DNA from: Candidatus Dojkabacteria bacterium UBA2022 | GTDB lineage: Bacteria; Patescibacteriota; Dojkabacteria; SC72 | NCBI GenBank assembly: GCA_002335495.1 | Contig: DDBW01000002.1 | Span: 9,249 to 73,248 of the forward strand | Reading direction: 5' to 3' | DNA length: 64,000 nt | In this document: positions 1 to 64,000 of the stretch, in pieces | Position numbering within the stretch: the first letter of the stretch is position 1 | Layout: the number at the start of each line of letters is the position of its first letter | The notes under the pieces: generated by a model | Told to the model about the DNA's origin: nothing | Seen by the model: only the letters and a program-made list of their open reading frames with translations | The model's database searches: none | Position numbers and translations under genes: made by a program

Positions 1-124
1 TACTCTGACAATCATCCTCAATCAAAATATCAGGCAGGATTCGAACTGCAACATCTGCATAGCTTTCTAGTAAATTTCGAGAAGTGAGATTATCGGAGAG
101 TGGAAACCCGTACTTTAATAGAAC

Positions 125-364
125 TTACTTAATCAATTTAACCTGATCCCCTTTCCTGGATGTTAGATAGTAAACCTCGGCACCTCCTTCAGCCCAATTT
201 TTAACCTTATGCAGAGCCCCACCGTTTGGGACATACGATTTATAATCATGAACCGAATTTTCCTCTTCTATAACCTGCTTAATTCGCTCCACAGGAGATA
301 CATTTTCAGCTGCTTTATGCATCAAAATGGTACCCTCGGTAAATATTAAAATTCTCATAGCCAA
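125..364 (-). CDS. small hypothetical protein (79 aa)
   Basis: Intact ORF of 79 aa. No motif I recognise. Confidence 0.35.
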   Translation of the reverse strand: MAMRILIFTEGTILMHKAAENVSPVERIKQVIEEENSVHDYKSYVPNGGALHKVKNWAEGGAEVYYLTSRKGDQVKLIK

Positions 365-433
365 TTATACACCTACGAGATTACACAACCAGTTAATCGC
401 ATATGTAAACATCCTTTGATATAATTTCGGAAT

Positions 434-1129
434 ATGAATAAAGTAGGAATTATAGGCATAACTTCAGAAGGGGCCTCTATCTGTTATAAAACAGTGGTAT
501 CGGAATCCTCCAAAATCCTAGGAGGTTTCAACAATGTAGAAGTTGCTCTAGTCCAACCGAACTTTAATAGGATATTGGAAGCACAGAAGAGTAAGGATTG
601 GGATAAAGTAGCAGAAATCATCGTAGACTCAGGCAAGGAACTTGAAAAACTCGGAGTCACTAATATCATAATTCCAGCCAACTCAATCCACTTTGCTATC
701 AAACAGATACAAAAGCAACTTACTACGAAAGTAGTTAACCTCTTAGAGGTTGTGAAAGAAGTTTGCTTACGTAAGAACTACAAACGAGCACTAGTGTTAG
801 GCGTAGGCATAACCATGAGTGACCATTTATATAAAGAGGTACTAGAGAAGAACGGCATCGAGTATATGATACCCAGCGAGAAAGAGAGAGAGTTTCTTGA
901 TGAAATAATATACACAGAGCTCGTCAAAGGGGTTATAAATGGGGACTCCACAAAACAAATTCTTGAAACTATCCAAAACGGTAAAGAGAACTCCTGCGAC
1001 GTAGTAATACTCGCCTGCACAGAGCTACCAATGGTAATCAATGATACAAATTCTCCCCTACCAATAATTGATACAACTAGGGAACTCGCAATCGCTGCAT
1101 TAACTGAGGCTCACCACACAACACTCTAA
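434..1129 (+). CDS. Asp/Glu/hydantoin racemase family protein (aspartate racemase-like)
   Basis: 231 aa. N-terminal 'VGIIGITSEGAS' and C-terminal 'VVILACTELP' motifs are typical of the Asp/Glu racemase fold. Confidence 0.7.
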   Translation: MNKVGIIGITSEGASICYKTVVSESSKILGGFNNVEVALVQPNFNRILEAQKSKDWDKVAEIIVDSGKELEKLGVTNIIIPANSIHFAIKQIQKQLTTKVVNLLEVVKEVCLRKNYKRALVLGVGITMSDHLYKEVLEKNGIEYMIPSEKEREFLDEIIYTELVKGVINGDSTKQILETIQNGKENSCDVVILACTELPMVINDTNSPLPIIDTTRELAIAALTEAHHTTL

Positions 1130-1300
1130 CGTAGGATTTAGCGACGCAAATAGTCGTAGAAAGTTTCGAGCAAACGGGGGAAGAAAGAGATGAATCCGGC
1201 TTTACATACTTCCCAACTCACCGGGTCCTTAAAACGGCCTAGTTATTTACACCTCCCTACTCTAGTGCTACCATTCGAATATATTTATCATCATATTTAT

Positions 1301-2023
1301 ATGAAGAAGTTTTTCATATTTCTCGCCGTCTTTCTTTTCATCTTAGCTATCATTATTTTTGCAGGAGCCGCCTACCTTGGCTTCATACCATCCCTCTCGG
1401 ATAAAACTATAAAAAGAGTCGATCTTGGTGTAAAAAATAACCCAAAGCTAAACCAAGAATTAGCAAAAGAAGTAGGATTTACAAACAACATATCGACCTT
1501 AAAAAACCCAACGAAGAGCGATTTCAGATATGAAGGGAAACTCGATATTGAAAGAACTGTAACCTCAGAGCAGGTCACTTCACAGTTTAATGCAATGAGT
1601 AAAGAATCATACTACACCCCATTCACGAATGTGCAGGTCCGATTTAACCCAGACGGAACAACAGAAACAAGTCTAGATCTTGATATAGACCTGGTCACAG
1701 AAGTTGCAAAACAATTAGGATACTCCCAAAGCGACATCGATAAAGCAAAGCAATACGTAAATATCCTAACGCCTAAAGTATACCTATACTCTAAATTCAG
1801 TACAGAAGTAACAAACAACCAAATTACAATTAACCCAAACTCCCTTCAAATCCAAAATATTAATATCCCTGAACAGTTCTTAAGTCCAATCGCAGATGTA
1901 GTTATCTCAATAGTAGAAACTAAGATGAATACAATTCCCAATCTAAACGTAGAGAGTCTAAAGCAAGAAGGTGATAAAATGATATTTAAAGGTACAATAC
2001 CTCAATCAATAAGTATTAAATGA
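1301..2023 (+). CDS. membrane-anchored hypothetical protein
   Basis: The ORF opens at 1190, but the in-frame ATG at 1301 gives an 'MKKFFIFLAVFLFILAIIIFAGAAYLG' signal-anchor, so the real start is probably there. The rest is Thr/Asn-rich and predicted extracytoplasmic. Confidence 0.45.
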   Translation: MKKFFIFLAVFLFILAIIIFAGAAYLGFIPSLSDKTIKRVDLGVKNNPKLNQELAKEVGFTNNISTLKNPTKSDFRYEGKLDIERTVTSEQVTSQFNAMSKESYYTPFTNVQVRFNPDGTTETSLDLDIDLVTEVAKQLGYSQSDIDKAKQYVNILTPKVYLYSKFSTEVTNNQITINPNSLQIQNINIPEQFLSPIADVVISIVETKMNTIPNLNVESLKQEGDKMIFKGTIPQSISIK

Positions 2024-2520
2024 AAAATATATTCACAATAGAATCACTATCAGAGTTCGCACAAATATATACGAAACTCGTAAAATTAGAATTACAACGA
2101 CTTGAAATAAACGAAGAAGAACTTACTCCTGATCACTACGGAGCATTCGTAGGTAGCAAAGAGGAGTTTGACTCTACTTCAGAACAACTCCTAACCTTCT
2201 CAACCTTGATTAAGGAGATTACCCTTCACAACAGAAGAGTTCGAGTATTCAAACTAAACAATCCTCTTCCAGGTATATACTCAATCCCTAAGATTGAAAT
2301 CTTCGAACCAAAACCTGAAGCAGATCTTAAAAAGGAGAGGTTTGGAATAGAGCATATTGCTTTTAAAGTAAAAGATTTTGATACTTTTATAAAATCTATA
2401 GACCCTTCAATATTAGCCAAGCAAGGAGAAGTTGGGAATTCAAAATTCGCAAAGACCAAAACTTTTAACCTAGTTGAGATAGAATTTAGAAGCGATTCAT
2501 TAGGAGAAGAAAATGACTAA
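2020..2520 (+). CDS. hypothetical protein, possibly VOC/glyoxalase-like fold
   Basis: 166 aa. 'GIEHIAFKVKDFD' resembles a VOC-domain beta-strand motif. This is a weak call. The start overlaps the upstream stop by 4 nt, which suggests an operon. Confidence 0.35.
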   Translation: MKNIFTIESLSEFAQIYTKLVKLELQRLEINEEELTPDHYGAFVGSKEEFDSTSEQLLTFSTLIKEITLHNRRVRVFKLNNPLPGIYSIPKIEIFEPKPEADLKKERFGIEHIAFKVKDFDTFIKSIDPSILAKQGEVGNSKFAKTKTFNLVEIEFRSDSLGEEND

Positions 2521-3229
2521 CTACCTCGACAAATTTCAGTCAAAACAACCATTAAATGTAGTATGCATTGGGGATAGCACAACCTCCCAAGAGTGGTGCC
2601 ATCCAAACTGGATAGATTGGATAAACTTCAAGTTCAAACAATCAGATGACTACCCTGCTGGCGTAAACCGACAGATAATAAACTCAGGATACGATGGACA
2701 AAACATAGGATTCTTCCTCGATAACTTTGAAAAAACAATCTCCAAATTCCAACCCGACCTAGTAATATTATCCCTGGGATTTAATCACCTGGAAAACCTA
2801 GAAAACTTTGAAGAAGAAACAATTAGATTAATAAAGAGAATAAAAGAACTAGGAAGTGAAATTGCAATATGGTCCACATACGAAACAATTAACCCTAAAT
2901 ACTCATCTTCCCTTAAACAAGCCTCCAGAATCTACAGTAAAATCGCAGAACAAGAGAGATGCCTATTTATTGATATCTACAGCGAATTCAGGAAGTACCA
3001 CCTTGAAAAACTCTTTACATTCGTACATCAATGGGAAAATACAGAGTGGGAAATGGAACCAGGTGAGATAGATTTCCTCCACTGCAACGAAATAGGCAAC
3101 CAGATTATTGCAGAGAAAGTACTAAGAGAAATCTTTAATACAGACCTCGATTTTGCCAAAGAGTGGATTAGCGAAAAAGGCCAAATGGGAACAATGATTC
3201 CACTAGATACCTCTAAATACCTACTATAA
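2513..3229 (+). CDS. SGNH/GDSL-family hydrolase
   Basis: Block I 'VVCIGDSTT', block III 'GFNHLEN', and a C-terminal D-x-x-H arrangement. Confidence 0.65.
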   Translation: MTNYLDKFQSKQPLNVVCIGDSTTSQEWCHPNWIDWINFKFKQSDDYPAGVNRQIINSGYDGQNIGFFLDNFEKTISKFQPDLVILSLGFNHLENLENFEEETIRLIKRIKELGSEIAIWSTYETINPKYSSSLKQASRIYSKIAEQERCLFIDIYSEFRKYHLEKLFTFVHQWENTEWEMEPGEIDFLHCNEIGNQIIAEKVLREIFNTDLDFAKEWISEKGQMGTMIPLDTSKYLL

Positions 3230-3288
3230 TCCGTTGAATATCTTTCATATAAATTATATCTTTAATAGATAATTTAAATATTTATTGT

Positions 3289-4056
3289 ATGAAAGATAAC
3301 CTTTCACCAAAGTCCCTCAAGAACTTTAACCTGTTCATGGGATTCATGCACTTTGTGCAGGCAGTCGCAATGCTCATCCTCGCCAAGGATTTTAAACTCC
3401 CGATCAATGTCGGATTCTTGAATTTTGATATAACCACTCAGTCCCTAGTACCAGCAACAGAAACAATCTTCGAACTTCCCCTCGTATGGCCAATCGCAGG
3501 ATTTCTCTTCCTATCAGCCCTTGCTCACCTAATAATCTCAACCGTGTACAATAAACAGTATAACGAGGATCTCGCAAATGGAATTAACAAAGCAAGATGG
3601 ATTGAGTACTCCCTCTCCGCATCAACAATGATGCTCGCAATAGCAATGTTGGTTGGAATATATGATCTAGGTTCCCTCGTAATGATATTCTCTTTGACCG
3701 CAGTAATGAATTTAATGGGATTGGTAATGGAGATCCACAATCAAACAACCAAGAAAACGAACTGGTTAAGCTATAACATAGGAGTTTTTGCCGGAGCAAT
3801 TCCTTGGTTGGTAATCGGACTATTCTTCTGGAGTGCATCAAAATATGGAACAGGAGAGATTCCAACCTTTGTATACTGGATCTATGTATCAATCTTCCTA
3901 TTCTTCAACTCCTTCGCAATCAATATGATATTGCAGTATAAAAAGGTAGGAGCATGGAACAACTACACATTCGGTGAAAGAGTCTATATAGTCCTCAGCT
4001 TGGTTGCTAAATCAGCTCTTGCATGGCAGGTATTCGCAGGAACCCTCAGACCTTAA
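3289..4056 (+). CDS. heliorhodopsin-like 7-TM retinal protein (candidate)
   Basis: 255 aa with 7 predicted TM helices. Contains '[10 protein letters not shown]' and '[21 protein letters not shown]' (Lys in TM7). I recall these as hallmark heliorhodopsin motifs, with the Schiff-base Lys in 'SLVAKS'. Recognised from memory only, not searched. Confidence 0.6.
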
Positions 4057-4736
4057 GAGAGGGGTAAGTAATCAGGGATGGCATAACGAACCTCTTTGCA
4101 TACATCATCGTTATGCCCCTTGGTATGAACCACTACATAATCGATACTGCTGTTTTTGGCGCTCATAACTCCCGTAGGAGAATCCTCAAAAATGACTGCC
4201 TCACGAATATTTCCCCCCACTCTTTCCATTGCAGTTAAAAATATATCAGGAGCCGGTTTAGTGTTCTTAACATCTTCAACAAATACGAAAGCATCAAAAT
4301 ACATATCTAAGCCAGTATTTTTAAGAATCAAACTTGCAAACTCCCTTGCGTTAGACGTTCCCACAGCTAACTTTCCCCCACGCTCCTTTATCTTTTTCAA
4401 AAAGTCTTCAAGCCCACTTATTACCCTGACTACTTCCTGGAAATTATTTTCAAGCTGATACCTCTTCTTCGCCCTGTAATGAGTTACGGCAGAATCTACA
4501 TCATATGAGCTCCCGATACTATCAAAGTATTTTGTAAAACCACTCTTTGATCCACTACCGGCAAAATATTTAATATAATCCTGGTACGTAAGCTCCTTTT
4601 CTACAAGCTCCTTAACCGTATCACGAAAGCTCGTATAATTGAGCTCTTCCAAATCGACCATCGTCCCATCTAAATCAAAAAGAAAGAATTTTTTCGTAGA
4701 TAGCAAATTACGAACCTCTTCTAAAGGATAGTTCAT
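4053..4736 (-). CDS. HAD-superfamily hydrolase (beta-phosphoglucomutase-like subfamily IA)
   Basis: Motif I '[11 protein letters not shown]', motif III K, motif IV 'FEDSPTG'. Confidence 0.7.
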
Positions 4737-4756
4737 TTTCGGGTATACAGAACATA

Positions 4757-7700
4757 TTATTTCTTACGAACAGTGATATCTTTAGCCACCACCTTATCGC
4801 TTTTATCTCCAATATTGATAACACTGGATCCGCCATCAAACTTCATCGCTTTATAATCACTTGAGGTGACAACCAACTCATAGGCTCCAGGATACATAAC
4901 AAATCTATACCTACCAGAAGCATCCGTGACTCTCTTTGCGACAAACCTATCAAACTTCAATTCCTTAAGAGCAACTTCGACGTTAGCAACAGGCTTTCCT
5001 TTTACATCCCTCACGTATCCATATTTACTCTGCTGTCCAAATATTGATTTGAAGAGCATCATAAAGGCAGGCACATAGAATGCTAGAACAACCCAGTTGA
5101 GCAAGGTTGGGAACTTAAGAATAGTATAAACAGCAAGAATTATACCTCCGACAAAAATCAATGCGTGTAGAACCTTAAACAGAGTATTTATGGTAGTTCT
5201 AGTAGAGACCGCCAGAGCACTAAACTTGTTAACATCCGTTGGATCAATTGGAATTAAGACTTTGATATCAGTCTTTTGAGACATCTTAAATAGATCTCCC
5301 TTATAAATAGGTTCCAAAGGGTAATCAACAAGCCCTTTAATAATCTCTGTTGGATAGGTAAAGCCAGCTTTTTTAACAAGAATCTTATACTGTCCCTTTG
5401 GAAGCTCTGCATTGAAGGAACCGTAGACATCTGTAACATCAGTCCACACCAATCTATCGTTAGTATCGTATATTCTTACAATAGCTCTTGATACAGGCTC
5501 TTTACTCACTGAGTTATACACATATCCATACGGCTTACCTTTCTTTCTAAAACCTAAGAAGGACAATACTCCCAAGAAAAATTGGGTAATCATATACGGA
5601 ACGGTTGAGAAACCTCCTCCAACAGCTGCAAGTCCAACCGTTACAGTTGCAGCAGTAGCTGTTGTAGCAACAGCGGTTAACTGAGGCTCTTCCAACTCCC
5701 CAACAACGCTGTTATCTAGAGCAATTTTAACTCCATCTATCGCAGCGGTAGCCTGCTGAGGTACGGCGACGACCAGATTTGCGGCTCCATTAACAACAGC
5801 ATTAACAGTTTGATTTGGAGTGTTGATAACAACAACAGGTTCTGGAGTAGGATTGTCAGGATTCTCTTCCCCTTCACCATCCTCATCAGGAACGTTATCG
5901 GTAGGTTCCTTAATAACCTCTCCATCAGTATCAATCTTCTCCCCTAGTCCACCTGTACCGGTAAGGCCCGACACAACCCAATAGCTAACTGAGTCTATAA
6001 CCGCTATAGATACAGTAATTGGTTTGCCCTCTACATCAATGGTCTGAGGGAACGGACCGGCAAATACAACGCTACCTGCACAATCGCTATTAACTTGATC
6101 AATCTCCTCTGCCTTAGTACACAACTTGAATCTGTTAGTATCGCCCTTCTCCACATACATGGAGTACGTGCCTTTGTACCCTGAGTTCTCACTCATTTTA
6201 ACAACCACTCTTCCTGACTGACTTTCGATAACAACTCCGTTCCAATCTCTGTTCTGAGAGAATTCAACAGGGATATCAGCGAGAATCTTTCCGTCCTTCA
6301 TAACCCTAACATCCTGCAAACCTCTCTGTCCTCCTAAATCTTTACTTGGGTCAACTGCATTATTACTCCTTAAAGCAATAGCCAAACCAGCCGGCACATT
6401 TTCGATAATTGCATTGGTTCCATAAGTTCTTCTTGCTCCTAAACCTGTAATTACACCCGCACCGTTTCTGGCGTTCACCCTGAATGAGTAGTCTGTAACA
6501 GGAGTAAGACCTAAGACAAGAACCCCGTTATCTCCTCCAAACTCTGTGTATGTTCCCCATACCTGCTGCGCAACCAATAAGCCAGTTCTGAAGTCTACAT
6601 ATCGCTGCTGAGACTCTTCGTAAATGGAGTAAACAACAGAAGGATCGTTTTGAACACGATTAATTCTAATTCTTGCTGATCTCAAGGTAATAGGAGTGAT
6701 ATCTCCAATTCCTGGAATTCCTGCAACTGCATGAGCAACAAAACTAGAAGATGTCGAAGTTTCAATCTGGTTTCCATTTCTTGCTTTTGCAATTAACTCA
6801 ACCCTTGCTCCAGCAGTTAATCCCGATAACACAATTCCATTAGCGCCACCAAAATCAGCTAATGTTCCCCATACTACAGATGTTGTAAAGGAACCGGTCC
6901 GAGGATCAAGATATCTATTTGTGACTAAATCAAACACACTGTATTGAGTAGAAGCAGGGTTGCTATTTGATGACAACCTAACAACAAGGTTATTTGATGC
7001 ATTCGTGGATACGTAAACTCTACCCGGTACATTTGCAAGAGTGAATAGCTTAGATGAAGTAGATGCAGCCGTCTCTATTCCCTGGTTATTCCTAGATACT
7101 ACCTGATACTCATACTCATTATTCAATGCTAATCCGTTTACAGAAACGCCTTCTGTACTACCCCACTGAGCATATGTTCCCCAAACAGGAGAGTCCTGCC
7201 AGAGTCCATTTGAGTAGTTAAAGTATTTAGAACTTTTTACATCTCGCAGGGAGAATGTTGTAATTGCAGGATTTCCTCCATTATCAACCACAACCTTCAA
7301 ACGAGAGTCTGAAAGGGCGGTCAAGGTTGGAGCCGCAGTAGTAACCGCTAAGGTGTAAATTGTAGACTGGGATGAAGCACTGGTGATAGTATCCTCACCA
7401 TCTTTAGCAACAACTTCAAATATATATTCAGCATTAGCAAACAGCTCGTTTACAAAGACCCCATTTGATCCTCCTAGATCGTTGTATGTATACCAAACAT
7501 CACTATTCACTAACGTTCCATTAGCGTTATTCAAATTACCAACTCGAAGTCCAGACACAACCTCTCTTATCTGGAAAAGGGTATTCGTTGGGTTACCGTT
7601 ACTATTCAAAACTATCTTTACGGTAGTTGAGGAAGGAGCTTCTACAGAAGTAAACTGAGGCACAGATGCAGCTGTATATCTTGTTAATGTATCGCTATAA

Positions 7701-10700
7701 TCACCTCGACCGGTATTGTTATATGCAGCAATTTTTCTTGTGTACTGGGTATTAGGAGTCATGCCGTATTCAATACACGATGTAAGGTTTGTACCAACAC
7801 ACTCAGCAACCTGAACTCCGTCTGCATCGTAAACTCTGTAACCAAGTTCGTTATTCTCATTATCTGTGAAGTTCCACCTAATGGAAGTTTCAGACAGACG
7901 GGTAGCCGTTCCAATTGTTGGAGCCGCCAAGGAAGTACTGATATTAGATCCTACCCCAAAGGACGTCTCAACCTGGTTAGCATTTCGCGCCTTTGAAACA
8001 AACTCATATGTAGTTCCTGAGTCAAGACCAGAAATTAAGTATCCGGAACCAGATCCCCATTGAGCGTATGTCCCCCAAACGGCAGTATCACTTTCATTAC
8101 CCGTATTAAAATCTATATACTTACTTCGTGTACTGTTGTATAGAGCAAACTCAGTGGCAGCAGGATTACCGTTTGGATCAAGCACCACATTCAATGATGT
8201 GACTCCAACAGAATCTGTGGTTACACTTCCAGGAATATTGGCTAGTGTGTAAAGAGATTGAGAACCAGAGAAACTACTGTTAATGTTCTCCAAGTTCCTT
8301 GCAACTGATGAGAAACTATATGAAGAGTTTGGGCTCAAAGCCGTTACTCCAAATCCTGTTACCCCACCCCACTGTGCATAGGTAGCCCAACTTGGTGAAG
8401 CTTGCAAAACTCCGCTGGTACTATTCACATATTGACCAGATCCATTCTCTCTTATGGCAAATTCAGTATTAGAAGGATTGCCTCCATTGCCAATGGTTAC
8501 AATAAGTACGGTTGCAGAGCTATTTTGGACATCTTCAATTGTTGGAGTACTGGCAAGGGTGAATCCAGAAGTTTGGGCAGAGTATGCAGTTTCAACCCCA
8601 TCACTGTTTCTTGCTTTAACCTCGTACACGTATTCAGTATTGGAACTAAGGGAAGTAATATCAATACCCTCTGCTCCTCCGAAATCTGCATATGTCGCCC
8701 AAACAGGATTATCTACCAACGTTCCAGTACTATCGTCTACATATTTATTAGCATTAACATCCCTAAGAACATACTCAGTTGTTGAAGGATTACCTTCTGT
8801 TGCCAAAACGACCTTTAAGGAAGTTGGTGTTAAGCCATCAACAGACTCAATGCTAGGAACAACGGCATGAGTATATACACTTGAAACTGGGCTGAAGGAG
8901 GTTTCTACATTCTCGCTATTCCTTGCTTTAACTTTAAGAGAGTACTGTGTATTGGCTTGAAGGTTATTAACTAAGAAATCAGTCCCGGTTGATACATATT
9001 CAAACCAATATGGAGAAGCAACTAACTCCCCTGTCTGACTATTGTAATAGTATCCAGTAGTTTCATCCTGAATCAAAACTTCCGTTCCTCCAGGATTGCC
9101 ATTCATAGACAGGTTGAAAGAGACTCTTCCTTGAGTACCGGCAATTCCAACTACAGATGGAACAGAAGCATGAGTAACAGCAGATTGAGTTGATGAAGCC
9201 GCACTCTCCGTGTTAGCGTTATATGCCTTAACATATCTTGTATAGGAAGTATTTGCGTTTAAGCTAGTTTCATCACAATACGATAGGTTAACCCCTACAC
9301 ATGTAGCAACTAGGTCCCCGTTTCCATTATAGACCTTGAAACCCTCTTCGTTATTTCCTGTATCCGTAAAATTCCATCGAATACTTTGATTTGAGAGAAC
9401 CTGAGGCGCGGAAATCGTTGGAGTTTTAAGTAGTGTATAAACCGAAGTAGACGCTCCATCGGCAGTAACAACATCATTTGAGTTTTTAGCAACAGCAAGA
9501 AGAGTGTGTTGTATACCCTCTTCCAAACCACTAACAAGTACTCCTCCCCCGGTATTCCATGTGTCAAAATCTGCCCAAACTGGAGTGACAGAAAGAGTTC
9601 CATTTGTAGGGTTTATATAATTAGATCCATTATACTTAACCGCATAGAGGACCGATGTTGGATTCCCATTGGTATTTTCATTAAGAGAAACTCGTAAGGT
9701 ATTAGTACCTATATCTGTTATTGCAGGTGCTAGAGGAACAGCAGCATATGAATTTGTGACAAGGGCAGAGGATATTGCAGTTTCAACCCCATCTCCGTTG
9801 CGAGCCTTTGCTGTAATGGAGACCTGGGTATTAGGCGTTAAACCTGAAAATGTATTCTGACTCCCTGATACCCATCCAGCAGGAGCAACACAACCAGTGC
9901 AGTAATAGAAGATACCACTCTGACCAGAAGATAAGTTAGGAATATTATTAACTTCTACGGTTACCGATGAAGAGTTCGCAGACGCGACATTTATTTCTGG
10001 AACATCTGCATAGGTATAGTTACTAACCGTTAAGGAATATGCGGTTTCGGCACCATCTCCATTTCGAGCCTTAACTTGGAAGGTGTATTGGGTATTCTGA
10101 GTCAAAGAGGTAACATTTGCGGTCGTATTTGTAGTCCAAGTCTCAACTCCGGTCTCACATCCTACAACAGTGCAATCAATGAATACAGCACTAGAGCCTG
10201 CACCTAGGTTGGTTGTACCAGTAACAGATAGAGCCATCGAATTACCGTTAACAGAGGTAATCGATACCGCTGGGACGCTGGTTTCAGTATATCGCGAGAC
10301 AGCACTTGATTGTAGACTATCTCCATTATTATTATATGCGACGATATATCTTGTGTATTGAGTATTTGCCTGTAGACCAGTTTCATCACAGTATGTAAGA
10401 TTTTCACCTACACATGTAGCCTTAACTTCTCCTAATCCATCTAACACCTTGAAACCGACTTCATTATTAGCATTATCAACAAAGTTCCACCTTATACTAC
10501 TTGTACTCAAAGCCTGGGCTGGTACCGCAGTAGGAGCAGCGGGAGCATTAGACTCCTCATATCCAATAGATGCCGTTATAGAATCGGTAGCATTATTTTT
10601 CTTTTGCCCAAAAATAACGTCTGTATAGGTAGGAATATTTGAACCCGCGACAGTATTGGCGACCATTGTATGAGCATGATAAGACGAAGACAGCGTACCC

Positions 10701-11992
10701 TCATTCAGGCTATTCCTAGGGTGTCGACCTCCAACATAAGTGCTTAATATAACCGTTAATGAATGAGTATGTGTACCAGCACCTCCAGTTGCTCCATATG
10801 TAGAAGCTCCTCTTGGAAACCTTGAGTCAAGAGAAGTAAAACGCGTCCAACCAAGCGGAGGTAATACCGTGACGGGAGTAATCATACTACCCGGGGCAAC
10901 ACCATTTGAGTTAATAGAACCATAAATAATATTTAGATAAGGGGGAGTATTTGTTGCAGCAGCTGTAGTCCCCGAAAGAGAAGTGTGAGAATGACCTTCC
11001 CAGGCTCCATCCCCCCCTCCATCGGCGCCTGCGGAGCAAGCACCACTAGAACCCGCCGTCGAGTACCCTCCCGCGTAAGGATGAGTATGCGTATCACTTC
11101 CACCAGTTGTCCCATATGTAGCCGCCCCTCTTGGAAATCTTCCATCTAATGCAGTAACTCTTGTCCAACCCACAGGGACAGAAGTATTAAAGATTCCTAT
11201 TGCCCCTGAGCTTAAATTAAGGTTAGAGGCCTGACAAAAAACAGTACCTACGTAAGGAGGAACTATGCTAGTATTATTAGTATCGACTCTCACTCCACTG
11301 TGCCCTTCAACAGAAGAAAGAACGCTATTACAAGCAGCAGTATTTGTAGTTGATGTTGCCGTCGGACCGCCAGAAGTCCCCGTCACTGAGCCGTGATTAT
11401 GAGTATCGACCCCTCCCGTGGCTCCATAACTAACTGCTCCCCGAATGAACCTATTATCAAGTGCAGATACCCTTGTCCAACCCACGGGGCAGGAGGTACC
11501 GCTCATTACAATAAACTGGCCCGCCCACGCCTGCTGAGCGTTAGTGGCAGACGCATTTCCGTAATAAATATAAATTTGCTTTCCTCCACTGGGTAGACTT
11601 GGAACTCTTACCCACACTTGAGTAGTCACTGTATTACATCCTCCTTCAACCCAGTACGAAAGAGTTGTACTATCGTCACTATCAACAAATCTTATGTCAT
11701 CACAGTCATTTTGAATTTTCCCTGCAGCAACTAACGAGGAGGTATCAATACTCACTAATACATCATAATTAGACTTCGAAGTACCTGGATTCGCAACCGT
11801 AATTGGCTTTCTATACTCCCACGAACTGTTGTACCAAGACTGAGCAGGAGTAATGAAGTGATCTAAGAGTAAAATAGTGACTGGGGTAACCACAACTACA
11901 AGAAAAAGCATTAAAAAAGAGATCCATCTAGGCGCTCTTTTCACCTTTTCTGATAGCAAAGATACTATCTGAGGACTAGATTGATTGTTCAC
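4757..11992 (-). CDS. giant membrane-anchored surface protein (2411 aa)
   Basis: A single 7.2-kb ORF. Order of parts: N-terminal TM; DUF2341-like segment ('WEYRKPITV...DIRFVD...QVWVRVPSL...IYIYYGN'); three repeats of 'GWTRV.ALD.RF.RGA..YG.TGG.DTHTH...PPY..IIYG' resembling the phage tail-collar/MdpB domain; about 20 FN3-like modules including three near-identical '[18 protein letters not shown]' modules; C-terminal TM helices alternating with two CarboxypepD_reg-like beta-sandwich segments ('[22 protein letters not shown]', '[19 protein letters not shown]'). Confidence 0.85.
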
Positions 11993-12070
11993 CGCATTTT
12001 ATTTGTTATATATAACCTACTAGTAATTTAGAAACTTTACCTAGTGAAGTCAACAAATAAAAACTATAGC

Positions 12071-12961
12071 TTACGCCCCAAAAGTAATAAGCAGAACTCC
12101 AGCAACAGCAATCAGCGCCACTACTATTTTAAAGAGGATATTTACATGTTTAATATTGAATATAATTACTTCAAGAGCAATGATTACAAAAACAACAATA
12201 TTATCTACTGCATCAGCGAGTGGCAATTCTAAGTTCATACTTAGGGAGGTATAACGGAGAATATTGTATATAAAATAGAAGATGATTACGGGAGCAAGAT
12301 AGAGATATGCTTTAGTTTCTTTTAGCACTCGTAGCTGATGTTTTACCTCTTTCCTATCAAAGAAAATGAAGAAAGGAGTAACTAGAAGGATATCCAAAAA
12401 TTGATAGTAATGCGGGTTAACATCTAATACTACCAACTTTGAGGCACTATTTCCTAGGCCGTAAAGCAAAGCAGCAAGGAGAACATATTTAGTTGCTTTA
12501 TTAGGTGCGAAAACTTTCTTAAATCCTTCGATATGAAATCCTCCCATATTTATAAGAAAGACCGCAGTTGCAACCAAAACTACCCCACCCCATTGCACCA
12601 AAGCAACGGACTCATCAAAAATCAGCTTCCCCAGGATGGTTGTTATAATAATCGTAGACATTAAAACAATAGTCGAAGTACTAGCATCTTGATACTTAAA
12701 GCTGTTGTAGAAATTTTTATTTGCGTAGTACCAAAGTAATCCAGTGATGATTATCAGAGAAACTATTCTAATATCTAATTCAATCATTGGAGGTTTGAAG
12801 ATTATTAACCATATCCCACTTAGAATGAAGGTAACAATAGATCCAATAATTATTAAACTAACAGAGGTAATATCTTTAAATCTTTTTAGTAGATGACCGT
12901 TAATAGCCTCAGCAAAACCGAGGGATACAGCCCCTATCATCATTAAAAGTACTGGATTCAT
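12071..12961 (-). CDS. polytopic membrane protein, DMT/EamA-like transporter (tentative)
   Basis: 296 aa with about 10 predicted TM helices arranged as two repeated halves. No enzymatic motif. Confidence 0.45.
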   Translation of the reverse strand: MNPVLLMMIGAVSLGFAEAINGHLLKRFKDITSVSLIIIGSIVTFILSGIWLIIFKPPMIELDIRIVSLIIITGLLWYYANKNFYNSFKYQDASTSTIVLMSTIIITTILGKLIFDESVALVQWGGVVLVATAVFLINMGGFHIEGFKKVFAPNKATKYVLLAALLYGLGNSASKLVVLDVNPHYYQFLDILLVTPFFIFFDRKEVKHQLRVLKETKAYLYLAPVIIFYFIYNILRYTSLSMNLELPLADAVDNIVVFVIIALEVIIFNIKHVNILFKIVVALIAVAGVLLITFGA

Positions 12962-13000
12962 AGGAGAGATTATAGAGGAATATAACGTTAAAGAATAGTT

Positions 13001-13420
13001 CTAAACTACGTATTCAAAACGAAGGACGTTAGTAACTTCGTTATCTAAGTTTTCATCTGAATTATCTCCTAACTCTTCACAAGCAAATACATAGCTATAT
13101 GCCCCACCTATTGAATAATCATACCCAAATTTTCTTTTAGCAATAAATTGATCCTCTGGAATTTCAATGCTTAAGTATTGACGAGAAGCTTCCGTCTCGA
13201 ATTCATCTTCACGCACGACAATAATAAAAGAATTCCCTAACCTTACGACTTCAACAAATGATCCATCAGGAAGACGCTTACCGTTAAATGTAATTCCCCG
13301 CCCTTTCAAAAGCAGAGGCTCTTGAATTCTATCGACATCAACACTTTCATATGGATCATCTGCTGAGATAAGTTCAGAAACTCGCATTCTATAAGGAACA
13401 TTATCCATAACAATAAACAT
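13001..13420 (-). CDS. hypothetical protein
   Basis: The ORF extends to 13543. The internal Met at 13420 ('MFIVMDNVPYRM') avoids overlap with the divergent NUDIX gene. No recognisable motif. Confidence 0.35.
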   Translation of the reverse strand: MFIVMDNVPYRMRVSELISADDPYESVDVDRIQEPLLLKGRGITFNGKRLPDGSFVEVVRLGNSFIIVVREDEFETEASRQYLSIEIPEDQFIAKRKFGYDYSIGGAYSYVFACEELGDNSDENLDNEVTNVLRFEYVV

Positions 13421-13515
13421 AATATTAATAGTGGGAAATAGTGGGCAGAGATATATTCTATCTCCAATTTGCAGTATTATATCACTATAAATACCAATAA
13501 TGATATACTTAAAGC

Positions 13516-13896
13516 ATGAAAAATACAGTTGTAGTATCAGCAATTATTAAAAACGAAAAGGGAGAAGCACTTCTAATACATTACGATAAAGAAAAGGAGG
13601 GAGGAGTACTAATTCCCCCAGGAGGAAAGATGGAATTAGGAGAAAGCGCAAGAGAAACAGTTACAAGAGAATGCAAAGAAGAACTTGGAGTTGAAATAGA
13701 AGTTAAAGATTTAGTAGGAATTTCTGAGCTTGATTACGGAGATGGTAAACCTTGGATATTCCTGTTCTACTCTGCAGAAATAATAAATGGAACACCGCAA
13801 CCAATGGAAGCGAATAGAGTAGATGGAAAGGGATTTGATATCGTATACACAGAGATAGAAAATATGAATCACTTTAAGAATATAAGGTGGATTTAG
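13516..13896 (+). CDS. NUDIX hydrolase
   Basis: Nudix box 'GGKMELGESARETVTRECKEELGV' (GX5EX7REUXEEXGU). Confidence 0.75.
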   Translation: MKNTVVVSAIIKNEKGEALLIHYDKEKEGGVLIPPGGKMELGESARETVTRECKEELGVEIEVKDLVGISELDYGDGKPWIFLFYSAEIINGTPQPMEANRVDGKGFDIVYTEIENMNHFKNIRWI

Positions 13897-13900
13897 GAAT

Positions 13901-14740
13901 CTACTTTGTACTCATACTCCTGATAGCATTTAGAATGAATAACCTAACAGCCTCCATCATTATCTTTTCCTTTAGGATTTCCTCTTCATCTCCTTTAAAC
14001 ATCATTGGCATGTAAGCTTCCCGAACGTCCTCAATACCACAGATACAATCAAACCTATGAAGAAAAGATATATCCCTCGGCGGAGCCCAATTAGACCCAA
14101 CAGCTTCCATAAGGGAGACAAAGTATTGTAATTCTTTAGGATTAATATGGAGAAGCTCTTTATTTAAAATAAAATCATAAGGGGCTCTCGAGGTATTCCC
14201 ATCTTTCAATACAAAAAACTCCTGAACTGATCTACGTAGAGCAGAATAGGCTTCATCACCTTTAAAGCCGACAGTATCCACTAATGCCATGTGAGTCCTC
14301 GGAAAAACGCTTATAAATCCCTCCCAGTTTGGACGGATTGGTCTTTCCGTTTCCTCCCATCTCCTATAATCATCTGCCCCAATTTCTTCAATTCCAGATA
14401 TTCTTGATTGTAGGGATTCAATATTCATAGAGTTTGCACAAGCCTTCATCGCCGATCGATACTCTTCATCCATGAGGTTCACATAAAGCTCAGCGGATCC
14501 AGTCAGATATCTCTTATTTGCGAGCGCAAATTTATCTGCAATTTCTTTTGGCATATAGGAGTTATCCTCAAGAAGAGTATGGATATCAACGGAAGGCAAG
14601 TATACAACAAAAGGGTTTATATCAGGCTTCATTACAGAATCCATTCCCCATAATTCCCATTTCATATCGAAGGTAAGGCAATACAACACATGATCCTTAT
14701 CAACCCCACTAACCTCCTCATCCGTAAAGAATACTAACAA
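13901..14740 (-). CDS. hypothetical protein (279 aa)
   Basis: Intact ORF. The first codon is TTG and the first in-frame ATG is at 14665, so the start is uncertain. No recognisable domain. Confidence 0.45.
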   Translation of the reverse strand: MLVFFTDEEVSGVDKDHVLYCLTFDMKWELWGMDSVMKPDINPFVVYLPSVDIHTLLEDNSYMPKEIADKFALANKRYLTGSAELYVNLMDEEYRSAMKACANSMNIESLQSRISGIEEIGADDYRRWEETERPIRPNWEGFISVFPRTHMALVDTVGFKGDEAYSALRRSVQEFFVLKDGNTSRAPYDFILNKELLHINPKELQYFVSLMEAVGSNWAPPRDISFLHRFDCICGIEDVREAYMPMMFKGDEEEILKEKIMMEAVRLFILNAIRSMSTK

Positions 14741-14949
14741 CTCTGGATCCTCCTCCCCATTATCAAGAATAGCTGTACCTTATAAATTACCCCACCAACC
14801 TGAAGTAGTAAGCCGGAACTTACCTAACTTCTCCTGTGCTGCCAAAAAATTTGATTCAGGAATCATAACAAAACGAAATATTAATTATAGGGTATTATAT
14901 AACTACTACTAGGTAAGAACAATAAGCATTTTATTTATATACAAATTTG

Positions 14950-16152
14950 TTAAACAACCACTTCCCGCATCACTCCAAGCCTTCTATCATTATCCTCAAG
15001 CAAATGCATATGGTATGCAAAAACCCATTTATACTCATCAGCGACTCTTTCATGCATGTAATAGCATAGAAGATATTTAATTATTTCTTTAGGATTTATA
15101 TCAGAGACTTCCATTTCAAAATTGTCGAGAATAGTGATATCACAGGTTAGAATCTTGAGAAGGTCTTTAGGCTTTTCGGGGATTTTTAGACCGGAGATTT
15201 CATCGCTCGTATTTCCTCCATTATCAACACCTCTAAGCAAATTCTCCACAAAGAGATCAAGATTAGCATCGTTGAGATCATCTTTGAAGTACTCCCCTAA
15301 CCTATTTCCCACCAATCCAAGTCTCATTAACGGATCATTAAAGAAGATGAATGTGGTCGCAAGTGCCGGTTCAGAGCCGGGGTTATTTCCAATAAATACA
15401 TTATCTTTTCCATATCTATGAAGAAAATCTATGTTAAAGCCCTGTATTATCCTAGCTTTCTCCCAACTTTGATAATCTACTATATTATCACCAACAAAGA
15501 CTGCTCTTTGTTTTGTAAAGTGAGACGCAAAAGATAAAAGATCTAAAGCACTTTGTTTTCCCAATCGACTACCAGCATCCAAATCAGCAATACATAACCC
15601 ATTCCTAATTAGTGGGAATAATTTTTGTTCTGCGATTGATAGAGTATCATCTCCATTATCAAAATTCTCATTACCTGTAAGGGGAGCAACTGGAGGCAGG
15701 CCACGAGCCCTCAATTTAAATAGTCCCTCAAAAACGTCTTCAAATAACTTTGTATCTGTAAAGCTATAAAAATGCCTTCTCAGAAGACATAATTTTTCAA
15801 CATTTTCTCTTGTAGCGAATCCTTTCTGTTGAGTTATGTCTTCAAGCATAACTAGCCACATACCAAACCTTTCGTAATCAGTTGAAATAACTTTTCCCGA
15901 GTACTCTTCAACATTCCAAGGATCAAGGTATGGAAATAAATCGAAACCCATATCGTATAGGAATTGAGTGCATGCTTTACGGGACGAAGATATAGATGGA
16001 TAATCAACCTCCCCCACTTCTGGTGGAAACTCATTTTTATCCAATAACCGGGTGGCTGTAGAATCAATATCGATACATAAGTATGTATCTTTTAAGATTT
16101 CGTTAAGAGGAGATTCTTTTTTTGGAGTGGTTTCGAAACAAGGAGCCGCCAT
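14950..16152 (-). CDS. large HAD-like phosphatase-fold protein (400 aa, tentative)
   Basis: 'YLCIDIDSTATRL' matches HAD motif I (DxDxT) and 'VFVGDNIVD' matches motif IV (GDxxxD), separated by a large insert. The rest is novel. Confidence 0.45.
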   Translation of the reverse strand: MAAPCFETTPKKESPLNEILKDTYLCIDIDSTATRLLDKNEFPPEVGEVDYPSISSSRKACTQFLYDMGFDLFPYLDPWNVEEYSGKVISTDYERFGMWLVMLEDITQQKGFATRENVEKLCLLRRHFYSFTDTKLFEDVFEGLFKLRARGLPPVAPLTGNENFDNGDDTLSIAEQKLFPLIRNGLCIADLDAGSRLGKQSALDLLSFASHFTKQRAVFVGDNIVDYQSWEKARIIQGFNIDFLHRYGKDNVFIGNNPGSEPALATTFIFFNDPLMRLGLVGNRLGEYFKDDLNDANLDLFVENLLRGVDNGGNTSDEISGLKIPEKPKDLLKILTCDITILDNFEMEVSDINPKEIIKYLLCYYMHERVADEYKWVFAYHMHLLEDNDRRLGVMREVVV

Positions 16153-16197
16153 AATTATTATAAATTTGGCAGTTCATTAATATTCAATTATTAGTTT

Positions 16198-16610
16198 TGG
16201 TGGAGACGGTGGGAATCGAACCCACGTCCAAAAGCATCACATAAGACCGTTATACAAGCTTATTCCATCTTCTTTTACCAAGAATACCTGTAAGATGAAA
16301 AGAAAAGTATCCCTGACCAATATATATTCTCATCACTAAACCATACTGGGAAGTATTAGTGACATACCCTAATAACGACCGACTACCAAACCTGATTAGG
16401 GACAAATCGGGTAATCGTTAGTCTAATTAAAGACTAAACTTAGCCTAAGTAAGAGAGATTAAGTGAAGCACTAAGTCTTGCACCTACCTCTTGAACCTTA
16501 CCTAAGAAAGCGTTAACTGTATTTTTTGCAGTTATATTTTGTTGTTTTAAGAGCTACAACTCTGCTTGCGGTACATACGCTCTGACCTCTGTCGAAAGCC
16601 TTACGTCCCC
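16198..16610 (-). ncRNA. ssrA: tmRNA (ssrA)
   Basis: On the minus strand the 5' end reads 'GGGGACGUAAGGCUUUCGACAGAGG'. The 3' end reads 'GACGUGGGUUCGAUUCCCACCGUCUCCACCA', giving a T-arm plus a 7-bp acceptor stem (GGGGACG/CGUCUCC with one G-U pair) and an encoded CCA. The roughly 410-nt body has an internal ORF ending 'UAA GUU UAG'. The tag reading frame is not resolved. Confidence 0.7.
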
Positions 16611-16647
16611 TTTCCTGCCGATATTATACCATTTTTAGGCATTAATT

Positions 16648-17442
16648 TCACTTTGCAACCCCATATTTGTATGAGGAGTTCTTAGCCACCTGATCGAAGT
16701 ATAGAACGATATCAAGAATCTCTTCAGATGTTTTACCCTTTGGAATATACAAACTAAATTGTCCAGCCGGAGTGACGAAAGGATTTGCACCCATATAACA
16801 TGGATATCCAGGTCCAGCTTCTCCATCCATATTCTCAGCAGCACACGTTTCCTCGTCCTCAATACTTACATAATCTAACCAGTACCCAGCAGGAAATTCT
16901 GAAGTAGCGGCCCTACTCTCAACATTTCTAAGACGCCCAAGAGTGTAGGTTTGATTTTCAACTGTACCGGTCTTTAGCTTAACAATCTCAGCTCCCTCTT
17001 CAAAACCATTTGGAAATCCTTCTCCATAACTAAAAGTAAGGTTAAGTGTTGCATCTTCATAAGTCATCTTTATCCCAGTACACTCCTCATTAACATCTGT
17101 AAACTGTACTCCTCCATCATCCTCATAAACAATTGACATAGTCGGAGTCCTATCGGCACTCGCATATACCCATTTTTTACATACAATCTCCTTTGTAACC
17201 GTTTTAACTTCAGAAGAAGTATCTCCATCATTATCGACTGAAGTATCTGGAGTTTCTGGATTCTGGGAATCGTTATCAGAACTACCATCCTCCTTATCCT
17301 GATTACTACCTACCTGATTCTTTAACTGCGTATACTCACCCTTTAGATTAAAGTACATAAAACCAAATGTAGCCGTTCCAATAATAGAAAATACGCAAAG
17401 TATAGCAAGAACTATCACTAAAGCTTTTGTTTTCGGATCCAT
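16648..17442 (-). CDS. membrane-anchored acidic secreted protein, hypothetical
   Basis: N-terminal TM ('ALVIVLAILCVFSIIGTATFGFMYF'), then an Asp/Ser/Glu-rich linker and a Cys-containing globular region. Confidence 0.45.
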   Translation of the reverse strand: MDPKTKALVIVLAILCVFSIIGTATFGFMYFNLKGEYTQLKNQVGSNQDKEDGSSDNDSQNPETPDTSVDNDGDTSSEVKTVTKEIVCKKWVYASADRTPTMSIVYEDDGGVQFTDVNEECTGIKMTYEDATLNLTFSYGEGFPNGFEEGAEIVKLKTGTVENQTYTLGRLRNVESRAATSEFPAGYWLDYVSIEDEETCAAENMDGEAGPGYPCYMGANPFVTPAGQFSLYIPKGKTSEEILDIVLYFDQVAKNSSYKYGVAK

Positions 17443-17505
17443 GAACGATTTTAAATCATATTAATACTTAATAGTAACCCACATGGGAAAGGATAACAAT
17501 ATAGA

Positions 17506-18339
17506 CTACTTGAAACCTCTTATGTCCTCAAAAAGCATCTGCCCCGCCCATCCCCCAACTCCATTGAAATAACTGGAAATCCAACCCTGAACATCATCAT
17601 ATTTCATTTTCTGACTAACTCCGTAGTACTGATCCATTATTCTTTTAACCCAAACATCAAGAGGAATCACATGATCGTGCCTGAGAGAGTACAACAATAT
17701 ACAATCCGCCACCTTATCCCCAACCCCATTCAAACCCTTCAATAACTCTTTCGCTTCTCTATACGAAAGATCTTCTATATTCTTGAATACTCCCTTCCTA
17801 ACAAGCTGGGAAGCGTTAAAAATATACTTAGAACGAAAACCCGCCCCAGATTTAGCAATAGTATCTATATCTGAAATTGAAATATCTTCAAACTTCGGAA
17901 AAAGCTTTACCCTTTCCCCATCTACATTAATCACTTCTCCGTATAGATCTCTTAACTTCCTTATACAAACCCTTATCGCCTTTATACTTTTATTTGTTGC
18001 ACATAGATACTCTAATAAAGTATCCTCAAAATCCTGAGATAGTAGCCGCAATCCCGGGAAGTTACTTCTCGCCCTATCAACATACTTATCCTTTGGAAAG
18101 CGCTTTAAAATATCCTCATATTCATCATCAAGCCTTAAATATTTAGCAAGGAATTGATAATCATCTTTAACAGGATAGGTCTGCCAAAATATATAATCCC
18201 TCTTCCTCCTTATTTTAAGATATCTATCAGATGTGAATCCGTGAAAAGTATCTCCAACTAAATCCCAGCCAAAAGACTGCCCTCCAAGAAGCGACGTTCT
18301 TAAATCAAACAGAGGAAGATATAGTTTATTCATCCCCAA
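17506..18339 (-). CDS. ogg: 8-oxoguanine DNA glycosylase (OGG1-type HhH-GPD family)
   Basis: N-terminal 'LLGGQSFGW'. The HhH-GPD motif 'LKGLNGVGDKVADCILLYSL...D' has the catalytic Lys and Asp in the expected spacing. Confidence 0.7.
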   Translation of the reverse strand: MGMNKLYLPLFDLRTSLLGGQSFGWDLVGDTFHGFTSDRYLKIRRKRDYIFWQTYPVKDDYQFLAKYLRLDDEYEDILKRFPKDKYVDRARSNFPGLRLLSQDFEDTLLEYLCATNKSIKAIRVCIRKLRDLYGEVINVDGERVKLFPKFEDISISDIDTIAKSGAGFRSKYIFNASQLVRKGVFKNIEDLSYREAKELLKGLNGVGDKVADCILLYSLRHDHVIPLDVWVKRIMDQYYGVSQKMKYDDVQGWISSYFNGVGGWAGQMLFEDIRGFK

Positions 18340-18346
18340 TTATACC

Positions 18347-18907
18347 CTACTCCTGCCTGCCTTCAACTAAAGAAAGCAATACTGCAGAGGCCAAAACCAT
18401 CCTCTTATCCACTCCTTCACTCAAGATATCAATATCAAGTTTATACACAAAAGGATTGAATTGTTGTTTTAGATCCGCGACTTTCTCTCCAGCTATGAAG
18501 TAGTCATAGTTTTGAGGAATCAAGTTCATAACAAATCTTCGAATCAAAGCTAATCCCATGGAGTCTTCAACCATTGTTCCCACCTCATTATCTTTGTTAT
18601 CTAAAACGGTCCATTCGTCCCTCAATATGGAGTGAATTCCCTTACGCCTAACCGCACCAATAACACCATCAGAAGAAGAATCCTTAATGTCGTAAGTGGC
18701 AGATATATCAAATATGTTTCGAGCCTTAATAGAAAGCACCTCATCTTTCATATCCGAAGAGGTATAGAATTTCATCTCTTCCTTTAGTTTGAATGCTTTC
18801 TGTTTTGCATATAAAACAACATTACCATCGGCATCGAAGACTTCGAAAGTTGCTCCTAGAAAAGAAAGAATCTTTCTTCTAACTGTGTATCTATTTGATT
18901 CAAACAT
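18347..18907 (-). CDS. hypothetical protein, possibly LURP-one-related/tubby-like fold
   Basis: 186 aa. The weak resemblance (DUF567-like) rests on general pattern only. Confidence 0.3.
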   Translation of the reverse strand: MFESNRYTVRRKILSFLGATFEVFDADGNVVLYAKQKAFKLKEEMKFYTSSDMKDEVLSIKARNIFDISATYDIKDSSSDGVIGAVRRKGIHSILRDEWTVLDNKDNEVGTMVEDSMGLALIRRFVMNLIPQNYDYFIAGEKVADLKQQFNPFVYKLDIDILSEGVDKRMVLASAVLLSLVEGRQE

Positions 18908-18919
18908 GGTTAATAATTA

Positions 18920-19888
18920 TTAAAATTTAAAAATACGATCATTTAAAATATCTCCCTTAACCTTCTCTAACATTTCGATTGAATTCTCATAGTTTCTGGC
19001 ATAATCCCAATATCCTCCAATAACTCGGCTGCTTAGCATTAGCTTAAAAGCAAACTTAAAGTAATCTCTATCTTCACTAAGATTATCTACAAATAACGAA
19101 AGATACTGCTTAGCAAGATTGGGCAAGCTATATGTGTAATAGAGTTTTGAATACATAACCGCTACATCGAAAAACCTCGGAGAGCGAGCACTTGCTCTCT
19201 CCCCGTGGTACAAACATACCTTCCCCTTATGAAAAATAAAGTTGTAGGGCTCGAATTCATTATGGTTTAATCCTAGTGAGTCCATCTGCTCATACCCCTT
19301 AAGCAGATCAAGAAGTGGAGAAAGCTCATATCCATTAACTTCCTTAACAAAATTCTGAGCAACAGTAATATACGATTCAGCCCTCTCCTTTACAGACGAA
19401 AAACTTTTTCCCATCTGATCTTCAACCGTATTTTTGTATGTCTTAACATCTTTAATAGAATCTATCTGCAGATTAGATTTAATAATAGCTTCAAGACCTT
19501 CTTTGTTTCCATTTTTAATAATATCTACGTAACGATCCCCTTCAAAGAAGGAGGTTATAATATACGTAAAACCATTAAATGATCCGGAATCTATAACTTG
19601 TGGAATTCTAAGAAACTCACTCTCCTGGACTCGAGGATGCATAGCCTCATTCCATGATTTCTCGTTCAATAAAGCCTCATTAATTCCTTCTGAGGTACTC
19701 ATTTTAAAGACAGATGGTACACCTCCCCGACTTACTTTTAATATGTAATACCTTCCTTTAGAAAATACTTTATCAACAACATATCCCTGCTCCTGCAAAA
19801 ATATATCAACAGAGTAAAAATCTAGATTACCGGCCACACCATATGAAGTTCCTTTTTGAGTTTTGAAATTCTCAACTAAAGCGTTCAT
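18920..19888 (-). CDS. protein-kinase-like fold phosphotransferase (APH/CotS-like), atypical catalytic loop
   Basis: 322 aa. 'YYILKVSR' looks like a beta3-Lys region. 'LNHNEFEPYNF' resembles the H-x-D-x4-N catalytic loop with Asp replaced by Glu. 'FFDVA' resembles a degenerate DFG. Confidence 0.35.
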   Translation of the reverse strand: MNALVENFKTQKGTSYGVAGNLDFYSVDIFLQEQGYVVDKVFSKGRYYILKVSRGGVPSVFKMSTSEGINEALLNEKSWNEAMHPRVQESEFLRIPQVIDSGSFNGFTYIITSFFEGDRYVDIIKNGNKEGLEAIIKSNLQIDSIKDVKTYKNTVEDQMGKSFSSVKERAESYITVAQNFVKEVNGYELSPLLDLLKGYEQMDSLGLNHNEFEPYNFIFHKGKVCLYHGERASARSPRFFDVAVMYSKLYYTYSLPNLAKQYLSLFVDNLSEDRDYFKFAFKLMLSSRVIGGYWDYARNYENSIEMLEKVKGDILNDRIFKF

Positions 19889-19898
19889 TATATAGCTG

Positions 19899-20621
19899 TT
19901 ATCCCTGTAAATGATTAATCAAATCCATTCTCTTCACACTAACTTTTGGATTTCTTGTAAGCATGAAAATAATCGCCTCTACCGACTCCTTTGAATCAAA
20001 CATCCAAGGCTCATGAGTTGCATAGTCCATCCCGACCTTCTTAAAGAATTCAGTCTCCATTCCACCTGGATAAAATCCCATAACTCTTAAGTTTTTTCCA
20101 TCAAACTCTTTTGCAAGAGCTTCCGTAAACGCCTGTACTCCCCACTTCAAAGCTGAGTAGACAGTGTGGTAATATCCCGAGGGAATTTCAACGCCTGCCA
20201 CACTTGAGACGTTAAGAATTTGAGAAAAGTCAGATTTAAGTAAGGAAGGAAGAAGTAATCTAGTAGTAAGTATGGCTCCAGTAAGATTAGAATTTGTGAG
20301 AGTAGGGATATCCTCTGGCAATATATCGATAGTATCCCCTTCCTGCCACATGCCCGCGTTGTTAATCAAAATATCTAAACCTCCAAGCCCACCCATCTCC
20401 TTTATTAAATCAGTTTCGTTATTGAAATCGCACATTACAAAAGAATGCCCTTCCCCATCTAATAACTTCATTACACCATCTATTCTATCCTGGTTTCTTC
20501 CATGCACGATAATTTTGCACCCTAACTTAGAAAGTTCAATTGCAAGTTCCTTGCCAAGTCCCGACGTGGATCCGGTTACAAGTACTTTTTTTTCTTTTAA
20601 ATCATACATAAATATTAACAC
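19899..20621 (-). CDS. short-chain dehydrogenase/reductase (SDR)
   Basis: 'VLVTGSTSGLGKELA' (TGxxxGxG), 'NNAG', and 'YSALKWGVQAF' (YxxxK). The true start may be the Met at 20606. Confidence 0.75.
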   Translation of the reverse strand: MLIFMYDLKEKKVLVTGSTSGLGKELAIELSKLGCKIIVHGRNQDRIDGVMKLLDGEGHSFVMCDFNNETDLIKEMGGLGGLDILINNAGMWQEGDTIDILPEDIPTLTNSNLTGAILTTRLLLPSLLKSDFSQILNVSSVAGVEIPSGYYHTVYSALKWGVQAFTEALAKEFDGKNLRVMGFYPGGMETEFFKKVGMDYATHEPWMFDSKESVEAIIFMLTRNPKVSVKRMDLINHLQG

Positions 20622-21341
20622 CTATAATTTAGATTTATATAAAGCAATTCCAACGGCAATAGAAAGGTTTAAAGAATCAATATCTTTATTATGTTCTATG
20701 TAAACAGGAGTACCGAATTGTTTAGCTTCCTCTGGCAACCCACTCCCCTCGTTACCGAAAACCAATGAGTGAGGATTTTCAAAAGTAACTTCCTCTAATT
20801 TTGTAGCCCCATCAAGCATAAACAAGTAATTCTTTCTATTTGGGAAAACTTTGTAGTAGTCATCTAGAGAATCAAAGTATTCAAAATTAATGGAGAACAG
20901 GGCTCCCATTGCAGATCTTACAATGGTTGGATCGAAAATATCGGCAGCAGGCTTTATTATAGCTAGATCCTTATACCCAAATCCGACCATGGTACGAATA
21001 ATGGTACCAAGATTACCCATATTTCGAGGCTGAGCAAGCACCACATGATTCCTTCCTTCATCTATCTGAGTATCGTACTTCTTAAAAACTCCCATTGCAT
21101 ATGTGTTCTCTTTATATGCAATTTTATCTACAATCCAATCGTTAACTTCATATTTAATCCCCTTCTCTTCGCAAAGAGAAACCACTTCATCAACCCCTTC
21201 GCTTCCAAAACCTTCTTTCTTTAAAACAATCTTAATTACTTTATCGCTATGGTATTTAAGTAGGTCAATAGTTGGATAAGTACCAAAGGTATAGGAGTAT
21301 TCAAAATCCTTTTGATATCTCTTAAGTTTAATATCATTCAT
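20622..21341 (-). CDS. SpoU/TrmH-family RNA 2'-O-methyltransferase (RlmB-like)
   Basis: 'VVLAQPRNMGNLGTIIRTMVGFG', 'LVFGNEGSGLPEE' and 'LNLSIAVGIALYK' are the SPOUT motifs 1 to 3. Confidence 0.75.
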   Translation of the reverse strand: MNDIKLKRYQKDFEYSYTFGTYPTIDLLKYHSDKVIKIVLKKEGFGSEGVDEVVSLCEEKGIKYEVNDWIVDKIAYKENTYAMGVFKKYDTQIDEGRNHVVLAQPRNMGNLGTIIRTMVGFGYKDLAIIKPAADIFDPTIVRSAMGALFSINFEYFDSLDDYYKVFPNRKNYLFMLDGATKLEEVTFENPHSLVFGNEGSGLPEEAKQFGTPVYIEHNKDIDSLNLSIAVGIALYKSKL

Positions 21342-21383
21342 AGTTAATTATATAACGAAAAGGAAAATATTGCCCAACGAGAA

Positions 21384-22841
21384 TTAGAAGTATTTACTCA
21401 ATATCCTAAACTTCTCTTTCCATGTATATTGCTTCATCACTTTGTTGTATCCACTATCCCCCATCTTCTTAAGAACATCTTTATTATTTAAAAGATACTC
21501 AATCTTTTGAGCCAGGAGGTTGGAGTCATCAAAAGGAAGGGTATATCCATCTTTACCGTTATCAATAACTTCATTAACAGCCTCAATATCACACCCTATT
21601 ACAGCCTTTTTATACAACCATGCCTCAAGATATACAATGCCAAAGGATTCGCTTTTAGAGACCATTACAAAAAGATTACCAGCGTCAAAAAGATCCCACT
21701 TCTCTTGATCAGAAGGCCTTTCTAAAACAATACTATTATTTTTAACAAGCTCCGATTTCTCTTTCCAAAACTCTTCAAAAGCAATAGAGTTATTTCCGGC
21801 CAGAACAAGCTTAAACTTCTTCCCTTTCTCCCATAGAATCTCACTTGCGTTCACCAAGTTATTAACTCCTTTAACGGCCTCACGAGCCCCTACAAAGAAA
21901 ACAATTGGGGTCTCTCTCTCTATCCCGTTATTTTTCCTAAACCTCTCTCCATCACCCACCAATACCTCCTCAGGTTCAACCCCTAATCCAACCTTCACAA
22001 ATTTATTAACATCAATACTCCTATCTGATCTTTTTCTAAAAGGTTTTGTAACAAGATGGGAGAGGAATATTGGTAGAGAAACAAGGGTTATAAATATTTT
22101 GGCTAAATAGAAGAGGATAGTTGGAGTACTGTTGGATATTTTAACCTCTTCTCGCCCTCCTCCCCTTCCAAAGTTGTCATATCCATATTTAACAACATCA
22201 GATGGGGAAACGGCCCCTTTGTATGTATCAAAGAAGTTGATCAGAGAGTTCTTCTCGGCATCAGTCTGTACAAATATTTTATCTGCACGATCATAGAACG
22301 GAAGGACTCTTGGATGAAAGTATTTATCTTCTAAAACATATTTTCCAGTTACATTGCTGTGCGCAAAAGGAGTTATGTATAACTTTGCCCCGGTTCTTTT
22401 GGCTAAGTTCATTCCAACATAGAAGAGGCTATTGTATGGCATGGCAGAAACATGAATTATGTCGTATTTAGGGAGTTTAGAGTACCCCTTTAATAATTGG
22501 GCGTACATACCAATGCACATAGGAGGACTTCCCAAACATTGAAGGTGCCAGCTAGGCATATGCCACATCACATATCTAAATCCCTTGTTTATGAACACGT
22601 TATTAAGAAAGAAAGGACTTGTTTTAAACCTTCTAACATGAACTCCGTTTATGTCCTCTTGTAAAAGTTCAACTTTTCCTCGCTTGGGATACCATAGGGC
22701 ATCTGCTTCTAGAGCATCCGAGGTCCACACATCTACTTCATGACCATTTTTCACACACCACTCTGCGAGTTTCTTTACGTATATTTCAGCTCCCCCATAT
22801 GCTGGAGCATATCTTTGTGTAATAAAAAGAATTTTAGACAT
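21384..22841 (-). CDS. glycosyltransferase, GT-B fold (family 4-like)
   Basis: N-terminal 'KILFITQRYAPAYGGAEIY' and C-terminal 'ESFGIVYLEAWLYKKAVIG' (the E-x7-E region). 485 aa with an internal hydrophobic insert. Confidence 0.7.
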   Translation of the reverse strand: MSKILFITQRYAPAYGGAEIYVKKLAEWCVKNGHEVDVWTSDALEADALWYPKRGKVELLQEDINGVHVRRFKTSPFFLNNVFINKGFRYVMWHMPSWHLQCLGSPPMCIGMYAQLLKGYSKLPKYDIIHVSAMPYNSLFYVGMNLAKRTGAKLYITPFAHSNVTGKYVLEDKYFHPRVLPFYDRADKIFVQTDAEKNSLINFFDTYKGAVSPSDVVKYGYDNFGRGGGREEVKISNSTPTILFYLAKIFITLVSLPIFLSHLVTKPFRKRSDRSIDVNKFVKVGLGVEPEEVLVGDGERFRKNNGIERETPIVFFVGAREAVKGVNNLVNASEILWEKGKKFKLVLAGNNSIAFEEFWKEKSELVKNNSIVLERPSDQEKWDLFDAGNLFVMVSKSESFGIVYLEAWLYKKAVIGCDIEAVNEVIDNGKDGYTLPFDDSNLLAQKIEYLLNNKDVLKKMGDSGYNKVMKQYTWKEKFRILSKYF

Positions 22842-22843
22842 CC

Positions 22844-23290
22844 CTACTTAATATATTCTAATTTTCTACCTAGTTCTGCATTTGGGGCACATACAGTAAC
22901 TCTTCCTTTGTCACTCTGAACGATATGATATCCTGTGTGTTCTCCGTCTTCTTTAGGATCAACTGGCATGAATTCCATATACTTATCGTTTACCAAAACG
23001 TCGAGGGTAACTTTCCCTTCACACTTATCGCTTTTATGCCGGCATATTTCATACTTAGCATCGGTACAATTATCAGATACAGGGATATTTCGAGGGAGAG
23101 TTCCGCTATTTGCTTTGGCATACTCTGTTATTCCTGCAACAATCTGAGACATATTTTCAATTCTAATGTTGTTCCTTTCATCGGCAAGTCTTCTTCCTGG
23201 ATTTAGAAGGACTGTTGCAACAACGAGAATAAGGAGGGTGGCTCCAAGGAGTATTAAGATAGTTTTTTGAGAGAGCTGTTTCATAAACAA
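22844..23290 (-). CDS. membrane-anchored small protein, pilin-like (tentative)
   Basis: N-terminal hydrophobic helix followed by 'ADERNNIRIENMSQIVAGITEYAKANSGTLP'. That segment resembles the alpha1 segment of type IV pilins or pseudopilins, but there is no canonical G-F-T-L-I-E prepilin site. Confidence 0.35.
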   Translation of the reverse strand: MFMKQLSQKTILILLGATLLILVVATVLLNPGRRLADERNNIRIENMSQIVAGITEYAKANSGTLPRNIPVSDNCTDAKYEICRHKSDKCEGKVTLDVLVNDKYMEFMPVDPKEDGEHTGYHIVQSDKGRVTVCAPNAELGRKLEYIK

Positions 23291-23344
23291 AGTCTCAAAT
23301 GTTAATAGTACATTCTACAGATATAGCAGAGGGAGGGCAACAGA

Positions 23345-23980
23345 TTATTTCTCCTTCCTATATTCAATATACGAAAATATAACTAAATATAAGGCTGATA
23401 ATACAAATGGCGCTAGACCGACAAGCATTAAAGGTGATGATAGTAAGCCTACGAGTACAAATATAGCGGAGAATTTAAAAAGCTTTGCAGCGAGTTTATG
23501 TGTACTATTCCACACCCTATCGCTACTTAGCGTCCAAGGTGTTCGAATCCCCATAAACCAATTCATTTTTACGTTCTCCATTGCCAAAGCAATATTATAT
23601 AGGAGACCTGAAAGTCCAAGAGAAAAGTATATATTTACAGGAATTTTTATATCTATATTCCAAAGGAGCATTAAAAGATATAGTCCTAAAAAGAAAACTG
23701 ATATATAGAGGACTAACTTCTCGTAAGAGTTTCTATACTCTTCAAAACTCTCTTTATTTGGATCTACCTTTGGAGCGATTATAAATATTGCGGAAAGAAC
23801 CACAGAGATAATAGGTAGGAGAAATACTCCCCAGAACTTTCCCATAGTGCCATCAACTTCTCCATTTATATTCCAGTGAGAGGAGATAGTGTCAGGAAGA
23901 AATGGGTAGAAAAGAATACCCACCACAAAAGATATAAAAGGTATGAGTAAAAGGTAAAGATCGTTTTTTCTAATTTTCAT
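23345..23980 (-). CDS. SdpI/YhfL-family membrane protein (DUF1648 + SdpI)
   Basis: 'SSHWNINGEVDG' is DUF1648-like and 'GIRTPWTLSSDRVWNSTH' is the SdpI signature. About 6 TM helices. Confidence 0.5.
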   Translation of the reverse strand: MKIRKNDLYLLLIPFISFVVGILFYPFLPDTISSHWNINGEVDGTMGKFWGVFLLPIISVVLSAIFIIAPKVDPNKESFEEYRNSYEKLVLYISVFFLGLYLLMLLWNIDIKIPVNIYFSLGLSGLLYNIALAMENVKMNWFMGIRTPWTLSSDRVWNSTHKLAAKLFKFSAIFVLVGLLSSPLMLVGLAPFVLSALYLVIFSYIEYRKEK

Positions 23981-24015
23981 ATCGATTGCGACTATAATTA
24001 AAATAGTATTCGAAA

Positions 24016-24108
24016 TGGCGGAGAGAGAGGGATTCGAACCCTCGATACCCTTTTGGGGTAAACCGCGTTTCGAGTGCGGCGCAATAGACCGGACTATGCG
24101 ATCTCTCC
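24016..24108 (-). tRNA. tRNA-Ser (anticodon CGA), type II with long variable arm
   Basis: Minus strand: acceptor GGAGAGA/UCUCUCC, discriminator G, encoded CCA, T-arm GAGGG-UUCGAAU-CCCUC, anticodon loop CU-CGA-AA, extra arm UACCC-CAAAA-GGGUA. Confidence 0.7.
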
Positions 24109-24159
24109 ATTACTAGAGAGATTATACCTTCAAAATAGAAATATATGTACTCTATAAAT

Positions 24160-26025
24160 CTATTTTACAAACAGATATCCTGACACATAGTTTATAGATT
24201 CAACCTTCTCTCCTTTTGGATCTAAACTATATCCAATCGAACTAATTACAAATACACTATCACTAGATCTAAGAGTCATAAGCTCCGGGTTCACCGTATA
24301 GTAAGTATTTCCTCCCGCTTCTTTTTCAAGATAAACTCCTTCAAATTTTGGATTATTATAGAAAGGAGTAGTGGAGAAAGAATCACTATCTACATCAATC
24401 TTTGTTACAGTATAAGTATTTCGGAAGAGTTCAAACTCATTACCATCATAGGAATCGTAAGGAATATTATCTATATAGAGGACTGATTTATATCCATCAG
24501 GAAATGGTACAGATGTGGAATCCAAATTAACAGAGACATAGCGCTGTTGAATAATAGGATTTGAATAGTCAGTATCGTTAAAGTAGAGCTCGCTGAAATT
24601 ATAATGACTTAGATAAGTAGAATCCAGAGAAAGAACCTTAGCATAACCAAAAGAATTTATTGTAACCTTATCTAGAACCTCCTCTGACCAATACTCTTTC
24701 AACTCCCCAACTCCGCTATATCCATTTACTAAATTGGTAGCATCCCCCATTAGCATTCCATTCCCTTCCACCTTATTTCTCTCAGCCCTTCCTATCTTTC
24801 CATCAACATAAATTCCTTCTTCTTTTGCAATTTCAATAATTCTAGCAATCTGAGATTTTTCAGCCCAATAGAAAGATGTGAATGGAAGATAGAAGGATGC
24901 AAAAATAACAGATAACAATGCAAATACGATGTATTGCGGCTTGGAGGATTTAGAAAGTAGCAAATACACACTTGTCCCTATAAACCAAAGAATAATAGCC
25001 ATAAGAACAAACCTGTTAACAGTAATTCCATAGGCATCAATTCTCAGATAAAGGGAGTATACCCAGAATAACAATGTTGGGACAGAAAGTGCTGATGTAA
25101 TCCTCGTAAACAATCTCTTGAACTTAGCATCTCCCGAATCATCCTTAACTCCGTAAAAGGTAATAACTCCTGCATAGATCATTCCGTGTAAGGCAATGAT
25201 GATGAATGTAGCTTCGTTTGCAGGCCACTCTTCTCTGAATGGGAAACTGAAAATATATGGATACAAAATTACGACATAAATCGCGATGAGAGGAGTCAAA
25301 ATGTACTTCACTAGAATGGAAAGATACTTTGGAAGATCTATAAGCTCTGTAACTTTTCTAAAATCATATACGTCATGAAGGAAATGAAGAGGTGCAACAA
25401 GGACGTAGCTGAATACCATAATAATAAAATACTGGTTATCAAAGAAGGTAATACTCCAGAAAGTATCCAGAGCTAATAAAGCAAGAGAGAGACCGATGTA
25501 AATGGCAATTGAATATAGGATAGAAACAGACGCTCTAAAAACCGTCGTTATGTAGAAGTTCCACCAATCTCTAGATCCACCGTCTTTGATAAACGGTACA
25601 GAGAAAACAGAAAGGAAAGATACAAGAACCAGAATTAATAATCTATAAACATTACCAGTGAAAGAGGTTGATATATATTCATAGGATTGTATGTTTATTG
25701 TTATTAGAGAAGCAGCAATACTTCCCACCAAGGCTAACACTCCTGCATAGAACAAAACTTTCTTTACAAGGTCTAAATTAAGCTTTTCACTTGTCAATTG
25801 AACCGTTATGGAACTAAATATGAGGGAAACATTTCCCATCAATATTAATCCCAAAAGATAAGTATCTTTCTCATTCGTATAAGATTTGAAATGAGGATGT
25901 TCGATAAGAATACAAAGGCCAATGAACTCAATAATAATCAAAACAGTTGTAACGGGAAACCTACTAAATAAAGCTCTTACACCGCTAATAAAGGAATCTC
26001 TTAAAGTTTGAAGGGATAATTTCAT
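24160..26025 (-). CDS. large polytopic membrane protein (621 aa), hypothetical
   Basis: About 12 to 14 TM helices followed by a C-terminal soluble domain of about 200 aa rich in Tyr/Asn/Ser. Confidence 0.5.
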   Translation of the reverse strand: MKLSLQTLRDSFISGVRALFSRFPVTTVLIIIEFIGLCILIEHPHFKSYTNEKDTYLLGLILMGNVSLIFSSITVQLTSEKLNLDLVKKVLFYAGVLALVGSIAASLITINIQSYEYISTSFTGNVYRLLILVLVSFLSVFSVPFIKDGGSRDWWNFYITTVFRASVSILYSIAIYIGLSLALLALDTFWSITFFDNQYFIIMVFSYVLVAPLHFLHDVYDFRKVTELIDLPKYLSILVKYILTPLIAIYVVILYPYIFSFPFREEWPANEATFIIIALHGMIYAGVITFYGVKDDSGDAKFKRLFTRITSALSVPTLLFWVYSLYLRIDAYGITVNRFVLMAIILWFIGTSVYLLLSKSSKPQYIVFALLSVIFASFYLPFTSFYWAEKSQIARIIEIAKEEGIYVDGKIGRAERNKVEGNGMLMGDATNLVNGYSGVGELKEYWSEEVLDKVTINSFGYAKVLSLDSTYLSHYNFSELYFNDTDYSNPIIQQRYVSVNLDSTSVPFPDGYKSVLYIDNIPYDSYDGNEFELFRNTYTVTKIDVDSDSFSTTPFYNNPKFEGVYLEKEAGGNTYYTVNPELMTLRSSDSVFVISSIGYSLDPKGEKVESINYVSGYLFVK

Positions 26026-26092
26026 TTACTATATAAATAACAACTATTTATTTACATAGTATCACTATTAGGCATATTCCGGAATATGAAAC

Positions 26093-26785
26093 CTACAACT
26101 TTTCAAATGGTATATATTCTCCAAAGTTCATCTGATTCAACCTACTCCATTTTCTCATATCCTTATACTCCAACTTATCAGCTAGTAATACAAACAATGC
26201 TTTTACATCCTTCTCATCCAATAGCATAAGAAGACGACCAGGAAATCTAAGCTTAGTTTCAACCGCTAACATATACTGCCCTTCTCTCTTTGAGAACCAG
26301 AAAGAATCTAAAACCAACCATTCATAAAGACTTCCCATAGATTCAATACCCTTGGTGTTAATCTGATGAGTCACAATAGCTGGAGGAGTAGTACCTAAAA
26401 CATAGAAAAGGAACAATAACGCAATTATAGAAGCCATTAAACCGTAGTGACCAAGAACAGCCAGATACATAATAAAGAGAAGCATAACCCCAGTAATAAT
26501 TAAGAACATCTTAGGATTAAAGGGCTGATTAAACCGCATAGGAGCTTCCCATTCAAACAACTTTATCTTCTGAACAACCTTCTTCTCTACATCCGCCTCG
26601 ACCTTAGCCTCTCCCTTTACAACGCTCTTTCTCTTTAATTCAATCTGCTTTTCTTTTGCCTTTTTAGCAAGTTTCTCAACCTCTTCCTCTCTCTTTCTTA
26701 ATTCAAGCTCCCCAGAAAGAACTTTAGCAATATCACTAAGCTCATCTGCAAGAGAAATTTTCTTCTTTACCTTTGATTTAGCCAT
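26093..26785 (-). CDS. membrane protein with N-terminal charged coiled-coil
   Basis: K/E-rich helix ('RKREEEVEKLAKKAKEKQIELKRK') then 2 TM helices and a C-terminal domain. Confidence 0.4.
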   Translation of the reverse strand: MAKSKVKKKISLADELSDIAKVLSGELELRKREEEVEKLAKKAKEKQIELKRKSVVKGEAKVEADVEKKVVQKIKLFEWEAPMRFNQPFNPKMFLIITGVMLLFIMYLAVLGHYGLMASIIALLFLFYVLGTTPPAIVTHQINTKGIESMGSLYEWLVLDSFWFSKREGQYMLAVETKLRFPGRLLMLLDEKDVKALFVLLADKLEYKDMRKWSRLNQMNFGEYIPFEKL

Positions 26786-26791
26786 GACTAA

Positions 26792-27166
26792 TCATATAAC
26801 AGTTAATAGGATAATAACAAGTAATAGGGCAAGAAAACTCCATGGAAAGATTAAAATACCTAATATATGGAGAATTAGCCCAACTACTAAACTAGAAGCA
26901 ACTATAATCCCCCACTTCAAGGCAATTCCATGATGAGGAAAATCACTCCATCCAAAAGCTAGAAATTTCTGAAGGAGAAAAATAACAAGAGAAATTAGAG
27001 ATTGAACTAAAACAAACAGTAGAATTAAAACGGTAGAAACGTTATAGAGATTAATAGATCCATTTGTAAGAGGAAGGAAATAATCAAGAGATAGCAAATA
27101 TATCAGAAGGGTAACAGAGAAGAGAAAGAGAACTCCTTGTATAAATAAGAATTTCATATGTAACAA
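26792..27166 (-). CDS. small membrane protein (4 TM)
   Basis: 124 aa, almost entirely hydrophobic helices. Confidence 0.3.
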   Translation of the reverse strand: MLHMKFLFIQGVLFLFSVTLLIYLLSLDYFLPLTNGSINLYNVSTVLILLFVLVQSLISLVIFLLQKFLAFGWSDFPHHGIALKWGIIVASSLVVGLILHILGILIFPWSFLALLLVIILLTVI

Positions 27167-27233
27167 AATATAGGTCTTTAAGCTCTTTAACTCTAAGAAT
27201 AATCTAATAAATATAATTTATTATAACTATTCT

Positions 27234-27893
27234 ATGAATATTTTAATTATAGAGGATTACCCAACAGTTGCCCAGATAACTAAAAATATACTCAGTACTA
27301 ATAACTTCAATGCAACTGTTAAAAAATCTGAAGAAATAAGTGATCTGGATCTTAAAACGAACCTATACGACATTATAATCGTTGACGTGAATCTACCCAA
27401 AGGAAGAACGATTGAGTACCTAAAGATAGTAAACAAATGCGAAAGAGCCCCATTAGTAATGGGGCTCTCAAGTAAGGCGACATGGAAGGAAAAAGTAGAG
27501 GTTTTAAATATGGGAGCCGATGATGTTATCGATTACCCATATGCAATCGCTGAGCTGCTTGCTCGAATAAACTCGTTACAAAGAAGGCCTAAACAGAAAG
27601 AAAATAAATATCTTAGATATAGAGATTTCAATATAGATACAGACATGAAATATGTAACAAAGGATAATCAGGAAGTGCCTTTAAGAAGACGTGAGTACAC
27701 CCTCCTTGAATATTTAGTAAAAAACAAGAATAGATTAATAAGTAGAAATGAACTTCTCGACAAAGTATGGGATTATAGAAAAATGACAACATCGAATACC
27801 GTAGATGTTCATGTGAAAAGATTGCGAGATAAACTAGCAGACAAAGACGCGATACAAACTGTACATGGGTTTGGGTATGTAGCCAAAGATTAG
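27234..27893 (+). CDS. OmpR/PhoB-family response regulator
   Basis: Receiver domain ('ILIIEDYP', 'DIIIVDVNLP', 'VMGLSSKA' T/K positions) plus a C-terminal winged helix ('LTLLEYLVKNKNRLISRNELLDKVWD...VDVHVKRLRDKL...TVHGFGY'). Confidence 0.75.
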   Translation: MNILIIEDYPTVAQITKNILSTNNFNATVKKSEEISDLDLKTNLYDIIIVDVNLPKGRTIEYLKIVNKCERAPLVMGLSSKATWKEKVEVLNMGADDVIDYPYAIAELLARINSLQRRPKQKENKYLRYRDFNIDTDMKYVTKDNQEVPLRRREYTLLEYLVKNKNRLISRNELLDKVWDYRKMTTSNTVDVHVKRLRDKLADKDAIQTVHGFGYVAKD

Positions 27894-29017
27894 AGCATCA
27901 TAGGCATAATAAGGTGGATGAAATTATCATCCCCTTTTATCTTGAAGACCCCAGGTTTAACAGATTCAGTACATTCAAGAAGAATCTCTTCGCCATCGAG
28001 ATTATTAAACATATCACCTAAAAATCTAGCACTAAAGGCAATTTTAAGAGACTCACCCTCTAATACTCCCGATAAAACACTTCTGTTACTACCGACCTCT
28101 GACTGAGAAGCAGACAAAGCTACTTCATTTTCAGTAGGATTCAAATCAAGAATAATTTTATTCCCTAAAACACTTCTCGCAATAATATTGGTAACCTTCA
28201 AGGCATTTGAAAACTCATCCTTTCTAGCAACAGCCTGAGTTTTGTAACCAGTAGGGATAATCTGTCGATATTCAGGATATTGACCGTCAATAAGTCTAGA
28301 AACAATATCTACATCTCCAAACCTAAATATAACTTGATTTCTATCCTCCATAATATAGAGATTTATAAGATCTTTAGCATCGAGTCCCATCTCAGAAACA
28401 ACAAAGGCAAGCTCTTGCAAAGCTTTAACAGGAACTAGAAGATTCACATTTTTAACAGACTCTTCTTTTATTTTGATAGTTTGCTTGGAAAGCCTTAAAC
28501 CATCAGCTGCAACAAAAGAAACATTCTTTCCTTCTATTTCGATTCGAACTCCTGTCAAAACAGGTTTAACATCATCAGAAGCCGCAGCAAAGGCAACTCG
28601 CTTAACAGAAGTAAGAAGATCTTCCTGAGAGATTTTAAGAACTGGAGCCTCTTTATCAATAGTTACAACATTAGGGTAATCATCAGAAGGAATAGTATGA
28701 AATTCAGCATTATTATTAACGGTTGAGACAACAACCATATGCTTATCAAAAGTAACATCAACTTTCTCAGAAGGAATACTATTAACAAACTCAGTGAGCT
28801 GTTTAGCTGGGACAGTCACCTTACCCTCTGTCTGGACATCAGCTCCAATCCAAGTATTAATTCCAATTTCTAAATCAGTAGCAGTTAGATGAACCTTTCC
28901 TCCTTTAGCTTCAAATAGGATATTGTTCAAAATAGGAAGTCCTGGTTTTGAGTTCACAACTCTACTAACAATATTCAAGTACTTGGCAAATGTATCCTGA
29001 TTGCATGAGAACTGCAT
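27890..29017 (-). CDS. dnaN: DNA polymerase III beta subunit (sliding clamp)
   Basis: 375 aa. 'LNIVSRVV...PILNNILFEA...LTATDLEIGI' is the typical DnaN N-terminus. The gene lies immediately downstream of dnaA. Confidence 0.85.
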   Translation of the reverse strand: MQFSCNQDTFAKYLNIVSRVVNSKPGLPILNNILFEAKGGKVHLTATDLEIGINTWIGADVQTEGKVTVPAKQLTEFVNSIPSEKVDVTFDKHMVVVSTVNNNAEFHTIPSDDYPNVVTIDKEAPVLKISQEDLLTSVKRVAFAAASDDVKPVLTGVRIEIEGKNVSFVAADGLRLSKQTIKIKEESVKNVNLLVPVKALQELAFVVSEMGLDAKDLINLYIMEDRNQVIFRFGDVDIVSRLIDGQYPEYRQIIPTGYKTQAVARKDEFSNALKVTNIIARSVLGNKIILDLNPTENEVALSASQSEVGSNRSVLSGVLEGESLKIAFSARFLGDMFNNLDGEEILLECTESVKPGVFKIKGDDNFIHLIMPMML

Positions 29018-29491
29018 ATCCCTTATCTGCTAAAAATTATTTGGGGCTTTACCTAGTATACAATGAGTACAGGTGTGGGTAAAGGTATTCCTTTATCCTT
29101 TCATTAAACATATCCCCTCTCTCTTCTCTTCTATATATATAAATATAGTCGTTGTAATAGTAGGGAGTATGTATATGTTTATAATCTCTCTCTTATTACC
29201 TACTCTTCCTTTTAAATACTATCTTTTTATTATCTATCTTCTTGTGGATACTTTATTCCTTGTTACAAAAAGATAGGTTGAAATTTCCTTTGATTGTACT
29301 CACTTATTTTTAGCTATCTTTTGTGGATATCTTATGTGAATTGTATATCCTTTTCTGTGTTATGTATGTGGAAAGTTGAATAGGTAGATTTGATTGTTTA
29401 ATGAGCTTTTTACGAAATTTCAATATTTTTAATCGTGGGTAATTCCTTATTTTATCCTGAGGTTTTGTAAAGTTATCCACTCAGTTATCCT
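29018..29491. promoter_or_regulatory. oriC: oriC-type DnaA-box cluster with AT-rich unwinding element (dnaA-dnaN intergenic)
   Basis: Near-consensus DnaA boxes at TGTGGATAC (29244-29252), TGTGGATAT (29323-29331) and TTATCCACT (29473-29481), plus several 7/9 matches ('TTATCCTGA', 'TTATCCTCT', 'TGTGGAAAG'). Also an AT-rich stretch 'TTCTATATATATAAATATAG'. An annotated 67-aa ORF inside this region is rejected. Confidence 0.6.
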
Positions 29492-30937
29492 CTACCCTAG
29501 TTTGGATTTGCATAGATCAATTTTATCCTTGAACCTACTATCATCCTTTATCATATCCTCAATTTTTTCACATGCGTGTAATACTGTGGTGTGGTCTGAT
29601 CTGTTTACCTCTCTGGCTACCTTCTCAAGAGGAAGTCCTAACTCATTTCTGAGCATATACATTACAACCTGCCTTGCGGTTGCTAAATATGCTGTTCTTC
29701 TTTTCCCTTTGAGATCCTTTGCCGTTACATCAAAGGTCTCGCATACTACTTCTATGATTCGCTCCGGCTTTATTCTCTTTCGCTTGCTCTCCATATCTAC
29801 TTGTAACGCCTTTGCTATCATCTCCAATGTTGGATTCGTTCCTAATCTTTGTAGTGAAATTACTTTAATAGCTGCGCCTTCAAGTTCTCTTACATTGTTT
29901 TCTACATTTTTAGCAATGAGCTCTAAAACATCTCTATCTAATGTTGTTCCTTGTTCTGATGCTATCTGTTGGAGAATTGCCATTCTTGTTTCATAATCAG
30001 GAGATTGGAGATCAGCTACCATTCCCCCTGCAAATCTTGATCTCAAGCGGTCGGTTATATTTTTAATCTCTTTCGGAGGTCTATCCGCGGCCATTATCAT
30101 CTGTTTATTCGATTGATAAAGGGTATTGAAGGTATGGAATAGCTCCTCCTGTGTTTTCGGATATGTTTCTACAAACTGAATATCGTCGATTATTAGCAAG
30201 TCTATTTCACGATACTTCTTTCTAAATTTCTCGTTGGTTCTATTTCTTATGGAATCTATTAGTTCATTAAGGAACTGTTCAATTGGGACGTATATTACCT
30301 TTTTGTCGGGAAATTTATTTAATACTTCATTACCAATAGCCTGCATTAAGTGAGTTTTTCCCACCCCTGTTGGTCCATAGAAGAATACTGGATTGTATAG
30401 TGTTCCCAGCTCTTTTGTTACAGATTCTGCTACCGCATGTGCTAGAGCATTATGACTTCCTACTATGAAGTTATTAAATAGATACTTGGGATTAAGTTGC
30501 GCGCTTCTTACAATTGCATTCTTATCTTTTACTATTTTCTCCTGAACCTCACTAAATATATTTGGAGAGTCACTATCCGTTATTTCAATTTCCTTTATAG
30601 CCTTAGGAACCTCTTTAAGTGATGATCGTACCGTTATTACAAAGTCCAGTCTCTGTCCTGTGGCCTGGGTTAAGCTTCTTGTTATCAGAGATCTATGGTA
30701 TGACTCTATCCATTCTCTTTTAAATCCCTGGTCACAACTTATCTGTGCAATTCCATTCTCGATCTTCTCCAGATATACCCCTTTAAACCATGTTGAAAAC
30801 TGCCTGGGAGACACATACATACGGATATTTTCCGATACGATTTTCCATATGGCCTCAAGGTCAAACTCAGGAGTACCTTCTTTTACGTCCCTATCCCCTC
30901 TTATTATTGGTTTTTCTAGTTCGAAATCATTCGCCAT
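29492..30937 (-). CDS. dnaA: chromosomal replication initiator DnaA
   Basis: Walker A 'GPTGVGKTHL', 'LLIIDDIQF', sensor/arginine region and a C-terminal DnaA-box binding helix 'TAYLATARQVVMYMLRNELGLPLEKVAREVNRSDHTTV'. Confidence 0.9.
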   Translation of the reverse strand: MANDFELEKPIIRGDRDVKEGTPEFDLEAIWKIVSENIRMYVSPRQFSTWFKGVYLEKIENGIAQISCDQGFKREWIESYHRSLITRSLTQATGQRLDFVITVRSSLKEVPKAIKEIEITDSDSPNIFSEVQEKIVKDKNAIVRSAQLNPKYLFNNFIVGSHNALAHAVAESVTKELGTLYNPVFFYGPTGVGKTHLMQAIGNEVLNKFPDKKVIYVPIEQFLNELIDSIRNRTNEKFRKKYREIDLLIIDDIQFVETYPKTQEELFHTFNTLYQSNKQMIMAADRPPKEIKNITDRLRSRFAGGMVADLQSPDYETRMAILQQIASEQGTTLDRDVLELIAKNVENNVRELEGAAIKVISLQRLGTNPTLEMIAKALQVDMESKRKRIKPERIIEVVCETFDVTAKDLKGKRRTAYLATARQVVMYMLRNELGLPLEKVAREVNRSDHTTVLHACEKIEDMIKDDSRFKDKIDLCKSKLG

Positions 30938-31006
30938 TATTGAATGGTTGAACTTAAAATCATACTTGGGCAGTGAAAATGATTACGTAAATAGTATTAT
31001 CAGAAA

Positions 31007-31015
31007 TGTGGATAA
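31007..31015. promoter_or_regulatory. consensus DnaA box (TGTGGATAA) upstream of dnaA
   Basis: Perfect 9-mer reverse-complement of TTATCCACA in the dnaA 5' region (30938-31164). Probably autoregulatory and/or a second part of the origin. Confidence 0.5.
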
Positions 31016-31164
31016 GTTTATAGGTAGACCTCAATAATACTTTCGTGATAACGGTCTTTCTGTATCTACTATGGTTGTATAGTATTCTCTCTTTGTTGTA
31101 TTTTGTATTCCCAACGAGAGATTTCTTTGATATAATAACGATAATTAGATATTAAAGCTTTCGA

Positions 31165-32304
31165 GTGCCAAAATTCGAAAAGTATAGTGAAGAAGTATAT
31201 GTATCCGCTTGTGAAAACTTGGGGGTTGACCCTGAACTTTTACGCCAAGAGTTGGATGATATTAAAGTTCAGGACCTGTTTACCTCTATTGGAACGCGCC
31301 CTTTAGAAGAAGCCTTTTCGGAGGATGAGAGGATTTTGCATGCAGAATTAGGTATATTTTGTCACTTGGTAGATGATATTGCTGACGTTCCGAAGGCTGA
31401 TTATCATAATCTCATGCTTAGAGTTGGGGACTTGATTACCTCCTTACCTCTTAGTGACCCACAAAATATACCAATAGTAACGGGTATGGTAATGGATTTG
31501 TTTAGTAGAGAATGGACCTATCGTTCGAGCTCGAGTAAAACCTTATTAGAAGTTTATGATTCGTATATTAAACGGCTGAAATCATACGGAGAGGTTAACG
31601 AGTTCGCGTTTAACTACTCTCTGCTGAAAATGATTGTTTCAGGGTTTGTTCAAAACTCTGCGATGGTTTCCCTACATGATTCTCGGATTAGTCCCGCTTG
31701 TTCCCAAGGTTTTTCTCCTCCTCCTTTTTTCTCTCAGCAGTATAGATACCTCCTGAAGTCAGGACTTCGGTATGCTATACAGAACTCTTCAAGTGAAGAC
31801 GCTGTTTCAGGAAATCTTTATAAAAGTCTTCTTGAGATACCCGATGCCGTTCTTATATCCAATGCCTCTGGAATTCAGAACATGTTCTATCCTATGTTTA
31901 ATCCTAATATGGAGAGAGGTGACTTTGCTGTTATCGAAATGTTCGACGCACTAATGGGTCCTATGGCATACTTTATGAACGCTCTTAAGGAATCTAAATA
32001 TGTGAATATGCCAGATGGCATTTCTATTAAAGATACTTTCGAGATTAATTCAGGGTTTTCAAAATACTTTTCTACGATTAGGGATCTTATTCGCCATCTC
32101 TTTAAGGTTTCTCCCCCAAGTCAAAGAGTTTACCTGACGAAGGTTAAGCAGTTTGAGCTTGGCTTCAAATATGTCTTTGCCAAGTCTCCTGACACCCCAC
32201 TTTCCTTCGGTAATTTTCTGAGTCTGGAAAACCTTCTCGCCGGTAGGTGGTATTCGCTCCCGGCAGAGTATATGCGAATGCTAGTTTTTTTTCATTTGAG
32301 ATAA
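31165..32304 (+). CDS. hypothetical protein with Asp-rich 'DDxxD' motif (possible isoprenoid/terpene-synthase-like fold)
   Basis: 379 aa. 'GIFCHLVDDIADV' resembles the class I isoprenoid synthase aspartate-rich motif. No second motif is confidently seen. Confidence 0.35.
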   Translation: MPKFEKYSEEVYVSACENLGVDPELLRQELDDIKVQDLFTSIGTRPLEEAFSEDERILHAELGIFCHLVDDIADVPKADYHNLMLRVGDLITSLPLSDPQNIPIVTGMVMDLFSREWTYRSSSSKTLLEVYDSYIKRLKSYGEVNEFAFNYSLLKMIVSGFVQNSAMVSLHDSRISPACSQGFSPPPFFSQQYRYLLKSGLRYAIQNSSSEDAVSGNLYKSLLEIPDAVLISNASGIQNMFYPMFNPNMERGDFAVIEMFDALMGPMAYFMNALKESKYVNMPDGISIKDTFEINSGFSKYFSTIRDLIRHLFKVSPPSQRVYLTKVKQFELGFKYVFAKSPDTPLSFGNFLSLENLLAGRWYSLPAEYMRMLVFFHLR

Positions 32305-32353
32305 CTTCTTCTTAAGCTAGAAATTACAGGAAGCTAATGATATTCTGTATATT

Positions 32354-33814
32354 ATGTTTGGATTTGGAAAGAAAAAGACCGTTTCGGTAAAAAAATACTC
32401 ATTGGATGAACTTGAAATTATTTCGTATTTGAGTAGTAAAATACTATCTACTCTTGATAACGAAGCCCTCATTCAAGAATCTATTAATAACCTTGTTGCA
32501 AAATATAAACTACTTGGAGGAATTATTCTCTTGCGGGAAGGAAACTACCTTGTCGCTAAGACCATCTCTTCTAGCCCCATTGCTAATAACTTCTTAAAAA
32601 TTATTGGTGCACCAATAGACGCTTTGAAACTTCCTATTGCTAAAGATTCGGATAACTACATTGTTAAAAGTATTAATATAAAGAAGGTTGTACAGGGTTC
32701 TAATCTTGCGGACTTTACAAGAGGTGTTATATCTGAAAATCTTGCTATCGCAGCTAAAAGGGTTACCCGTTCAAACTACTGTATCTCCATCCCTATTGTA
32801 AATAAGAAAGAGGCTCTCGGAGCAATATACTTAACTAAAACCGTAAACGAAAACTTCAATCGCGATATTCCAATTTTTCAGCTCTTTGCTGATCAGGTTG
32901 GTATTGCCCTTGTAAATGCTCAGCTTTATGAAAATGAACAGAAACAGGTAGAGGAATTAAAATCTAAAAATATTGAGCTTCAGGCTCTTCGACGAAGAGA
33001 ACAGGATATGATGGATATAATGGGACATGAGCTACGCACTCCCCTATCTATTATTAGGATTTCGCTTGGCTTACTACAAGAAAAATATAGCAAGGTCGGA
33101 TTTAAAGATACAAGTTGCGATGCCTATATGGGGAGAATGAAAGAGGCCTTAGATAGAGAAGCTCGATTGCTTGAGGCTATGCTTAATAGTACTAAACTGG
33201 AATCCGAAAAAATGGAGCTACACTTTGAAAAGGTTAACATGGATAATCTCGTTAAAGATGCTATGTTGGCAATGAGCAATAAAGCACAGAAGAAAAATAT
33301 TCAGCTAATATATAATCCTCATATCTCATCTCCTTTTGTATATGCGGATCCTGTCCGTTTGGCGGAAGTTGTTGATAATCTTGTTCTTAATGCTATTAAA
33401 TATACTGAGAAAGGTGCAGTTACCATCTCTGTTACAAAGGAAGATGATACTATAATCACCTCAATTTCCGACACAGGAATAGGTATTCCTAAAGCTGATA
33501 TTAAGCATTTAGGTGAAAAGTTCTATCGAGTCGGTCAGTATAGCGATAATCAAAAGGACAGAGTGAAAAGAAAGAAACTTGAGGACACTCAAATTACATT
33601 GGTTAAACCTGGAGGAACTGGTTTAGGATTATATGTCTCATTTAATCTTATTAAGCTTATGGGTGGAAAGATTTCCGTCTCCAGCTCGCTCGGTAAAGGA
33701 TCTACCTTCTCAATCTCTCTTCCTGTGTATGCCAACCAACCCGATACTCATTCAAAGAAAAAGGTAGATAAAAATCTTTTTAAAAGATTAGGATTTACAC
33801 GAAAGAAATCATAG
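32354..33814 (+). CDS. cytoplasmic sensor histidine kinase with N-terminal GAF-like domain
   Basis: H-box 'MGHELRTPLSII', N-box 'LVLNAIKYT', G1 'DTGIGIP', G2 'GTGLGLYVSFNLIKLMGG'. No TM segment. Confidence 0.75.
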   Translation: MFGFGKKKTVSVKKYSLDELEIISYLSSKILSTLDNEALIQESINNLVAKYKLLGGIILLREGNYLVAKTISSSPIANNFLKIIGAPIDALKLPIAKDSDNYIVKSINIKKVVQGSNLADFTRGVISENLAIAAKRVTRSNYCISIPIVNKKEALGAIYLTKTVNENFNRDIPIFQLFADQVGIALVNAQLYENEQKQVEELKSKNIELQALRRREQDMMDIMGHELRTPLSIIRISLGLLQEKYSKVGFKDTSCDAYMGRMKEALDREARLLEAMLNSTKLESEKMELHFEKVNMDNLVKDAMLAMSNKAQKKNIQLIYNPHISSPFVYADPVRLAEVVDNLVLNAIKYTEKGAVTISVTKEDDTIITSISDTGIGIPKADIKHLGEKFYRVGQYSDNQKDRVKRKKLEDTQITLVKPGGTGLGLYVSFNLIKLMGGKISVSSSLGKGSTFSISLPVYANQPDTHSKKKVDKNLFKRLGFTRKKS

Positions 33815-33832
33815 GATATAATCCAGCAGATT

Positions 33833-34015
33833 ATGAAAAGAACTTGGCAACCAAAAAAGAGAAGAAGATTGAAGAAGTTGGGATTCCTTTCTAGAAGTGC
33901 AACAGCTGGTGGACGAAAGGTTCTTGCTGCAAGAAGAAGAAAAGGACGAAAGAGACTTACCGTTTCTGAAGAGTTCAAAATGCTTCGCAAGAATCCAAAG
34001 CATTACGCAAGATAA
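33833..34015 (+). CDS. rpmH: 50S ribosomal protein L34
   Basis: '[44 protein letters not shown]' matches the L34 consensus. It has a C-terminal extension of about 15 aa. Confidence 0.8.
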
Positions 34016-34027
34016 TTAGGAATAAAT

Positions 34028-34360
34028 ATGTTCCCTAAAAGTAACAAGCTGTCTTCGGATGAATTTTCAAGGCTATACGCTAACGGTTTTCGCGTGAAGG
34101 GACAGTTTGGCGTTCTTATATCTTCCGTTTCTCCATATCCTAAATACAGAGTTGGATTTGTTGTTAATAAGAAGGTTGGAAACGCTGTTGTAAGGCATCA
34201 AACCACAAGGCATATTCGAAATGTTTTTAGAAAGATTGTTGGTGAGTATAACCTTCCCCTTCTTTATGAATATATTGCATATACTCCCATTTCTGATTTG
34301 AATGCTTTTGAGGATGAGTTTAAATCTCAAATGGATAAAGTTCATGAGCATTTCAACTAA
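34028..34360 (+). CDS. rnpA: ribonuclease P protein component
   Basis: 110 aa basic protein directly after rpmH, with an 'FRVKG...GFVVNKKVGNAVVRHQTTRHIR' RNR-like motif. Confidence 0.7.
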   Translation: MFPKSNKLSSDEFSRLYANGFRVKGQFGVLISSVSPYPKYRVGFVVNKKVGNAVVRHQTTRHIRNVFRKIVGEYNLPLLYEYIAYTPISDLNAFEDEFKSQMDKVHEHFN

Positions 34361-34600
34361 ATGAAATATCTCTTTCTATTTTTAATAAAACTATATCAAT
34401 TGACTCTCTCCTACGATCACGGTTTTATGGGAAGGATCTTTCCAGATACCCGGTTTTGCAGATTTACCCCTTCTTGCTCACAATATACCTATGATGCAGT
34501 TAATAAATATGGAGTAATTAAGGGATTATCGCTTGGAGTTAGTCGTTTGGGAAGATGCAACGTGAGAACTCCTATGGGAACCTATGATCCAGTCAAGTGA
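34361..34600 (+). CDS. yidD: membrane protein insertion efficiency factor YidD
   Basis: 'CRFTPSCSQYTYDAVNKYGVIKGLSLGVSRLGRCN' is the YidD signature. Confidence 0.75.
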   Translation: MKYLFLFLIKLYQLTLSYDHGFMGRIFPDTRFCRFTPSCSQYTYDAVNKYGVIKGLSLGVSRLGRCNVRTPMGTYDPVK

Positions 34601-34659
34601 TTTTACATTTACCGCTTTTCTAGTATAATTCAGCAGTTCAGATTGATTGATAAATATAT

Positions 34660-35499
34660 ATGTTTGCAAATCTTTGGGATACTCTCCTCTTTCATCCCTT
34701 CTTAAATATTTTAATGGTAGGTTACCACCTCTTGTGGGATAATCTTGGTCTTGCCGTTATTTTCATTGCTATTCTGGTAAGAGTTCTCCTTATTCCAAGT
34801 ACCAAAAGCCAGACTGAAATGACTCGTAAGATGGCTTCCCTAAGGCCAGAACTAGATAAACTTCAGAAAAAATATGCGAATAACCCTCAGAAGTTAGCAG
34901 AGGAACAGATGAAGCTATACAAAAACGTTGGTTATAATCCTCTTGGTTGTTTAGCCTCTATTCTTCCCCAATTTCTAATGCTTTTTGCGATTATTCAAGT
35001 TATTAACGTCGTTACTGTAAGTAATTTCGATGGCTTGTATCCATTCATTAAGGATTGGATATTTAGCGGGGTAGATAAAATTGTCATCAATACTTCATTC
35101 CTAAATATTGATCTTGCTTCAAACTTTACTGCTGTCTCAAAGGAACTTGGCTATATTAATTGGCAAACTTTCACCTTCTTGGTTTTGGCTGTTTTAGTAG
35201 GATTCACCCAGTTCATTTCAACCAAGTTTATGCAACATATGCAGGGACAGAATAAGCCTGCTTCAAATAAAAAAGATCCTTCTGCGGCTCCTTCTCCAGA
35301 AGAACTTCAGGCGCAGATGATGAACTCTATGAATCTGATGTTCCCATTCATGACCTTCTTCATTACCCTTACCACTCCTGCTGTTTTAGGTCTATATTGG
35401 TTAGCACAATCTGTGATGTTAATAGTTCAATACTTCATTATAGATAAAGAAAGAAGTATGAAGGCGGCTAAGGAGCTATTCAAATTTAAAAGGAAATAA
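34660..35499 (+). CDS. yidC: membrane protein insertase YidC/Oxa1 (short form)
   Basis: 279 aa. 'AIILVRVLLIP...KSQTEMTRKMASLRPELDKLQKKYANNPQKLAEEQMKLYKNVGYNPLGCL' is the YidC core TM1-TM2 region. Positively charged C-terminal tail. Confidence 0.8.
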   Translation: MFANLWDTLLFHPFLNILMVGYHLLWDNLGLAVIFIAILVRVLLIPSTKSQTEMTRKMASLRPELDKLQKKYANNPQKLAEEQMKLYKNVGYNPLGCLASILPQFLMLFAIIQVINVVTVSNFDGLYPFIKDWIFSGVDKIVINTSFLNIDLASNFTAVSKELGYINWQTFTFLVLAVLVGFTQFISTKFMQHMQGQNKPASNKKDPSAAPSPEELQAQMMNSMNLMFPFMTFFITLTTPAVLGLYWLAQSVMLIVQYFIIDKERSMKAAKELFKFKRK

Positions 35500-35516
35500 T
35501 TTTTATATTAATAATT

Positions 35517-36074
35517 ATGGATAAGAATAGAGTTTTAGAAATTGCCCAGAAGGAAACAGAAAAACTTCTTGATTTGGTCGGTGTAAATCCTGAGGTTGAG
35601 TATAACCTCGCAGATAACTCAAACGATGAGTTTGTCGTAATAGGCGTTTCGATCAAGGGAGAGGATTTAGGCTTTATGATAGGAAACCACGGAAGACATC
35701 TTCAGGCTTTTCAGTCTGTTCTTAACCTAATTGTTAGAAATATTGTTTGGAAAGAGGATGAGAATTTCAAGTTCGTTATTACAGTTGACGCTGGGGACTA
35801 CAGAAAGCAAAGAATGAATAAGGTTGAGCAAACAGCTTTACAGAAGGCTGATGATGCAAGAATTCTTGGAGAACCAGTTGATTTAATGCCTATGAATCCT
35901 GCTGAAAGAAGAGTTGTCCATACCGTTTTGGGTAAGTTTGATGATATCAAAACCGAAAGTCACGGAGAAGGTAGAGATCGATTTGTAAGGATTCTTCCCG
36001 TTAGCGAGAAGGACCTTGGAATTACCTCTGAAACAGAGGATAATCTAGAGAATGAAGAAGATTCTCAAGAATAA
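35517..36074 (+). CDS. jag: Jag/KhpB RNA-binding protein (KH + R3H)
   Basis: KH-like 'IGVSIKGEDLGFMIGNHGRHLQAFQSV' and R3H 'PMNPAERRVVHTVLGKFDDIKTESHGEGRDRFVRI'. Sits at the end of the rpmH-rnpA-yidD-yidC-jag block. Confidence 0.75.
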   Translation: MDKNRVLEIAQKETEKLLDLVGVNPEVEYNLADNSNDEFVVIGVSIKGEDLGFMIGNHGRHLQAFQSVLNLIVRNIVWKEDENFKFVITVDAGDYRKQRMNKVEQTALQKADDARILGEPVDLMPMNPAERRVVHTVLGKFDDIKTESHGEGRDRFVRILPVSEKDLGITSETEDNLENEEDSQE

Positions 36075-37407
36075 TACTAAACTTGTTGAAGCTATAGGGA
36101 GGCTACTGCCTCTCTCCCTTGCTGCAACAGTTTTCATTGCCAATATTTTCTTTATTGAGGAAAATCCTTTAAGAGGTATTACTATTCTGTTCTTACTGTT
36201 CATCTGGGGAATATTTACATATGTAACAAAATCTTATGTAAAAGCCTCGTTATATTTACTCCTATTTGTAATTCCTCTTAATATCACAATTACTTTTCCA
36301 ACCTTAGGTGATGTATACGTTCGGGGAGTGTATTCTAACTTTCTCTCTCCCACTCTCTCAATTATAGATATCTTTGTGGCTTTATTATTTACAAGCTTGG
36401 TAACAGTATCATTCCCAAAAAAGTCTAATTTGATTTATATGGTTGTTGTTGGGGCTCTGCTTTTAAGTTTACTCTCACACTTTTCGATTATATCCTTGAT
36501 CGGTATCGGAAGAATTATTCTATATCTTCTAACTACGAAGCTTATGTTTTATTATATGAAGAATGAGAAAGAGAAGTTAAGCATGAGGCTCGTTATATAT
36601 GTAATAAGTATAACTGTCCTTATACAGGTAATTATTGCTTTCTTTCAAGTTTATTTAGGTAGGGATTTAGGATTACAGTTCTTGGGAGAATCCCAGTTAA
36701 CTGTCGGAACAATTGGTTCAAGTTTTGTCTCTCTTTCTGAAGTTACCTATCTTCGTGGATACGGTACTTTCCCCCACCCTAATATTCTAGCCGGGTACCT
36801 TTCCTTAGTTGTCATTATCCTTTTGGGTATACGTTATAAAGGAAAGTTGGTTTGGGCTACGATAGGGATATCTGCTATTGGGCTTTTGCTAACTTTCTCT
36901 CGTTTAGGGTGGCTACTTCTTCTGCTTGTAATGGTGTTCTACCTATTATTTGGAAGCAGGCAACAGAAAGGGTTAAATTCATTCACCCTTGGAATTTTTG
37001 GAGAGAGAATTTCCAATCTTTTTCTAAACATAGATACCAGTTTTAGAGATAGAATATTGCTAAATGAGCATGCCATTGAGGTTATACAGAAAAACTGGTT
37101 AACAGGATTAGGGATTGGTAGGTATGTGTCCGCTATGAAAGAGCTTCCTATTTATACCAATAGTGGATTGTTGTTGCTGCAACCTGTGCATAATATCTTT
37201 CTCCTCTTGGTTGCCGAAATGGGAATTGGGGGAATTATATTCGCCATTGGGATTATATATAAAATACTGTTTTATAATTTTACAAAACATTCGAAATTTT
37301 TATATCTCTCGATTATCTTTTTTGTTTTGATATTTGGAATGTTTGATCACTTTCTTCTCACTCTTCCCCAGGGTTTAATCCTTCTTGCTTTTGCTCTTCT
37401 ACTTTAA
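36052..37407 (+). CDS. O-antigen ligase/polymerase-like (Wzy_C) polytopic membrane protein
   Basis: 451 aa with about 11 TM helices. The loop before 'FSRLGWLLLLLVMVFYL' resembles the Wzy_C signature region. Tentative. Confidence 0.45.
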   Translation: MKKILKNNTKLVEAIGRLLPLSLAATVFIANIFFIEENPLRGITILFLLFIWGIFTYVTKSYVKASLYLLLFVIPLNITITFPTLGDVYVRGVYSNFLSPTLSIIDIFVALLFTSLVTVSFPKKSNLIYMVVVGALLLSLLSHFSIISLIGIGRIILYLLTTKLMFYYMKNEKEKLSMRLVIYVISITVLIQVIIAFFQVYLGRDLGLQFLGESQLTVGTIGSSFVSLSEVTYLRGYGTFPHPNILAGYLSLVVIILLGIRYKGKLVWATIGISAIGLLLTFSRLGWLLLLLVMVFYLLFGSRQQKGLNSFTLGIFGERISNLFLNIDTSFRDRILLNEHAIEVIQKNWLTGLGIGRYVSAMKELPIYTNSGLLLLQPVHNIFLLLVAEMGIGGIIFAIGIIYKILFYNFTKHSKFLYLSIIFFVLIFGMFDHFLLTLPQGLILLAFALLL

Positions 37408-38094
37408 GACCTCTATTACTTCCTTTATATTACGGACGGTGATTGTTCCTTCGGGAAGATCTCCTGATGTATATACACTCCATCCTTTTGTTTTTTGTAA
37501 CCATATAAGCTTTCTTACCCCTACTTCATATCCCGCTTTTATATCCCCACTTACATTATCCCCTACGATAGCAACTTTTTCTGGATGGGTATCCAATGCC
37601 TTGATGGCTTTTAGCCAATCCTCTTTACTCTTATGGCGGTTCATATCTGCAATTTCAATGTGATCGAAGTATTGTCTAAGGTTGTGAGTACTTAATTTCA
37701 GATGAGTCCAGTCTTCAACTGCATGGGTTACTAGTCCGAGTTTGTATCCATCCTTTTTAAAGTGTTCTAGTACCTCTATGCTTCCTTCTAATAGTTTCGG
37801 AGGGGTTGTATATACTTTATACATTCGGTCAATAATTTTAACGGCAAGGTCGTTGGGTATATCAAAGTGGTCTCGCATATTTTGGATTGTAGTTGGCCAC
37901 TCCTTCACAGGGTTAATGCTTACTTCGTGATATGCCTTTACGAGAGATTCTTCAAATACTTTAGATATTTCCTCGTATGGAATATTTAGGAAGTCTGAAA
38001 GGGTCTTCTTCACTTCGGATGTTGCTTCCGTAAACACGGGATGTGTATCTATGAGGGTATCATCAAAATCGAAAAGTATCGTTTTAGGTTGCAT
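37399..38094 (-). CDS. HAD-superfamily hydrolase
   Basis: The ORF extends to 38187 and would overlap the tRNA. The internal start at 38094 gives 'MQPKTILFDFDDTLIDT' (motif I) and 'VAIVGDNVSGDI' (motif IV). Confidence 0.7.
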   Translation of the reverse strand: MQPKTILFDFDDTLIDTHPVFTEATSEVKKTLSDFLNIPYEEISKVFEESLVKAYHEVSINPVKEWPTTIQNMRDHFDIPNDLAVKIIDRMYKVYTTPPKLLEGSIEVLEHFKKDGYKLGLVTHAVEDWTHLKLSTHNLRQYFDHIEIADMNRHKSKEDWLKAIKALDTHPEKVAIVGDNVSGDIKAGYEVGVRKLIWLQKTKGWSVYTSGDLPEGTITVRNIKEVIEVLK

Positions 38095-38111
38095 ATTACT
38101 TTTGATAGAAA

Positions 38112-38201
38112 TGGCGGAGAGACAGGGATTCGAACCCTGGGTACAGTTTCCTGTACGAACGCCTTCCAAGCGTTTCCTTTCGACCACTCAGGCATCTCTC
38201 C
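38112..38201 (-). tRNA. tRNA-Ser (anticodon GGA), type II
   Basis: Minus strand: GGAGAGA acceptor, anticodon stem AACGC/GCGUU with loop UU-GGA-AG, long extra arm, T-arm CAGGG-UUCGAAU-CCCUG, discriminator G, encoded CCA. Confidence 0.7.
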
Positions 38202-38598
38202 TTAAAATCTTCTGTATTATACACTTAAAACCCTCTGATTTAATAGGGAGAGATAATATTTCATTAAGGTGTACCCATTGTGGGATCCATTCCTCTACCA
38301 TTACTTCAGCGTCTTTAAGAGTAGGTTCCATTCTGTCTCTCCTACCCTCTTCTAGCCTACAAATATAATATAGTTCTACTCTTCTATGTTGTATATCGAA
38401 ATGGATATGTTTTAACTTTGATGCTCTTACCTTTACACCAGTCTCCTCATAGGCTTCACGTTCTGCTCCCTTTGAAAATAGCTCTGGAAAATCCCAGTGT
38501 CCGCCAGGAAGAATATACTTAGTCTCATTCTTCCACGTCTTTTTTATCGATAGTACATGGTCGTTATCAATAACTACCGCTTTCACTGATATATACAT
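38188..38598 (-). CDS. NUDIX hydrolase
   Basis: Nudix box 'LPGGHWDFPELFSKGAEREAYEETGV'. The 3' end overlaps the tRNA-Ser 5' end by about 14 nt. Confidence 0.65.
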   Translation of the reverse strand: MYISVKAVVIDNDHVLSIKKTWKNETKYILPGGHWDFPELFSKGAEREAYEETGVKVRASKLKHIHFDIQHRRVELYYICRLEEGRRDRMEPTLKDAEVMVEEWIPQWVHLNEILSLPIKSEGFKCIIQKILRRDA

Positions 38599-38623
38599 TC
38601 CGTGATTATAACTCTAAAGAGGG

Positions 38624-40645
38624 TTAGTTGGAAATCTCTTTAATGGTTACTATTATTCTCCCCTGTCTATCTGGGAAGTATCTTAACCATTCTGGGAAAT
38701 ACGCTGGAACAAAAGAGGTCTCAGTTTTTTTATCAGTATACTTCATCTTCTGTGCTCTTTTTACTCCATCTTCCCAATCTCTACCCGCAAGCTCCTTGAT
38801 GATCTCGTTCTTGCTTATCTCTGGTTTTACTTCTCCCTTGGCTACTACTTTAATTTTTATCTTATCTCCCTTGGCTTCTTCTACAGTTATTTCTCTTTCA
38901 ATGCTATTATCAAGCACCAATTTTACATTCTTATCCTCGGTTTCAAATAGGTCTTGATCTTGTGCTGACTTGGTTAACACTTCATCCATTTTTGTTTCTA
39001 ATTCGCCCTTCTTGAAATACATTGCACTCCCTTTCACCTCAATAGTCACATTAGCAATATCAGCTTCTGCTCCTACAGGGATGTCAGATTTGGTATTGCC
39101 TTCGACATCGGCTTTAAGAGTGCTCTCTATTATCTCCCATCCGTTATCAGTTCTACTTCTTAGATCATTTTTAACCTCGTCTATAGCTCCCGTCTTTATC
39201 TCCTTAACTAACTTATCTACATCAGCTTGAGATAGTACTGTATACTGTTCCTTCGATCCCCCGGCGAATGCTGATGGGTTATCTGCATTCAACTCCGTTA
39301 CTGAATTGTACCCTGCAATCGTGAAGAAATTTCCTGCGGCTATATTATATTCTTCCCCTACTTGGGTGGCTCTTACCGCGACGTTTTCTTCCCAGATATC
39401 TCCCCCTGTAGCCCCTACTGTTACGGTACTTACAATTTCGTACGTCAAATTTTCCTTTGACGTTACAACTGTTCCTGCAGGAATTGTAACGGGGAGTTTG
39501 GTAATTATATCTGGCCATGCTTTTATTGTGATTACTCCTTCTGCCTTATTACCTCTAAAGGCTTTTCCTGAAGCAGTTACCGACCCGCTGACGCTTTTAG
39601 TCCCCTCTTCTTTTTTTACTGGGACAATTCCATTCTCGTAGTTGAATTCATTTGCTTTTAGATCTCCGTTGAATACTTTTTCAACCGCAACCTCCTTACT
39701 GGTTATATACACGGTAACCTTTGCGAGAGGAGCTAATTCATATACCAACCATAATGCAACTACTAATACCGCTACTAAAGGTGCGATTATTCTAATTGCC
39801 CACTTTTTAGCTGGGGCAGAGGATATTTTTGCGCCAATATTCTTAACTATTTTTTGGAGTGGTGACATGGTAGTTGGTACATTCGCTACTCTGACTGGTA
39901 CTGGCTGCCCAAAGTCTGATTCCTCTTCTTGTTTATCCAGTGTAGAATCCACCTCGTCTGGAAGACTCTTTAAAAAGGCGATGTCTTTTCCTATTAGTGA
40001 TGGTCTTTTTTCATTCTTTGACTTCTTAAAAGCCTCTTTATTGTTATCAATGATATCCTGGTCCAATGCTAATTGTAGTCCACCCTCTTCCACTACTTTA
40101 GCCTCTTTTCTCTCAATGTTGAGTCTTGATCTTTCGAGCGCCTCTTCTATCTTTTTCTGGAACTCAGATTTCTCTTTGGCAGGTTCTTCTGCCACAACCA
40201 GTTCGTCGTCCTCGACCTCCATTTCTATCTCAGTTCTCTCAAGTTCATCTTCTCTTGGTACATATTTTACATTGCTCTTTTGCAACATATCTTGTTTCCC
40301 TTTTGTTCTTCTTCTTAGCCCTTTCTCTGCTTCATTCCAGTATTCCTCTAGGATAGTTCCTGTTGCTTCTGTTACAGTCATGCCTGCCTCTTTTGCATTT
40401 CTGACCCCAACGGGATTTTGTACTATCTGTGCAATTATTGCTTTATTATTCTCGTCTGCAGTATCAAGAAGCACTTTAAGGTTAATGGGACTTATGAGAA
40501 TATCAGTTGGTTCAGTAAAAGTGAGGATTATTTTATCAGCATCGGATAGGGCAATTTTATTTACCACATCAATTAAATCATCCTCTTTATCGATGACAAA
40601 TTTCTCTATTTCGCTTTTGATCTGTTTTATATTTTCGTCTTTCAT
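38624..40645 (-). CDS. bitopic acidic membrane protein (673 aa), hypothetical
   Basis: N-terminal cytoplasmic domain of about 120 aa, an E/K-rich coiled coil, one TM ('WAIRIIAPLVAVLVVALWLVYEL'), and an extracytoplasmic region of about 350 aa. Its start overlaps the stop of the upstream actin-like gene (shared nucleotide 40645). Confidence 0.5.
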   Translation of the reverse strand: MKDENIKQIKSEIEKFVIDKEDDLIDVVNKIALSDADKIILTFTEPTDILISPINLKVLLDTADENNKAIIAQIVQNPVGVRNAKEAGMTVTEATGTILEEYWNEAEKGLRRRTKGKQDMLQKSNVKYVPREDELERTEIEMEVEDDELVVAEEPAKEKSEFQKKIEEALERSRLNIERKEAKVVEEGGLQLALDQDIIDNNKEAFKKSKNEKRPSLIGKDIAFLKSLPDEVDSTLDKQEEESDFGQPVPVRVANVPTTMSPLQKIVKNIGAKISSAPAKKWAIRIIAPLVAVLVVALWLVYELAPLAKVTVYITSKEVAVEKVFNGDLKANEFNYENGIVPVKKEEGTKSVSGSVTASGKAFRGNKAEGVITIKAWPDIITKLPVTIPAGTVVTSKENLTYEIVSTVTVGATGGDIWEENVAVRATQVGEEYNIAAGNFFTIAGYNSVTELNADNPSAFAGGSKEQYTVLSQADVDKLVKEIKTGAIDEVKNDLRSRTDNGWEIIESTLKADVEGNTKSDIPVGAEADIANVTIEVKGSAMYFKKGELETKMDEVLTKSAQDQDLFETEDKNVKLVLDNSIEREITVEEAKGDKIKIKVVAKGEVKPEISKNEIIKELAGRDWEDGVKRAQKMKYTDKKTETSFVPAYFPEWLRYFPDRQGRIIVTIKEISN

Positions 40646-41892
40646 TAGCTACTATATTTACCTGAATTAGCAATTTTATCAAGGGCAAACAAAGTTAAGG
40701 AGGCGGGAGTGATATCGTATGTGTGGTTTAAGTCTCCACTTTCGTCAATAATATTGTCTAGTTTATCTGGATGTATAATCTCAATCTTAGGTACCGATGC
40801 GAATGGAAGAAGTTTGGTCCAAGGGAATTCCATCATTACTTCCTTAATTTCAGGTAGCAATGCACCTCCCCCGCAGAGGTATATTTTACTAGGTAGTGAT
40901 TCCAGCTCATCGGCAACCTCAAGGGATGATTTAAGGGCTTTCATCCAAACCTGAGATGTAGGATACATAACCTTTTTAACCTGTTTACCGAGCTTATCGT
41001 CAAGCTCGCCTTCTGCATATTTAACCTTCCTCAGTTCTGCATGTCTGTAATCAAGGTTAAGAGCTTTTGCTAATTGTTTTGTGAATACTCGCCCTCCGAA
41101 GGCGTACATCTGGGTATCCACTACACTCCCTCTTTGAACTACAGCCACATCTGATGTCCCTCCTCCAATATCAACAAATATTCCGGAGAAATCCTTAGAG
41201 CGGGCTCCTCTGAATGCTCTGGCTACAGCAAACGGTTGGGATACTATTCCTAGAAGGTTTAAGGAGAGAGATTTTGCTACATTCTGTAGTGCACTTGTAT
41301 ATGTTTTAGGTGCAAACGATGCGTAGAAGTATAGTTTTACATCCTTGCCTCTAAATCCTACTAGTGAATCTACACTCATTCCCCCTATCTCCATTCCAGT
41401 TATTGTTACATGAAGAATATCGATATCTTCATTTACCAACCCAGTTCTTCTTGCAAGATCTTCTTTGCCTGATTCCAGTATTTTGTTGTGTATTCTCGAG
41501 ATAATATCAGCTTGCTCTTTAGTGGTTACTTCTTCGTTAAATTTCTCTTCTCTCTCGTAGTTAACGATTATTGATACTCCTTGTATATATTCACCTGCTA
41601 TTCCCATCACAATATGCTTTGGGAGTTTAACCTCTTCCAGCCCATCTGAAATTTCGCGCATAGCTAACCTACAATTCTCAAGAACTGTATTAAGGTTCAT
41701 AATCATTCCCTTATCCATTGCATTTTGCTGCTGTTGGATACGCGCAACTTTTTCAACAACAATTTTGCCTTCCTCGTTAATATTAAAAAGGATTGCTTTA
41801 AGTACTTCTGTCCCAATATCAAGGGCAACTACTCGCTCGTCCTTTTCAACTTTCTTCTCAGATTTTTTTATGAGGTTTGGCAGTTTAATCAT
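40645..41892 (-). CDS. actin-like ATPase of the FtsA/PilM family
   Basis: Phosphate-1 'VVALDIGTEVLKA', phosphate-2 'GIFVDIGGGTSDVAVV' and adenosine 'LCGGGALLPEIK' motifs. The 415-aa length fits FtsA, but no ftsZ follows. Confidence 0.65.
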   Translation of the reverse strand: MIKLPNLIKKSEKKVEKDERVVALDIGTEVLKAILFNINEEGKIVVEKVARIQQQQNAMDKGMIMNLNTVLENCRLAMREISDGLEEVKLPKHIVMGIAGEYIQGVSIIVNYEREEKFNEEVTTKEQADIISRIHNKILESGKEDLARRTGLVNEDIDILHVTITGMEIGGMSVDSLVGFRGKDVKLYFYASFAPKTYTSALQNVAKSLSLNLLGIVSQPFAVARAFRGARSKDFSGIFVDIGGGTSDVAVVQRGSVVDTQMYAFGGRVFTKQLAKALNLDYRHAELRKVKYAEGELDDKLGKQVKKVMYPTSQVWMKALKSSLEVADELESLPSKIYLCGGGALLPEIKEVMMEFPWTKLLPFASVPKIEIIHPDKLDNIIDESGDLNHTYDITPASLTLFALDKIANSGKYSS

Positions 41893-41906
41893 ACTGTTTC
41901 AGTATA

Positions 41907-43493
41907 TCATTTTTTTATTGAAACTTTCTCTGTCGCATAGTGATTCTTTTTGACTCCCTTCCCTACCATCATCTCTGTTTGAGCTTGTACGTATGGTATG
42001 AAAGCAAACGTTAGCATATTGACTGTTACTACAAAGGTTTCCAGCATATCGAGGAACTTTCTAAAGATACTCCACTCATGAGGTGTTGGGGATATTTTGG
42101 TACGGATTATATATATAGGTATGTTTAGGAACATTACCGAGGTTAGTATTGCACTCATAATTCTCGGAAGGTTGTATGAGGCTGAGCTGTATTTAAACTC
42201 TGGACTTATTATAGTCAATATTGGGATTCCTAGTGTCAGTAGGTACACAACTGTTTTTAGAATCATCCTATCGTCAAACATCGTTAGGATTATTCTAAGC
42301 TTTCTCAAAAATGGAATTCTGTTGTTTTTATACAATCCTGCAAAAGTCATAGGGAATACTATTCCTCCCCACCCCCATCTTAACTGCTGTTTATACAGTG
42401 ATTTATGGGTTTTTATAAAGGTCGCGTTTTCCACGGCATCGTTATATGTAGGGATGTATACTTCTTCTCCTCCAAAGTCCCCGTCGAATCTGATTAAGGC
42501 GTTGTAGTAGAAGGCGGTGTCGTCGTTTGGAATCTGAGGATCCCAGTAGCCAACGTCATCTACGGTTTTGAGATTTACAACATATGACGACCAGGTCTCG
42601 TTTATCTTCTTTGCAAATACCCATTGGTGCATGACTGCTAAAGTCAAGAAGCTAGAGAATGTTCTTATTAATGTAGGGACCCTATATAGGTTGTTGTTGA
42701 AATTATGAACGGCGGTTGCGTAGAACTTTCTAAGTCTATTCGGATTATTCAGGTATTTATATGTTATGGATGACATATATTTAGGGTGAGGGCGCAAATC
42801 GCTGTCACATGTAATCAATAGGTATTCTTCAAGCTTCTCTCCTCTGCTTTTTACTAGCTCACTGAAGTGTCTGCCCGACCAATTAATGTTGGGATTTTTT
42901 ACACCAACCACCTCCCCCTCTATATCCTGGGGGTGTATATATTTGATCATCTCCCTAAATACTCCCTTATATTTCCTTTCCAAATGCTCAATATTATCTT
43001 TGATACTTTCGTAGAATCTCTCTTCTAGAGCAAACACTAGAGATATCTTATCTGCACCAATATCTTGAGCCGCCCATGCATCAAGAGATGGTTCTAATAC
43101 ATCTAGACCTTCTGATGTAACCGGGAAGAGAAATGCATACTTAACCTCTTTGCGTGGAAGATTTTCCTGATCCATTTTTGCAACCCAGTCTATTGAAGTT
43201 TCTTTAATATATCTTCGATATGCAATGATTATTGCTGTTACGAATTTGAAACCTTTCAGCGCCCAATATACCGTTAAAAATGCAATATATCCCACTAAAA
43301 TTTCTGGATACCCAAGAAACCCTACGGCAAACGGTAGTAATAGGAAGAACCAGGTTATTACTCCTGGAATGGCCTCAAATACCTTGGTGTACCATCGCGG
43401 TACTCCTATTGGATACCCATTTTCACGGTCAATGGGTCTTAGGTGTTGAGGTTTAATAACCGCTACCTTTGTTCCCTTATCCATACTAAACAA
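41907..43493 (-). CDS. processive family-2 glycosyltransferase (cellulose/chitin/hyaluronan-synthase-like)
   Basis: 'LITCDSDL' (D,D), 'NDDTAF', and the 'QQLRWGWGG' QxxRW motif. N-terminal and C-terminal TM helices. Confidence 0.6.
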   Translation of the reverse strand: MFSMDKGTKVAVIKPQHLRPIDRENGYPIGVPRWYTKVFEAIPGVITWFFLLLPFAVGFLGYPEILVGYIAFLTVYWALKGFKFVTAIIIAYRRYIKETSIDWVAKMDQENLPRKEVKYAFLFPVTSEGLDVLEPSLDAWAAQDIGADKISLVFALEERFYESIKDNIEHLERKYKGVFREMIKYIHPQDIEGEVVGVKNPNINWSGRHFSELVKSRGEKLEEYLLITCDSDLRPHPKYMSSITYKYLNNPNRLRKFYATAVHNFNNNLYRVPTLIRTFSSFLTLAVMHQWVFAKKINETWSSYVVNLKTVDDVGYWDPQIPNDDTAFYYNALIRFDGDFGGEEVYIPTYNDAVENATFIKTHKSLYKQQLRWGWGGIVFPMTFAGLYKNNRIPFLRKLRIILTMFDDRMILKTVVYLLTLGIPILTIISPEFKYSSASYNLPRIMSAILTSVMFLNIPIYIIRTKISPTPHEWSIFRKFLDMLETFVVTVNMLTFAFIPYVQAQTEMMVGKGVKKNHYATEKVSIKK

Positions 43494-45159
43494 TAACGGG
43501 TAATATTATTGGCTCACGTTCCGTTAGCTTGTAAATATATTTTCGAGTTCTTCTCTCTATCTCTGCTATTAAATCGTCCTCGCTCGCTTTTCGCTTCTTC
43601 CATTTATCCATCCATTCTCTATGTGTATCCATACAGATAGTTTCAATCTCTTTAAGAAGTTTCTGTGAGGTTTTCATGTATACAAATCCTCTTGATACAA
43701 ATCGTGGTCGTGACATAAATCTCTTATCTCTCTGGTTTAGGTTCATCACTATAATGAACATCCCATATTCAGCAAGTTGAGCTCTGTCTTTTAGAACAAT
43801 ATCTCCTGTATCCCCCACTCCGAGTCCATCTATTAGGATTGGTTTGGATTCTACTTTAACCCCTCTTCGCACTTCCCCTTTACTGATAACCCAAGTTTGT
43901 CCATCTTCTGTAAGCATTACCTTGTTAGGATCATGTCCCCATTTTACATAATTCTTTTTACCCTGATACCTATATGTTAAGGATCCGTGGACTGGCATAA
44001 TGTACTTAGGTTGGATCATGTCATTAAGGATTTTCATATCTTCTTTTAATCCATGCCCACTGGAATGTACGCTTGCTTCAGAGTTGTTGATCAGTTCTAT
44101 TCCTTGGGTTATTAATCCGTCTGTCATTTTTTCAATTTTCTCTCCGTTTCCTGGAACTTCTGAGGCCGACATAATTACCAAATCCCCCGGTTTTGCTTTG
44201 AGATACTTATGTTCACGCATTGCTAGCCTGTTTAGAGCTGCATATCTTTCTCCCTGGCTCCCTGTTGAAAGAATTAAAATTTTATCGTCAGGATATTTCC
44301 CAATACTAAATTCAGGAACAAATATATCATCAGGAACATCTATATATTTATATTGTCTTGCGACCCTTATTGTTGTGTGTAAGCTTCTTCCTGAAAGGAC
44401 GACTTTTCTTCCTGTCTCCTGTGCAATCTTTATGACAGAAGCGAGTCTAGTTACTAGAGATGCAAAGGCGGCAACAATAACTCTTCCTTTATGGTTTTTA
44501 ATGATATCTCTAGTTGTCTGTACCGCAATTGATTCTGCAAGAGCTCTACCTTCTCTATATACATTGGTACTGTCGTATAGGGCAACGTCAACTTTCCCTT
44601 TAAGGGCTTTCATTGCTTCTACATCCATTAACTCCTCATCAATTTTATAGTCTCCAGAGAAGAATATAGTACCTGCGGGGGTACTTACATATATTGAGTA
44701 TGAGTCTGGAATGCTGTGAGTGGTCGTAATATATTGGATGTTGAAGTTTGAAATTTTGAAATTGGATGTTTTATTTATTTCTACAAATTTAACTTTTTTA
44801 TCCAATCCTTTCTCTTCTAACTTCTCTTTTAGTATTGCAAGTCCAAAGGGTCCTCCATAGATGGTTGGGAAGCCTAGGTCTTCAATTATATAGGGAATTG
44901 CTCCTATGTGGTCTAAGTGGCCGTGAGTGAGGAGGATTCCTTTAATATGTTTCTTCTTTGCTTTGAGTTCCTTCATGTTTGGAATCAAATAATCGATTCC
45001 ATACATCTCTTGCCCGGGGAAAGAAAATCCCGCGTCTATAATCAGTATATCTCCTTTATATTCGATATAGTTACAGTTTCTACCTCCTGTTTCGTTCGTA
45101 CCAGAAAGGGTACAGAGAGTGAGGTTATCCTCTCTTTCTTTTCTATTAAAATACTTCAT
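43486..45159 (-). CDS. rnj: ribonuclease J (metallo-beta-lactamase/beta-CASP)
   Basis: 'ILLTHGHLDHIGAIPY' (HxHxDH) plus beta-CASP motifs and a C-terminal domain. 557 aa. Confidence 0.85.
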   Translation of the reverse strand: MKYFNRKEREDNLTLCTLSGTNETGGRNCNYIEYKGDILIIDAGFSFPGQEMYGIDYLIPNMKELKAKKKHIKGILLTHGHLDHIGAIPYIIEDLGFPTIYGGPFGLAILKEKLEEKGLDKKVKFVEINKTSNFKISNFNIQYITTTHSIPDSYSIYVSTPAGTIFFSGDYKIDEELMDVEAMKALKGKVDVALYDSTNVYREGRALAESIAVQTTRDIIKNHKGRVIVAAFASLVTRLASVIKIAQETGRKVVLSGRSLHTTIRVARQYKYIDVPDDIFVPEFSIGKYPDDKILILSTGSQGERYAALNRLAMREHKYLKAKPGDLVIMSASEVPGNGEKIEKMTDGLITQGIELINNSEASVHSSGHGLKEDMKILNDMIQPKYIMPVHGSLTYRYQGKKNYVKWGHDPNKVMLTEDGQTWVISKGEVRRGVKVESKPILIDGLGVGDTGDIVLKDRAQLAEYGMFIIVMNLNQRDKRFMSRPRFVSRGFVYMKTSQKLLKEIETICMDTHREWMDKWKKRKASEDDLIAEIERRTRKYIYKLTEREPIILPVIV

Positions 45160-45332
45160 ATGAGGTATTATAGCATTAATATCCTCTATGTAATTAATAG
45201 AATAAATTTTGAATTATGAAAGTCCCATATTCAGTTTATGGTTTTCTGAGTTATTAAGTAGTTTGTGAGTTATTATCAATTGAATTAGCTTCTCCAAGTC
45301 TTTTTGAGTGATATTCTCCGGGACGAGTTGGG

Positions 45333-45875
45333 TTAAACCCATGTATGCAGGAATGTTCGACTTTTCCCCTGTGTAATTAATTCTGCGAATACCAGTGACG
45401 TTAGACGCACTATTGCTCTATTTGTTTCATTGGCAATTTCAGGAGGTAAGATCAGAGATATTATTCTTTCTTGAACAGCTTCAAATGCTAAATATCTATT
45501 TAGGGTTAACGCGGGAAAGTTAAAGGCCATAGTCATTGCCGATTTCTCTTGAATGGCATCTAATACTTCCTTATACTCAATTGATGTATTTCTTCCAATA
45601 ATTAAAGAATACATAGCGAGTATCTCAACTAACCCTACTGTCTCTCCCATCTCACGAATGAAGACTCCTCTTTCATACAAAACATTTCTATCTTCGTTAT
45701 GCTCGTAGCCATATCTTTCTCCGTAAAATAGTTGAAAGCCAATTGTTGCAAAGGTGGTTATAAATAGTTCATGTATCTTTTCTTCGCTTTCAAGTATGTC
45801 AGCACACTGCATTCCAACTCTTTCGTCATCGAATCCGGCTACTGTAAATACTCTTTCTCTTTGACTTATTGCCAT
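45333..45875 (-). CDS. hypothetical protein (180 aa)
   Basis: Intact ORF. No recognisable motif. Confidence 0.4.
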   Translation of the reverse strand: MAISQRERVFTVAGFDDERVGMQCADILESEEKIHELFITTFATIGFQLFYGERYGYEHNEDRNVLYERGVFIREMGETVGLVEILAMYSLIIGRNTSIEYKEVLDAIQEKSAMTMAFNFPALTLNRYLAFEAVQERIISLILPPEIANETNRAIVRLTSLVFAELITQGKSRTFLHTWV

Positions 45876-45895
45876 ATCATATAGACTCTATAATA

Positions 45896-46417
45896 TTAAA
45901 ACTTTTCTGGCGGTGTAAACGACTCCTCAAAAGTACTCCTATGCTCTTTCTGTTGGAATATTGCATTAAGTATTCCTTCGTAATCATCTCCTGTCATATT
46001 AATAAAATCATCGCTTTGTATTGCTGCTCCCAATGTAGGAAAAAGGTGCTGAGAGTCGTATGATTTTCGCTCGTTTTCAATTGTCATTGGCCTTCCGAGA
46101 GTGTTTCTTTGCGCCATCCGTATAACTGCTTCCTCGTCTTCATTCCCATTCATTATTTCTATTGAGTACATTCTACATACTGAGAATGTATATCCCTGTT
46201 CCTCCCTTTTTATTACAATATATGCGTGTTGAGTTACTTGAGTTCTACTATCCGTAGAAGCAATAATATAGTGGTCGCCATGCCTTACCATTTTAACCAA
46301 TTCCAAATCGTCCATCGTAGGGACTTCATGTCCTCTCAATGTATTTTCTGCAATATCGGTTACTAGTATCTCTTTCTTCACTTCCACTGGTAACTCCAAA
46401 AATCTAGCGTATCTCAT
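45896..46417 (-). CDS. hypothetical protein (about 173 aa)
   Basis: The ORF extends to 46540, but the internal Met ('MRYARFLELP') avoids overlap with the divergent gene. No recognisable motif. Confidence 0.35.
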   Translation of the reverse strand: MRYARFLELPVEVKKEILVTDIAENTLRGHEVPTMDDLELVKMVRHGDHYIIASTDSRTQVTQHAYIVIKREEQGYTFSVCRMYSIEIMNGNEDEEAVIRMAQRNTLGRPMTIENERKSYDSQHLFPTLGAAIQSDDFINMTGDDYEGILNAIFQQKEHRSTFEESFTPPEKF

Positions 46418-46461
46418 ATTTAATAAGTTTGTATAAATAAATATGAATATTATAGGCTTAT

Positions 46462-47445
46462 TTGTGGTATAATCTTGACATGAAAATGACGTATCCAAAG
46501 GTAAAAATAGTATCTGGAATAGATATCGATTCTCAAGCATACTTTGATAACCTTTCTGATCTTAAAGATGTTTTTTTTAGAGAGAAACTATATTTGATTC
46601 TCCCCTATCTATCTAAACAAAAATATATAGCAGGGAAAACAGTTTACTTACCAAAGTTATATGGAGAAAAATCCCCTTCCCTTTCGCTCTCTAAGAACGA
46701 AATTATGGAAGGACTTAAAAAACATAAGGTTGATAACGGTATATACGAAAATTATTTTAAGGATAATTTTAAGAACTTTTGGAGTGATCTTTCTTCTATC
46801 ATTCCTATAACTAGTTTACTGAAGGTTGGAAGCATCGTAGTTGAGGTATCGAATGTTGGATCAGGGGGAAGGTGTTTTACAGAGAGTTATGGCAAAGGAG
46901 TATTGGGTCTTCGCATACGTAGCGATATGCCTTTAAACCAACTCTTTTCATTAATCTTAATGGGGGTTCTTAATATTAATGGGTTCAACAGTAATTTTAC
47001 ATGGGAAGAGATGACTGCTTTAAGGGATTGGTTGATGGAGAGTTCTGTTTTATCTAAATACTTTATTAAAGACTTTTCAATGTTGAAAGGTTTGAGAAAG
47101 AACATTCAACAAGGGAAGTATTTTATAGATTCCCAAAACTATCTTAAAGAGATTGGAATAGTAAGTGATATTAATGTGGTTGATACCAAGGTTAATATTA
47201 ATGGACAAACTCTTACATTGGGAGATAAAGAGGGAAAGATTCTTTCGTTACTTATCGCAAATAAGGGAAAGGTTGTTAGCTATGATGATATTTTCAAAGG
47301 AGTTTGGGGAGAGAATGTAGATAAATTTTCTCTCTATTCAATATCAAAACTAGTTGAAAGAGTCAGAAAGAAATTGTTAAAAGGAAAAATCAATAACCTT
47401 GTAATACAGGCGTATAAGGGAAAGGGATATTATGCAAAATTATAG
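46462..47445 (+). CDS. transcriptional regulator with C-terminal OmpR/PhoB-type winged helix and no receiver domain
   Basis: C-terminus 'LTLGDKEGKILSLLIANKGKVVSYDDIFKGVWGE...SISKLVERVRKKL' matches the trans_reg_C pattern. The N-terminal 230 aa are unrecognised. Confidence 0.5.
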   Translation: MWYNLDMKMTYPKVKIVSGIDIDSQAYFDNLSDLKDVFFREKLYLILPYLSKQKYIAGKTVYLPKLYGEKSPSLSLSKNEIMEGLKKHKVDNGIYENYFKDNFKNFWSDLSSIIPITSLLKVGSIVVEVSNVGSGGRCFTESYGKGVLGLRIRSDMPLNQLFSLILMGVLNINGFNSNFTWEEMTALRDWLMESSVLSKYFIKDFSMLKGLRKNIQQGKYFIDSQNYLKEIGIVSDINVVDTKVNINGQTLTLGDKEGKILSLLIANKGKVVSYDDIFKGVWGENVDKFSLYSISKLVERVRKKLLKGKINNLVIQAYKGKGYYAKL

Positions 47446-47761
47446 TAGTAGTGAGAACCCTCCCAATCTAGAAATTTTAGCGAAAGGCTCACTTGTTATT
47501 TCCACACAAGAAATTTCTGTTAGATCTGGGAGGTTTGTACCAGTTGGGAGCTGGGGGGTTGTCACTGATATCCACGAAGAAGAGGGTGATTCTGTTTACT
47601 CCGTTACATTCTATAAAAAAGCTAATCGAGTGCTTAGAGGGGATCTAATACATATGTATATATTGGGTGAGTATCTACGCCCAGCTGGTCTTCTTGAGAT
47701 AGAGGGTCTGGATATGGAACAGTATCGGACTCTTATTTCTATAATGGCACAGTTTGACTAG
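47432..47761 (+). CDS. hypothetical protein (109 aa)
   Basis: ORF overlapping the upstream stop by 14 nt. No motif. Confidence 0.3.
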   Translation: MQNYSSSENPPNLEILAKGSLVISTQEISVRSGRFVPVGSWGVVTDIHEEEGDSVYSVTFYKKANRVLRGDLIHMYILGEYLRPAGLLEIEGLDMEQYRTLISIMAQFD

Positions 47762-47789
47762 TTTTAGTTGTTCGTATAGCTCTATTTTG

Positions 47790-48020
47790 ATATAATCCCT
47801 TAACCGTTATTACAGAGCTTGTCCCTCTGGAGGTCTGAGAAGAACTGTATATACAGGGTAGAACTCAGCAGAAGGTGAACTGCAAATTCATCCCCATATA
47901 TAAATGTATGGATTAAGTCTATATTAGTAATGATATAGAGAAACAAGGTGGTACCACGGAATATCCGTCCTTGGCTAAGTATAAACAATGTTTATGTTTA
48001 GTCGAGGACGTTTTTTATTT
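47790..48020 (+). promoter_or_regulatory. T-box leader (tRNA-sensing riboswitch) with intrinsic terminator, upstream of valS
   Basis: Conserved T-box sequence 'AAGGUGGUACCACGG' at 47944-47960, followed by a terminator hairpin (CGUCCU...AGGACG) and a U6 tract ending about 48016. valS is a classical T-box-regulated gene in Gram-positive-type bacteria. Confidence 0.5.
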
Positions 48021-48039
48021 TATATAACTAATAATTACT

Positions 48040-50349
48040 ATGAAGAGTACAAAAGCCGAACTAATACCTAAAGCATTTGATTCTAAATCGCAGGAAGAAA
48101 GTCTATATAAGCTCTGGGAAGAGAGCGGATACTTTAAACCGGATAACGTACAGAAGTATCTTGAAAATAGTAATAAAGAGGTTCAGAAACCCTTTGTTAT
48201 GACCCTACCCCCTCCAAATGCAAACGGAGATCTGCACATGGGACATACATGTGGATACTCCTTCCATGATGCAATGGGTCGATTTAATAGAATGACTGGA
48301 CATCCAACTCTCTTAATCGCAGGGAAGGATCACGCTGGAATTCAGACCGAGACAGTTTTCACCAAAAGGCTCAGAGCTGAAGGAATCGATAAGTGGGATT
48401 TGGGAAGAGAAGAATTTAATAAAAGGTGTTATGAATTCTGCTTGAACGCTGCGGACAATGCAAGAAGTCAGGAAAAGAGAATTGGGCTTTCAGCCGATTG
48501 GGATAGTGAGTTCTTTACCCTAGACCCAAGATTAACCGATGTAATATACGAAACATTCTTTAAGATGTTGGAAGATGGTTTGGTTTATAGAGATAAGAGG
48601 ATAATTAATCAATGTCCACACTGTAGAACTGCATTGGCTGATATTGATACCTACCACAAGGAACTTCCCGGAGTATTTGTTTACATGGTATATCCATTTG
48701 TTGACGAAGCGGATAAGGAGCTTGCGAAGAAGAAGTTTGGAGCTGAAGGAATTACTGTTGCTACAACCCGTCCTGAAACTATGCTTGGAGACACTGCTGT
48801 TGCGGTCAATCCAAACGATGAGAGGTATAAAGAGTTTATAGGAAAGAAAGTCCTCCTCCCTATAGCAAATCGTGAGATCCCGGTTATCGCTGATGATGCA
48901 ATTGATATCGAAACCGGAACAGGTGCCCTCAAGGTCACTCCTGCTCATTCCCCAATCGATTTTGAAATTGCCCAAAGACACAACCTTGAAATCATTAATG
49001 TTATTAATGAAGAAGGTAAGATGTCGGGTAAAGTTCCTGAAAGATTTTTAGGAATGGAGACGATTGATTGCTCTAAGGCTTTAGTTAAAGAGCTTCAGGA
49101 GTTAGGGCTATTTGTAAACTTAGAGAGAATCAAGCATGAGGTTGCCGTATGTGAAAGATGTGATACTCCTATCCAACCGATTATCTCTTTCCAGTGGTAT
49201 GTTAATACCAAGCCTTTGGCAGAAAAAGCTCTAGAAGCTTTAAATACAGGCGCTACCAAAGTTATTCCGGAAGGGCAACAGAAAGCTCTTACATACTTCT
49301 TTGAAAATATTCAACCATGGTGTATTTCAAGGCAGTTATGGTGGGGACATAGAATTCCGGTATGGTATAGCGGAAGTAAGGAGTTACATGATTGGTTGAT
49401 GGATAATCCTGGTAAAACTACTCAGGATTTTGAGAAAGAGGTAGGTAAGGAGGCTCATGGAAGTGGTAAGGTCTTTGCTTCTGTTGAGAAACCAAATGTC
49501 GATCCAGATTGGGATAATGAGAAAAACTTAGAGTTTGAAGCTGAGCAGGATGTTTTTGATACCTGGTTTAGTTCAGGACAGTGGCCATTTTCAACTACAA
49601 CCTCTATTGGAGGATTTGATAAATATTTCCCAACTGATGTGATGGTACACGCTAGGGATATTCTTTTCTGGTGGAGCGCAAGAATGATGATGTTGAGCTT
49701 GTATAGAACTGGTAAAACCCCTTTCCATACAGTCTTCTTGCATGGAATTATAAATGCTCCTGATGGAACGAAAATGTCGAAATCTAGAGGTAACACCGTC
49801 TCGCCCGTTGAACTGTTTGATAAATATGGAGTGGATTCACTCCGTCTATGGTACTACTCCGATGCCCTGCCTGGTGCTAATGCTCCGTTGAGGGAGGAAA
49901 AGATTAAAGGTAATCGAAATTTTGTAAATAAAATATGGAATGCGAGTAGGTTTGTTTTAATGAATATTGATGATAGTGAGTTAGATAGCATTAGGGATAG
50001 ACTAGAAAAAGCTGGGTTTGATGGAGAGAGAGTTAATGCAAATAAAGAGCATGTAGGAAAGGTTGTAGAGTATTTGAGCAAGCATCAGTACAATCTTGGA
50101 ACAGAGCAGATTAGAGAGTTCTTCTGGCATGAGTACTGTGATAAATGGATTGAGGAAGTAAAGGCTGCTATCAAAGATGAGCAGGTTGGATCAGAGAAGA
50201 GGATAGAACTTCTTTCTGAGCTAGTATTCCTTCTTAAAGAGAATCTAAAAATTATGCATCCATTCATTCCTTATATTACAGAAGCTGTATGGCAGGAGCT
50301 AGTGAAGCTTGAGCTTGCTGATGGAATATTAATGATTCAGCAAATATAA
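48040..50349 (+). CDS. valS: valyl-tRNA synthetase
   Basis: HIGH 'PPPNANGDLHMGHTCGY', KMSKS 'KMSKSRGN', editing domain. 769 aa, so short, and the usual C-terminal coiled-coil appears absent. Confidence 0.9.
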   Translation: MKSTKAELIPKAFDSKSQEESLYKLWEESGYFKPDNVQKYLENSNKEVQKPFVMTLPPPNANGDLHMGHTCGYSFHDAMGRFNRMTGHPTLLIAGKDHAGIQTETVFTKRLRAEGIDKWDLGREEFNKRCYEFCLNAADNARSQEKRIGLSADWDSEFFTLDPRLTDVIYETFFKMLEDGLVYRDKRIINQCPHCRTALADIDTYHKELPGVFVYMVYPFVDEADKELAKKKFGAEGITVATTRPETMLGDTAVAVNPNDERYKEFIGKKVLLPIANREIPVIADDAIDIETGTGALKVTPAHSPIDFEIAQRHNLEIINVINEEGKMSGKVPERFLGMETIDCSKALVKELQELGLFVNLERIKHEVAVCERCDTPIQPIISFQWYVNTKPLAEKALEALNTGATKVIPEGQQKALTYFFENIQPWCISRQLWWGHRIPVWYSGSKELHDWLMDNPGKTTQDFEKEVGKEAHGSGKVFASVEKPNVDPDWDNEKNLEFEAEQDVFDTWFSSGQWPFSTTTSIGGFDKYFPTDVMVHARDILFWWSARMMMLSLYRTGKTPFHTVFLHGIINAPDGTKMSKSRGNTVSPVELFDKYGVDSLRLWYYSDALPGANAPLREEKIKGNRNFVNKIWNASRFVLMNIDDSELDSIRDRLEKAGFDGERVNANKEHVGKVVEYLSKHQYNLGTEQIREFFWHEYCDKWIEEVKAAIKDEQVGSEKRIELLSELVFLLKENLKIMHPFIPYITEAVWQELVKLELADGILMIQQI

Positions 50350-50370
50350 ATTAATATATCACTATACATT

Positions 50371-50725
50371 ATGGCTATTTTGTACATTGACGATGACTCC
50401 GCTACTCTCAAGCCGTTTAAGCAGATTTTAGAGTTTCAAGGATTTATAGTTATGACCTCTGAGAGCTCTGAAGAAGGTTTGAAAACACTACAGGAAAGGT
50501 GAAATTTCATGTGTAGTTTGCGACGGTGTAGCCCAAAGAAATCGTGTAGAAGAGTTTTGTCATCGTAATGATATTGGATTTTGTCTTTTTTCCGGAGACG
50601 AAACAGAGGTTCAATTTGAAACCAGTGTTGTAATTACTAAGGGGCAGAAAGAGACCTTGGATGAATTAAAAGCTTTTTGCCAAGTATATGAAGCAAAAGA
50701 GGGAAGGGATAAATTCGAATTATAA
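50371..50725 (+). pseudogene. CheY-like single-domain response-regulator receiver disrupted by a +1 frameshift
   Basis: Frame 1 reads 'MAILYIDDDSATLKPFKQILEFQGFIVMTSESSEEGLKTLQER*' and stops at 50500-50502. Frame 2 continues '...GEISCVVCDGVAQRNRVEEFCHRNDIGFCLFSGDETEVQFETSVVITKGQKE...'. It aligns to CheY with the phospho-Asp in 'VVCD', Ser in 'LFSG' and a conserved Lys. Removing one A from the A3 run at about 50495-50497 restores a receiver of about 118 aa. Confidence 0.45.
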
Positions 50726-50726
50726 A

Positions 50727-52496
50727 TTAGGATATCTCTGGATTCTCCAACTTCTCAAATAGTATTTCCGCCTTGTTGAGTTTTACTCCAGGGCGGATTT
50801 CTGTAAAGTTCCAATTATTTACATGCTCTCTTACAAAACCGTTCTCTTCTAAATCATTATTTTGGTCATACTCATTCTCAATGTTTAGAAATTGGTTAAC
50901 TTTTTTCATTGAGAATGGTAGGTATGGTTTCAATAGTATTCTCAAAGCATTTACAATCTGTATATTGTTATAAATAATATGCCCAGCTAAGTTGCGATCT
51001 GTTTTTATTTTTTCCCAAGGAGCTTGGTCGTTAAAATATTTATTTGCAAATTTACCCAGCTCTAGAATATGTTCAATTGATTGTACAAACTTACACTCCT
51101 CGATACTCTTGCCAACCTTCTTAAAAGTCAGATCAATTTTCTCTCTTACCTCTTCATCTACCTCGCCTTCTGGTACGACTCCATCAAATTTATTTTCCGT
51201 GAATGTGAGGGTGCGATTTATGAAGTTACCAATATTCGCAACAAGCTCATTATTGTTGGCGTCAATTAAATCCTTCCAGGTATATTCTCTATCATGATTT
51301 TCAGGGGCATACCTTACAAAGAAGTATCTAAGCAGGTCTGGGTTATACTTATCAATTACTGCGTCTAACGTAATACCTGTTCCATCTCCTTTAGACATTT
51401 TCTTTCCCTGATACATGAGCATCTTGTTCGCAGGGACATCAAATGGAAGTTGTAGTGGGTCGTTATTGGACTCTCCAGGCAGTTTGTATTTATCTAAAAG
51501 CTCTGGTTTACTGTATTTCTGATTATATGCAACTATTTCAGCTGGCCACATAACGGTATGAAAAGGTACGTTTCCCCCTGCTACGAAATAGTAGTGTTTA
51601 CACTCTGGATCTTTCCAGAAGGTTTCCCAAAGAGAAGGTGATTCCTGCTTCTGTGCCCACTCTATTGCTGCTGACAGGTATCCTACCACAGCCTCAATCC
51701 AAACATATATTACCTTATCATCCCATCCCTCTATCGGAACTTTTATCCCAAATGAGAGATCTCTGGTTACTGCTCTTGGTTCTAGTCCTTGCTTCAGCCA
51801 CCCTCTTGTAAACTCCCTCACCCATTTCCTCCATGGTTTGTCGCTCTTCTTTATCCACTTCTCTATATCTGGCTGTAATTTGGAAAGGTTAAGGTAGAAA
51901 TGCTTTGTCTTTTTCAACTTTGGTTTTGCATCAGAAAGGGTACTGTATGGATCTATTAAATCTGTTGGGTTTAAATATGCTCCACATTCTGGGCATTCAT
52001 CCCCTCTTGCATTTGTTGCTCCACATTTAGGACATGTGCCTTTTACATATCTGTCTGGCAAAAATCTTTTTACTTTGGCGTCGTAGTACTGTTCTGATTC
52101 TTTTATATCCAAAAAACCTAACTCATTTAGAACCATAAAGATATTCTGAACTACCTCTCGGTGATTATCGGTTGTGGTCTTAGTGTAGTTCTCATAAAGA
52201 AGCCCGAGTTTTTTAAATGTTTCTACAATCTTTTCATGAGAATCTTCGGCAAGCTTGTTAGGGGTTATTCCAAGGTCTTCTGCTTTAGCCAGTATTGGTG
52301 CTCCGTGGCTATCGCTTCCTGATACCATTAAAACCTGGTTTCCTTTTAATCTATGGTAACGAGCAAATACATCTGTGACAATATTCTGTCCTGCCAAATG
52401 TCCAAGGTGAATATTTCCATTGGCGTATGGCCAGGAGACTCCAATAAATATTTTTTCAGGCTTGCCATTTTTGACTTGCATAATTGTATTATACAA
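50727..52496 (-). CDS. metG: methionyl-tRNA synthetase
   Basis: HIGH 'ANGNIHLGHLAG', zinc knuckle 'CPKCG...CPECG', KMSKS 'KMSKGDG'. 589 aa. Confidence 0.9.
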   Translation of the reverse strand: MYNTIMQVKNGKPEKIFIGVSWPYANGNIHLGHLAGQNIVTDVFARYHRLKGNQVLMVSGSDSHGAPILAKAEDLGITPNKLAEDSHEKIVETFKKLGLLYENYTKTTTDNHREVVQNIFMVLNELGFLDIKESEQYYDAKVKRFLPDRYVKGTCPKCGATNARGDECPECGAYLNPTDLIDPYSTLSDAKPKLKKTKHFYLNLSKLQPDIEKWIKKSDKPWRKWVREFTRGWLKQGLEPRAVTRDLSFGIKVPIEGWDDKVIYVWIEAVVGYLSAAIEWAQKQESPSLWETFWKDPECKHYYFVAGGNVPFHTVMWPAEIVAYNQKYSKPELLDKYKLPGESNNDPLQLPFDVPANKMLMYQGKKMSKGDGTGITLDAVIDKYNPDLLRYFFVRYAPENHDREYTWKDLIDANNNELVANIGNFINRTLTFTENKFDGVVPEGEVDEEVREKIDLTFKKVGKSIEECKFVQSIEHILELGKFANKYFNDQAPWEKIKTDRNLAGHIIYNNIQIVNALRILLKPYLPFSMKKVNQFLNIENEYDQNNDLEENGFVREHVNNWNFTEIRPGVKLNKAEILFEKLENPEIS

Positions 52497-52541
52497 TATA
52501 TTCTGTAATAGTAGTTATAATCTATACTTTACTACTGCCCA

Positions 52542-53108
52542 ATGCCAGCGAAAATTAAACGAAGAACAATAAACCTCTTAGAACCTATTGGTGCCCCTGC
52601 CGACACTTGGAGTGCGATATATGCATGGGTGTTCAATGTTGGTAGATATCTTATGTTGGCAATTGAAATCATCGTTTTGGTTGTATTCTTCTCCCGATTT
52701 GTATTGGATCGACAGAATCATGATCTCACCGAGGAGATCAATGATAAGGCTTTTCTATTGTCTAACCAAAATTTCAGACTTGAAGAGGTTCGATATAAGA
52801 ACACACACTTAGTTTTAAACGATATATATCGATTATCGAATGGGCAGCCTCTAAACTCTGAAGATATAGCTTTACTTCTCAGCTCAGTACCAAGTGGTCT
52901 GACTCTTGATAAGTTTGCATACAATAATGGAAGAGTTTCGCTTACTGTTGTAGGAAGCGACATCTCAACAATTAGAGATTATGAATTCTCACTAAGACAG
53001 AATACCAACTATGAAAATGTTACATTTACAGTATCAAGGTCTGGGGTCAGTAAAGCCGATTATGATGTTGTGATTTCTCTAACGGTTAAGTTACAGGAGG
53101 ATAAATAA
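52542..53108 (+). CDS. pilN: type IV pilus assembly protein PilN-like
   Basis: N-terminal 'RRTINLLEP' (the conserved INLLP PilM-binding motif), one TM, and a periplasmic domain. 188 aa. Confidence 0.55.
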   Translation: MPAKIKRRTINLLEPIGAPADTWSAIYAWVFNVGRYLMLAIEIIVLVVFFSRFVLDRQNHDLTEEINDKAFLLSNQNFRLEEVRYKNTHLVLNDIYRLSNGQPLNSEDIALLLSSVPSGLTLDKFAYNNGRVSLTVVGSDISTIRDYEFSLRQNTNYENVTFTVSRSGVSKADYDVVISLTVKLQEDK

Positions 53109-53707
53109 TGGCAGAGTCAAAAGGAGTTGGATATCTAAAAATTATAAACGGTTCGGTTCAAAATAAAACATATAGTTTTGCTGTCTTTACCGTTATTGTT
53201 GTAATTGTTCTCCTTGTAGGAGCTATTCGCCCTACCCTTCTAACTATTACGAAGATTAACAAGGATATAGAGGAAAAAACTTTGATTAATGAACAATTGG
53301 ATTCTAAGCTTGATAATCTTGCGAGATTGAATAGTCAGTACAGTGAACGAAACGAGGATATTGAAGTGCTTCCACTTATGTTCCCAACTCAAGGTAACTT
53401 TAGTCTTTTTATGTCTAATATTGAAACCATAGCAAAATCAAATGGATATACCTTAAATTCTATAACTTTTGGTAGTCCGAATGATCTTGATTATAAATAT
53501 ACAGTTCTCAAACCATGGATTGCTCGTATTACAGTCACAGGTAACCGATCAAATATCGTAAAGCTACTAAGTGCATATGAGAGTATGCCTATGTATCCGA
53601 TTGTAAATAAGCTCTCATTTGCTAGAAACGCTTCTGCAGGGGGACTTGCTCAATTTAGTGTCGACCTTGTTATCTTTAGAATAGATGATCCTAACTTTTA
53701 TAACTAA
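53108..53707 (+). CDS. pilO: type IV pilus assembly protein PilO-like
   Basis: TM, then a coiled coil ('KDIEEKTLINEQLDSKLDNLARLNSQYSE') and a C-terminal domain. Translationally coupled to the pilN-like gene (ATGA overlap). Confidence 0.45.
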   Translation: MAESKGVGYLKIINGSVQNKTYSFAVFTVIVVIVLLVGAIRPTLLTITKINKDIEEKTLINEQLDSKLDNLARLNSQYSERNEDIEVLPLMFPTQGNFSLFMSNIETIAKSNGYTLNSITFGSPNDLDYKYTVLKPWIARITVTGNRSNIVKLLSAYESMPMYPIVNKLSFARNASAGGLAQFSVDLVIFRIDDPNFYN

Positions 53708-53712
53708 ATACT

Positions 53713-53958
53713 ATGAAACTTAATGCCATACCTGTCTTAATTCTCCTTTTGATTGTGACTGTTGCATGGGTTGGTTTTAGTATATATTTTAATAGTACCG
53801 AGCTTGATATTGACCCTAATGCTACCAGCTACATGCAGAATATAAATCCTGTTTTCGATGTAAGAGGGTTGGATGATTTAATGGAAAGAAGTGAAGAAAA
53901 TCTCCCAATATCTCCTGATGAGTTTTTGAATGCTGTTAATCCTACCGATTCAGAGTAG
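53713..53958 (+). CDS. small membrane-anchored protein (81 aa), possibly a pilus-assembly accessory
   Basis: N-terminal TM plus an acidic tail. Position fits a PilP-like slot, but there is no sequence evidence. Confidence 0.25.
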   Translation: MKLNAIPVLILLLIVTVAWVGFSIYFNSTELDIDPNATSYMQNINPVFDVRGLDDLMERSEENLPISPDEFLNAVNPTDSE

Positions 53959-53961
53959 GTA

Positions 53962-55053
53962 CTAGCTGCTTATGTAGTTATTGAGTTTCTTTGCGGATGA
54001 TTTTTCCTTTAGTTTTTTGAGAGCCTTGGCTTCAATCTGTCTGATACGCTCTCTTGTTACTCCAAACTCTTTTCCAACCTCTTCCAAAGTTCTGGTTACT
54101 CCATCTTCTAATCCAAACCTTAAGGATAGCACTCTTCTCTCTCTCTCCTGGAGGGTATCCAAAATCTCATGAATTTGGTTCTTTAGATATTCTAATGTGG
54201 CATACTCCTCTGGTGATTGAGACCAATCGTCAGGGATTATATCCAGTAACTGGCTGTCCTTTTCATCTCCAATCGGAGTTTGTAGGGAAGATGGATTTTG
54301 AGATATTTTTCTAATTTCAACAACCTTCTCGAGCTCAATATCCATTTCTTTTGCAATTTCCTGATCGGTTGGTTTTCTTCCAAGTTTGGTAGTTAAGGTC
54401 GAGTTCACTTTGTTGAACTTATTAATAGTTTCAATCATGTGCACTGGAATACGGATAGTTCTAGCCTGGTCTGCGATTGCTCTTGTAATTGCTTGTCTTA
54501 TCCACCAAGTTGCATAGGTTGAGAACTTAAAACCTCGTAAGTAGTCGAACTTTTCAACAGCGCGCATCAATCCCATATTTCCTTCCTGAATAAGGTCGAG
54601 AAGTTCAAGGCCGCTTTTTGCATACTTCTTTGCGATGCTAACTACGAGTCTAAGGTTTGCAGTTATCAAAAGCTGTGATGCTTCTTTATCTCCTGCCTCG
54701 AGTCTTTTTGCTAAGATGACTTCTTCTTCTCCTGTTAAAAGAGGAATTTTTCCAATTTCGTACAGGTATGATCTGATTGCATCGGTTGAAAGATTTGATT
54801 GTATGGTTTTAAGGATCCGGATTTTTTTCTCAAGGGTTAACTCTTCTTCTGAAGCTCCCTTGCCAGTTGTTTCATCCGCTTCGATTACTTCAATCCCTTC
54901 CTGCTGAAGTTTTTGGAATACCTGGTCAACTAACTCAATATCTTCTTCCAAGGTTGGAAGTTGTGAAAGGATATCGTCTTGGGTTAGGAATCCTTGCTCA
55001 AGACCTTTCTCAATTAGCTTTTTAATGGAAGCTTGATTCGAGTCTGTTGTCAT
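53962..55053 (-). CDS. rpoD: RNA polymerase sigma-70 factor (primary sigma)
   Basis: Region 2 '[54 protein letters not shown]', region 3 and region 4.2 '[27 protein letters not shown]'. Confidence 0.9.
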
Positions 55054-55077
55054 ATTTTTGTGTGGTATAATTTAAAT

Positions 55078-55434
55078 ATGATAAATAAACGAACTAGGAG
55101 AACAAAAGAGAAAGTTTCATCGGATAATCTTAACTTTTTTATTGAAGCCATCGCTAAGTTTTGTGATAAGTGTGGCTCTCCTTATACCGTTGATAATTTG
55201 CAAATTATTAAAGATAATGATTTCTCGAGCATTATACACTTCTCCTGTAATAATTGTAAATCCCGTCATATTGCAACTTTTGTTAAACCTATGGGTGTAA
55301 GCAGTCGAATGCCTGTTAATAGTGACTTGAGTGTGGATGAAATTGCTAAGTTTTCTAAAGGTTCCGCGATTCCTGTTGATGATATTCTCACTGTTTATAG
55401 TATGCTTTCCAAGGATCCTGTTATAAAAATATAA
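55078..55434 (+). CDS. zinc-ribbon hypothetical protein
   Basis: Two CxxC pairs ('CDKCGSPY', 'CNNCKSRH'). An extended -10 promoter 'TGGTATAAT' sits at 55061-55069. The ORF's upstream in-frame extension (from 55033) is rejected. Confidence 0.4.
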   Translation: MINKRTRRTKEKVSSDNLNFFIEAIAKFCDKCGSPYTVDNLQIIKDNDFSSIIHFSCNNCKSRHIATFVKPMGVSSRMPVNSDLSVDEIAKFSKGSAIPVDDILTVYSMLSKDPVIKI

Positions 55435-55437
55435 CAA

Positions 55438-58400
55438 TTATTTCCTATTCCACACGAGTTTAAAATTATTATCAGACTTCTCCTTTATTTGAGTTAGAAG
55501 TTGGTTGAGAACATTATCCATGCCTGAAGGATCAATAACTGCCCATGTATCAGGGTAAGTTATGTTTACAGACAGAGTATCCTCTGAACCGGTTCCGGGT
55601 TGTTTGAAAGTTGATAACACAAATTCAATATCCTGGTTGCTTACAGAGAGAGGTTTGTAAGTGCTTTCAGGAGTTAGGCTATACTTAATTTCTAGCGTCT
55701 TTGATGTTTGTATTGGGACATTTAACCATCCACCAACCACTTTATAGCCATTTTCCAGATAGATCTGGTAATCAGTATCTGTAAATCCTTTAATAGATTT
55801 TATCTGTGCACTTTCAGGAAGGTATGCTCTTACATAGTTAGTATAATCTCCTAATGGGTATACTTTGCTTGTTGCAGAGTTTCTTAGTACCAGCTGGTAG
55901 GTATAATCAACCTTGTCTATATCTAAAATGTCTATATTAAGGGTTTTACTCCTCTCAACTTTCGTATTCACTTTATTCGCTCCCCAGTTCCATTCAATTG
56001 TAAGAGGGGCTGATTTATATTTTTCTCCTAAAGTTCCTGCCCATCCGTTCTGTTCTAAGTAATCGTATGCTTCTAAGTTTTTAAGATATACATTTATATG
56101 TTTTGAGTTCAAAGAATCAATCATAGCTGTTCCAATCTTTGGATAATCCTCTACCTTGGCAGATAGCACACGCTGCAAAAGAGTGTTAGCTAAGTTGGCT
56201 AGGAAAGGTGCTTTCAAACTTTCGCCGGGGGTAAACTGTTTATGTAAATTGGTAATTCTTTCGTCAAGATTATCTGCCGTCACTGGCTGAGTTTCCCCAG
56301 GGATAATAACTTCATCCCAAACGGTTAAGAGGGCTTTTAATACTTCAGTGTCTATCGCAATTGTTCCATCGAGTTCGGTCCCTGGGTCTACTTTATCCAT
56401 AAGGGATTCATTTATCGCAGTTACATTCTGTAAATCAGGCTCCCAGTTTGAAAGTGAGAAGGTGAAGTTTTCAACCTCAAGCGCCTTGCGCATTGATTGA
56501 GGAGGTAACACTTTTATGTCGTTATTAATTAGGCGACCGTCTAGGTTGTAGATGTCGTCAACTTTTAATTCTCTAATCTGGCCTCCTTCAAAGGAGATCA
56601 ACGCGTAGCTTGATAGCCAGCCTCCTGTGCTGCGCAATTCGGCAGGGTTTTGCAGGAGTATAAGGTATCTAACTCGCTTTTCGTTTCCAAGGACATCAGG
56701 CAGGAATGTTATTACTTTTTCAACTGGGTCTATCTGGGATTTAAGCTGGTCGTTATATTCTTTTAGTACAATGATGTAATTCTGTACCGGAGTTGGGAAT
56801 ACAGACACTTTTACATTCTCGATCAAGTCTGAGGCAATATTTACATTGTATACTCCTTTTTGCAGCAGGGAACGGTTCTGTTTGAGCTGGGTTAGATATT
56901 CCCGGTACTCGCGACTGGAAGAAGGTAAGTCTGTTTGAAAGTTTAATGCCGGCTCAAAATTCTGCACATATAATGAAAGTGGTTCTATGGCTGTCATAAT
57001 ATCTCTCGCTCCTTGAATGCCATATTGGCTTGCAAATACGAGTTGAGTGAAATTGTCGTATGTCTCTTCTGTCCCAGTTGCCTGGAAGGCCCATTTAAGT
57101 TGTCCCAACGACGAACTTATCTTAGTTAGATAGTTCTCAGATTTTACCAACTGAGAGTTGGCATCATCTAACTTGAACTCTAGGGCATAATCTTTTGCTT
57201 TATCCAGAGACTTGTAAGTAAGGTATCCCCCTAAACCTAACGAGAAGAGTGGGTAGAGAAGGAATATAAATAGAAGGGTTGTTAGAACTACGCCGATGCT
57301 TAGATATCCTATCTTTAATGGGGTGAGACTTGATTTGAATTTTTGTACTTTATTAGATCCGCTTCGACTGATTCTTTTAAATGGACGGGCTATTGTATCA
57401 AGTAGCTCTCCAAGTGGAGTTTTTACATTTTTTACTTTTACTACTACTTCCTCTTCAACTTTTTTAGGTTCTTCCCTTTTTCTTTTTATAATCTGGCCTG
57501 TCTTTGGATATAACTTGTTGATAGTGTCAACAATTGTTTGTTCAAGAGTTACGGTTTGTTTCCATCCAAAATTGGATGCGTTAGGAGCTGGAATGTAGTG
57601 CTCATAACTTATATACTTCGAATCGGTCTTTGTGGGGCCGAATTTAATATCAGATATGTCGTCGTTAATTTCTAATAACTTGTATGCAAGAGATAGCGTT
57701 GTGTAATCATTTTGGTTGGTTAGGGATATAACCTCTCCCTCCGTTTTATTTTGAAAGGTTAACTTCAAAATCCCGTAAATTGCATCCTCAATGTTTATTA
57801 GGTAGTGCAACTGAAGGCCTTCTCCATATATAGTTATAAACCCTTTATTTGAGCTGTCATTTAGAAGGTCTTCTATAATTGGATCTGTTATCTCTGCTAT
57901 CTCACTTCCAAGGAGGGTTCCTAGTCTAATTATTCTGGCGTTCATCTTTGATTTATCACGATATTCGGCGGTTAGAGTTTCGCAGTATTTTTGAAGCTCG
58001 ATTGCAGAATATGGGGCTGGAGCAGAAAGATTTGAATTTAAAATGTGTGCTGAGAGCTTCTCGTTAAGTTTGATTGAAGTTACGAGAGCTACTTTAGAGT
58101 CGTTCTTCTGTGCAACTTTCAGGGTTTGATTTAGGTAGTTTGATTCTTCCAAGAAGTCTTTGCTTGAAAAAGTATCGTGTTCTAAAAGTTTTTCTGATAG
58201 TAGATAGTAGATATAGTCAATTCTTCCCAAGGTTTTATAGAGAGCTTCAATTCCCGTGAAATCTATAAAATCGGCATTGCCAATTTTCTTAAGTTCACTA
58301 ACAAAACCCTTAGATCGGCTGTTGAAGTTATCTACTATTATGACTTGTCCTCCTTGCTCTAAAAGGGTTTTTGCTAGCTTAAAGCCAAGGGGGTTACCAC

Positions 58401-58473
58401 CGTGGACGACTACTGATACTGTCGTACTAACTTTTATTTCAGAATATTTACTCGCCATTACTTTGTTCTTCAA
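55438..58473 (-). CDS. fusion protein: N-terminal NAD(P)-binding epimerase/dehydratase-like domain + TM + large DUF4012-like extracytoplasmic domain (1011 aa)
   Basis: N-terminal Rossmann 'VVVHGGNPLGFKLAKTLLEQGGQVIIVDNF'. TM 'IGYLSIGVVLTTLLFIFLLYPLF'. The C-terminal region has 'RYLILLQNPAELRSTGGWLSSYALISFEGG', which resembles the DUF4012 core. Confidence 0.7.
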   Translation of the reverse strand: MKNKVMASKYSEIKVSTTVSVVVHGGNPLGFKLAKTLLEQGGQVIIVDNFNSRSKGFVSELKKIGNADFIDFTGIEALYKTLGRIDYIYYLLSEKLLEHDTFSSKDFLEESNYLNQTLKVAQKNDSKVALVTSIKLNEKLSAHILNSNLSAPAPYSAIELQKYCETLTAEYRDKSKMNARIIRLGTLLGSEIAEITDPIIEDLLNDSSNKGFITIYGEGLQLHYLINIEDAIYGILKLTFQNKTEGEVISLTNQNDYTTLSLAYKLLEINDDISDIKFGPTKTDSKYISYEHYIPAPNASNFGWKQTVTLEQTIVDTINKLYPKTGQIIKRKREEPKKVEEEVVVKVKNVKTPLGELLDTIARPFKRISRSGSNKVQKFKSSLTPLKIGYLSIGVVLTTLLFIFLLYPLFSLGLGGYLTYKSLDKAKDYALEFKLDDANSQLVKSENYLTKISSSLGQLKWAFQATGTEETYDNFTQLVFASQYGIQGARDIMTAIEPLSLYVQNFEPALNFQTDLPSSSREYREYLTQLKQNRSLLQKGVYNVNIASDLIENVKVSVFPTPVQNYIIVLKEYNDQLKSQIDPVEKVITFLPDVLGNEKRVRYLILLQNPAELRSTGGWLSSYALISFEGGQIRELKVDDIYNLDGRLINNDIKVLPPQSMRKALEVENFTFSLSNWEPDLQNVTAINESLMDKVDPGTELDGTIAIDTEVLKALLTVWDEVIIPGETQPVTADNLDERITNLHKQFTPGESLKAPFLANLANTLLQRVLSAKVEDYPKIGTAMIDSLNSKHINVYLKNLEAYDYLEQNGWAGTLGEKYKSAPLTIEWNWGANKVNTKVERSKTLNIDILDIDKVDYTYQLVLRNSATSKVYPLGDYTNYVRAYLPESAQIKSIKGFTDTDYQIYLENGYKVVGGWLNVPIQTSKTLEIKYSLTPESTYKPLSVSNQDIEFVLSTFKQPGTGSEDTLSVNITYPDTWAVIDPSGMDNVLNQLLTQIKEKSDNNFKLVWNRK

Positions 58474-59095
58474 TATTTATAGGAATAGGAAAGAGATTTA
58501 CCTTTACATTCAAATTGTATCCCTCTCTTACAATAACAGGAAATTCTACATTTTCGTACCCCGTTTTACTCACCTTCACGCTATACGACTTTGGGTTGGC
58601 CATGTAGGCGTTTATAGGGGCCTTGTCAGCATACTCTCCATCAATATAGACAGTTGCGTCAGCGGGATCTGTATTAACGCTAAGATATCCCTTTCCGTTC
58701 GATACAGGAGATTTCGTATAGTATAGTATGTAACCAGATGATAAATTGTTTGGTCCAATCTCAAGGTCAATAACTGCTTCTGTATTTCTCTCGAGATCAA
58801 TATCAATGTATCTATCTTCATATGCTCCCGAAACATCGGTTATTCTGGTTAGTTTGAAGGTGTATCTTCCAGGTTTTAAATCTGAAATTGTAACAGGAGT
58901 TTCTCCATAGCTTTTAGAGTCAAGAAAAACTTCTGACTTTGCATTTCTGCTAGTAATCGTAATTGTTGTGTTGTTGTAGAATTCACTGATGTATGGAAGA
59001 CGGGCTAGGATATCATCAAAGGGTATAAAAAATACTCCTATGGAGATAACAAATACCGCTAATATGATAATTATGGCAGTTTTAAGATTTGGCAT
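58448..59095 (-). CDS. membrane-anchored PEGA-domain protein
   Basis: N-terminal TM, then two PEGA-like beta-sandwich repeats ('LKPGRYTFKLTR...', 'ANPKSYSVKVSKTGYENVEFPVIVREGYNLNVKVNL'). Confidence 0.55.
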   Translation of the reverse strand: MPNLKTAIIIILAVFVISIGVFFIPFDDILARLPYISEFYNNTTITITSRNAKSEVFLDSKSYGETPVTISDLKPGRYTFKLTRITDVSGAYEDRYIDIDLERNTEAVIDLEIGPNNLSSGYILYYTKSPVSNGKGYLSVNTDPADATVYIDGEYADKAPINAYMANPKSYSVKVSKTGYENVEFPVIVREGYNLNVKVNLFPIPINIEEQSNGE

Positions 59096-59137
59096 AATTT
59101 GATTATATGCTACGGAATAGACCTTGTCTAGCTTGAT

Positions 59138-60385
59138 TTAATAGGAATATTTGGACTCAGGACTCTCTTGGCTAACTCGTTTAGCCTCCTCCTCTTTTTT
59201 CTTTTGAGCTTTCTTATTTAGAATTACTATTCCAAGTAGAGTTACGAAAAGGATAAATAGGAGGAAGAAGAATTTATATGCGCCGGTAGTTAGAACGGCG
59301 ACAACTCCAAAGAAAACTGCAATAGTGGTTTCTACCAGTAGAATTTGGGGAGGAGTTAAGTTCATGTTGTAGAGTTGGTGGTGAAGATGCATAGGACCGT
59401 TTATTCTCATCAATTCTATGAAGTTCTTTGGTTTATATGTTCTGTATCGGTGGATAATTACATAAAGGGCATCTATAAGTGGGATTGCTAAAATGATTAT
59501 TGTAGCCGCTACTTTCGCTCCATTCACTAGTGCGAGTACCGCTATTATAAATCCGTACATTGTTTTTCCAGTCGATCCTGTAAATATCTTCGCTGGAGGG
59601 AAATCGAATATCCATCCCCCGGCAATTCCCCCTGCCAATGCTATAGAAGTGTAGGTTACAAGTAGGCTTTCGGCTCTTATTCCTAATACAAACATCATCA
59701 GGTATGCCACAATCATGTTACTTTCAAGTAATCCTCCTATTCCTCCCACCCATTTAACTGCATTTGTACAAAGCATAATCCAGAAAATTAATAGTAGATC
59801 TCCTGGTAAGATGAGGCGGAGAGTTATATCTAGTATATTTCCATCAATTTGCCACCAATTAAGGTTGAAAGTGCCGCCTAAAGGGTTGTTTATAAATGGT
59901 ATATCAATAGCAGATATTGCAATAACTGTTGAAGCTACTAGTTGTCCTGCAAGCTGAATAGGGGCTGGGAGGTTGTATACGTCATCCAATATTCCGATTA
60001 TTAGTAGGATTACTCCGGCGGTTAAAAACGGTATTACTAACTCATTGTTCGTAATAAGCAACGGGATACTTAGTAGTAATGGAAGCAGGACTGCAACCCC
60101 CCCTAGTAGTGGAGTGGGAGTTTTATGGATAGCCTTAATTCCTTGCGTTTGGTCATATGGATTCAGCTTCTCTACTCTCATTTGGGCGGGTAGATCTATT
60201 GCGTTTACCTTCTGAGCAATTCTGGCAATGATTGGTTTTAAAAGTAGAACGAGAATAAAAAATATTAGAAATACTGGGGCAAATTGAAGATACTTCATGT
60301 AATTTTCTGGAATATTAGGGTATTGCTCTGCTTTTAACAGAATATTTTGTAGTAGGTTTGTAGCATTAATAAGAAGTTCTCCCAT
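59138..60385 (-). CDS. polyprenyl-phosphate N-acetylhexosamine-1-phosphate transferase family (MraY/WecA-like), divergent
   Basis: 'GILDDVYNL' is the DDxxD motif and 'NAVKWVGGIGGL' aligns to the conserved 'NAxNxxDGxDGL' motif. About 10 TM helices. Confidence 0.6.
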   Translation of the reverse strand: MGELLINATNLLQNILLKAEQYPNIPENYMKYLQFAPVFLIFFILVLLLKPIIARIAQKVNAIDLPAQMRVEKLNPYDQTQGIKAIHKTPTPLLGGVAVLLPLLLSIPLLITNNELVIPFLTAGVILLIIGILDDVYNLPAPIQLAGQLVASTVIAISAIDIPFINNPLGGTFNLNWWQIDGNILDITLRLILPGDLLLIFWIMLCTNAVKWVGGIGGLLESNMIVAYLMMFVLGIRAESLLVTYTSIALAGGIAGGWIFDFPPAKIFTGSTGKTMYGFIIAVLALVNGAKVAATIIILAIPLIDALYVIIHRYRTYKPKNFIELMRINGPMHLHHQLYNMNLTPPQILLVETTIAVFFGVVAVLTTGAYKFFFLLFILFVTLLGIVILNKKAQKKKEEEAKRVSQESPESKYSY

Positions 60386-60837
60386 TAGTAACTTTGAACA
60401 ATTTTAATAAGATGATATGTGAGAAGTATGGTACTAAGTAGTGTTATATAAAGTAGAAATTTTACTAGAATTTTCTCCTTATTAAACCATTTATAGCTTA
60501 AAAGTATGGAGGACAGTACTAGTAATGCGGTTAACCCTGGGACTACAAATAAAAACTGTCTATCAATAAGCTTCATTGCATCAATATTGTAGTACTCAAC
60601 AAGCGGGATTTTTGTAGGAAGTTCTGGTACCTTGCCCATCAGTATCCATGTTTGTAAGGCAAGCATGGATATTGTCAAAGTATTAATTATCCAAACCGTT
60701 GCATCTTTTGCGTACTTCATCAGCTCAAATACCTTGAAAGAATCTGATATTTTGGCATTTACAGATGTAAGATAATTGCTGAAAGGGGATTTAAGTCCCA
60801 GGCTTAGTTGTTTTGCTTCCTCTTTTTTCTTTTTCAC
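60385..60837 (-). CDS. small membrane protein (4 TM), hypothetical
   Basis: 150 aa. Its stop overlaps the start of the downstream MraY-like gene. Confidence 0.35.
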   Translation of the reverse strand: MKKKKEEAKQLSLGLKSPFSNYLTSVNAKISDSFKVFELMKYAKDATVWIINTLTISMLALQTWILMGKVPELPTKIPLVEYYNIDAMKLIDRQFLFVVPGLTALLVLSSILLSYKWFNKEKILVKFLLYITLLSTILLTYHLIKIVQSY

Positions 60838-60846
60838 AATATCGAA

Positions 60847-61602
60847 TTATAGCACTATTTGGTCTGTCAAACCTATGAATTCATTAAGAGTTAGCATTTC
60901 GGGTCTTTTATTGAGAATCTCCTCTTTAATATTACTGGTATTAAAGCCTTTTAGGTTGTTTCTAAGAGTTTTTCTCGGGCTGGAAAATGCGGCTTTTGCA
61001 ACTCTCTCAAACTTGGGAATATCAGTATATTTTGGTTTTTGATGAGGTGTTACTTCTATGAGTGCGCTATCAACTTTTGGCTTTGGGATAAAGTTTCCTG
61101 GCTTAATTATTTTTAAGATTTTGAAGTCGGCGAACAGGTTTGCGGTTAAGGAAAGCAGAGATGATTGTCCGTCTTTTGATGTATATTTCTCTGCAACTTC
61201 TTTTTGGATAATAAAGTACATTTTTGTTATTTCTGGGTGGCGAATGAATTTTGATATTATAAGCTTTGAAATATTGTAAGGAAGGGATCCGTAGATAACT
61301 ATTGGGGTATCCAAATCTTTACTCTCAAACCTCCAGTCTAATACATCTTCGTTGACTATAGTTGCGTTAGGAAGTTTAAGCTTAAGAAGGCCGGCAAGCT
61401 CGGGGTCTTTCTCAATTAAAATCAGTCTTGAGGTTTTCTCGTAGAGTCTTTTACTAAAATAACCGTCACCGGGGCCAATTTCTACTACAGTCTGTGGTTG
61501 GTGTGCCGTTGCTAATGATACTATCCAATCGGCTAGGTTTGGGTTATTGAAGAAATTTTGTCCTAGAGCCTTATTTAATCTCATTATACTCTGAAGTCCC
61601 AA
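60847..61602 (-). CDS. rsmA: 16S rRNA (adenine1518/1519-N6)-dimethyltransferase
   Basis: 'GQNFFNNPNLADWIV', SAM motif 'VVEIGPGDGYFSKRL', 'GSLPYNIS'. Confidence 0.8.
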   Translation of the reverse strand: MGLQSIMRLNKALGQNFFNNPNLADWIVSLATAHQPQTVVEIGPGDGYFSKRLYEKTSRLILIEKDPELAGLLKLKLPNATIVNEDVLDWRFESKDLDTPIVIYGSLPYNISKLIISKFIRHPEITKMYFIIQKEVAEKYTSKDGQSSLLSLTANLFADFKILKIIKPGNFIPKPKVDSALIEVTPHQKPKYTDIPKFERVAKAAFSSPRKTLRNNLKGFNTSNIKEEILNKRPEMLTLNEFIGLTDQIVL

Positions 61603-62498
61603 ATATTTTTCTTCTTTTCAAACGTTTTGTTGCAACTAGTGCATGTTGCCGTTTCCTTTGAGAACTTTAAGTCGCCTTTGCAGATAGGGCATACGAGTAT
61701 ATCTTCAAGTTTATTTGGAGATTTGTCCTGGGCATCATCTTTGGTTGTTGAGATAAAAATGCTTGGAGCAAAATACTTCCCCCTGAAAAGCTTCTGCGTA
61801 AGGGTTTCTGCCGCTGTGAGAACGGATATAGGGAAGAATTTTTTAATAAAAGGTATCCTGAAGAATGATACGCCTTGTAATCTGATTATTTTAAACCCAT
61901 TTTCATTCAAGAGTTTCTTTATATGATTAGGGTGGAAGTTTAAGAATATTGTAGATTCGCCTTCCGTTCCTTCGAAGTTTCCTTGAGAGGGTTGTTGATA
62001 TGGTTCCTCTGTGAAAAAGGAGCGATTTCCTATTAGCATATTTCTTATATTTGCCTTGAAATGCACTTTGTTTGCAATCTCTTGTATATAAGTAGCTTTC
62101 CCGTTCATGGCTCGGCTAATCTCTTTGAAGTATTGATCTGGAGATTCTATGTGGTGTAGTACTCTTATCATAACGCCTCCGTCAAAAGTTTTATCCTTAA
62201 AAGGTAGGTTGTATGCGTTTGCGGCTATTAGATGGGTGTTGGGGTAATCTTTTTTTATACCATCATTATTCTTCTGAAGGGTTTCAAGAGAGTAGTCTAT
62301 GATGACTGGGTTGTCGAATTGTGAGTAGTAGACTGGTAGATTTCTGCCAAAAGATCCTCCGATGTCGATAAACCAGTTACCCTTTCTGTTTTTTAGTTCT
62401 TTTTTGAGAAATACTTTTTCAGCGTGGTCTTCATAATCTCTGTTGTTCCAGTATGTTTTATAGTCGTATCCATATTCATCGTAATTAGATATTTTCAC
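61584..62498 (-). CDS. class I SAM-dependent methyltransferase with C-terminal Trm112-like zinc ribbon
   Basis: Motif I 'WFIDIGGSFGRNL', motif II/III 'FDGGVMIRVLHHIESP', C-terminal 'LVCPICKGDLKFSKETATCTSCNKTF'. The 3' end overlaps the rsmA start by 19 nt. Confidence 0.55.
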   Translation of the reverse strand: MKISNYDEYGYDYKTYWNNRDYEDHAEKVFLKKELKNRKGNWFIDIGGSFGRNLPVYYSQFDNPVIIDYSLETLQKNNDGIKKDYPNTHLIAANAYNLPFKDKTFDGGVMIRVLHHIESPDQYFKEISRAMNGKATYIQEIANKVHFKANIRNMLIGNRSFFTEEPYQQPSQGNFEGTEGESTIFLNFHPNHIKKLLNENGFKIIRLQGVSFFRIPFIKKFFPISVLTAAETLTQKLFRGKYFAPSIFISTTKDDAQDKSPNKLEDILVCPICKGDLKFSKETATCTSCNKTFEKKKNIWDFRV

Positions 62499-64000
62499 TT
62501 TCTTAGAGACCTTAATTTAGTCATTAAATCGTTCTTTTCTTTAAAGAGTTTGTCTATCTCATCATTATCTTTGATATTCTCAGCTATAGCAAGTCTTGCG
62601 CCAATTTCGGATATCTTCTCTTTTAGGTAGGCTTCTCTTACCCTGTTGTATATATCTGTGCTATCTTCATATGAAACAATGGTTTTTTGAAGTATCAGGT
62701 TTTCAATTGTAACTTTTTGTTGCTCATTCAGTTTCTTGTGTAACCATTTTGTTACTATTGGGGAATTCTCCTTTATTATTGATATTATTTCTATTATATC
62801 CGGATCTCTAAAGTATTCTAAACTATGTTCGATGTTGAAGGTAATGCTATCCTCGCTAAGTAGCGCCTTAAGGTATAACTCTTCAAAGCTTAGTTTCCTA
62901 TTTGATATCTGTGGTGTTGAATAGATTGAAGGACTATCAAGCTTTTCGTTTGAAGAGTTTAGCCGCCCTGTTATATTCCTAGTCCTTTCTATATAGAACT
63001 GTAATCTTGTTTTATCTGATACGCCATCTAGCAAAGATTTGATGTAGCGTTTAAGCTTCATTTTATCGTCCATTCGGCTTAAGTCGAGAGTTTGCATATA
63101 AGAGCTTAAAAGATAGGTATAGGCATCGATTTTCTCTTCCTTAATCTTTCTCTCTAGCTCGGCTGAGTTGTTGTGAACAAGCTCATCGATATCTTTGAAC
63201 GGCGTTGTATTAATTGCGTAGCTACTTAAATTTAGCTTCTCAGATATTAAAAAGGCTCTTTCTAAAGCTCTTTGTCCTGCCAAATCACTGTCAAATATAA
63301 ATAGAATGTTTCTAGAGAATTGTCCCATTAAAGCAAGTTGCCCTTCGGTTATGCTAGTCCCGAGTGGGGCTACTATATTTGATATCCCAACTCTGTGCGC
63401 GGCTATAACGTCGGTTGTTCCCTCACATACGATACAGAGATCTTCCTTTCTAATGGCCTGCTTGGCGTTGTATAGGCCGTACACATTGTTTGATTTGTGA
63501 AAGATAGGGGTTTCAGGGGTGTGTAGATATTTAGGGCCGTAATCGTTACCGGGTAGTACTCTTCCGGTAAAAGCTATGATTTTTCCTGTCGAGGAGGTTA
63601 CTGGGAACATAATCCTGTTTATGAACTTGTCTCTTAACGCTCCGTTGCGTTCTACAAAAAGCCCCGATTTTACTAGGGTTGAGTTGGGTAACTTAAATTT
63701 CTCTCGCGCCTTATTTAAGACTATATTATTTCCAGGGGCGAATCCAATTTTAAATTTATCGATATCGTTTTCGGTTATCCCTCTTTCTGTTAAGTATTTT
63801 AGAGCTTCATCATTAACTTTTAGTAGCCTGTTAAATATTTCTGAGGCAAGGTTATTTAGTGTGTAAAGTGGTAGGTTAGGATCTTTATCTTCGTTGTCAT
63901 CAAGCTGAATTCCCGTTTCCTTCGCTAGCTTCTCAAGCGCCTCTCTAAAATCGAGTTTTTCAATCTCTTGCACAAAAGTGATTACATCACCGGACTTACC
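62495..64000 (-). CDS. dnaG: DNA primase DnaG (N-terminus truncated by window edge)
   Basis: TOPRIM 'CIVCEGTTDVIAAHRVGISNIVAPLGTSITEGQLALM...IFDSDLAGQRA', and an RNA polymerase domain with 'RIMFPVTSSTGKIIAFTGRVL'. The N-terminal zinc-binding domain is expected beyond position 64000. Confidence 0.8.
   Translation of the reverse strand, partial: GKSGDVITFVQEIEKLDFREALEKLAKETGIQLDDNEDKDPNLPLYTLNNLASEIFNRLLKVNDEALKYLTERGITENDIDKFKIGFAPGNNIVLNKAREKFKLPNSTLVKSGLFVERNGALRDKFINRIMFPVTSSTGKIIAFTGRVLPGNDYGPKYLHTPETPIFHKSNNVYGLYNAKQAIRKEDLCIVCEGTTDVIAAHRVGISNIVAPLGTSITEGQLALMGQFSRNILFIFDSDLAGQRALERAFLISEKLNLSSYAINTTPFKDIDELVHNNSAELERKIKEEKIDAYTYLLSSYMQTLDLSRMDDKMKLKRYIKSLLDGVSDKTRLQFYIERTRNITGRLNSSNEKLDSPSIYSTPQISNRKLSFEELYLKALLSEDSITFNIEHSLEYFRDPDIIEIISIIKENSPIVTKWLHKKLNEQQKVTIENLILQKTIVSYEDSTDIYNRVREAYLKEKISEIGARLAIAENIKDNDEIDKLFKEKNDLMTKLRSLRK

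Follow-up and report, generated by a model that had tools for sequence, protein, structure and literature searches.

A giant, predicted membrane-anchored protein of Candidatus Dojkabacteria with a strain-variable head of three phage collar-like units

Abstract

In the genome of Candidatus Dojkabacteria bacterium UBA2022, within the 64,000-nucleotide stretch of DNA analysed here (hereafter the window), a single gene encodes a giant protein in which a phage-type head is followed by a stalk of an estimated ~ 50 nm, and the head alone is replaced between near-identical strains, making this locus a concrete candidate for a specificity determinant. With moderate confidence, we regard the protein as a giant, C-terminally anchored fibre of the Dojkabacteria cell, whose swappable phage-type head is predicted to serve strain-specific attachment. 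Host range becomes testable through the alleles of the head, and the turnover of these alleles can be traced in metagenomes.

Background

To our knowledge, only pili and a few unnamed adhesins have so far been implicated in the way in which Patescibacteria (CPR) and DPANN archaea find and hold their specific hosts. The locus described here bears on this question and exposes a domain family of thousands of clusters that present domain libraries have missed. The strictness with which units of this family come in multiples of three is suggestive of a homotrimer that nature has joined into one chain, a case of interest for the engineering of phage receptor-binding proteins and for protein evolution.

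Results

The gene is a single open reading frame of the reverse strand with a GTG start, confirming the one large gene proposed in an earlier note made from the sequence alone. NCBI, where the organism is named Ca. Dojkabacteria and the product 'DUF2341 domain-containing protein', places the start 16 codons further downstream. An identical 2411-aa protein is present in the ENA, NCBI, JGI and Logan assemblies. Its features, in window positions, are the following.

4757-11992, (-) strand: whole open reading frame, 2411 aa; GTG start, with an alternative start 16 codons downstream
11855-11923, (-) strand: N-terminal hydrophobic helix, aa 24-46 (hydropathy)
11537-11836, (-) strand: DUF2341 beta-sandwich segment, aa ~ 53-152 (Pfam match at aa 96-154)
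10598-11590, (-) strand: strain-variable cassette, aa ~ 134-465 (blastn against the strain variant L033)
11225-11536, (-) strand: collar-like unit 1, aa 153-256; first HxH motif HNH, second degenerate (E-G-H)
10910-11224, (-) strand: collar-like unit 2, aa 257-361; HTH, then HSH
10598-10906, (-) strand: collar-like unit 3, aa 363-465; HTH, then HAH
6407-10597, (-) strand: stalk of 14 FN3 modules, aa 466-1862 (Pfam and self-trained HMM)
5939-6415, (-) strand: beta-rich domain, aa ~ 1860-2018 (from the sequence; no Pfam match)
5663-5938, (-) strand: linker, acidic and Pro-rich then Ala/Thr-rich, aa ~ 2019-2110 (from the sequence)
5549-5617, (-) strand: transmembrane helix A, aa ~ 2126-2148, followed by basic RKKGK (hydropathy)
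5288-5530, (-) strand: CarboxypepD_reg-like domain 1, aa ~ 2155-2235 (Pfam; homologs P0106-P0108)
5039-5194, (-) strand: transmembrane hairpin B/C, aa 2267-2318 (hydropathy)
4778-5020, (-) strand: CarboxypepD_reg-like domain 2, aa ~ 2325-2405 (Pfam, best stretch 2325-2382)

The 2411-aa protein is composed of a DUF2341 segment, three collar-like units, an FN3 array and a C-terminal region in which hydrophobic segments and CarboxypepD_reg domains alternate. A Pfam scan recovered DUF2341 (PF10102; 62.9 bits for a gathering threshold of 23.4, E = 3.9e-17) at aa 96-154, over profile positions 1-60 of 84, and two stretches of CarboxypepD_reg (PF13620; 54.6 bits, gathering 32.3, E = 1.4e-14) interleaved with three C-terminal hydrophobic segments (~ 2126-2148, 2267-2290 and 2296-2318), in agreement with the earlier note on both counts. 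The FN3 array that it had described was also recovered (PF00041; 97.5 bits, gathering 25, E = 5.4e-28, six stretches passing), but with 14 modules over aa 466-1862 according to a self-trained HMM, and not about 20. Three of these modules share a 'SIRWNF.D..NNE.GF' subtype and appear as DNA repeats (7719-7885, 9219-9385 and 10332-10498), which are, with two tRNA-Ser genes, the only direct repeats in the window. A beta-rich domain and an acidic Pro-rich linker sit between the array and the anchor, whose first CarboxypepD_reg-like domain would be cytoplasmic according to the predicted topology. The CarboxypepD_reg module of the anchor also occurs in the relatives P0105-P0108, and the C-terminal anchor module has four detectable relatives only, every one a fragment.

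At the opposite end, the hydrophobic segment formerly read as a signal-anchor does exist (aa 24-46). It may be such an anchor, but a cleavable signal peptide is the likelier reading, since homologs retain small residues at positions -3 and -1 ahead of the conserved Trp that opens the DUF2341 segment, with AQS/W (aa 50-53) as candidate cleavage site. As the helix is probably cleaved, the two-ended membrane anchoring formerly proposed becomes uncertain. The Saccharibacteria homologs carry the N-terminal helix only and no C-terminal transmembrane segment, and an uncleaved helix would place the head close to the membrane instead of distally.

The three successive repeats reported downstream of DUF2341 were confirmed as tandem units of ~ 104 aa, each matched at E = 1e-26 to 1e-31 by a unit HMM trained on an alignment of repeats from homologs and from the window protein itself. 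These units share homology with receptor-binding modules of the phage tail-collar / MdpB type, a resemblance that is significant only in profile-profile comparison with real collar proteins: hhalign aligned a profile of 38 units end to end with one of six GenBank phage tail-collar-domain proteins (Prob 95.5%, E = 1.4e-8, 102 columns, query 3-104, template 1-176), with a single 32-residue gap in the unit. The collar match of the earlier note thus holds at this level, and in a Foldseek hit to a 'Phage tail collar domain containing protein' (E = 8.8e-5), but not for the Pfam model PF07484 (gathering 24 bits), which matched neither the whole protein at E ≤ 1 nor the isolated repeats at E ≤ 10, because the units lack the 32 residues forming most of this model. 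Below threshold, unit 3 of the relative P0063 reached 18.2 bits (E = 0.0025) over PF07484 profile positions 1-24 only, and the unit HMM scored 17.7 bits on the collar protein of Pelagibacter phage HTVC027P. The repeat region retrieved nothing from Pfam, NCBIfam, PHROGs or PDB sequences, a PDB profile search with the repeats returned only 7z47_I (E = 0.62), and Foldseek found nothing significant in the PDB. Foldseek did retrieve Pas28 and Pas29 of Actinoplanes phage phiAsp2 (E = 1e-15), the only cultured phage recovered by tblastn with the units.

The unit family is large, growing from 82 homologs in a first search to 5,827 clusters (50% identity) at E ≤ 1e-3 in an exhaustive one, and is missed by current domain libraries. 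Some of its members are single-unit proteins of 170-640 aa, in which the unit always occupies the extreme C-terminus and whose contexts are those of phages, including a locus with a tape-measure gene two genes upstream (L002), IMG/VR contigs and a protein with a collagen-like stalk (P0034). Two HxH motifs mark the family, with His at positions 46/48 and 76/78 of the unit HMM in 93-97% of 429 units; unit 1 of the window protein is devoid of a clean second HxH.

The fusion of DUF2341 with a triplet of units is recurrent and no one-off: among the 146 best representatives of clusters at 50% identity, the two are adjacent in at least 85. Proteins with two triplets carry two DUF2341 segments, and the same head was found in Saccharibacteria loci. 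Named relatives belong to Dojkabacteria, Saccharibacteria and Paceibacterota, triplets also occur in a Woesearchaeota archaeon, and DUF2341-triplet relatives bear no annotation beyond 'DUF2341 domain-containing protein'. Literature searches returned nothing relevant, either on a pseudo-trimeric collar or on surface proteins of Patescibacteria that carry phage-fibre domains.

Units occur in multiples of three. Within the same 146 best representatives, 120 proteins contain 3 units, 22 contain 6 and one contains 9, with 4 units in one protein and 5 in two. They are arranged as one run of three (116 proteins), two runs of three (17), one run of six (5) or three runs of three (1); the seven exceptions are truncated proteins or have units split by insertions, and no clean run of 2, 4 or 5 units was found among these representatives. 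A pattern of one or three units also prevailed in the other homolog sets examined. Linkers between units are very short (median 1 residue, range -2 to 9, 143 triplets). In three protein groups, each unit is closest to the unit of the same rank in the others (1 with 1, 2 with 2, 3 with 3), and P0001, whose units are 98% identical, and L009 represent independent triplications.

AlphaFold modelled the triplet with a pTM of 0.74 and cores above pLDDT 90, compared to a pTM of 0.43 for a single unit with a deeper alignment, the GG..HxH segment falling from ~ 95 to ~ 62; in such models, inter-chain contacts of true homotrimers could be taken for inter-repeat contacts. Foldseek superposed the whole triplet on independent models of Pas28 and Pas29 (TMq 0.58-0.60). 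From the pTM values, these TM-scores and the copy-number statistics, we infer a pseudo-threefold packing, in which the triplet would be a single-chain pseudo-trimer held by rings of HxH histidines.

Alternatively, the whole 2411-aa protein could trimerise into a homotrimeric fibre, in which every unit would pair with its counterparts in the two other chains and the shaft would bear three trimeric collars in succession. Homotrimers are formed by canonical collar and fibre-tip domains, as established for T4 gp12 and gp37, the single-unit proteins are almost certainly trimers, and Pas28 and Pas29 stem from a tail module, a setting in which trimers are frequent. Such a fibre is compatible with the position-specific divergence of the units and with the loss of HxH, which is mostly confined to one unit per triplet and not all-or-none, and which therefore does not discriminate between the two arrangements. 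However, a homotrimeric fibre would leave the restriction to 3, 6 or 9 copies and the independent triplications without a reason, and linkers of about one residue would be hard to fit to serial stacking if both termini of a unit lie at the same end, as suggested by the aligned collar proteins ending right after the returning strand. The gain in pTM from one unit to the single-chain triplet, and large insertions that affect a single unit per triplet (L011, L014 and L019), also argue against it. We thus consider the homotrimeric fibre unlikely and retain the single-chain pseudo-trimer as the preferred arrangement.

The triplet cassette is replaced at the strain level. In the strain variant P0087, the FN3 array (95.6% identical to that of the window protein), the beta-domain and linker (100%) and the anchor (99%) are conserved, compared to an identity of 79% for the N-terminus and DUF2341 and of only 26.5%, 42.1% and 35.9% for units 1, 2 and 3, respectively. 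At the DNA level, blastn against the strain variant L033 left the DNA encoding aa ~ 134-465 unalignable between flanks that are 93-94% identical. The triplet of the strain variant keeps the scaffold motifs (GW, GG, HxH and PPY) and differs in its loops. That the head alone is swapped between strains suggests that it chooses what the cell sticks to. A DGR target was also considered and rejected, the window containing no template repeat that matches the variable region.

Head-only replacement between strains is also a signature of phage-receptor evasion, and the protein could be a structural envelope or S-layer-like spacer whose exposed head varies to escape phages or predators, a role that its membrane anchoring and its long stalk would accommodate. 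Nevertheless, it is the part sharing homology with phage receptor-binding modules that varies, the pattern of scaffold motifs retained under changing loops is that of a binding module being retargeted, and DUF2341 has been tied, by analogy only, to PilY-type tip adhesins (PMC4858521). Such a spacer is in our opinion rather improbable, and attachment through the head is the putative function that we carry forward.

The earlier note had taken the gene as cellular, and its chromosomal context in Candidatus Dojkabacteria corroborates this. Its neighbours are EamA, NUDIX, HAD and heliorhodopsin genes, and the window also encodes LeuRS, MetRS, RNase J, primase and tmRNA. A prophage or misassembled phage tail-fibre gene, as the phage-type units and a triplet GC of 48% versus ~ 38% in neighbouring genes might evoke, is effectively refuted by the recurrence of the same gene with the same neighbours in independent ENA, NCBI, JGI and Logan assemblies (contigs ≤ 341 kb), by housekeeping genes throughout the window with zero phage genes nearby, and by an ordinary triplet GC3 (0.32, for 0.29-0.47 in other genes). 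The high GC of the triplet is explained by its Gly/Ala/Thr/Ser-rich composition, and a foreign origin based on GC was rejected. As for the suggestion of an epibiotic bacterium, the affiliation to Patescibacteria agrees with it at the phylum level only.

Discussion

The protein would be exported through Sec and its N-terminal helix probably cleaved just before Trp53, so that the mature N-terminus would consist of a ~ 415-aa head combining the DUF2341 beta-sandwich and three shortened collar / fibre-tip modules. The three units may lie side by side around a pseudo-threefold axis, as a one-chain mimic of the homotrimeric tip of phage fibres, their two HxH motifs building two rings of up to six His, with metal potentially bound along this axis, after the manner of T4 gp37 and gp12. 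Each unit has a long, low-complexity loop between its HxH motifs, and the three loops would form the exposed, ligand-contacting apex. Fourteen FN3 modules, at ~ 3.5 nm per module, give the estimated length of the stalk, which would be connected by the beta-domain and the acidic linker to a three-helix membrane anchor, both CarboxypepD_reg-like domains being predicted on the cytoplasmic side. With the triplet exchanged by strains while stalk and anchor are kept, the head may act as the specificity determinant, and the most likely role would be strain-specific attachment to the surface of a partner or host cell.

More tentatively, and short of an even chance in our estimation, DUF2341 and three minimised collar units may constitute an undescribed, widespread supradomain, i.e. 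a metal-stapled single-chain pseudo-trimer, derived from the homotrimeric receptor-binding tips of phage tail fibres or ancestral to them, and used as an exchangeable host-specificity cassette in giant surface proteins of ultrasmall host-dependent prokaryotes. If true, episymbionts and phages would share one pool of receptor-binding modules directed at the same kind of target, the bacterial cell surface.

Comparison with known systems

Collar proteins (PF07484, MdpB-like tail collar/minor tail proteins and T4 gp12) have the same linear layout as the unit from end to end, with an N-terminal part made of a P.G.I..F....P.GW hairpin, (D)LRGRFP.G and a GG motif then H.H, and a C-terminal part made of a variable stretch, followed in many of them by a second H.H, and a last strand QP(Y/F)..(I/L)..II, after which the protein ends. 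Unlike PF07484, the unit is devoid of the 32-residue 'CDGQAVSRTTYA.LF..GT.YG.GDGSTTFNLP' segment, which represents most of the Pfam model. Collar proteins lie in phage tail modules. The units form obligate triplets in one chain, belong here to a cellular protein and stand near its N-terminus, not at a C-terminal fibre tip. The conserved HxH is also shared with HxH fibre tips (T4 gp37 needle, PDB 2XGF; Bizionia C24, PDB 6OV6; Pa223; A-1(L)).

Pas28 and Pas29 of phiAsp2 (NC_005885) are tail-module proteins that contain exactly three tandem units each (unit HMM E = 1e-9 to 1e-20), and the annotation of Pas29 mentions HXHY motifs and a possible role in receptor recognition. In contrast to the window protein, they are virion proteins with longer loops between the HxH motifs, and without DUF2341, FN3 stalk or membrane anchor.

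Patescibacteria are already known to encode large proteins with DUF2341 (PMC11809585), and where this domain belongs to very large proteins secreted by ultrasmall prokaryotes, it has been proposed to act in adhesion or in the interaction with hosts (PMC11809585, PMC4858521). The window protein shares a DUF2341 in a very large protein with these proteins of Patescibacteria and archaea (MJ1470-type; PilY-like tip adhesin hypothesis), but these studies treat DUF2341 alone and mention neither the adjoining triplet, nor its phage relationship, nor the fused module. Neither a class III (prepilin) signal nor adjacent pilus genes, as searched for in a type IV pilus tip adhesin, were found, a PilM/FtsA-like gene lying ~ 29 kb from the giant-protein gene.

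Finally, Patescibacteria epibionts need several adhesins, one of which is an FN3 protein, the Saccharibacterium Southlakia epibionticum possessing an essential FN3-domain envelope protein (PMC10633639). The window protein follows the design of giant repeat-stalk adhesins (FN3/Ig), in which a long stalk of beta-sandwich repeats joins an anchor to a binding head, here predicted, at the far end; it differs from them by a phage-derived head, and from LPXTG, S-layer and outer-membrane anchors by a three-helix module with two predicted cytoplasmic CarboxypepD_reg-like domains.

Domain layout of the giant, probably surface-exposed protein

The giant gene is a single open reading frame with a GTG start (window 4757-11992, minus strand; 2411 aa), recorded at NCBI as a 'DUF2341 domain-containing protein' of Candidatus Dojkabacteria with the start placed 16 codons further in. 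The identical protein is present in ENA, NCBI, JGI and Logan assemblies, on contigs of ≤341 kb with unchanged neighbours. The following features were delineated along the chain:

aa 24-46, N-terminal helix (hydropathy)
aa 96-154, DUF2341 (Pfam, 62.9 bits)
aa 153-256, 257-361 and 363-465, collar-like units 1, 2 and 3 (unit HMM of ~103 aa, each E 1e-26 to 1e-31)
aa 466-1862, array of 14 FN3 modules (self-trained HMM; Pfam fn3, 97.5 bits)
aa ~1860-2018, beta-rich domain without assignment, after the FN3 array
following the beta-rich domain, acidic, Pro-rich linker
aa ~2126-2148, 2267-2290 and 2296-2318, three C-terminal hydrophobic segments (hydropathy)
aa 2155-2405 (window 4778-5530, minus strand), both CarboxypepD_reg-like domains of the anchor (two stretches; Pfam, 54.6 bits)

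DUF2341, FN3 and CarboxypepD_reg, the three families expected from the earlier note, were all matched by Pfam, and its estimate of ~20 FN3 modules was reduced to 14 by the self-trained HMM. Within the stalk, a 167-nt direct repeat occurs in three copies (7719-7885, 9219-9385 and 10332-10498; 62-70% identity), which mark a distinct FN3 subtype ('SIRWNF.D..NNE.GF.V') placed at stalk modules 1, 5 and 10 and suggest a super-repeat.

At the opposite end, the C-terminal hydrophobic segments alternate with the two CarboxypepD_reg domains. Between the ectodomain and domain 1 lies one crossing, between domains 1 and 2 a helical hairpin, and both helix exits are basic; on this predicted topology both domains should therefore be cytoplasmic, an unusual location for this beta-sandwich fold. 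The only detectable relatives of the arrangement 'TM - CarboxypepD_reg - TM-TM - CarboxypepD_reg' were four other proteins, all of them C-terminal fragments.

The collar-like unit and its phage kinship

The region aa 150-470 had no match in Pfam (down to E<=10, including the Collar family PF07484 proposed as a check), NCBIfam, PHROGs or the PDB sequence search, and a database search yielded 82 homologs of the repeats. The unit consensus reads P.G.I..F....P.GWTR...LD.RFPRGA.TYG.TGG..THTH - variable loop - H.H...T....LPPY..V.F, in which GG, the first HxH and the PPY Pro never vary, and >90% of units keep W, F, the second HxH and Y.

Using a collar-like query, we retrieved 326 phage records with tail-collar, minor-tail or short-tail-fibre annotations, and the C-terminal modules of six real phage proteins taken from them were aligned. 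The unit profile matched this alignment end to end (hhalign, Prob 95.5%, E 1.4e-8, 102 columns), with a sole large gap of 32 residues ('CDGQAVSRTTYA.LF..GT.YG.GDGSTTFNLP'), absent from the unit and sitting between 'P.GW' and 'DLRGRF' in collar proteins. Because this segment makes up most of the 57-position Pfam Collar model, the unit escapes that model. Unit 3 of the relative P0063 keeps the segment and has a Collar match below threshold (18 bits), and another relative passes the YmaF model across its HxH region. Used as a structure query, the triplet's AlphaFold model retrieved from BFVD the tail-module proteins Pas29 and Pas28 of the cultured Actinoplanes phage phiAsp2 (E 1e-15), a 'Phage tail collar domain containing protein' (E 8.8e-5) and an Aeromonas phage tail fibre (E 1.6e-3); Foldseek against the PDB gave no significant match. 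From the profile and structure matches, the earlier description of the repeats as collar-like holds in essence: they are collar modules with a deletion, beyond the limits of the Pfam family. The observation in the earlier note was largely borne out, apart from its FN3 count and its Pfam Collar check.

Units occur singly or in threes

Single units always occupy the extreme C-terminus of proteins of 170-640 aa, in phage settings. At locus L002, such a gene is the second one downstream of a tape-measure gene, in a neighbourhood that also has integrases and an HNH gene, and in the relative P0034 the unit stands behind a collagen-like stalk. Three consecutive viral genes of L023 (IMG/VR UViG_3300009537_000056, 639-5465), encoding 641, 420 and 427 aa with one terminal unit each, resemble a cassette of alternative tail-fibre tips.

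Apart from these, units come in runs of three, in the window protein, P0001-P0011 and others, in the IMG/VR contigs L025 and L026, in 12 of the 15 GTDB genome loci, and in Pas28 and Pas29, whose genes directly follow that of the large phiAsp2 tail protein Pas27. HMMER, run exhaustively against 1.84 billion representatives, returned 5,827 clusters at E<=1e-3. Among the best 146 of these, proteins carried 3 (n=120), 6 (22), 9 (1), 4 (1) or 5 (2) units, arranged as one run of three (n=116), two of three (17), one of six (5) or three of three (1); the seven exceptions reflect N-terminal truncation or a unit split by a large variable-loop insertion. Inter-unit linkers had a median of 1 residue (range -2 to 9, 143 triplets). 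Within three separate protein groups, the closest match of unit 1, 2 or 3 was the unit of the same position in other proteins. The units of P0001 are 98% identical to each other, and P0001 and L009 look like independent triplications.

Many triplets (L011, L014, L019 unit 2; P0163, P0175, P0195 and others) contain a 100-800-aa variable-loop insertion in one unit, large insertions usually falling in unit 2 (that of L019 being Pfam Gly_rich_2). The 2022-aa JGI protein P0146 has nine units, as three triplets with ~135-aa spacers, and no DUF2341 segment.

A probable single-chain counterpart of a homotrimeric tip

AlphaFold modelled aa 150-472 from 14 sequences with a pTM of 0.74 and cores of pLDDT >90, disorder being limited to the three inter-HxH loops. 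A single unit modelled from a deeper, 38-sequence alignment reached a pTM of only 0.43, its GG..HxH segment falling from ~95 to ~62. The whole triplet superimposed on Pas28 and Pas29, each modelled independently, with TMq 0.58-0.60.

Since canonical collar proteins end directly after the returning strand, both chain ends appear to lie on the same side of the module. Taken together with linkers of about one residue and unit counts of 3, 6 and 9, this is most simply explained, and we consider the explanation fairly likely, by three units standing side by side round a pseudo-threefold axis, so that one chain reproduces a homotrimeric fibre tip. Each unit would then contribute its two HxH motifs to two histidine rings, of the kind present in T4 gp37 and gp12, and the three variable loops would gather at the apex of the head. 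When correlated loss among units was tested, HxH loss was mostly confined to one unit per triplet, a pattern that does not tell a pseudo-trimer from serial trimers.

The head and its relatives

A segment HMM detected DUF2341 in 89 of the 146 best representatives, abutting the triplet in 85, and two-triplet proteins have two DUF2341 segments. Named relatives belong to Dojkabacteria, Saccharibacteria, Paceibacterota, an unclassified Patescibacteria MAG and a Woesearchaeota archaeon (two triplets in a 5808-aa protein), with further ones in MAGs labelled Actinobacteria, Gammaproteobacteria and Chloroflexi. The Saccharibacteria N-terminus follows that of the window protein (basic stretch, helix, ~10-aa linker, 'W..SSW.YR(K/R)' DUF2341, triplet), and Ig_Rha78A_N repeats or Laminin_G_3 domains come after the head; L019, with its inserted Gly_rich_2 domain, ends in CarbopepD_reg_2 and a TM segment. 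Small residues at -3/-1 before the conserved Trp in every head homolog suggest a putative signal peptidase cleavage at this point (AQS|W in the window protein). Such cleavage would make the head the free outer end of a fibre whose anchor is C-terminal. The motif F(R/K)FEG(L/I)xLEG(L/I)KI(N/D), at the extreme C-terminus of the Saccharibacteria relatives L010, L011, L015 and L020 and of P0002, may be a hitherto unrecognised signal for sorting or anchoring.

Strain variation of the head

A second allele, P0087, was recovered at the corresponding syntenic locus (L033) in Logan run ERR3281024.

Amino acid identity between P0087 and the window protein
N-terminus / DUF2341: 79%
Unit 1: 26.5%
Unit 2: 42.1%
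Unit 3: 35.9%
FN3 array: 95.6%
Beta-domain and linker: 100%
Anchor: 99%

The divergent units keep the scaffold motifs. The DNA flanks of the variable part are 93-94% identical between the window and L033, and blastn found no alignment over gene nucleotides 400-1395 (aa 134-465). These identities and the unalignable DNA indicate that it is the triplet alone that strains swap as a cassette, in the manner of phage receptor-binding tips and adhesin heads. No DGR-like template repeat was found within the window.

Genomic setting

The window, which encodes LeuRS, MetRS, RNase J, primase and tmRNA, is ordinary chromosome. Features of the setting include:

3289-4056, plus strand, heliorhodopsin gene (Pfam PF18761, E 3e-97; NCBI 'heliorhodopsin HeR', Ca. 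Dojkabacteria), two genes away from the giant gene and overlapping the end of a HAD phosphatase gene by 4 nt
16198-16610, minus strand, tmRNA gene (tag AKNTVNAFLGKVQEVGARLSASLNLSYLG)
24016-24108 and 38112-38201, both minus strand, tRNA-Ser genes (CGA, GGA) with a common 42-nt repeat (88% identity)
55438-58473, minus strand, 1011-aa ORF with an NAD-dependent epimerase domain and DUF4012
59138-60385, glycosyltransferase family 4 gene adjoining that ORF

The GC content of the window peaks at 10001-12000, the head-coding part (triplet 48% vs ~38% in other genes). Foreign DNA was rejected as its source, the GC3 of the triplet being ordinary (0.32) and the excess stemming from a Gly/Ala/Thr/Ser-rich composition.

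Discussion

The evidence best supports reading the gene product as a giant fibre on the surface of a Patescibacteria cell. On this reading, the distal head is a phage-type receptor-binding module, probably a single-chain pseudo-trimer, fused to DUF2341, and the putative function of this strain-exchanged head is most likely partner-cell recognition. In our literature search, no published account turned up of the triplet, of its relation to phage proteins or of the rule of three; large DUF2341 proteins have already been noted in Patescibacteria, with adhesion suggested (PMC11809585), and adhesins are needed for epibiotic growth (PMC10633639).

Follow-up and report, generated by a model that had tools for sequence, protein, structure and literature searches.

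An FtsA/PilM-like actin-like ATPase and a membrane protein with a baseplate-wedge-like ectodomain form a conserved gene pair in Patescibacteria

Introduction

In the alignment subcomplex of type IV pili, PilM is paired with PilN, and GspL of type II secretion is the fused counterpart of the two. A pair, SEML1_0656/SEML1_0655, is found in the Saccharibacterium Southlakia epibionticum and has the same architecture as the one that we describe here (Wang et al. 2023, PMC10633639, Tables S1 and S2). SEML1_0656 is labelled 'PilM' with the KO K03590, while SEML1_0655 is labelled 'baseplate J/gp47', with SpoIIaa-like, beta-barrel and gp6 domain III domains, and the two genes lie between alaS and ruvX-mltG (PMC10633639). 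Both are flagged as core and Patescibacteria-enriched (PMC10633639), families that come from Meheust et al. 2019 (PMC6744442). By Tn-seq, SEML1_0655 was scored NE/ES/ES (normalised reads 373, 34, 24) and SEML1_0656 NE/NE/GD (normalised reads 2427, 660, 221), and the FtsA and FtsZ of the same organism GD, ES, ES at T0, T1, T2 (PMC10633639). The pair was catalogued and scored there without discussion or functional assignment in the text. S. epibionticum also has a canonical FtsA-FtsZ pair (SEML1_0174/0175) and a PilM with PilN-like genes (SEML1_0104-0106), and the canonical Saccharibacterial FtsA has an SHS2_FTSA Pfam match (PMC10633639). Every pilus locus of Saccharibacteria comes with a pilM of its own, adjoining pilN and pilO (PMC12206443, PMC10633639), and CPR pilus components have been reported to co-localise (PMC6744442).

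Here we compare with these systems a gene pair from a Candidatus Dojkabacteria genome, contained in a 64,000-nucleotide stretch of DNA (the window). Our best explanation, to which we give a probability of roughly 0.55, is that the pair forms a conserved two-gene module of Patescibacteria, consisting of a third FtsA/PilM paralogue and a STAS-TM-wedge partner, that acts in the manner of PilM-PilN/GspL with an output in the cell envelope.

Results

The features of the locus are collected in Table 1. The open reading frames of the ATPase and of the 673-aa protein were confirmed where the original prediction had placed them, sharing nucleotide 40645. The junction reads ...AGC TAA TG AAA..., so that the A at 40645 closes the ATPase stop codon and opens the partner's ATG. 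The overlap in relatives is 1 or 4 nt, and the distance from the ATPase stop to the partner's first aligned codon has a median of 12 nt (82 loci). Gene order, sizes, annotations and domain calls agree with those of SEML1_0656/0655, and in the window as across lineages an FtsA/PilM-like gene stands directly upstream of one for a STAS-TM-wedge-like protein. We infer from published annotation, length, domain calls and gene position that the two pairs are orthologous.

Table 1. Coordinates of the features in the window.
Feature	Position	Strand	Description
FtsA/PilM-fold actin-like ATPase, 415 aa	40645..41892	-	Candidatus Dojkabacteria (CPR) genome
673-aa bitopic membrane protein	38624..40645	-	STAS-like domain, charged linker, one TM helix, baseplate-wedge-like ectodomain
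One-base stop/start overlap TAATG of the two genes	40645..40647	-	
Cytoplasmic N-terminal alpha/beta domain, residues 13-95 (predicted)	40361..40609	-	STAS/SpoIIAA-like fold
Charged linker, residues ~111-262	39860..40315	-	variable length, mostly low-confidence
Single TM helix, residues ~279-304	39734..39811	-	preceded by basic residues AKKWAIR
Extracytoplasmic beta-rich ectodomain, residues 305-673 (predicted)	38627..39733	-	gpJ/gp47/gp6-class baseplate wedge relative
Ectodomain core detectable by sequence, beta-barrel, residues 367-466	39248..39547	-	
Divergent GT2-like multi-TM glycosyltransferase, 528 aa	41907..43493	-	lineage-specific neighbour, outside conserved module

An absence of ftsZ, also part of the original prediction, held up. 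The tubulin signature GGG[TS]G[STA]G is missing from the window and from 84 further Dojkabacteria loci (L001-L084), and tblastn with an E. coli FtsZ query gave no match in either. No ftsZ is annotated in the two 10-kb stretches that flank the window (read from a second assembly's contig with the same genes) or in five distant loci (L085-L089). The visible locus of this genome comes to ~84 kb, made up of the window and its two 10-kb flanks, on contigs of 211-341 kb; neither a canonical ftsA-ftsZ pair nor pilM was located within it.

The ATPase has the FtsA/PilM fold, as had been predicted, with Pfam matches to FtsA (PF14450, matched once, 6e-13) and PilM_2 (6.5e-11). Its nucleotide-binding motifs are intact (D25-I-G-T-E29, D241-x-G-G-G-T246-x-D248 and C340-G-G-G343, invariant in 34 homologues) and indicate that it should be able to bind ATP. 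It also carries a conserved N-terminal peptide, M-x-x-L-P-F-L, and a family-specific motif, E-F-P-W-T-K-L-L-P-F. The structure is an actin fold in which a 1C (SHS2) subdomain replaces 1B, as in FtsA. Neither the model nor the sequence contains a TM segment or an evident C-terminal membrane-targeting helix: the last helix (residues 391-408) is modeled with a pLDDT of ~86-92, the protein stops seven residues later, and its tail is polar (SGKYSS) and lacks a hydrophobic segment.

The best full-length HMM match of the ATPase is NCBIfam ftsA TIGR01174, at 85.6 bits over profile positions 2-256 of 371, below the curated equivalog cut-off of 175.85 bits. The pilM model TIGR01175 gives 31.3 bits vs. 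a cut-off of 133, and Pfam PilM_2, at 42.2 bits (above its cut-off of 27), is matched only at model positions 184-295 of 340. There is no SHS2_FTSA (PF02491) Pfam match. Sequence matches in the PDB (PilM, FtsA, EutJ) are weak and about equal; relatives are named FtsA/K03590 by JGI and KEGG-type annotation, and several are named 'PilM' by NCBI. Most likely, the ATPase belongs to a third Patescibacteria-enriched paralogue family beside FtsA and PilM.

The 673-aa protein is acidic (121 D/E vs. 96 K/R, net charge ~-25), with an N-terminal domain, one TM helix and an outer domain of ~370 aa, a layout foreseen by the original prediction and borne out by a hydropathy scan and an AF2 model. The Kyte-Doolittle scan finds one hydrophobic stretch, at 279-312, and AF2 puts a helix at 277-304. 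This stretch directly follows three K/R residues, and there is no signal peptide, which by the positive-inside rule implies an N-in/C-out topology. Both the N-terminal domain (~100-125 aa) and the ectodomain are well-predicted folds. The former, the best-conserved region of the protein, is a four-stranded beta-sheet with flanking helices in STAS topology. Its S52 does not vary among 31 close and 14 distant sequences. It caps the N-terminal end of the second helix, after strand 38-43, and may be the equivalent of the SpoIIAA phospho-serine, the conserved Ser/Thr on which a partner kinase acts in that family; no conserved kinase was seen near the partner gene in the loci compared. The region that follows had been called an E/K-rich coiled coil. 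It is 43% charged (37 D/E and 28 K/R in 152 residues), varies in length and sequence between homologues, and has a pLDDT that is mostly under 50, so that it is, as modeled, better called a charged, largely disordered linker with a few helices.

The ectodomain has the fold of the baseplate wedge proteins. Pfam gives nothing for the window protein itself, even at E<=1, whereas PF04865 is matched by 5 of 14 diverse relatives, some relatives are annotated as 'baseplate J/gp47 family', and PHROG_6 matches the window protein at E 1.4e-7, across only ~100 of 548 model positions.

The expected co-occurrence of the 673-aa protein with an FtsA-like gene was found in relatives. Of 84 Dojkabacteria loci, 82 have the ATPase gene immediately before that of the partner, and two are truncated by contig ends; the order is the same in five distant lineages (L085-L089), where the ATPases are 34-54% identical, the partner gene again follows immediately and the other neighbours differ. 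The partner family is large, with 7772 clusters (50% identity) at E<=1e-3 and 1048 at E<=1e-30, and nearly all of the best 150 matches span most of the profile. Housekeeping genes make up most of the recurrent neighbours (RNase J, a ClpX-like AAA protein, YidC/KhpB, alaS, ruvX, GroES/EL), and the position of the pair near the replication origin is stable across the class. Since the whole origin-proximal region is syntenic in Dojkabacteria, linkage there is weak evidence by itself, and the case rests on the distant loci and on the fusion described below. One of the distant loci, L089, has the order alaS(-), ATPase, partner, ruvX, yceG/mltG, mreB, mreC, a 153-aa ORF and pbp2, the same position after alaS and before ruvX-mltG as that of SEML1_0656/0655. 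On a contig of 68.6% GC (L090) the partner is present with no adjacent ATPase, and it can therefore exist, or be encoded, apart from it.

In one sub-family the two proteins are fused. Four proteins (P0319, P0321, P0324, P0330) have, in place of the STAS domain, ~250 aa homologous to the ATPase family (hhalign probability 97.5%, E 8e-12), so that a copy of the ATPase core now precedes the TM helix and ectodomain found in the unfused partner. This copy retains the family-specific W-x-K-x-L-P-F...P-x-I motif and an M-K-L-P N-terminus, and it is degenerate, having lost DIGGGT. The fusion gene fills the slot right after alaS in L094; a sortase gene follows the fused variant in both L091 and L094, and in L091 a class A PBP follows the sortase. 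The fusion is Rosetta-stone evidence for the pairing. Because adjacency is kept amid differing surroundings and the two are fused in one sub-family, we take the ATPase and its partner to be a functional unit.

Could the ATPase be the organism's working FtsA, or an FtsA2, that tethers FtsZ? The 673-aa protein would then be a divisome partner and a membrane anchor replacing the amphipathic helix. The ftsA HMM match, the FtsA/K03590 names of relatives and the missing C-terminal targeting helix would fit, as would FtsK and a RodZ-like gene ~2-5 kb past the right edge of the window. However, the ftsA score is less than half of the curated cut-off, the ATPase lacks the SHS2_FTSA match of the canonical Saccharibacterial protein, and in ~90 loci it never adjoins ftsZ or dcw genes. 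A canonical ftsA-ftsZ pair elsewhere, which the original prediction had named as part of the evidence against itself, is present in the relative S. epibionticum, the one Patescibacterium studied genetically, where FtsA-FtsZ is essential and the ATPase of the pair is scored only 'growth defect', at the last passage (PMC10633639). With such a pair present besides, and an ftsA score so far below the cut-off, the suggested divergent divisome sub-complex is disfavored, and we consider this role unlikely.

The ATPase had alternatively been proposed as the missing PilM for an orphan PilN/PilO-like pair at 52.5-53.7 kb. The PilN-like protein (gene at 52542) starts M-P-A-K-I-K-R-R-T-I-N-L-L-E-P, and we take its I-N-L-L-E-P, an I-N-L-L-x-P-type N-terminus, to resemble the PilM-binding I-N-L-L-P peptide. 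No pilM adjoins pilN in the window or in the ~55 Dojkabacteria loci holding pilN, and the 'PilM' names given by NCBI point the same way. Against this, the pilM score is far below its cut-off, Pfam PilM_2 covers one third of its model, and in L085-L089 the ATPase stays with the baseplate-like partner where no pilN/pilO is nearby. In the window, ~10.7 kb and two tRNA synthetase genes separate the ATPase from pilN/pilO, which lie on the opposite strand. Saccharibacterial pilus loci bring their own pilM (PMC12206443, PMC10633639), S. epibionticum having a separate PilM by its PilN-like genes, and co-localisation of pilus components is what has been reported for CPR (PMC6744442). We thus disfavor this assignment and hold it to be quite improbable, while the ATPase may have a second job in Dojkabacteria with the orphan PilN-like gene.

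A third proposal was that the ATPase and partner position or regulate the adjacent GT2-like enzyme, as a module for cytoskeleton-guided polysaccharide synthesis or secretion. The claim that this enzyme is a processive GT2 synthase stood in its signature residues but not in a match to a family model or solved synthase. D144, D230-x-D232, D324/D325 and Q369-Q-x-R-W373 are invariant in eight homologues, and the hydrophobic stretches 38-75, 410-433 and 445-463 number at least three, with room for 4-5 TM helices; the protein thus has the D, DxD, D, QxxRW residues and TM helices of processive synthases of the cellulose, chitin or hyaluronan type. Pfam Glyco_trans_2_3 gives E 5e-4 and 20.3 bits vs. 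a cut-off of 27 (one homologue has a recorded PF13632 match), NCBIfam gives no match, and PDB searches, even with a profile, found no solved synthase by sequence. In the window, RNase J, GT2-like, ATPase, partner and NUDIX genes are co-directional and tightly spaced, a Wzy-like gene is also near the pair, and in distant L085 the ATPase has a GT2-like homologue (35% identity) next to it. However, of the 73 Dojkabacteria loci with both RNase J and the ATPase, only 7 have the gene between them, and in L001 three other genes intervene before the ATPase. It adjoins RNase J wherever present in Dojkabacteria. Among the six distant loci with a free or fused ATPase, only L085 has it, on the opposite strand; it is absent from L086-L089, L091 and L094. 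The GT2-like gene is an occasional, lineage-specific neighbor, and guidance of its product by the pair appears very unlikely. Of the cytoskeletal module first proposed, the unit of ATPase and 673-aa protein stands, while the GT2 link does not.

A prophage or contractile injection system remnant, with a baseplate J gene beside an unrelated neighbor, would account for the sequence and fold matches and the 'baseplate J/gp47 family' annotations, but it is effectively refuted by context: none of the loci examined has genes for a sheath, tube, spike or other wedge protein, the protein is membrane-anchored with its wedge-like part predicted outside the cell, its origin-near position is stable across the class, and it belongs to a core Patescibacteria-enriched family with a fitness effect in S. 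epibionticum (PMC10633639).

Discussion

As the S. epibionticum pair coexists with both canonical FtsA-FtsZ and PilM-PilN, the ATPase most likely serves the cell neither as FtsA nor as the PilM of its pilus. By analogy, the third FtsA/PilM paralogue and its STAS-TM-wedge partner probably work like PilM-PilN/GspL. The ATPase, having no membrane anchor of its own, would dock on the partner's cytoplasmic STAS-like end, and the complex would act like PilM-PilN/GspL, or like FtsA-FtsN or MreB-RodZ. The nucleotide or assembly state of the membrane-tethered ATPase could then be passed to the ectodomain, a scaffold related to the phage baseplate wedge that might organise something in the wall zone.

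The pair most likely serves the assembly of the cell envelope or cell surface, and most likely not FtsZ septation, the type IV pilus or guidance of the GT2 neighbor. Contexts with an envelope flavor are those of L089 (mreB/mreC/pbp2), L091 and L094 (sortase, with a class A PBP in L091) and the window (Wzy-like and GT2-like genes). As most of the recurrent neighbors are housekeeping genes, only a minority of contexts speak for the envelope role. Far from being peculiar to this locus, the pair is a conserved, still uncharacterised family across the ultrasmall Patescibacteria.

How does the pair compare with known systems? Compared with PilM-PilN and GspL, the partner does not resemble PilN: where PilN has a short N-terminal peptide, it presents a folded STAS-like domain, and its ectodomain is baseplate-wedge-like rather than having the ferredoxin-like PilN/PilO fold. 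The genes also lack adjacent pilus genes, and the ATPase falls below the curated pilM threshold. To our knowledge, the pairing of a STAS domain with an actin-like protein has no precedent. FtsA is the best match of the ATPase both in fold, including the 1C subdomain, and in full-length HMM, and with FtsN and FtsQ it is likewise an actin-like protein at the membrane with single-pass partners. The ATPase differs from FtsA in its score below the curated cut-off, in lacking an SHS2_FTSA match and an evident amphipathic C-terminal helix, in never adjoining ftsZ, and in coexisting with canonical FtsA-FtsZ in a relative. MreB-RodZ follows the same logic, with the cytoplasmic folded domain of a bitopic protein binding an actin-like protein and followed by a linker, a TM helix and a beta-rich outer domain; in L089 the pair lies just upstream of ruvX-mltG-mreB-mreC-pbp2. 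With the baseplate wedge proteins (P2 gpJ, Mu gp47, T4 gp6, Afp11 and Pvc11; Baseplate_J, PHROG_6) the ectodomain shares a barrel of ~100 aa and a wider resemblance in fold. Unlike them, the window protein is membrane-anchored with its wedge-like part predicted to be extracytoplasmic, it is encoded by a stable chromosomal core gene with no other tail or baseplate genes, and in its family the wedge-like part is joined to a cytoplasmic domain that is STAS-like or, in the fused variant, actin-like.

Gene neighborhood

The window comes from a Candidatus Dojkabacteria genome (WS6, Patescibacteria/CPR) with ~37% GC, and lies near dnaA. On the minus strand, five tightly spaced, co-directional genes encode RNase J, a GT2-like multi-TM protein, an actin-like ATPase, a 673-aa membrane protein (the partner) and a NUDIX hydrolase. 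The stop codon of the ATPase gene overlaps the start codon of the partner gene by one base, in the sequence TAATG. The arrangement given in the original prediction was thus confirmed in its open reading frames, overlap, motifs and single TM segment, as was the lack of ftsZ, with neither a tubulin signature nor a tblastn match in the window or in the 84 Dojkabacteria-type loci collected here. A promoter and terminator scan performed at chance level and gives no information on operon limits.

Several other features of the window were recorded. The longest-ORF call for a HAD hydrolase (GTG at 38187) overlaps tRNA-Ser(GGA), and its true start is probably an internal Met (MQPKTILFDFDDT...) downstream of the tRNA. 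This CPR genome encodes a heliorhodopsin (Pfam PF18761, E 2.9e-97), and the tmRNA gene specifies the tag peptide AKNTVNAFLGKVQEVGARLSASLNLSYLG. DUF2341, fibronectin-III-like and CarboxypepD_reg domains (annotation from locus L092) occur in a giant ORF of 2411 aa, which presumably encodes a cell-surface protein. A cluster of capsule-/wall-polymer type includes a 1011-aa epimerase-DUF4012 fusion, a PEGA-domain protein and a GT4 (MraY/WecA-type) transferase.

Positions of features in the window
Feature	Positions	Strand
Heliorhodopsin	3289-4056	+
Giant ORF, 2411 aa	4757-11992	-
tmRNA	16198-16610	-
dnaA	29492-30937	
HAD hydrolase	37399-38201 (including tRNA-Ser(GGA))	-
tRNA-Ser(GGA)	38112-38201	
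NUDIX hydrolase	38188-38598	-
673-aa protein (partner)	38624-40645	-
Ser52 codon of partner	40490-40492	-
Actin-like ATPase, 415 aa	40645-41892	-
GT2-like multi-TM protein, 528 aa	41907-43493	-
RNase J	43486-45159	-
PilN-like (188 aa) and PilO-like (199 aa) genes	52542-53707	+
Capsule-/wall-polymer-type cluster	55438-60385	-

The ATPase has an FtsA/PilM architecture

The motifs DIGTE, DxGGGTxD and CGGG of the ATPase are invariant in 34 homologues. Comparison with actin-like proteins gave values of 34.4 for E. coli FtsA (346 residues aligned), 33.5 for S. aureus FtsA, 32.2 for Myxococcus PilM and 31.9 for Thermus PilM, versus 21-22 for MreB, EutJ and BeeR, indicating an FtsA/PilM architecture that includes the 1C subdomain. 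Judged by sequence, the ATPase belongs to neither family. It scores 85.6 bits against NCBIfam ftsA (cut-off 175.85) and 31.3 bits against NCBIfam pilM (cut-off 133); Pfam FtsA and PilM_2 matches are confined to its second half, with no Pfam match to SHS2_FTSA, and its PDB sequence matches, to PilM, FtsA and EutJ, are uniformly weak. No TM segment was found in the ATPase, and no C-terminal amphipathic helix is evident. Its N-terminal peptide, M-x-x-L-P-F-L, is conserved, and the motif E-F-P-W-T-K-L-L-P-F is specific to the family. Identity across Dojkabacteria is 56-82% for the ATPase (median 59%, a class-wide level comparable to that of the aminoacyl-tRNA synthetases of the same loci) and 29-60% for the partner (median 35%).

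The partner joins a STAS-like domain to a baseplate-wedge-like ectodomain

The AlphaFold2 model of the partner has a pLDDT of 77, with well predicted folded domains and linker segments below 50. In it, a cytoplasmic alpha/beta domain (residues 13-95) leads into a long helix, after which come a charged linker, the TM segment and a beta-rich ectodomain (305-673). The single hydrophobic helix (~279-304) is directly preceded by basic residues, no signal peptide was found in the protein, and its net charge is ~ -25. What had been described as an E/K-rich coiled coil is better seen as a variable charged linker, mostly of low confidence in the model.

The N-terminal domain is the best-conserved region. 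Within it, all 31 close and 14 distant homologues share Ser52, which occupies the N-cap position of the helix after strand 38-43; we infer that it is the topological equivalent of the serine that is phosphorylated in STAS domains of the SpoIIAA type. The stretch S-P-I-N-L-K-V-L in the same domain was considered for its likeness to the PilN I-N-L-L-P peptide and rejected: it is a helix inside a folded domain, and the likeness is probably due to chance. In the ectodomain, a ~100-aa barrel (367-466) matches PHROG_6, 'baseplate wedge subunit' (E 1.4e-7). Among 14 diverse family members, Pfam Baseplate_J was detected in five and the GlxA barrel in seven, and neither was found in the window's own protein.

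The two genes remain paired in distant relatives

Scanning one genome per GTDB species yielded 80 loci, to which two protein look-ups added four, all of Dojkabacteria type. The ATPase gene is immediately 5' of the partner gene in 82 of the 84, with a median gap of 12 nt, and the remaining two are interrupted by a contig end. Taken alone, this linkage is weak evidence, since the whole origin-proximal region is syntenic across the class.

More distant relatives came from an exhaustive HMM search for the partner family over 1.84 billion cluster representatives. It returned 7772 clusters (50% identity) with E<=1e-3, of which 1048 have E<=1e-30; among the 150 best, nearly all align to most of the profile. 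Five distant members (L085-L089) lie on contigs with quite different neighbors. S15, PNPase, a ClpX-like AAA protein and RNase J are encoded upstream in L085 and L086; L087 and L088 have L25 and an AAA protein upstream and GroES downstream, with GroEL confirmed in L088; and the order in L089 is alaS(-), the pair, ruvX, yceG/mltG, mreB, mreC, a 153-aa ORF and pbp2. Each of the five encodes an ATPase of 405-432 aa, 34-54% identical to that of the window, directly 5' of the partner. BLAST aligned four of these partners, at 22-28% identity, and the fifth, in L089, was found by profile search only.

Two side observations concern these loci. RNase J is encoded immediately or almost immediately 5' of the pair in 73 of 82 Dojkabacteria loci and likewise in L085 and L086, and is ~7 kb away in L089. 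On a 68.6% GC contig (L090, 8001-9509), a 502-aa partner-family member with a STAS-like N-domain, proline-rich linker, TM helix and wedge-like barrel (PHROG_6, E 4.9e-19) has alaS on one side and ruvX-yceG on the other, with no adjoining ATPase gene. The family may therefore reach beyond typical low-GC CPR genomes, and its gene can be encoded without the ATPase.

A fused form was also found. Four representatives (P0319, P0321, P0324 and P0330) have no STAS domain and begin with ~250 residues homologous to the ATPase family (hhalign probability 97.5%, E 8e-12), followed by a linker, a TM helix and a wedge-like ectodomain. The ATPase-like region keeps an M-K-L-P N-terminus and W-x-K-x-L-P-F...P-x-I and has lost DIGGGT. 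In L094 the fusion directly follows alaS, the slot of the two-gene form in L089 and in the Saccharibacterium Southlakia epibionticum. By a Rosetta-stone-type argument, the fused form suggests that the actin-like and membrane proteins act as one unit. A sortase gene lies directly 3' of the fused variant in L091 (8001-10010) and L094 (8001-10394); a class A PBP comes next in L091, and alaS precedes the variant in L094.

Relation to FtsA, FtsZ, PilM and the GT2-like neighbor

The 10 kb flanking the window on each side contain FtsK, a RodZ-like gene, rpoB/C and T4SS pilins, and no annotated ftsA, ftsZ or pilM. When an HMM of the ATPase was run against ORFs of >=150 aa in ~90 loci, the only other actin-like matches were MreB (L089) and the fused variant (L091). 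On the right-hand side (L093, 5109-8298, ~2-5 kb past the end of the window), FtsK and the RodZ-like protein (HTH_25, Glucodextran_B, weak RodZ_C match) lie beside dnaG, with rpoB and rpoC next, so that the genome probably has a separate MreB-RodZ system.

Could the ATPase be the missing PilM of a type IV pilus? The window's PilN-like and PilO-like genes stand alone, with no pilM or other pilus gene adjoining them in the window or in ~55 Dojkabacteria loci, and the PilN-like protein begins with R-R-T-I-N-L-L-E-P, which we take to resemble the PilM-binding peptide. Either the pilus PilM is encoded elsewhere, or the ATPase moonlights. However, the ATPase is constantly paired with a wedge-like protein and scores low against pilM, and Saccharibacterial pilus loci each have their own pilM-pilN-pilO (PMC12206443). 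A primary role as the missing PilM is therefore not the best explanation.

The supplementary tables for S. epibionticum bear on both PilM and FtsA (Wang et al., 2023, PMC10633639). There, FtsA and FtsZ are adjacent (SEML1_0174/0175), PilM is followed by PilN-like genes (SEML1_0104-0106), and SEML1_0656 and SEML1_0655 stand apart, between alaS and ruvX-mltG. SEML1_0656 (427 aa) is annotated 'pilus assembly protein PilM' (KO K03590) and overlaps SEML1_0655, a 556-aa 'baseplate J/gp47 family protein' with structure-based SpoIIaa-like (6-105), beta-barrel, G3P-like and gp6 domain III assignments. Both are flagged as core and Patescibacteria-enriched (PMC10633639; families of Meheust et al., 2019). 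The Tn-seq calls are NE, ES, ES for SEML1_0655 (normalised reads 373, 34, 24; class II essential) and NE, NE, GD for SEML1_0656 (2427, 660, 221) (PMC10633639). We equate this pair with that of the window by architecture, annotation and position, not by alignment. As Southlakia has FtsA-FtsZ besides SEML1_0656/0655, a replacement for ftsZ does not best explain the pair either.

The original prediction also had the pair guiding the GT2 enzyme. The GT2-like protein has invariant signature residues and several TM stretches, but can at best be called a very divergent GT2: neither single-sequence nor profile searches matched it to a solved structure. Only 7 of the 73 Dojkabacteria loci with both RNase J and the ATPase have its gene between the two. 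In L001 it is separated from the ATPase by three further genes, and among the distant loci L085 alone has it, on the opposite strand. We therefore regard it as a lineage-specific neighbor outside the module, and guidance of a GT2 is not the best explanation. A prophage remnant was rejected for the partner, as no tail genes were found.

Discussion

The pair consists of an actin-like ATPase and a bitopic partner, and we put the probability that it is a distinct conserved pair at about 0.85. Of the readings considered, a third FtsA/PilM-type system has the best support. Its genes are already catalogued, in databases and published tables, within Patescibacteria-enriched core families, with no function or mechanism proposed. 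The texts of PMC10633639, PMC11665869 and PMC6744442 do not discuss the pair, and our literature search found no paper tying a baseplate-J-like protein to FtsA or PilM, or combining 'FtsA-like' or 'PilM-like' with CPR terms.

In such a third system, the partner's cytoplasmic STAS-like domain would recruit the ATPase to the membrane, and the single TM helix would link the nucleotide or assembly state of the ATPase to a wedge-like ectodomain that oligomerises in the wall zone. We consider the odds of a PilM-PilN-like coupling to be even. The output would probably be envelope or surface assembly, as suggested by mltG-mreBCD-pbp2, sortase, PBP1a and Wzy neighbors in some lineages; this is the weakest step, at less than even odds, because most of the recurrent neighbors are housekeeping genes. 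More speculatively, and unlikely as a whole, the pair could be the core of a so far unrecognised transmembrane machine characteristic of Patescibacteria. In it, an FtsA/PilM-like protein that is driven by ATP and possibly forms filaments would control a baseplate-wedge-like surface scaffold via a STAS-like switch, perhaps through Ser52, and the ring- or lattice-forming scaffold would build or anchor an envelope structure for growth, budding division or host attachment. Were this true, a phage baseplate fold would have been domesticated for a cellular, extracytoplasmic role and coupled to the bacterial cytoskeleton.

Patescibacteria account for a very large part of all bacterial diversity, and for most of the core genes specific to their lineages no role is known. 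The pair occurs widely, is strongly conserved and lends itself to experiment, and what appears to be the same pair matters for fitness in Southlakia, the only Patescibacterium with Tn-seq data. A third FtsA/PilM-type system would offer a testable handle on envelope and surface organisation in Patescibacteria. The ATPase gene should not be counted as 'FtsA' or 'PilM' in metabolic or cell-biology reconstructions of CPR genomes. Among trans-membrane couplings of actin-like proteins, a STAS domain with a wedge-like ectodomain would be a new type of partner, and its two-gene and fused forms parallel PilM with PilN on the one hand and GspL on the other.

Follow-up and report, generated by a model that had tools for sequence, protein, structure and literature searches.

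A conserved PEGA and SDR–DUF4012 gene pair of Candidatus Dojkabacteria with a possible role in envelope glycopolymer assembly

Introduction

Surface-glycan pathways can place an SDR fold at the cytoplasmic membrane face. WbpM, PglF and CapD, which are membrane-tethered SDR sugar-nucleotide dehydratases, do so with N-terminal TM helices, an intact catalytic SDR domain (PF02719) and no large ectodomain. LytR-CpsA-Psr (LCP) proteins, such as TagT/U/V, Cps2A and MsrR, are bitopic with an N-in/C-out topology and an extracytoplasmic alpha/beta domain; their genes lie in wall-glycopolymer loci, adjoining PCP/Wzz-type genes. The closest known proteins to the one described here are the DUF4012 proteins of Gram-positive EPS/CPS loci, in which a membrane anchor is followed by a large extracytoplasmic domain. 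An example is BL105A_0406 of Bifidobacterium longum 105-A, encoded by about 1.7 kb and carrying DUF4012 only, without an SDR domain (PMC5412050). The EPS locus of B. longum carries a DUF4012 gene flanked by the priming transferase gene and wzz (PMC5412050). The DUF4012 family fam000574 is enriched in CPR and Gram-positive bacteria (Meheust et al. 2019, PMC6744442). We found no experimental study of any DUF4012 protein in the literature.

Here we analyse a locus in a 64,000-nucleotide stretch of the genome of Candidatus Dojkabacteria bacterium UBA2022 (contig DDBW01000002.1; hereafter the window). The locus most likely serves cell-envelope polysaccharide assembly. To the specific reading developed below, we assign a probability of about one in two: an envelope-assembly unit that is standard for the clade Candidatus Dojkabacteria (WS6, CPR), in which a PEGA protein and a fusion protein with a non-catalytic SDR domain handle a glycopolymer.

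Results and Discussion

The locus contains three co-directional minus-strand genes, and the ORF list and Pfam agree with the coordinates and domains assigned to them in the initial annotation. To these we add a fourth conserved gene of the array, encoding a 150-aa membrane protein without a Pfam match, and a promoter:

55438–58473, minus strand: fusion gene, 1011-aa predicted bitopic protein (ORF, Pfam DUF4012 and Epimerase, more than 120 full-length orthologues)
58448–59095, minus strand: PEGA gene, 215-aa membrane-anchored protein with two PEGA domains
59102–59130, minus strand: conserved sigma-70-type promoter, TAGACA-N17-TATAAT (motif scan and sequence)
59138–60385, minus strand: GT4 gene (PNPT homologue), 415 aa (Pfam Glycos_transf_4)
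60385–60837, minus strand: gene for the conserved 150-aa membrane protein, with orthologues in 69 loci

For the fusion, the ATG at 58458 is a more probable start than the TTG at 58473; it gives 1006 aa, as in a 99%-identical relative (P0001). Its features are:

57469–58428, minus strand: SDR-like domain, aa ~16–335, cytoplasmic, extended-SDR type with degenerate motifs
57256–57312, minus strand: TM helix, aa 388–406 (hydropathy, flanking charges)
56674–57201, minus strand: long-helix bundle, aa 425–600, extracytoplasmic
56008–56673, minus strand: DUF4012 alpha/beta core, aa 601–822
55441–56004, minus strand: C-terminal beta-sandwich domain, aa 824–1011

A hydropathy scan revealed a single hydrophobic span, aa 388–406, preceded by a K/R-rich stretch. 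This predicts the N-in/C-out topology proposed initially.

Such architectures are rare in well-studied bacteria, and this rarity is the only basis for suspecting that the 1011-aa ORF joins an epimerase gene and a DUF4012 gene through misassembly or frameshift. The ORF is continuous, with neither a stop nor a frameshift, and it aligns with more than 120 database proteins of 988–1027 aa over 97–100% of the length at 39–99% identity. Since this architecture and length recur across more than 120 independent assemblies, the join is real, and we regard the probability of an artefact as practically negligible. The full-length architecture is present in about 128 of the best 150 clusters at 50% identity, most of which align end to end in a single stretch, and relatives are encoded in at least 114 GTDB species. 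The region between the two halves is itself conserved, with a charged linker, a juxtamembrane motif KTxLGxF...PF before the TM helix, and invariant residues T352, G355 and P408. The N-domain is more conserved (45–79% identity to the query) than the C-part (36–72%) and is therefore under selection. Thus, where the initial annotation had called the fusion unusual, its distribution among database sequences marks it as the norm in a large CPR family.

The N-terminal domain had been described as epimerase-like, and it both scores and folds as a Rossmann/extended-SDR domain. Pfam Epimerase (PF01370) matches aa 29–241 with 29.7 bits (cutoff 20.9), and the AlphaFold2 model (pLDDT 92.9) confidently predicts an extended-SDR fold with its full two lobes. 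Foldseek matched this model to GDP-mannose 3,5-epimerase, Mth375, UDP-GlcA 4-epimerase and UXS (E values of 1e-16 to 1e-14). The two-lobed fold is thus shared with GalE, UDP-xylose synthase and the other enzymes of this group (E down to ~1e-16, TM 0.6–0.7), whereas sequence identity is just 14–21%. No NCBIfam equivalog was assigned, the best score being 18.5 bits. To read the catalytic columns, we aligned 129 fusions with two GalE sequences as anchors:

GalE catalytic Tyr column: H29, E17, L17, F14, N12 and Tyr in 4 of 129; Ala (Ala157) in the window
GalE catalytic Lys column: K69 and Q45 of 129; Gln (Gln161) in the window
GalE Gly10 column: G58, N28 and S20 of 129; Asn in the window
GalE Asp31 column: D127 of 129; Asp in the window

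Unlike extended SDR enzymes, the clade of the window's fusion lacks the Tyr, has Gln for Lys and carries HGGNxLG in place of GxxGxxG. In the window itself, HGGNPLG stands where TGxxGxxG is expected, with Asn for the middle Gly, which is absent from 44 of the 45 Gln-type proteins. Owing to the loss of the catalytic Tyr and Lys and of the middle Gly of the dinucleotide motif, the domain is probably a non-catalytic binding, scaffold or docking module rather than an epimerase. It also differs from WbpM, PglF and CapD in having the order SDR–TM–ectodomain and in the loss of catalytic residues; the tethering of an SDR domain via a TM helix to a 600-residue ectodomain sets it apart from extended SDR enzymes as well.

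The initial annotation had suggested that nucleotide-sugar modification is coupled to an extracellular polymer-handling step. An active epimerase, dehydratase or decarboxylase with non-canonical residues could provide such coupling, and several features favour it besides the Pfam score above cutoff and the complete fold. The beta2 Asp and the triad Ser/Thr of extended SDR enzymes are kept (Asp48 and Ser133), a KRxAE-type helix is recognisable in relatives, and the domain is strongly conserved with invariant residues of its own (Y155, E159, Q161, Y163 and E165). Tyr loss is no proof of inactivity; CapE-type SDR enzymes lack the Tyr and work with MxxxK. Since Asp48 and Ser133 are retained, and since 52 of the 129 relatives have GxxGxxG and Lys together with a conserved His in the Tyr column, the domain may still bind a nucleotide to some degree or even carry out unusual chemistry. 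Against catalysis, the Tyr is missing across the family, and in this clade all three hallmarks of NAD hydride transfer are altered together. We therefore consider a coupled catalytic step quite unlikely, and favour a non-catalytic module.

The DUF4012-like core proposed for the ectodomain was recovered by Pfam at aa 601–737 (69.3 bits, E 6.7e-19), a stretch that includes LILLQNPAELRSTGGWLSSYAL, the sequence quoted initially. The predicted structure of the C-part has a pLDDT of 89.4. The core is marked by the motifs YLxLxQNxxELRxTGG, VDDxYNxDG, SNWxPD, VDGxIAxD and FxPGSxxK and by the invariant polar residues N609, E612, R614, D640, N676, N735 and K754. The Bifidobacterium DUF4012 protein shares this core, whereas in the fusion about 390 cytoplasmic residues (the SDR-like domain and linker) precede the TM helix. 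With LCP proteins, the fusion has its predicted topology and alpha/beta ectodomain in common. As a hint of an LCP-like nature, hhalign aligned DUF4012 colinearly with LCP over 132 columns (31% probability), pairing VDGxIAxDL..LL..GPI with IDYYVxVNF..LVDALGGV; this was the highest value, Pfam and PDB profile searches were negative, and no significant sequence relationship emerged. The conserved Arg/Asp residues of LCPs (RSD, PRD, YxRxR) have no counterpart among the DUF4012 invariants, and LCPs have no cytoplasmic SDR domain.

The second gene encodes the membrane-anchored PEGA protein expected, with two PEGA copies (85.8 bits) and a single N-terminal anchor at aa 8–26 by hydropathy. The PEGA and fusion genes overlap, the 3' end of the former covering the start of the latter. 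A PEGA gene lies directly upstream of the fusion in Dojkabacteria loci and also of distant fusions (L083, L087 and L088), two of which (L083 and L087) have ~25–30% identity and otherwise unrelated gene contexts. The TAGACA-N17-TATAAT promoter is present in 63 of 78 PEGA-bearing loci, with the -10 box 6–10 nt before the ATG (6–8 nt in 60), and the 2.2 Mb of locus sequence contain the motif just 89 times. In the window, 6 nt separate the end of the -10 box from the PEGA ATG. Because the two genes overlap, recur as a pair in distant lineages and have a conserved promoter of their own, they are the core conserved pair of the locus. They are probably co-transcribed from this promoter, and its distance of 6–8 nt from the ATG predicts a leaderless mRNA.

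The neighbourhoods of related fusions bear on the function of this pair. In Dojkabacteria, neighbours include FtsK, a RodZ-like protein and PilN/PilO-like genes. Our context sample beyond this class was small, at 8 loci. Among them are CPR fusions with a two-TM Wzz-like gene directly upstream (E 6e-5, 2.6e-4 and 2.7e-3) and with Wzy_C or Wzx genes a few genes away; one distant fusion adjoins type IV secretion genes. The Bifidobacterium DUF4012 gene likewise has polysaccharide-assembly neighbours, its partner being Wzz where the window has the PEGA protein. The Wzz-like partner and the nearby Wzy and Wzx genes, together with the Bifidobacterium EPS locus, thus make the envelope-glycopolymer link drawn initially plausible.

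The unit could instead form an envelope protein scaffold (surface-layer anchoring, a pilus-associated structure, or a divisome or elongasome spacer), with a structural PEGA and DUF4012 exterior and the dead SDR domain as a cytoskeletal or cytoplasmic docking site. PEGA domains characteristically occur in surface-layer-like proteins, and the ectodomain, mostly helical bundle and beta-sandwich, has no recognisable catalytic site. The FtsK, RodZ-like, PilN/PilO-like and type IV secretion neighbours fit a scaffold as well, whereas the Wzz-like, Wzy_C and Wzx genes and the Bifidobacterium locus point to glycans. The many invariant polar residues of the DUF4012 core, as found in enzymes and ligand binders, also argue against a purely structural role, which we judge rather unlikely.

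We therefore favour glycopolymer handling by a two-gene operon, probably leaderless, that encodes the membrane-anchored PEGA protein and the bitopic fusion. In the cytoplasm, the SDR-fold domain would most likely bind a ligand or serve for docking, without catalysis. At the outer membrane face, the ectodomain may bind or process a lipid-linked or wall-linked glycopolymer, in a role comparable to that of the accessory or ligase (LCP/CpsA-like) proteins of Gram-positive Wzx/Wzy pathways. In this scheme, the partner facing the wall or surface layer would be the PEGA protein.

The third gene had been included in the same module, a grouping that held for the PEGA and fusion genes but only partly for GT4. 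Of 82 loci, 61 show the complete order KsgA–150-aa–GT4–PEGA–fusion–(zinc ribbon)–RpoD, and nearly all of the remainder are interrupted by contig ends. However, among the loci examined, GT4 adjoined the pair in Dojkabacteria and a single sister lineage only. Its synteny may simply reflect general gene-order conservation of the class, given that housekeeping genes (DnaG, KsgA, RpoD) flank the array. The stop of the 150-aa gene overlaps the GT4 start as TAATG, which suggests translational coupling.

Homology of GT4 to polyprenyl-phosphate HexNAc-1-P transferases was borne out by Glycos_transf_4 (75.6 bits), while NCBIfam equivalogs scored far below their cutoffs (WecA 56.7 against 326; MraY 33 against 192). 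We aligned 72 orthologues to the E. coli proteins MraY and WecA, the functional roles of MraY residues being taken from published work (PMC5039524). Like the PNPT superfamily (MraY, WecA/TagO and eukaryotic/archaeal GPT), GT4 has about ten hydrophobic segments and retains LDD (EcMraY D115/D116) and HLHH (HxHH). It differs in carrying NAVKWVGGIGGL in place of NAxNxxDGxDGL and KIFTGSTGK in place of VFMGDxGS; within NxxNxxDGxDG, at least 90% of the 72 orthologues have Lys for Asn and Gly for Asp. As the catalytic, Mg2+-binding Asp (EcMraY D267) is Ser, the protein appears to be an atypical PNPT homologue of uncertain activity. Together with the 150-aa membrane protein, it may provide a lipid-linked primer for the proposed unit. 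The AGxxG form of its NxxNxxDGxDG motif may recall eukaryotic GPT.

Genes of the array and their domains

The initial annotation had described three consecutive minus-strand genes, and the ORFs match its coordinates exactly. A fourth gene, encoding a 150-aa membrane protein, belongs to the same array:

55438–58473, minus strand, fusion ORF (1,011 aa; epimerase-like SDR domain, transmembrane (TM) span and DUF4012)
58448–59095, minus strand, PEGA ORF (215 aa)
59138–60385, minus strand, GT4 ORF (415 aa)
60385–60837, minus strand, 150-aa membrane protein gene, its stop overlapping the GT4 start (TAATG)

Every domain assignment was confirmed by a Pfam scan. The fusion matches Epimerase (PF01370) at aa 29–241 with 29.7 bits (cut-off 20.9) and DUF4012 (PF13196) at aa 601–737 with 69.3 bits (cut-off 28), the latter range containing LILLQNPAELRSTGGWLSSYAL. 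The PEGA protein carries two repeats (PF08308, 85.8 bits) and the GT4 protein a Glycos_transf_4 domain (PF00953, 75.6 bits). The most likely start of the fusion is the ATG at 58458, giving a protein of 1,006 aa that matches its 99%-identical database relative P0001.

The proposed transmembrane architecture agrees with topology prediction: the sole hydrophobic span of the fusion is aa 388–406, preceded by a Lys/Arg-rich segment. As a folded domain of 390 residues without signal peptide precedes this only span, that domain is predicted to be cytoplasmic, and N-in/C-out is the only reasonable topology. The PEGA protein has a single N-terminal hydrophobic anchor (aa 8–26) and is predicted to be extracytoplasmic.

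The fusion is typical of its clade

Searched against 5.8 billion proteins, the fusion gave 211 matches. The best 120 of these are 988–1,027 aa long, cover 97–100% of the query at 39–99% identity and, where named, come from Candidatus Dojkabacteria (WS6). Relatives occur in 114 species (one genome per GTDB species), in a scan that reached the Dojkabacteria clade only. The complete gene order KsgA, 150-aa protein, GT4, PEGA, fusion, convergent zinc-ribbon gene and RpoD is found in 61 of 82 loci, nearly all others being interrupted by contig ends. The convergent gene is, in the window, a 133-aa plus-strand ORF (55033–55434) with weak zinc-ribbon matches, whose end lies 3 nt from that of the fusion gene; its position is kept in nearly all Dojkabacteria loci.

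A family profile run against 1.84 billion cluster representatives gave 4,032 matches at E ≤ 1e-30. Among the best 150, about 128 have a length of 889–1,221 aa (nearly all 950–1,110); most of these align over their full length as a single piece, at identities down to ~22%. Judging by these matches, the epimerase–TM–DUF4012 architecture is a large, old family of the Candidate Phyla Radiation (CPR).

The spread across species and clusters rules out a misassembly and shows that the fusion is not rare. A join of two ORFs by misassembly or frameshift, which the initial annotation had raised, was rejected on account of full-length orthologues in hundreds of assemblies, and the chance that the ORF is an artefact is practically nil. 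The same survey overturns the view of the fusion as unusual: the architecture is standard in this CPR family, and the gene is an unexceptional orthologue of a kind typical of the clade, not an isolated curiosity. Many of the loci with a Dojkabacteria-type gene and full synteny, L003 and L006–L010 among them, are titled ‘uncultured Candidatus Saccharibacteria bacterium’, probably a generic placeholder on those MAG records.

The cytoplasmic SDR domain has lost catalytic residues

An AlphaFold2 model of the N-terminal domain, built from the family alignment, reached a pLDDT of 92.9 and a pTM of 0.91. Its best PDB matches (Foldseek; E 1e-16 to 1e-14, 14–21% identity) are all extended-SDR nucleotide-sugar enzymes: GDP-mannose 3,5-epimerase, Mth375, UDP-glucuronate 4-epimerase, UDP-xylose synthase and RmlB. 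The model has the extended-SDR fold, a Rossmann domain with a C-terminal substrate lobe, in keeping with the PF01370 score above cut-off. Doubt about a Rossmann fold is thereby answered.

Motif columns were read from a MAFFT alignment of 129 diverse fusions anchored on two GalE sequences, one from E. coli and one from P. horikoshii; an hhalign comparison of the family with E. coli GalE extended over no more than the first 46 residues.

SDR motif columns in 129 fusions and the residue in the window's fusion (1,011-aa numbering)
Catalytic Tyr: H 29, E 17, L 17, F 14, N 12, Tyr in 4; window Ala157
Catalytic Lys: K 69, Q 45; window Gln161
Middle Gly of GxxGxxG: G 58, N 28, S 20; window Asn27
Adenosine-ribose (beta2) Asp: D 127; window Asp48, kept
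Catalytic Ser/Thr: S 84, T 27; window Ser133

In the window's fusion, the dinucleotide motif TGxxGxxG is replaced by V-H-G-G-N-P-L-G and the catalytic YxxxK is absent; any Y...K in that region occurs in only 5 of the 129 fusions. Among 76 clade members, 56 have Asn in the middle Gly column. GxxGxxG is intact in 57 fusions, 52 of which keep the Lys, with the consensus S-H-H-E-A-K-R-F-A-E, while 44 of the 45 fusions with Gln at the Lys position also have no middle Gly. These columns show a stepwise loss of catalytic residues across the CPR fusions, and the losses are linked, that of the Gly going with that of the Lys. The window's fusion is of the fully degenerate subtype, its clade consensus being HGGNxLG and PYSNIELQKYCE.

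Within Dojkabacteria the N-terminal domain is nonetheless conserved above the ectodomain (45–79% versus 36–72% identity), which argues that it is functional. It is most likely a binding or docking module rather than an NAD-dependent epimerase. CapE-type enzymes work without the catalytic Tyr, so that unusual chemistry is conceivable, and the initial annotation had proposed an active enzyme coupling nucleotide-sugar modification to polymer handling. The SDR fold bears out part of that proposal, but with the Tyr in only 4 of 129 fusions and Ala157, Gln161 and Asn27 in the window's own protein, an active, unorthodox SDR is quite unlikely. Automatic annotation already detects both fusion domains, and the JGI label ‘nucleoside-diphosphate-sugar epimerase’ probably names an enzyme activity that these fusions do not have.

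The extracytoplasmic part and its comparison with LCP proteins

The AlphaFold2 model of aa 425–1011 (pLDDT 89.4) comprises three parts:

aa 425–600, long-helix bundle
aa 601–822, alpha/beta core with the DUF4012 motifs
aa 824–1011, beta-sandwich

In structure searches the helices grouped with generic bundles, and Foldseek against the PDB gave only partial beta-sandwich matches (TMq ~0.2). The DUF4012 core found no sequence or profile relative in the PDB (best E 0.23, spurious). All 16 diverse core segments matched the DUF4012 profile (best E 1e-30), and DUF4012 was the only Pfam family matched at E up to 10.

When DUF4012 cores were compared with LCP domains profile to profile, small alignments gave a match over 35 columns at 1.6% probability; with larger ones, hhalign gave a colinear match over 132 columns at 31% probability (E 5e-4). 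Both contain one strand–helix–strand unit, VDGxIAxDL..LL..GPI against IDYYVxVNF..LVDALGGV. By contrast, the cores had no LCP (PF03816) match in Pfam at E up to 10 and no sequence match to an LCP in the PDB. The LCP invariants R15, D17, R38, D39, R130, R132, R142 and R145 have no counterpart in the DUF4012 core; whereas LCPs carry an Arg-rich pyrophosphate-binding set, the core has one invariant Arg only. Lacking both profile match and Arg/Asp set, the core was not assigned to the LCP family, and an LCP-like fold is at most a lead.

PEGA and the fusion form the core pair

Four observations identify PEGA and the fusion as the core pair of the locus. Their genes overlap. A PEGA gene also lies directly upstream of fusions sharing only 25–30% identity, at L083 (beside UvrC and MoxR genes) and L087, both with unrelated surroundings, and at L088, from a sister lineage. 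The 42 nt that separate GT4 from PEGA contain TAGACA-N17-TATAAT, its -10 box stopping 6 nt short of the PEGA ATG. Finally, 63 of 78 loci carry this promoter, the spacer being 16–17 nt in every case and the -10 box ending 6–8 nt from the ATG in 60, and the 2.2 Mb of loci examined contain just 89 copies of the motif. The predicted promoter is a strong phylogenetic footprint, and from its position the PEGA–fusion transcript is probably leaderless. A terminator scan gave nothing meaningful on the minus strand.

The module of three genes initially proposed holds in that they are co-directional, but its core is narrower: in the loci examined, adjacency of GT4 and the 150-aa protein to the pair is confined to Dojkabacteria and a single sister lineage. 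The TAATG overlap suggests that these two genes are translationally coupled.

An atypical PNPT

The GT4 protein was initially taken for a polyprenyl-phosphate HexNAc-1-P transferase homologous to MraY/WecA. It is a member of the PNPT superfamily, with a profile match, multiple hydrophobic segments and a conserved DD motif, but not an equivalog of either enzyme: the NCBIfam scores are far under the cut-offs (WecA 56.7 versus 326, MraY 33.2 versus 192). When 72 orthologues were aligned to the MraY and WecA of E. coli, LDD (EcMraY D115/D116) was kept in at least 90%, and HxHH was also conserved. VFMGDxGS has become KIxTGSxGK, so that the Mg2+-binding catalytic Asp (EcMraY D267; PMC5039524) is Ser, and NAxNxxDGxDGL has become NAvKWxxGxxG, in which Lys takes the place of the second Asn and Gly or Pro that of both Asp. 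The sister lineage has the same Lys and Ser. The change looks like a selected variant, not decay, and naming the gene MraY or WecA is not justified; the caution that applies to the epimerase label applies here too.

Neighbourhoods in other CPR and a proposed role in glycopolymer assembly

Eight further CPR loci (L083–L090) were compared. At L084, L085 and L090, the gene directly upstream of the fusion encodes a two-TM protein of 170–206 aa with weak Wzz similarity (E 6e-5, 2.6e-4 and 2.7e-3; scores under the Pfam cut-off). Wzy_C lies within a few genes of the fusion at L085, L086 and L090, and a Wzx flippase once (L090). A row of YidC, Jag/KhpB (KH and R3H) and Wzy_C (O-antigen-ligase-like) directly adjoins the fusion gene at L084–L086; in the window the same trio (34660–37407, plus strand; Wzy_C at 36052–37407) is 18 kb from the fusion and not adjacent. 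PEGA partners go with the degenerate (Gln) SDR and Wzz-like partners with one keeping the NAD motif, so that in this small sample the CPR fusions fall into two subtypes, Wzz-partnered with the NAD motif and PEGA-partnered and fully degenerate.

The B. longum EPS locus has a DUF4012 gene with the priming transferase on one side and wzz on the other (PMC5412050), and the DUF4012 family is enriched in CPR and Gram-positives, setting them apart from other bacteria (PMC6744442). Together with the Wzz, Wzy and Wzx neighbourhoods, these two reports are the best evidence for a role in envelope glycopolymer assembly. We file the fusion with the uncharacterised DUF4012 envelope proteins of Gram-positive-type glycopolymer loci.

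We therefore read the locus, with a probability of roughly 0.5, as a unit that assembles an envelope glycopolymer or the wall. Outside the membrane, the DUF4012 ectodomain would handle a polymer that is lipid-linked or bound to the wall, with the PEGA protein assisting; the dead SDR domain would bind a nucleotide-type ligand or a cytoplasmic partner, and the upstream atypical PNPT may supply a lipid-linked primer. The neighbourhoods, promoter, conservation, lost motifs, folds and genes are shown directly by the sequences and models, whereas the substrate, a non-catalytic SDR role and any chemistry of LCP type are inferred. Set beside the glycan neighbourhoods, a purely proteinaceous envelope scaffold (S-layer, pilus or divisome) seems unlikely.

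Within the glycopolymer reading, a bolder version that we hold at long odds makes the CPR SDR–DUF4012 proteins trans-envelope pseudoenzyme couplers. The dead epimerase would sense nucleotide-sugar or NAD(H) levels in the cytoplasm, or dock the priming transferase, and through the TM span and helix bundle would gate an LCP-like ectodomain that attaches or releases wall glycopolymer; the PEGA subtype would do so with a PNPT whose Mg2+ site has given way to a Lys/Ser pair. If true, this would be an undescribed regulatory logic of cell-wall glycopolymer assembly in ultra-small bacteria.

Our literature search found no paper on the fusion, the stepwise catalytic loss, the two partner subtypes, the conserved, probably leaderless promoter or the atypical PNPT; DUF4012 was named in three papers only and PF13196 in none, and PEGA with Patescibacteria returned nothing relevant. 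CPR/Patescibacteria envelopes are almost unstudied, and the fusion, an envelope factor probably present throughout the clade, offers an entry point to their biology, with the present findings as testable handles.

Other genes of the window and related loci

At L089 (4276–9684), the fusion gene encoding P0164 (1,221 aa) adjoins PrgI/TraC/TraG-type type IV secretion genes and dnaN; this is the sole context examined with neither an envelope-glycan nor a PEGA neighbour. Several other CPR lineages also have the fusion gene near dnaA/dnaN. Both genes are present in the window, which therefore spans a probable replication-origin region.

Further genes of the window
3289–4056, plus strand, full-length heliorhodopsin of 255 aa (Pfam PF18761, E 2.9e-97, 242/242 profile positions), its host genome evidently Dojkabacteria (CPR)
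4757–11992, minus strand, giant 2,411-aa ORF for a probable surface protein, carrying DUF2341, fibronectin type III and CarboxypepD_reg-like domains
27890–30937, minus strand, dnaN (27890–29017) and dnaA (29492–30937)
38624–40645, 673-aa ORF without Pfam match, adjoining the next
40645–41892, minus strand, PilM/FtsA-like ORF
50727–52496, minus strand, methionyl-tRNA synthetase (589 aa)
52542–53958, plus strand, weak PilN-like (E 9e-4), PilO-like (E 2e-4) and 81-aa ORFs, downstream of rpoD on the opposite strand

The methionyl-tRNA synthetase of WS6 GW2011_GWF2_39_15 (L001, 13968–16106) is longer, at 712 aa, with an extra C-terminal tRNA_bind domain.
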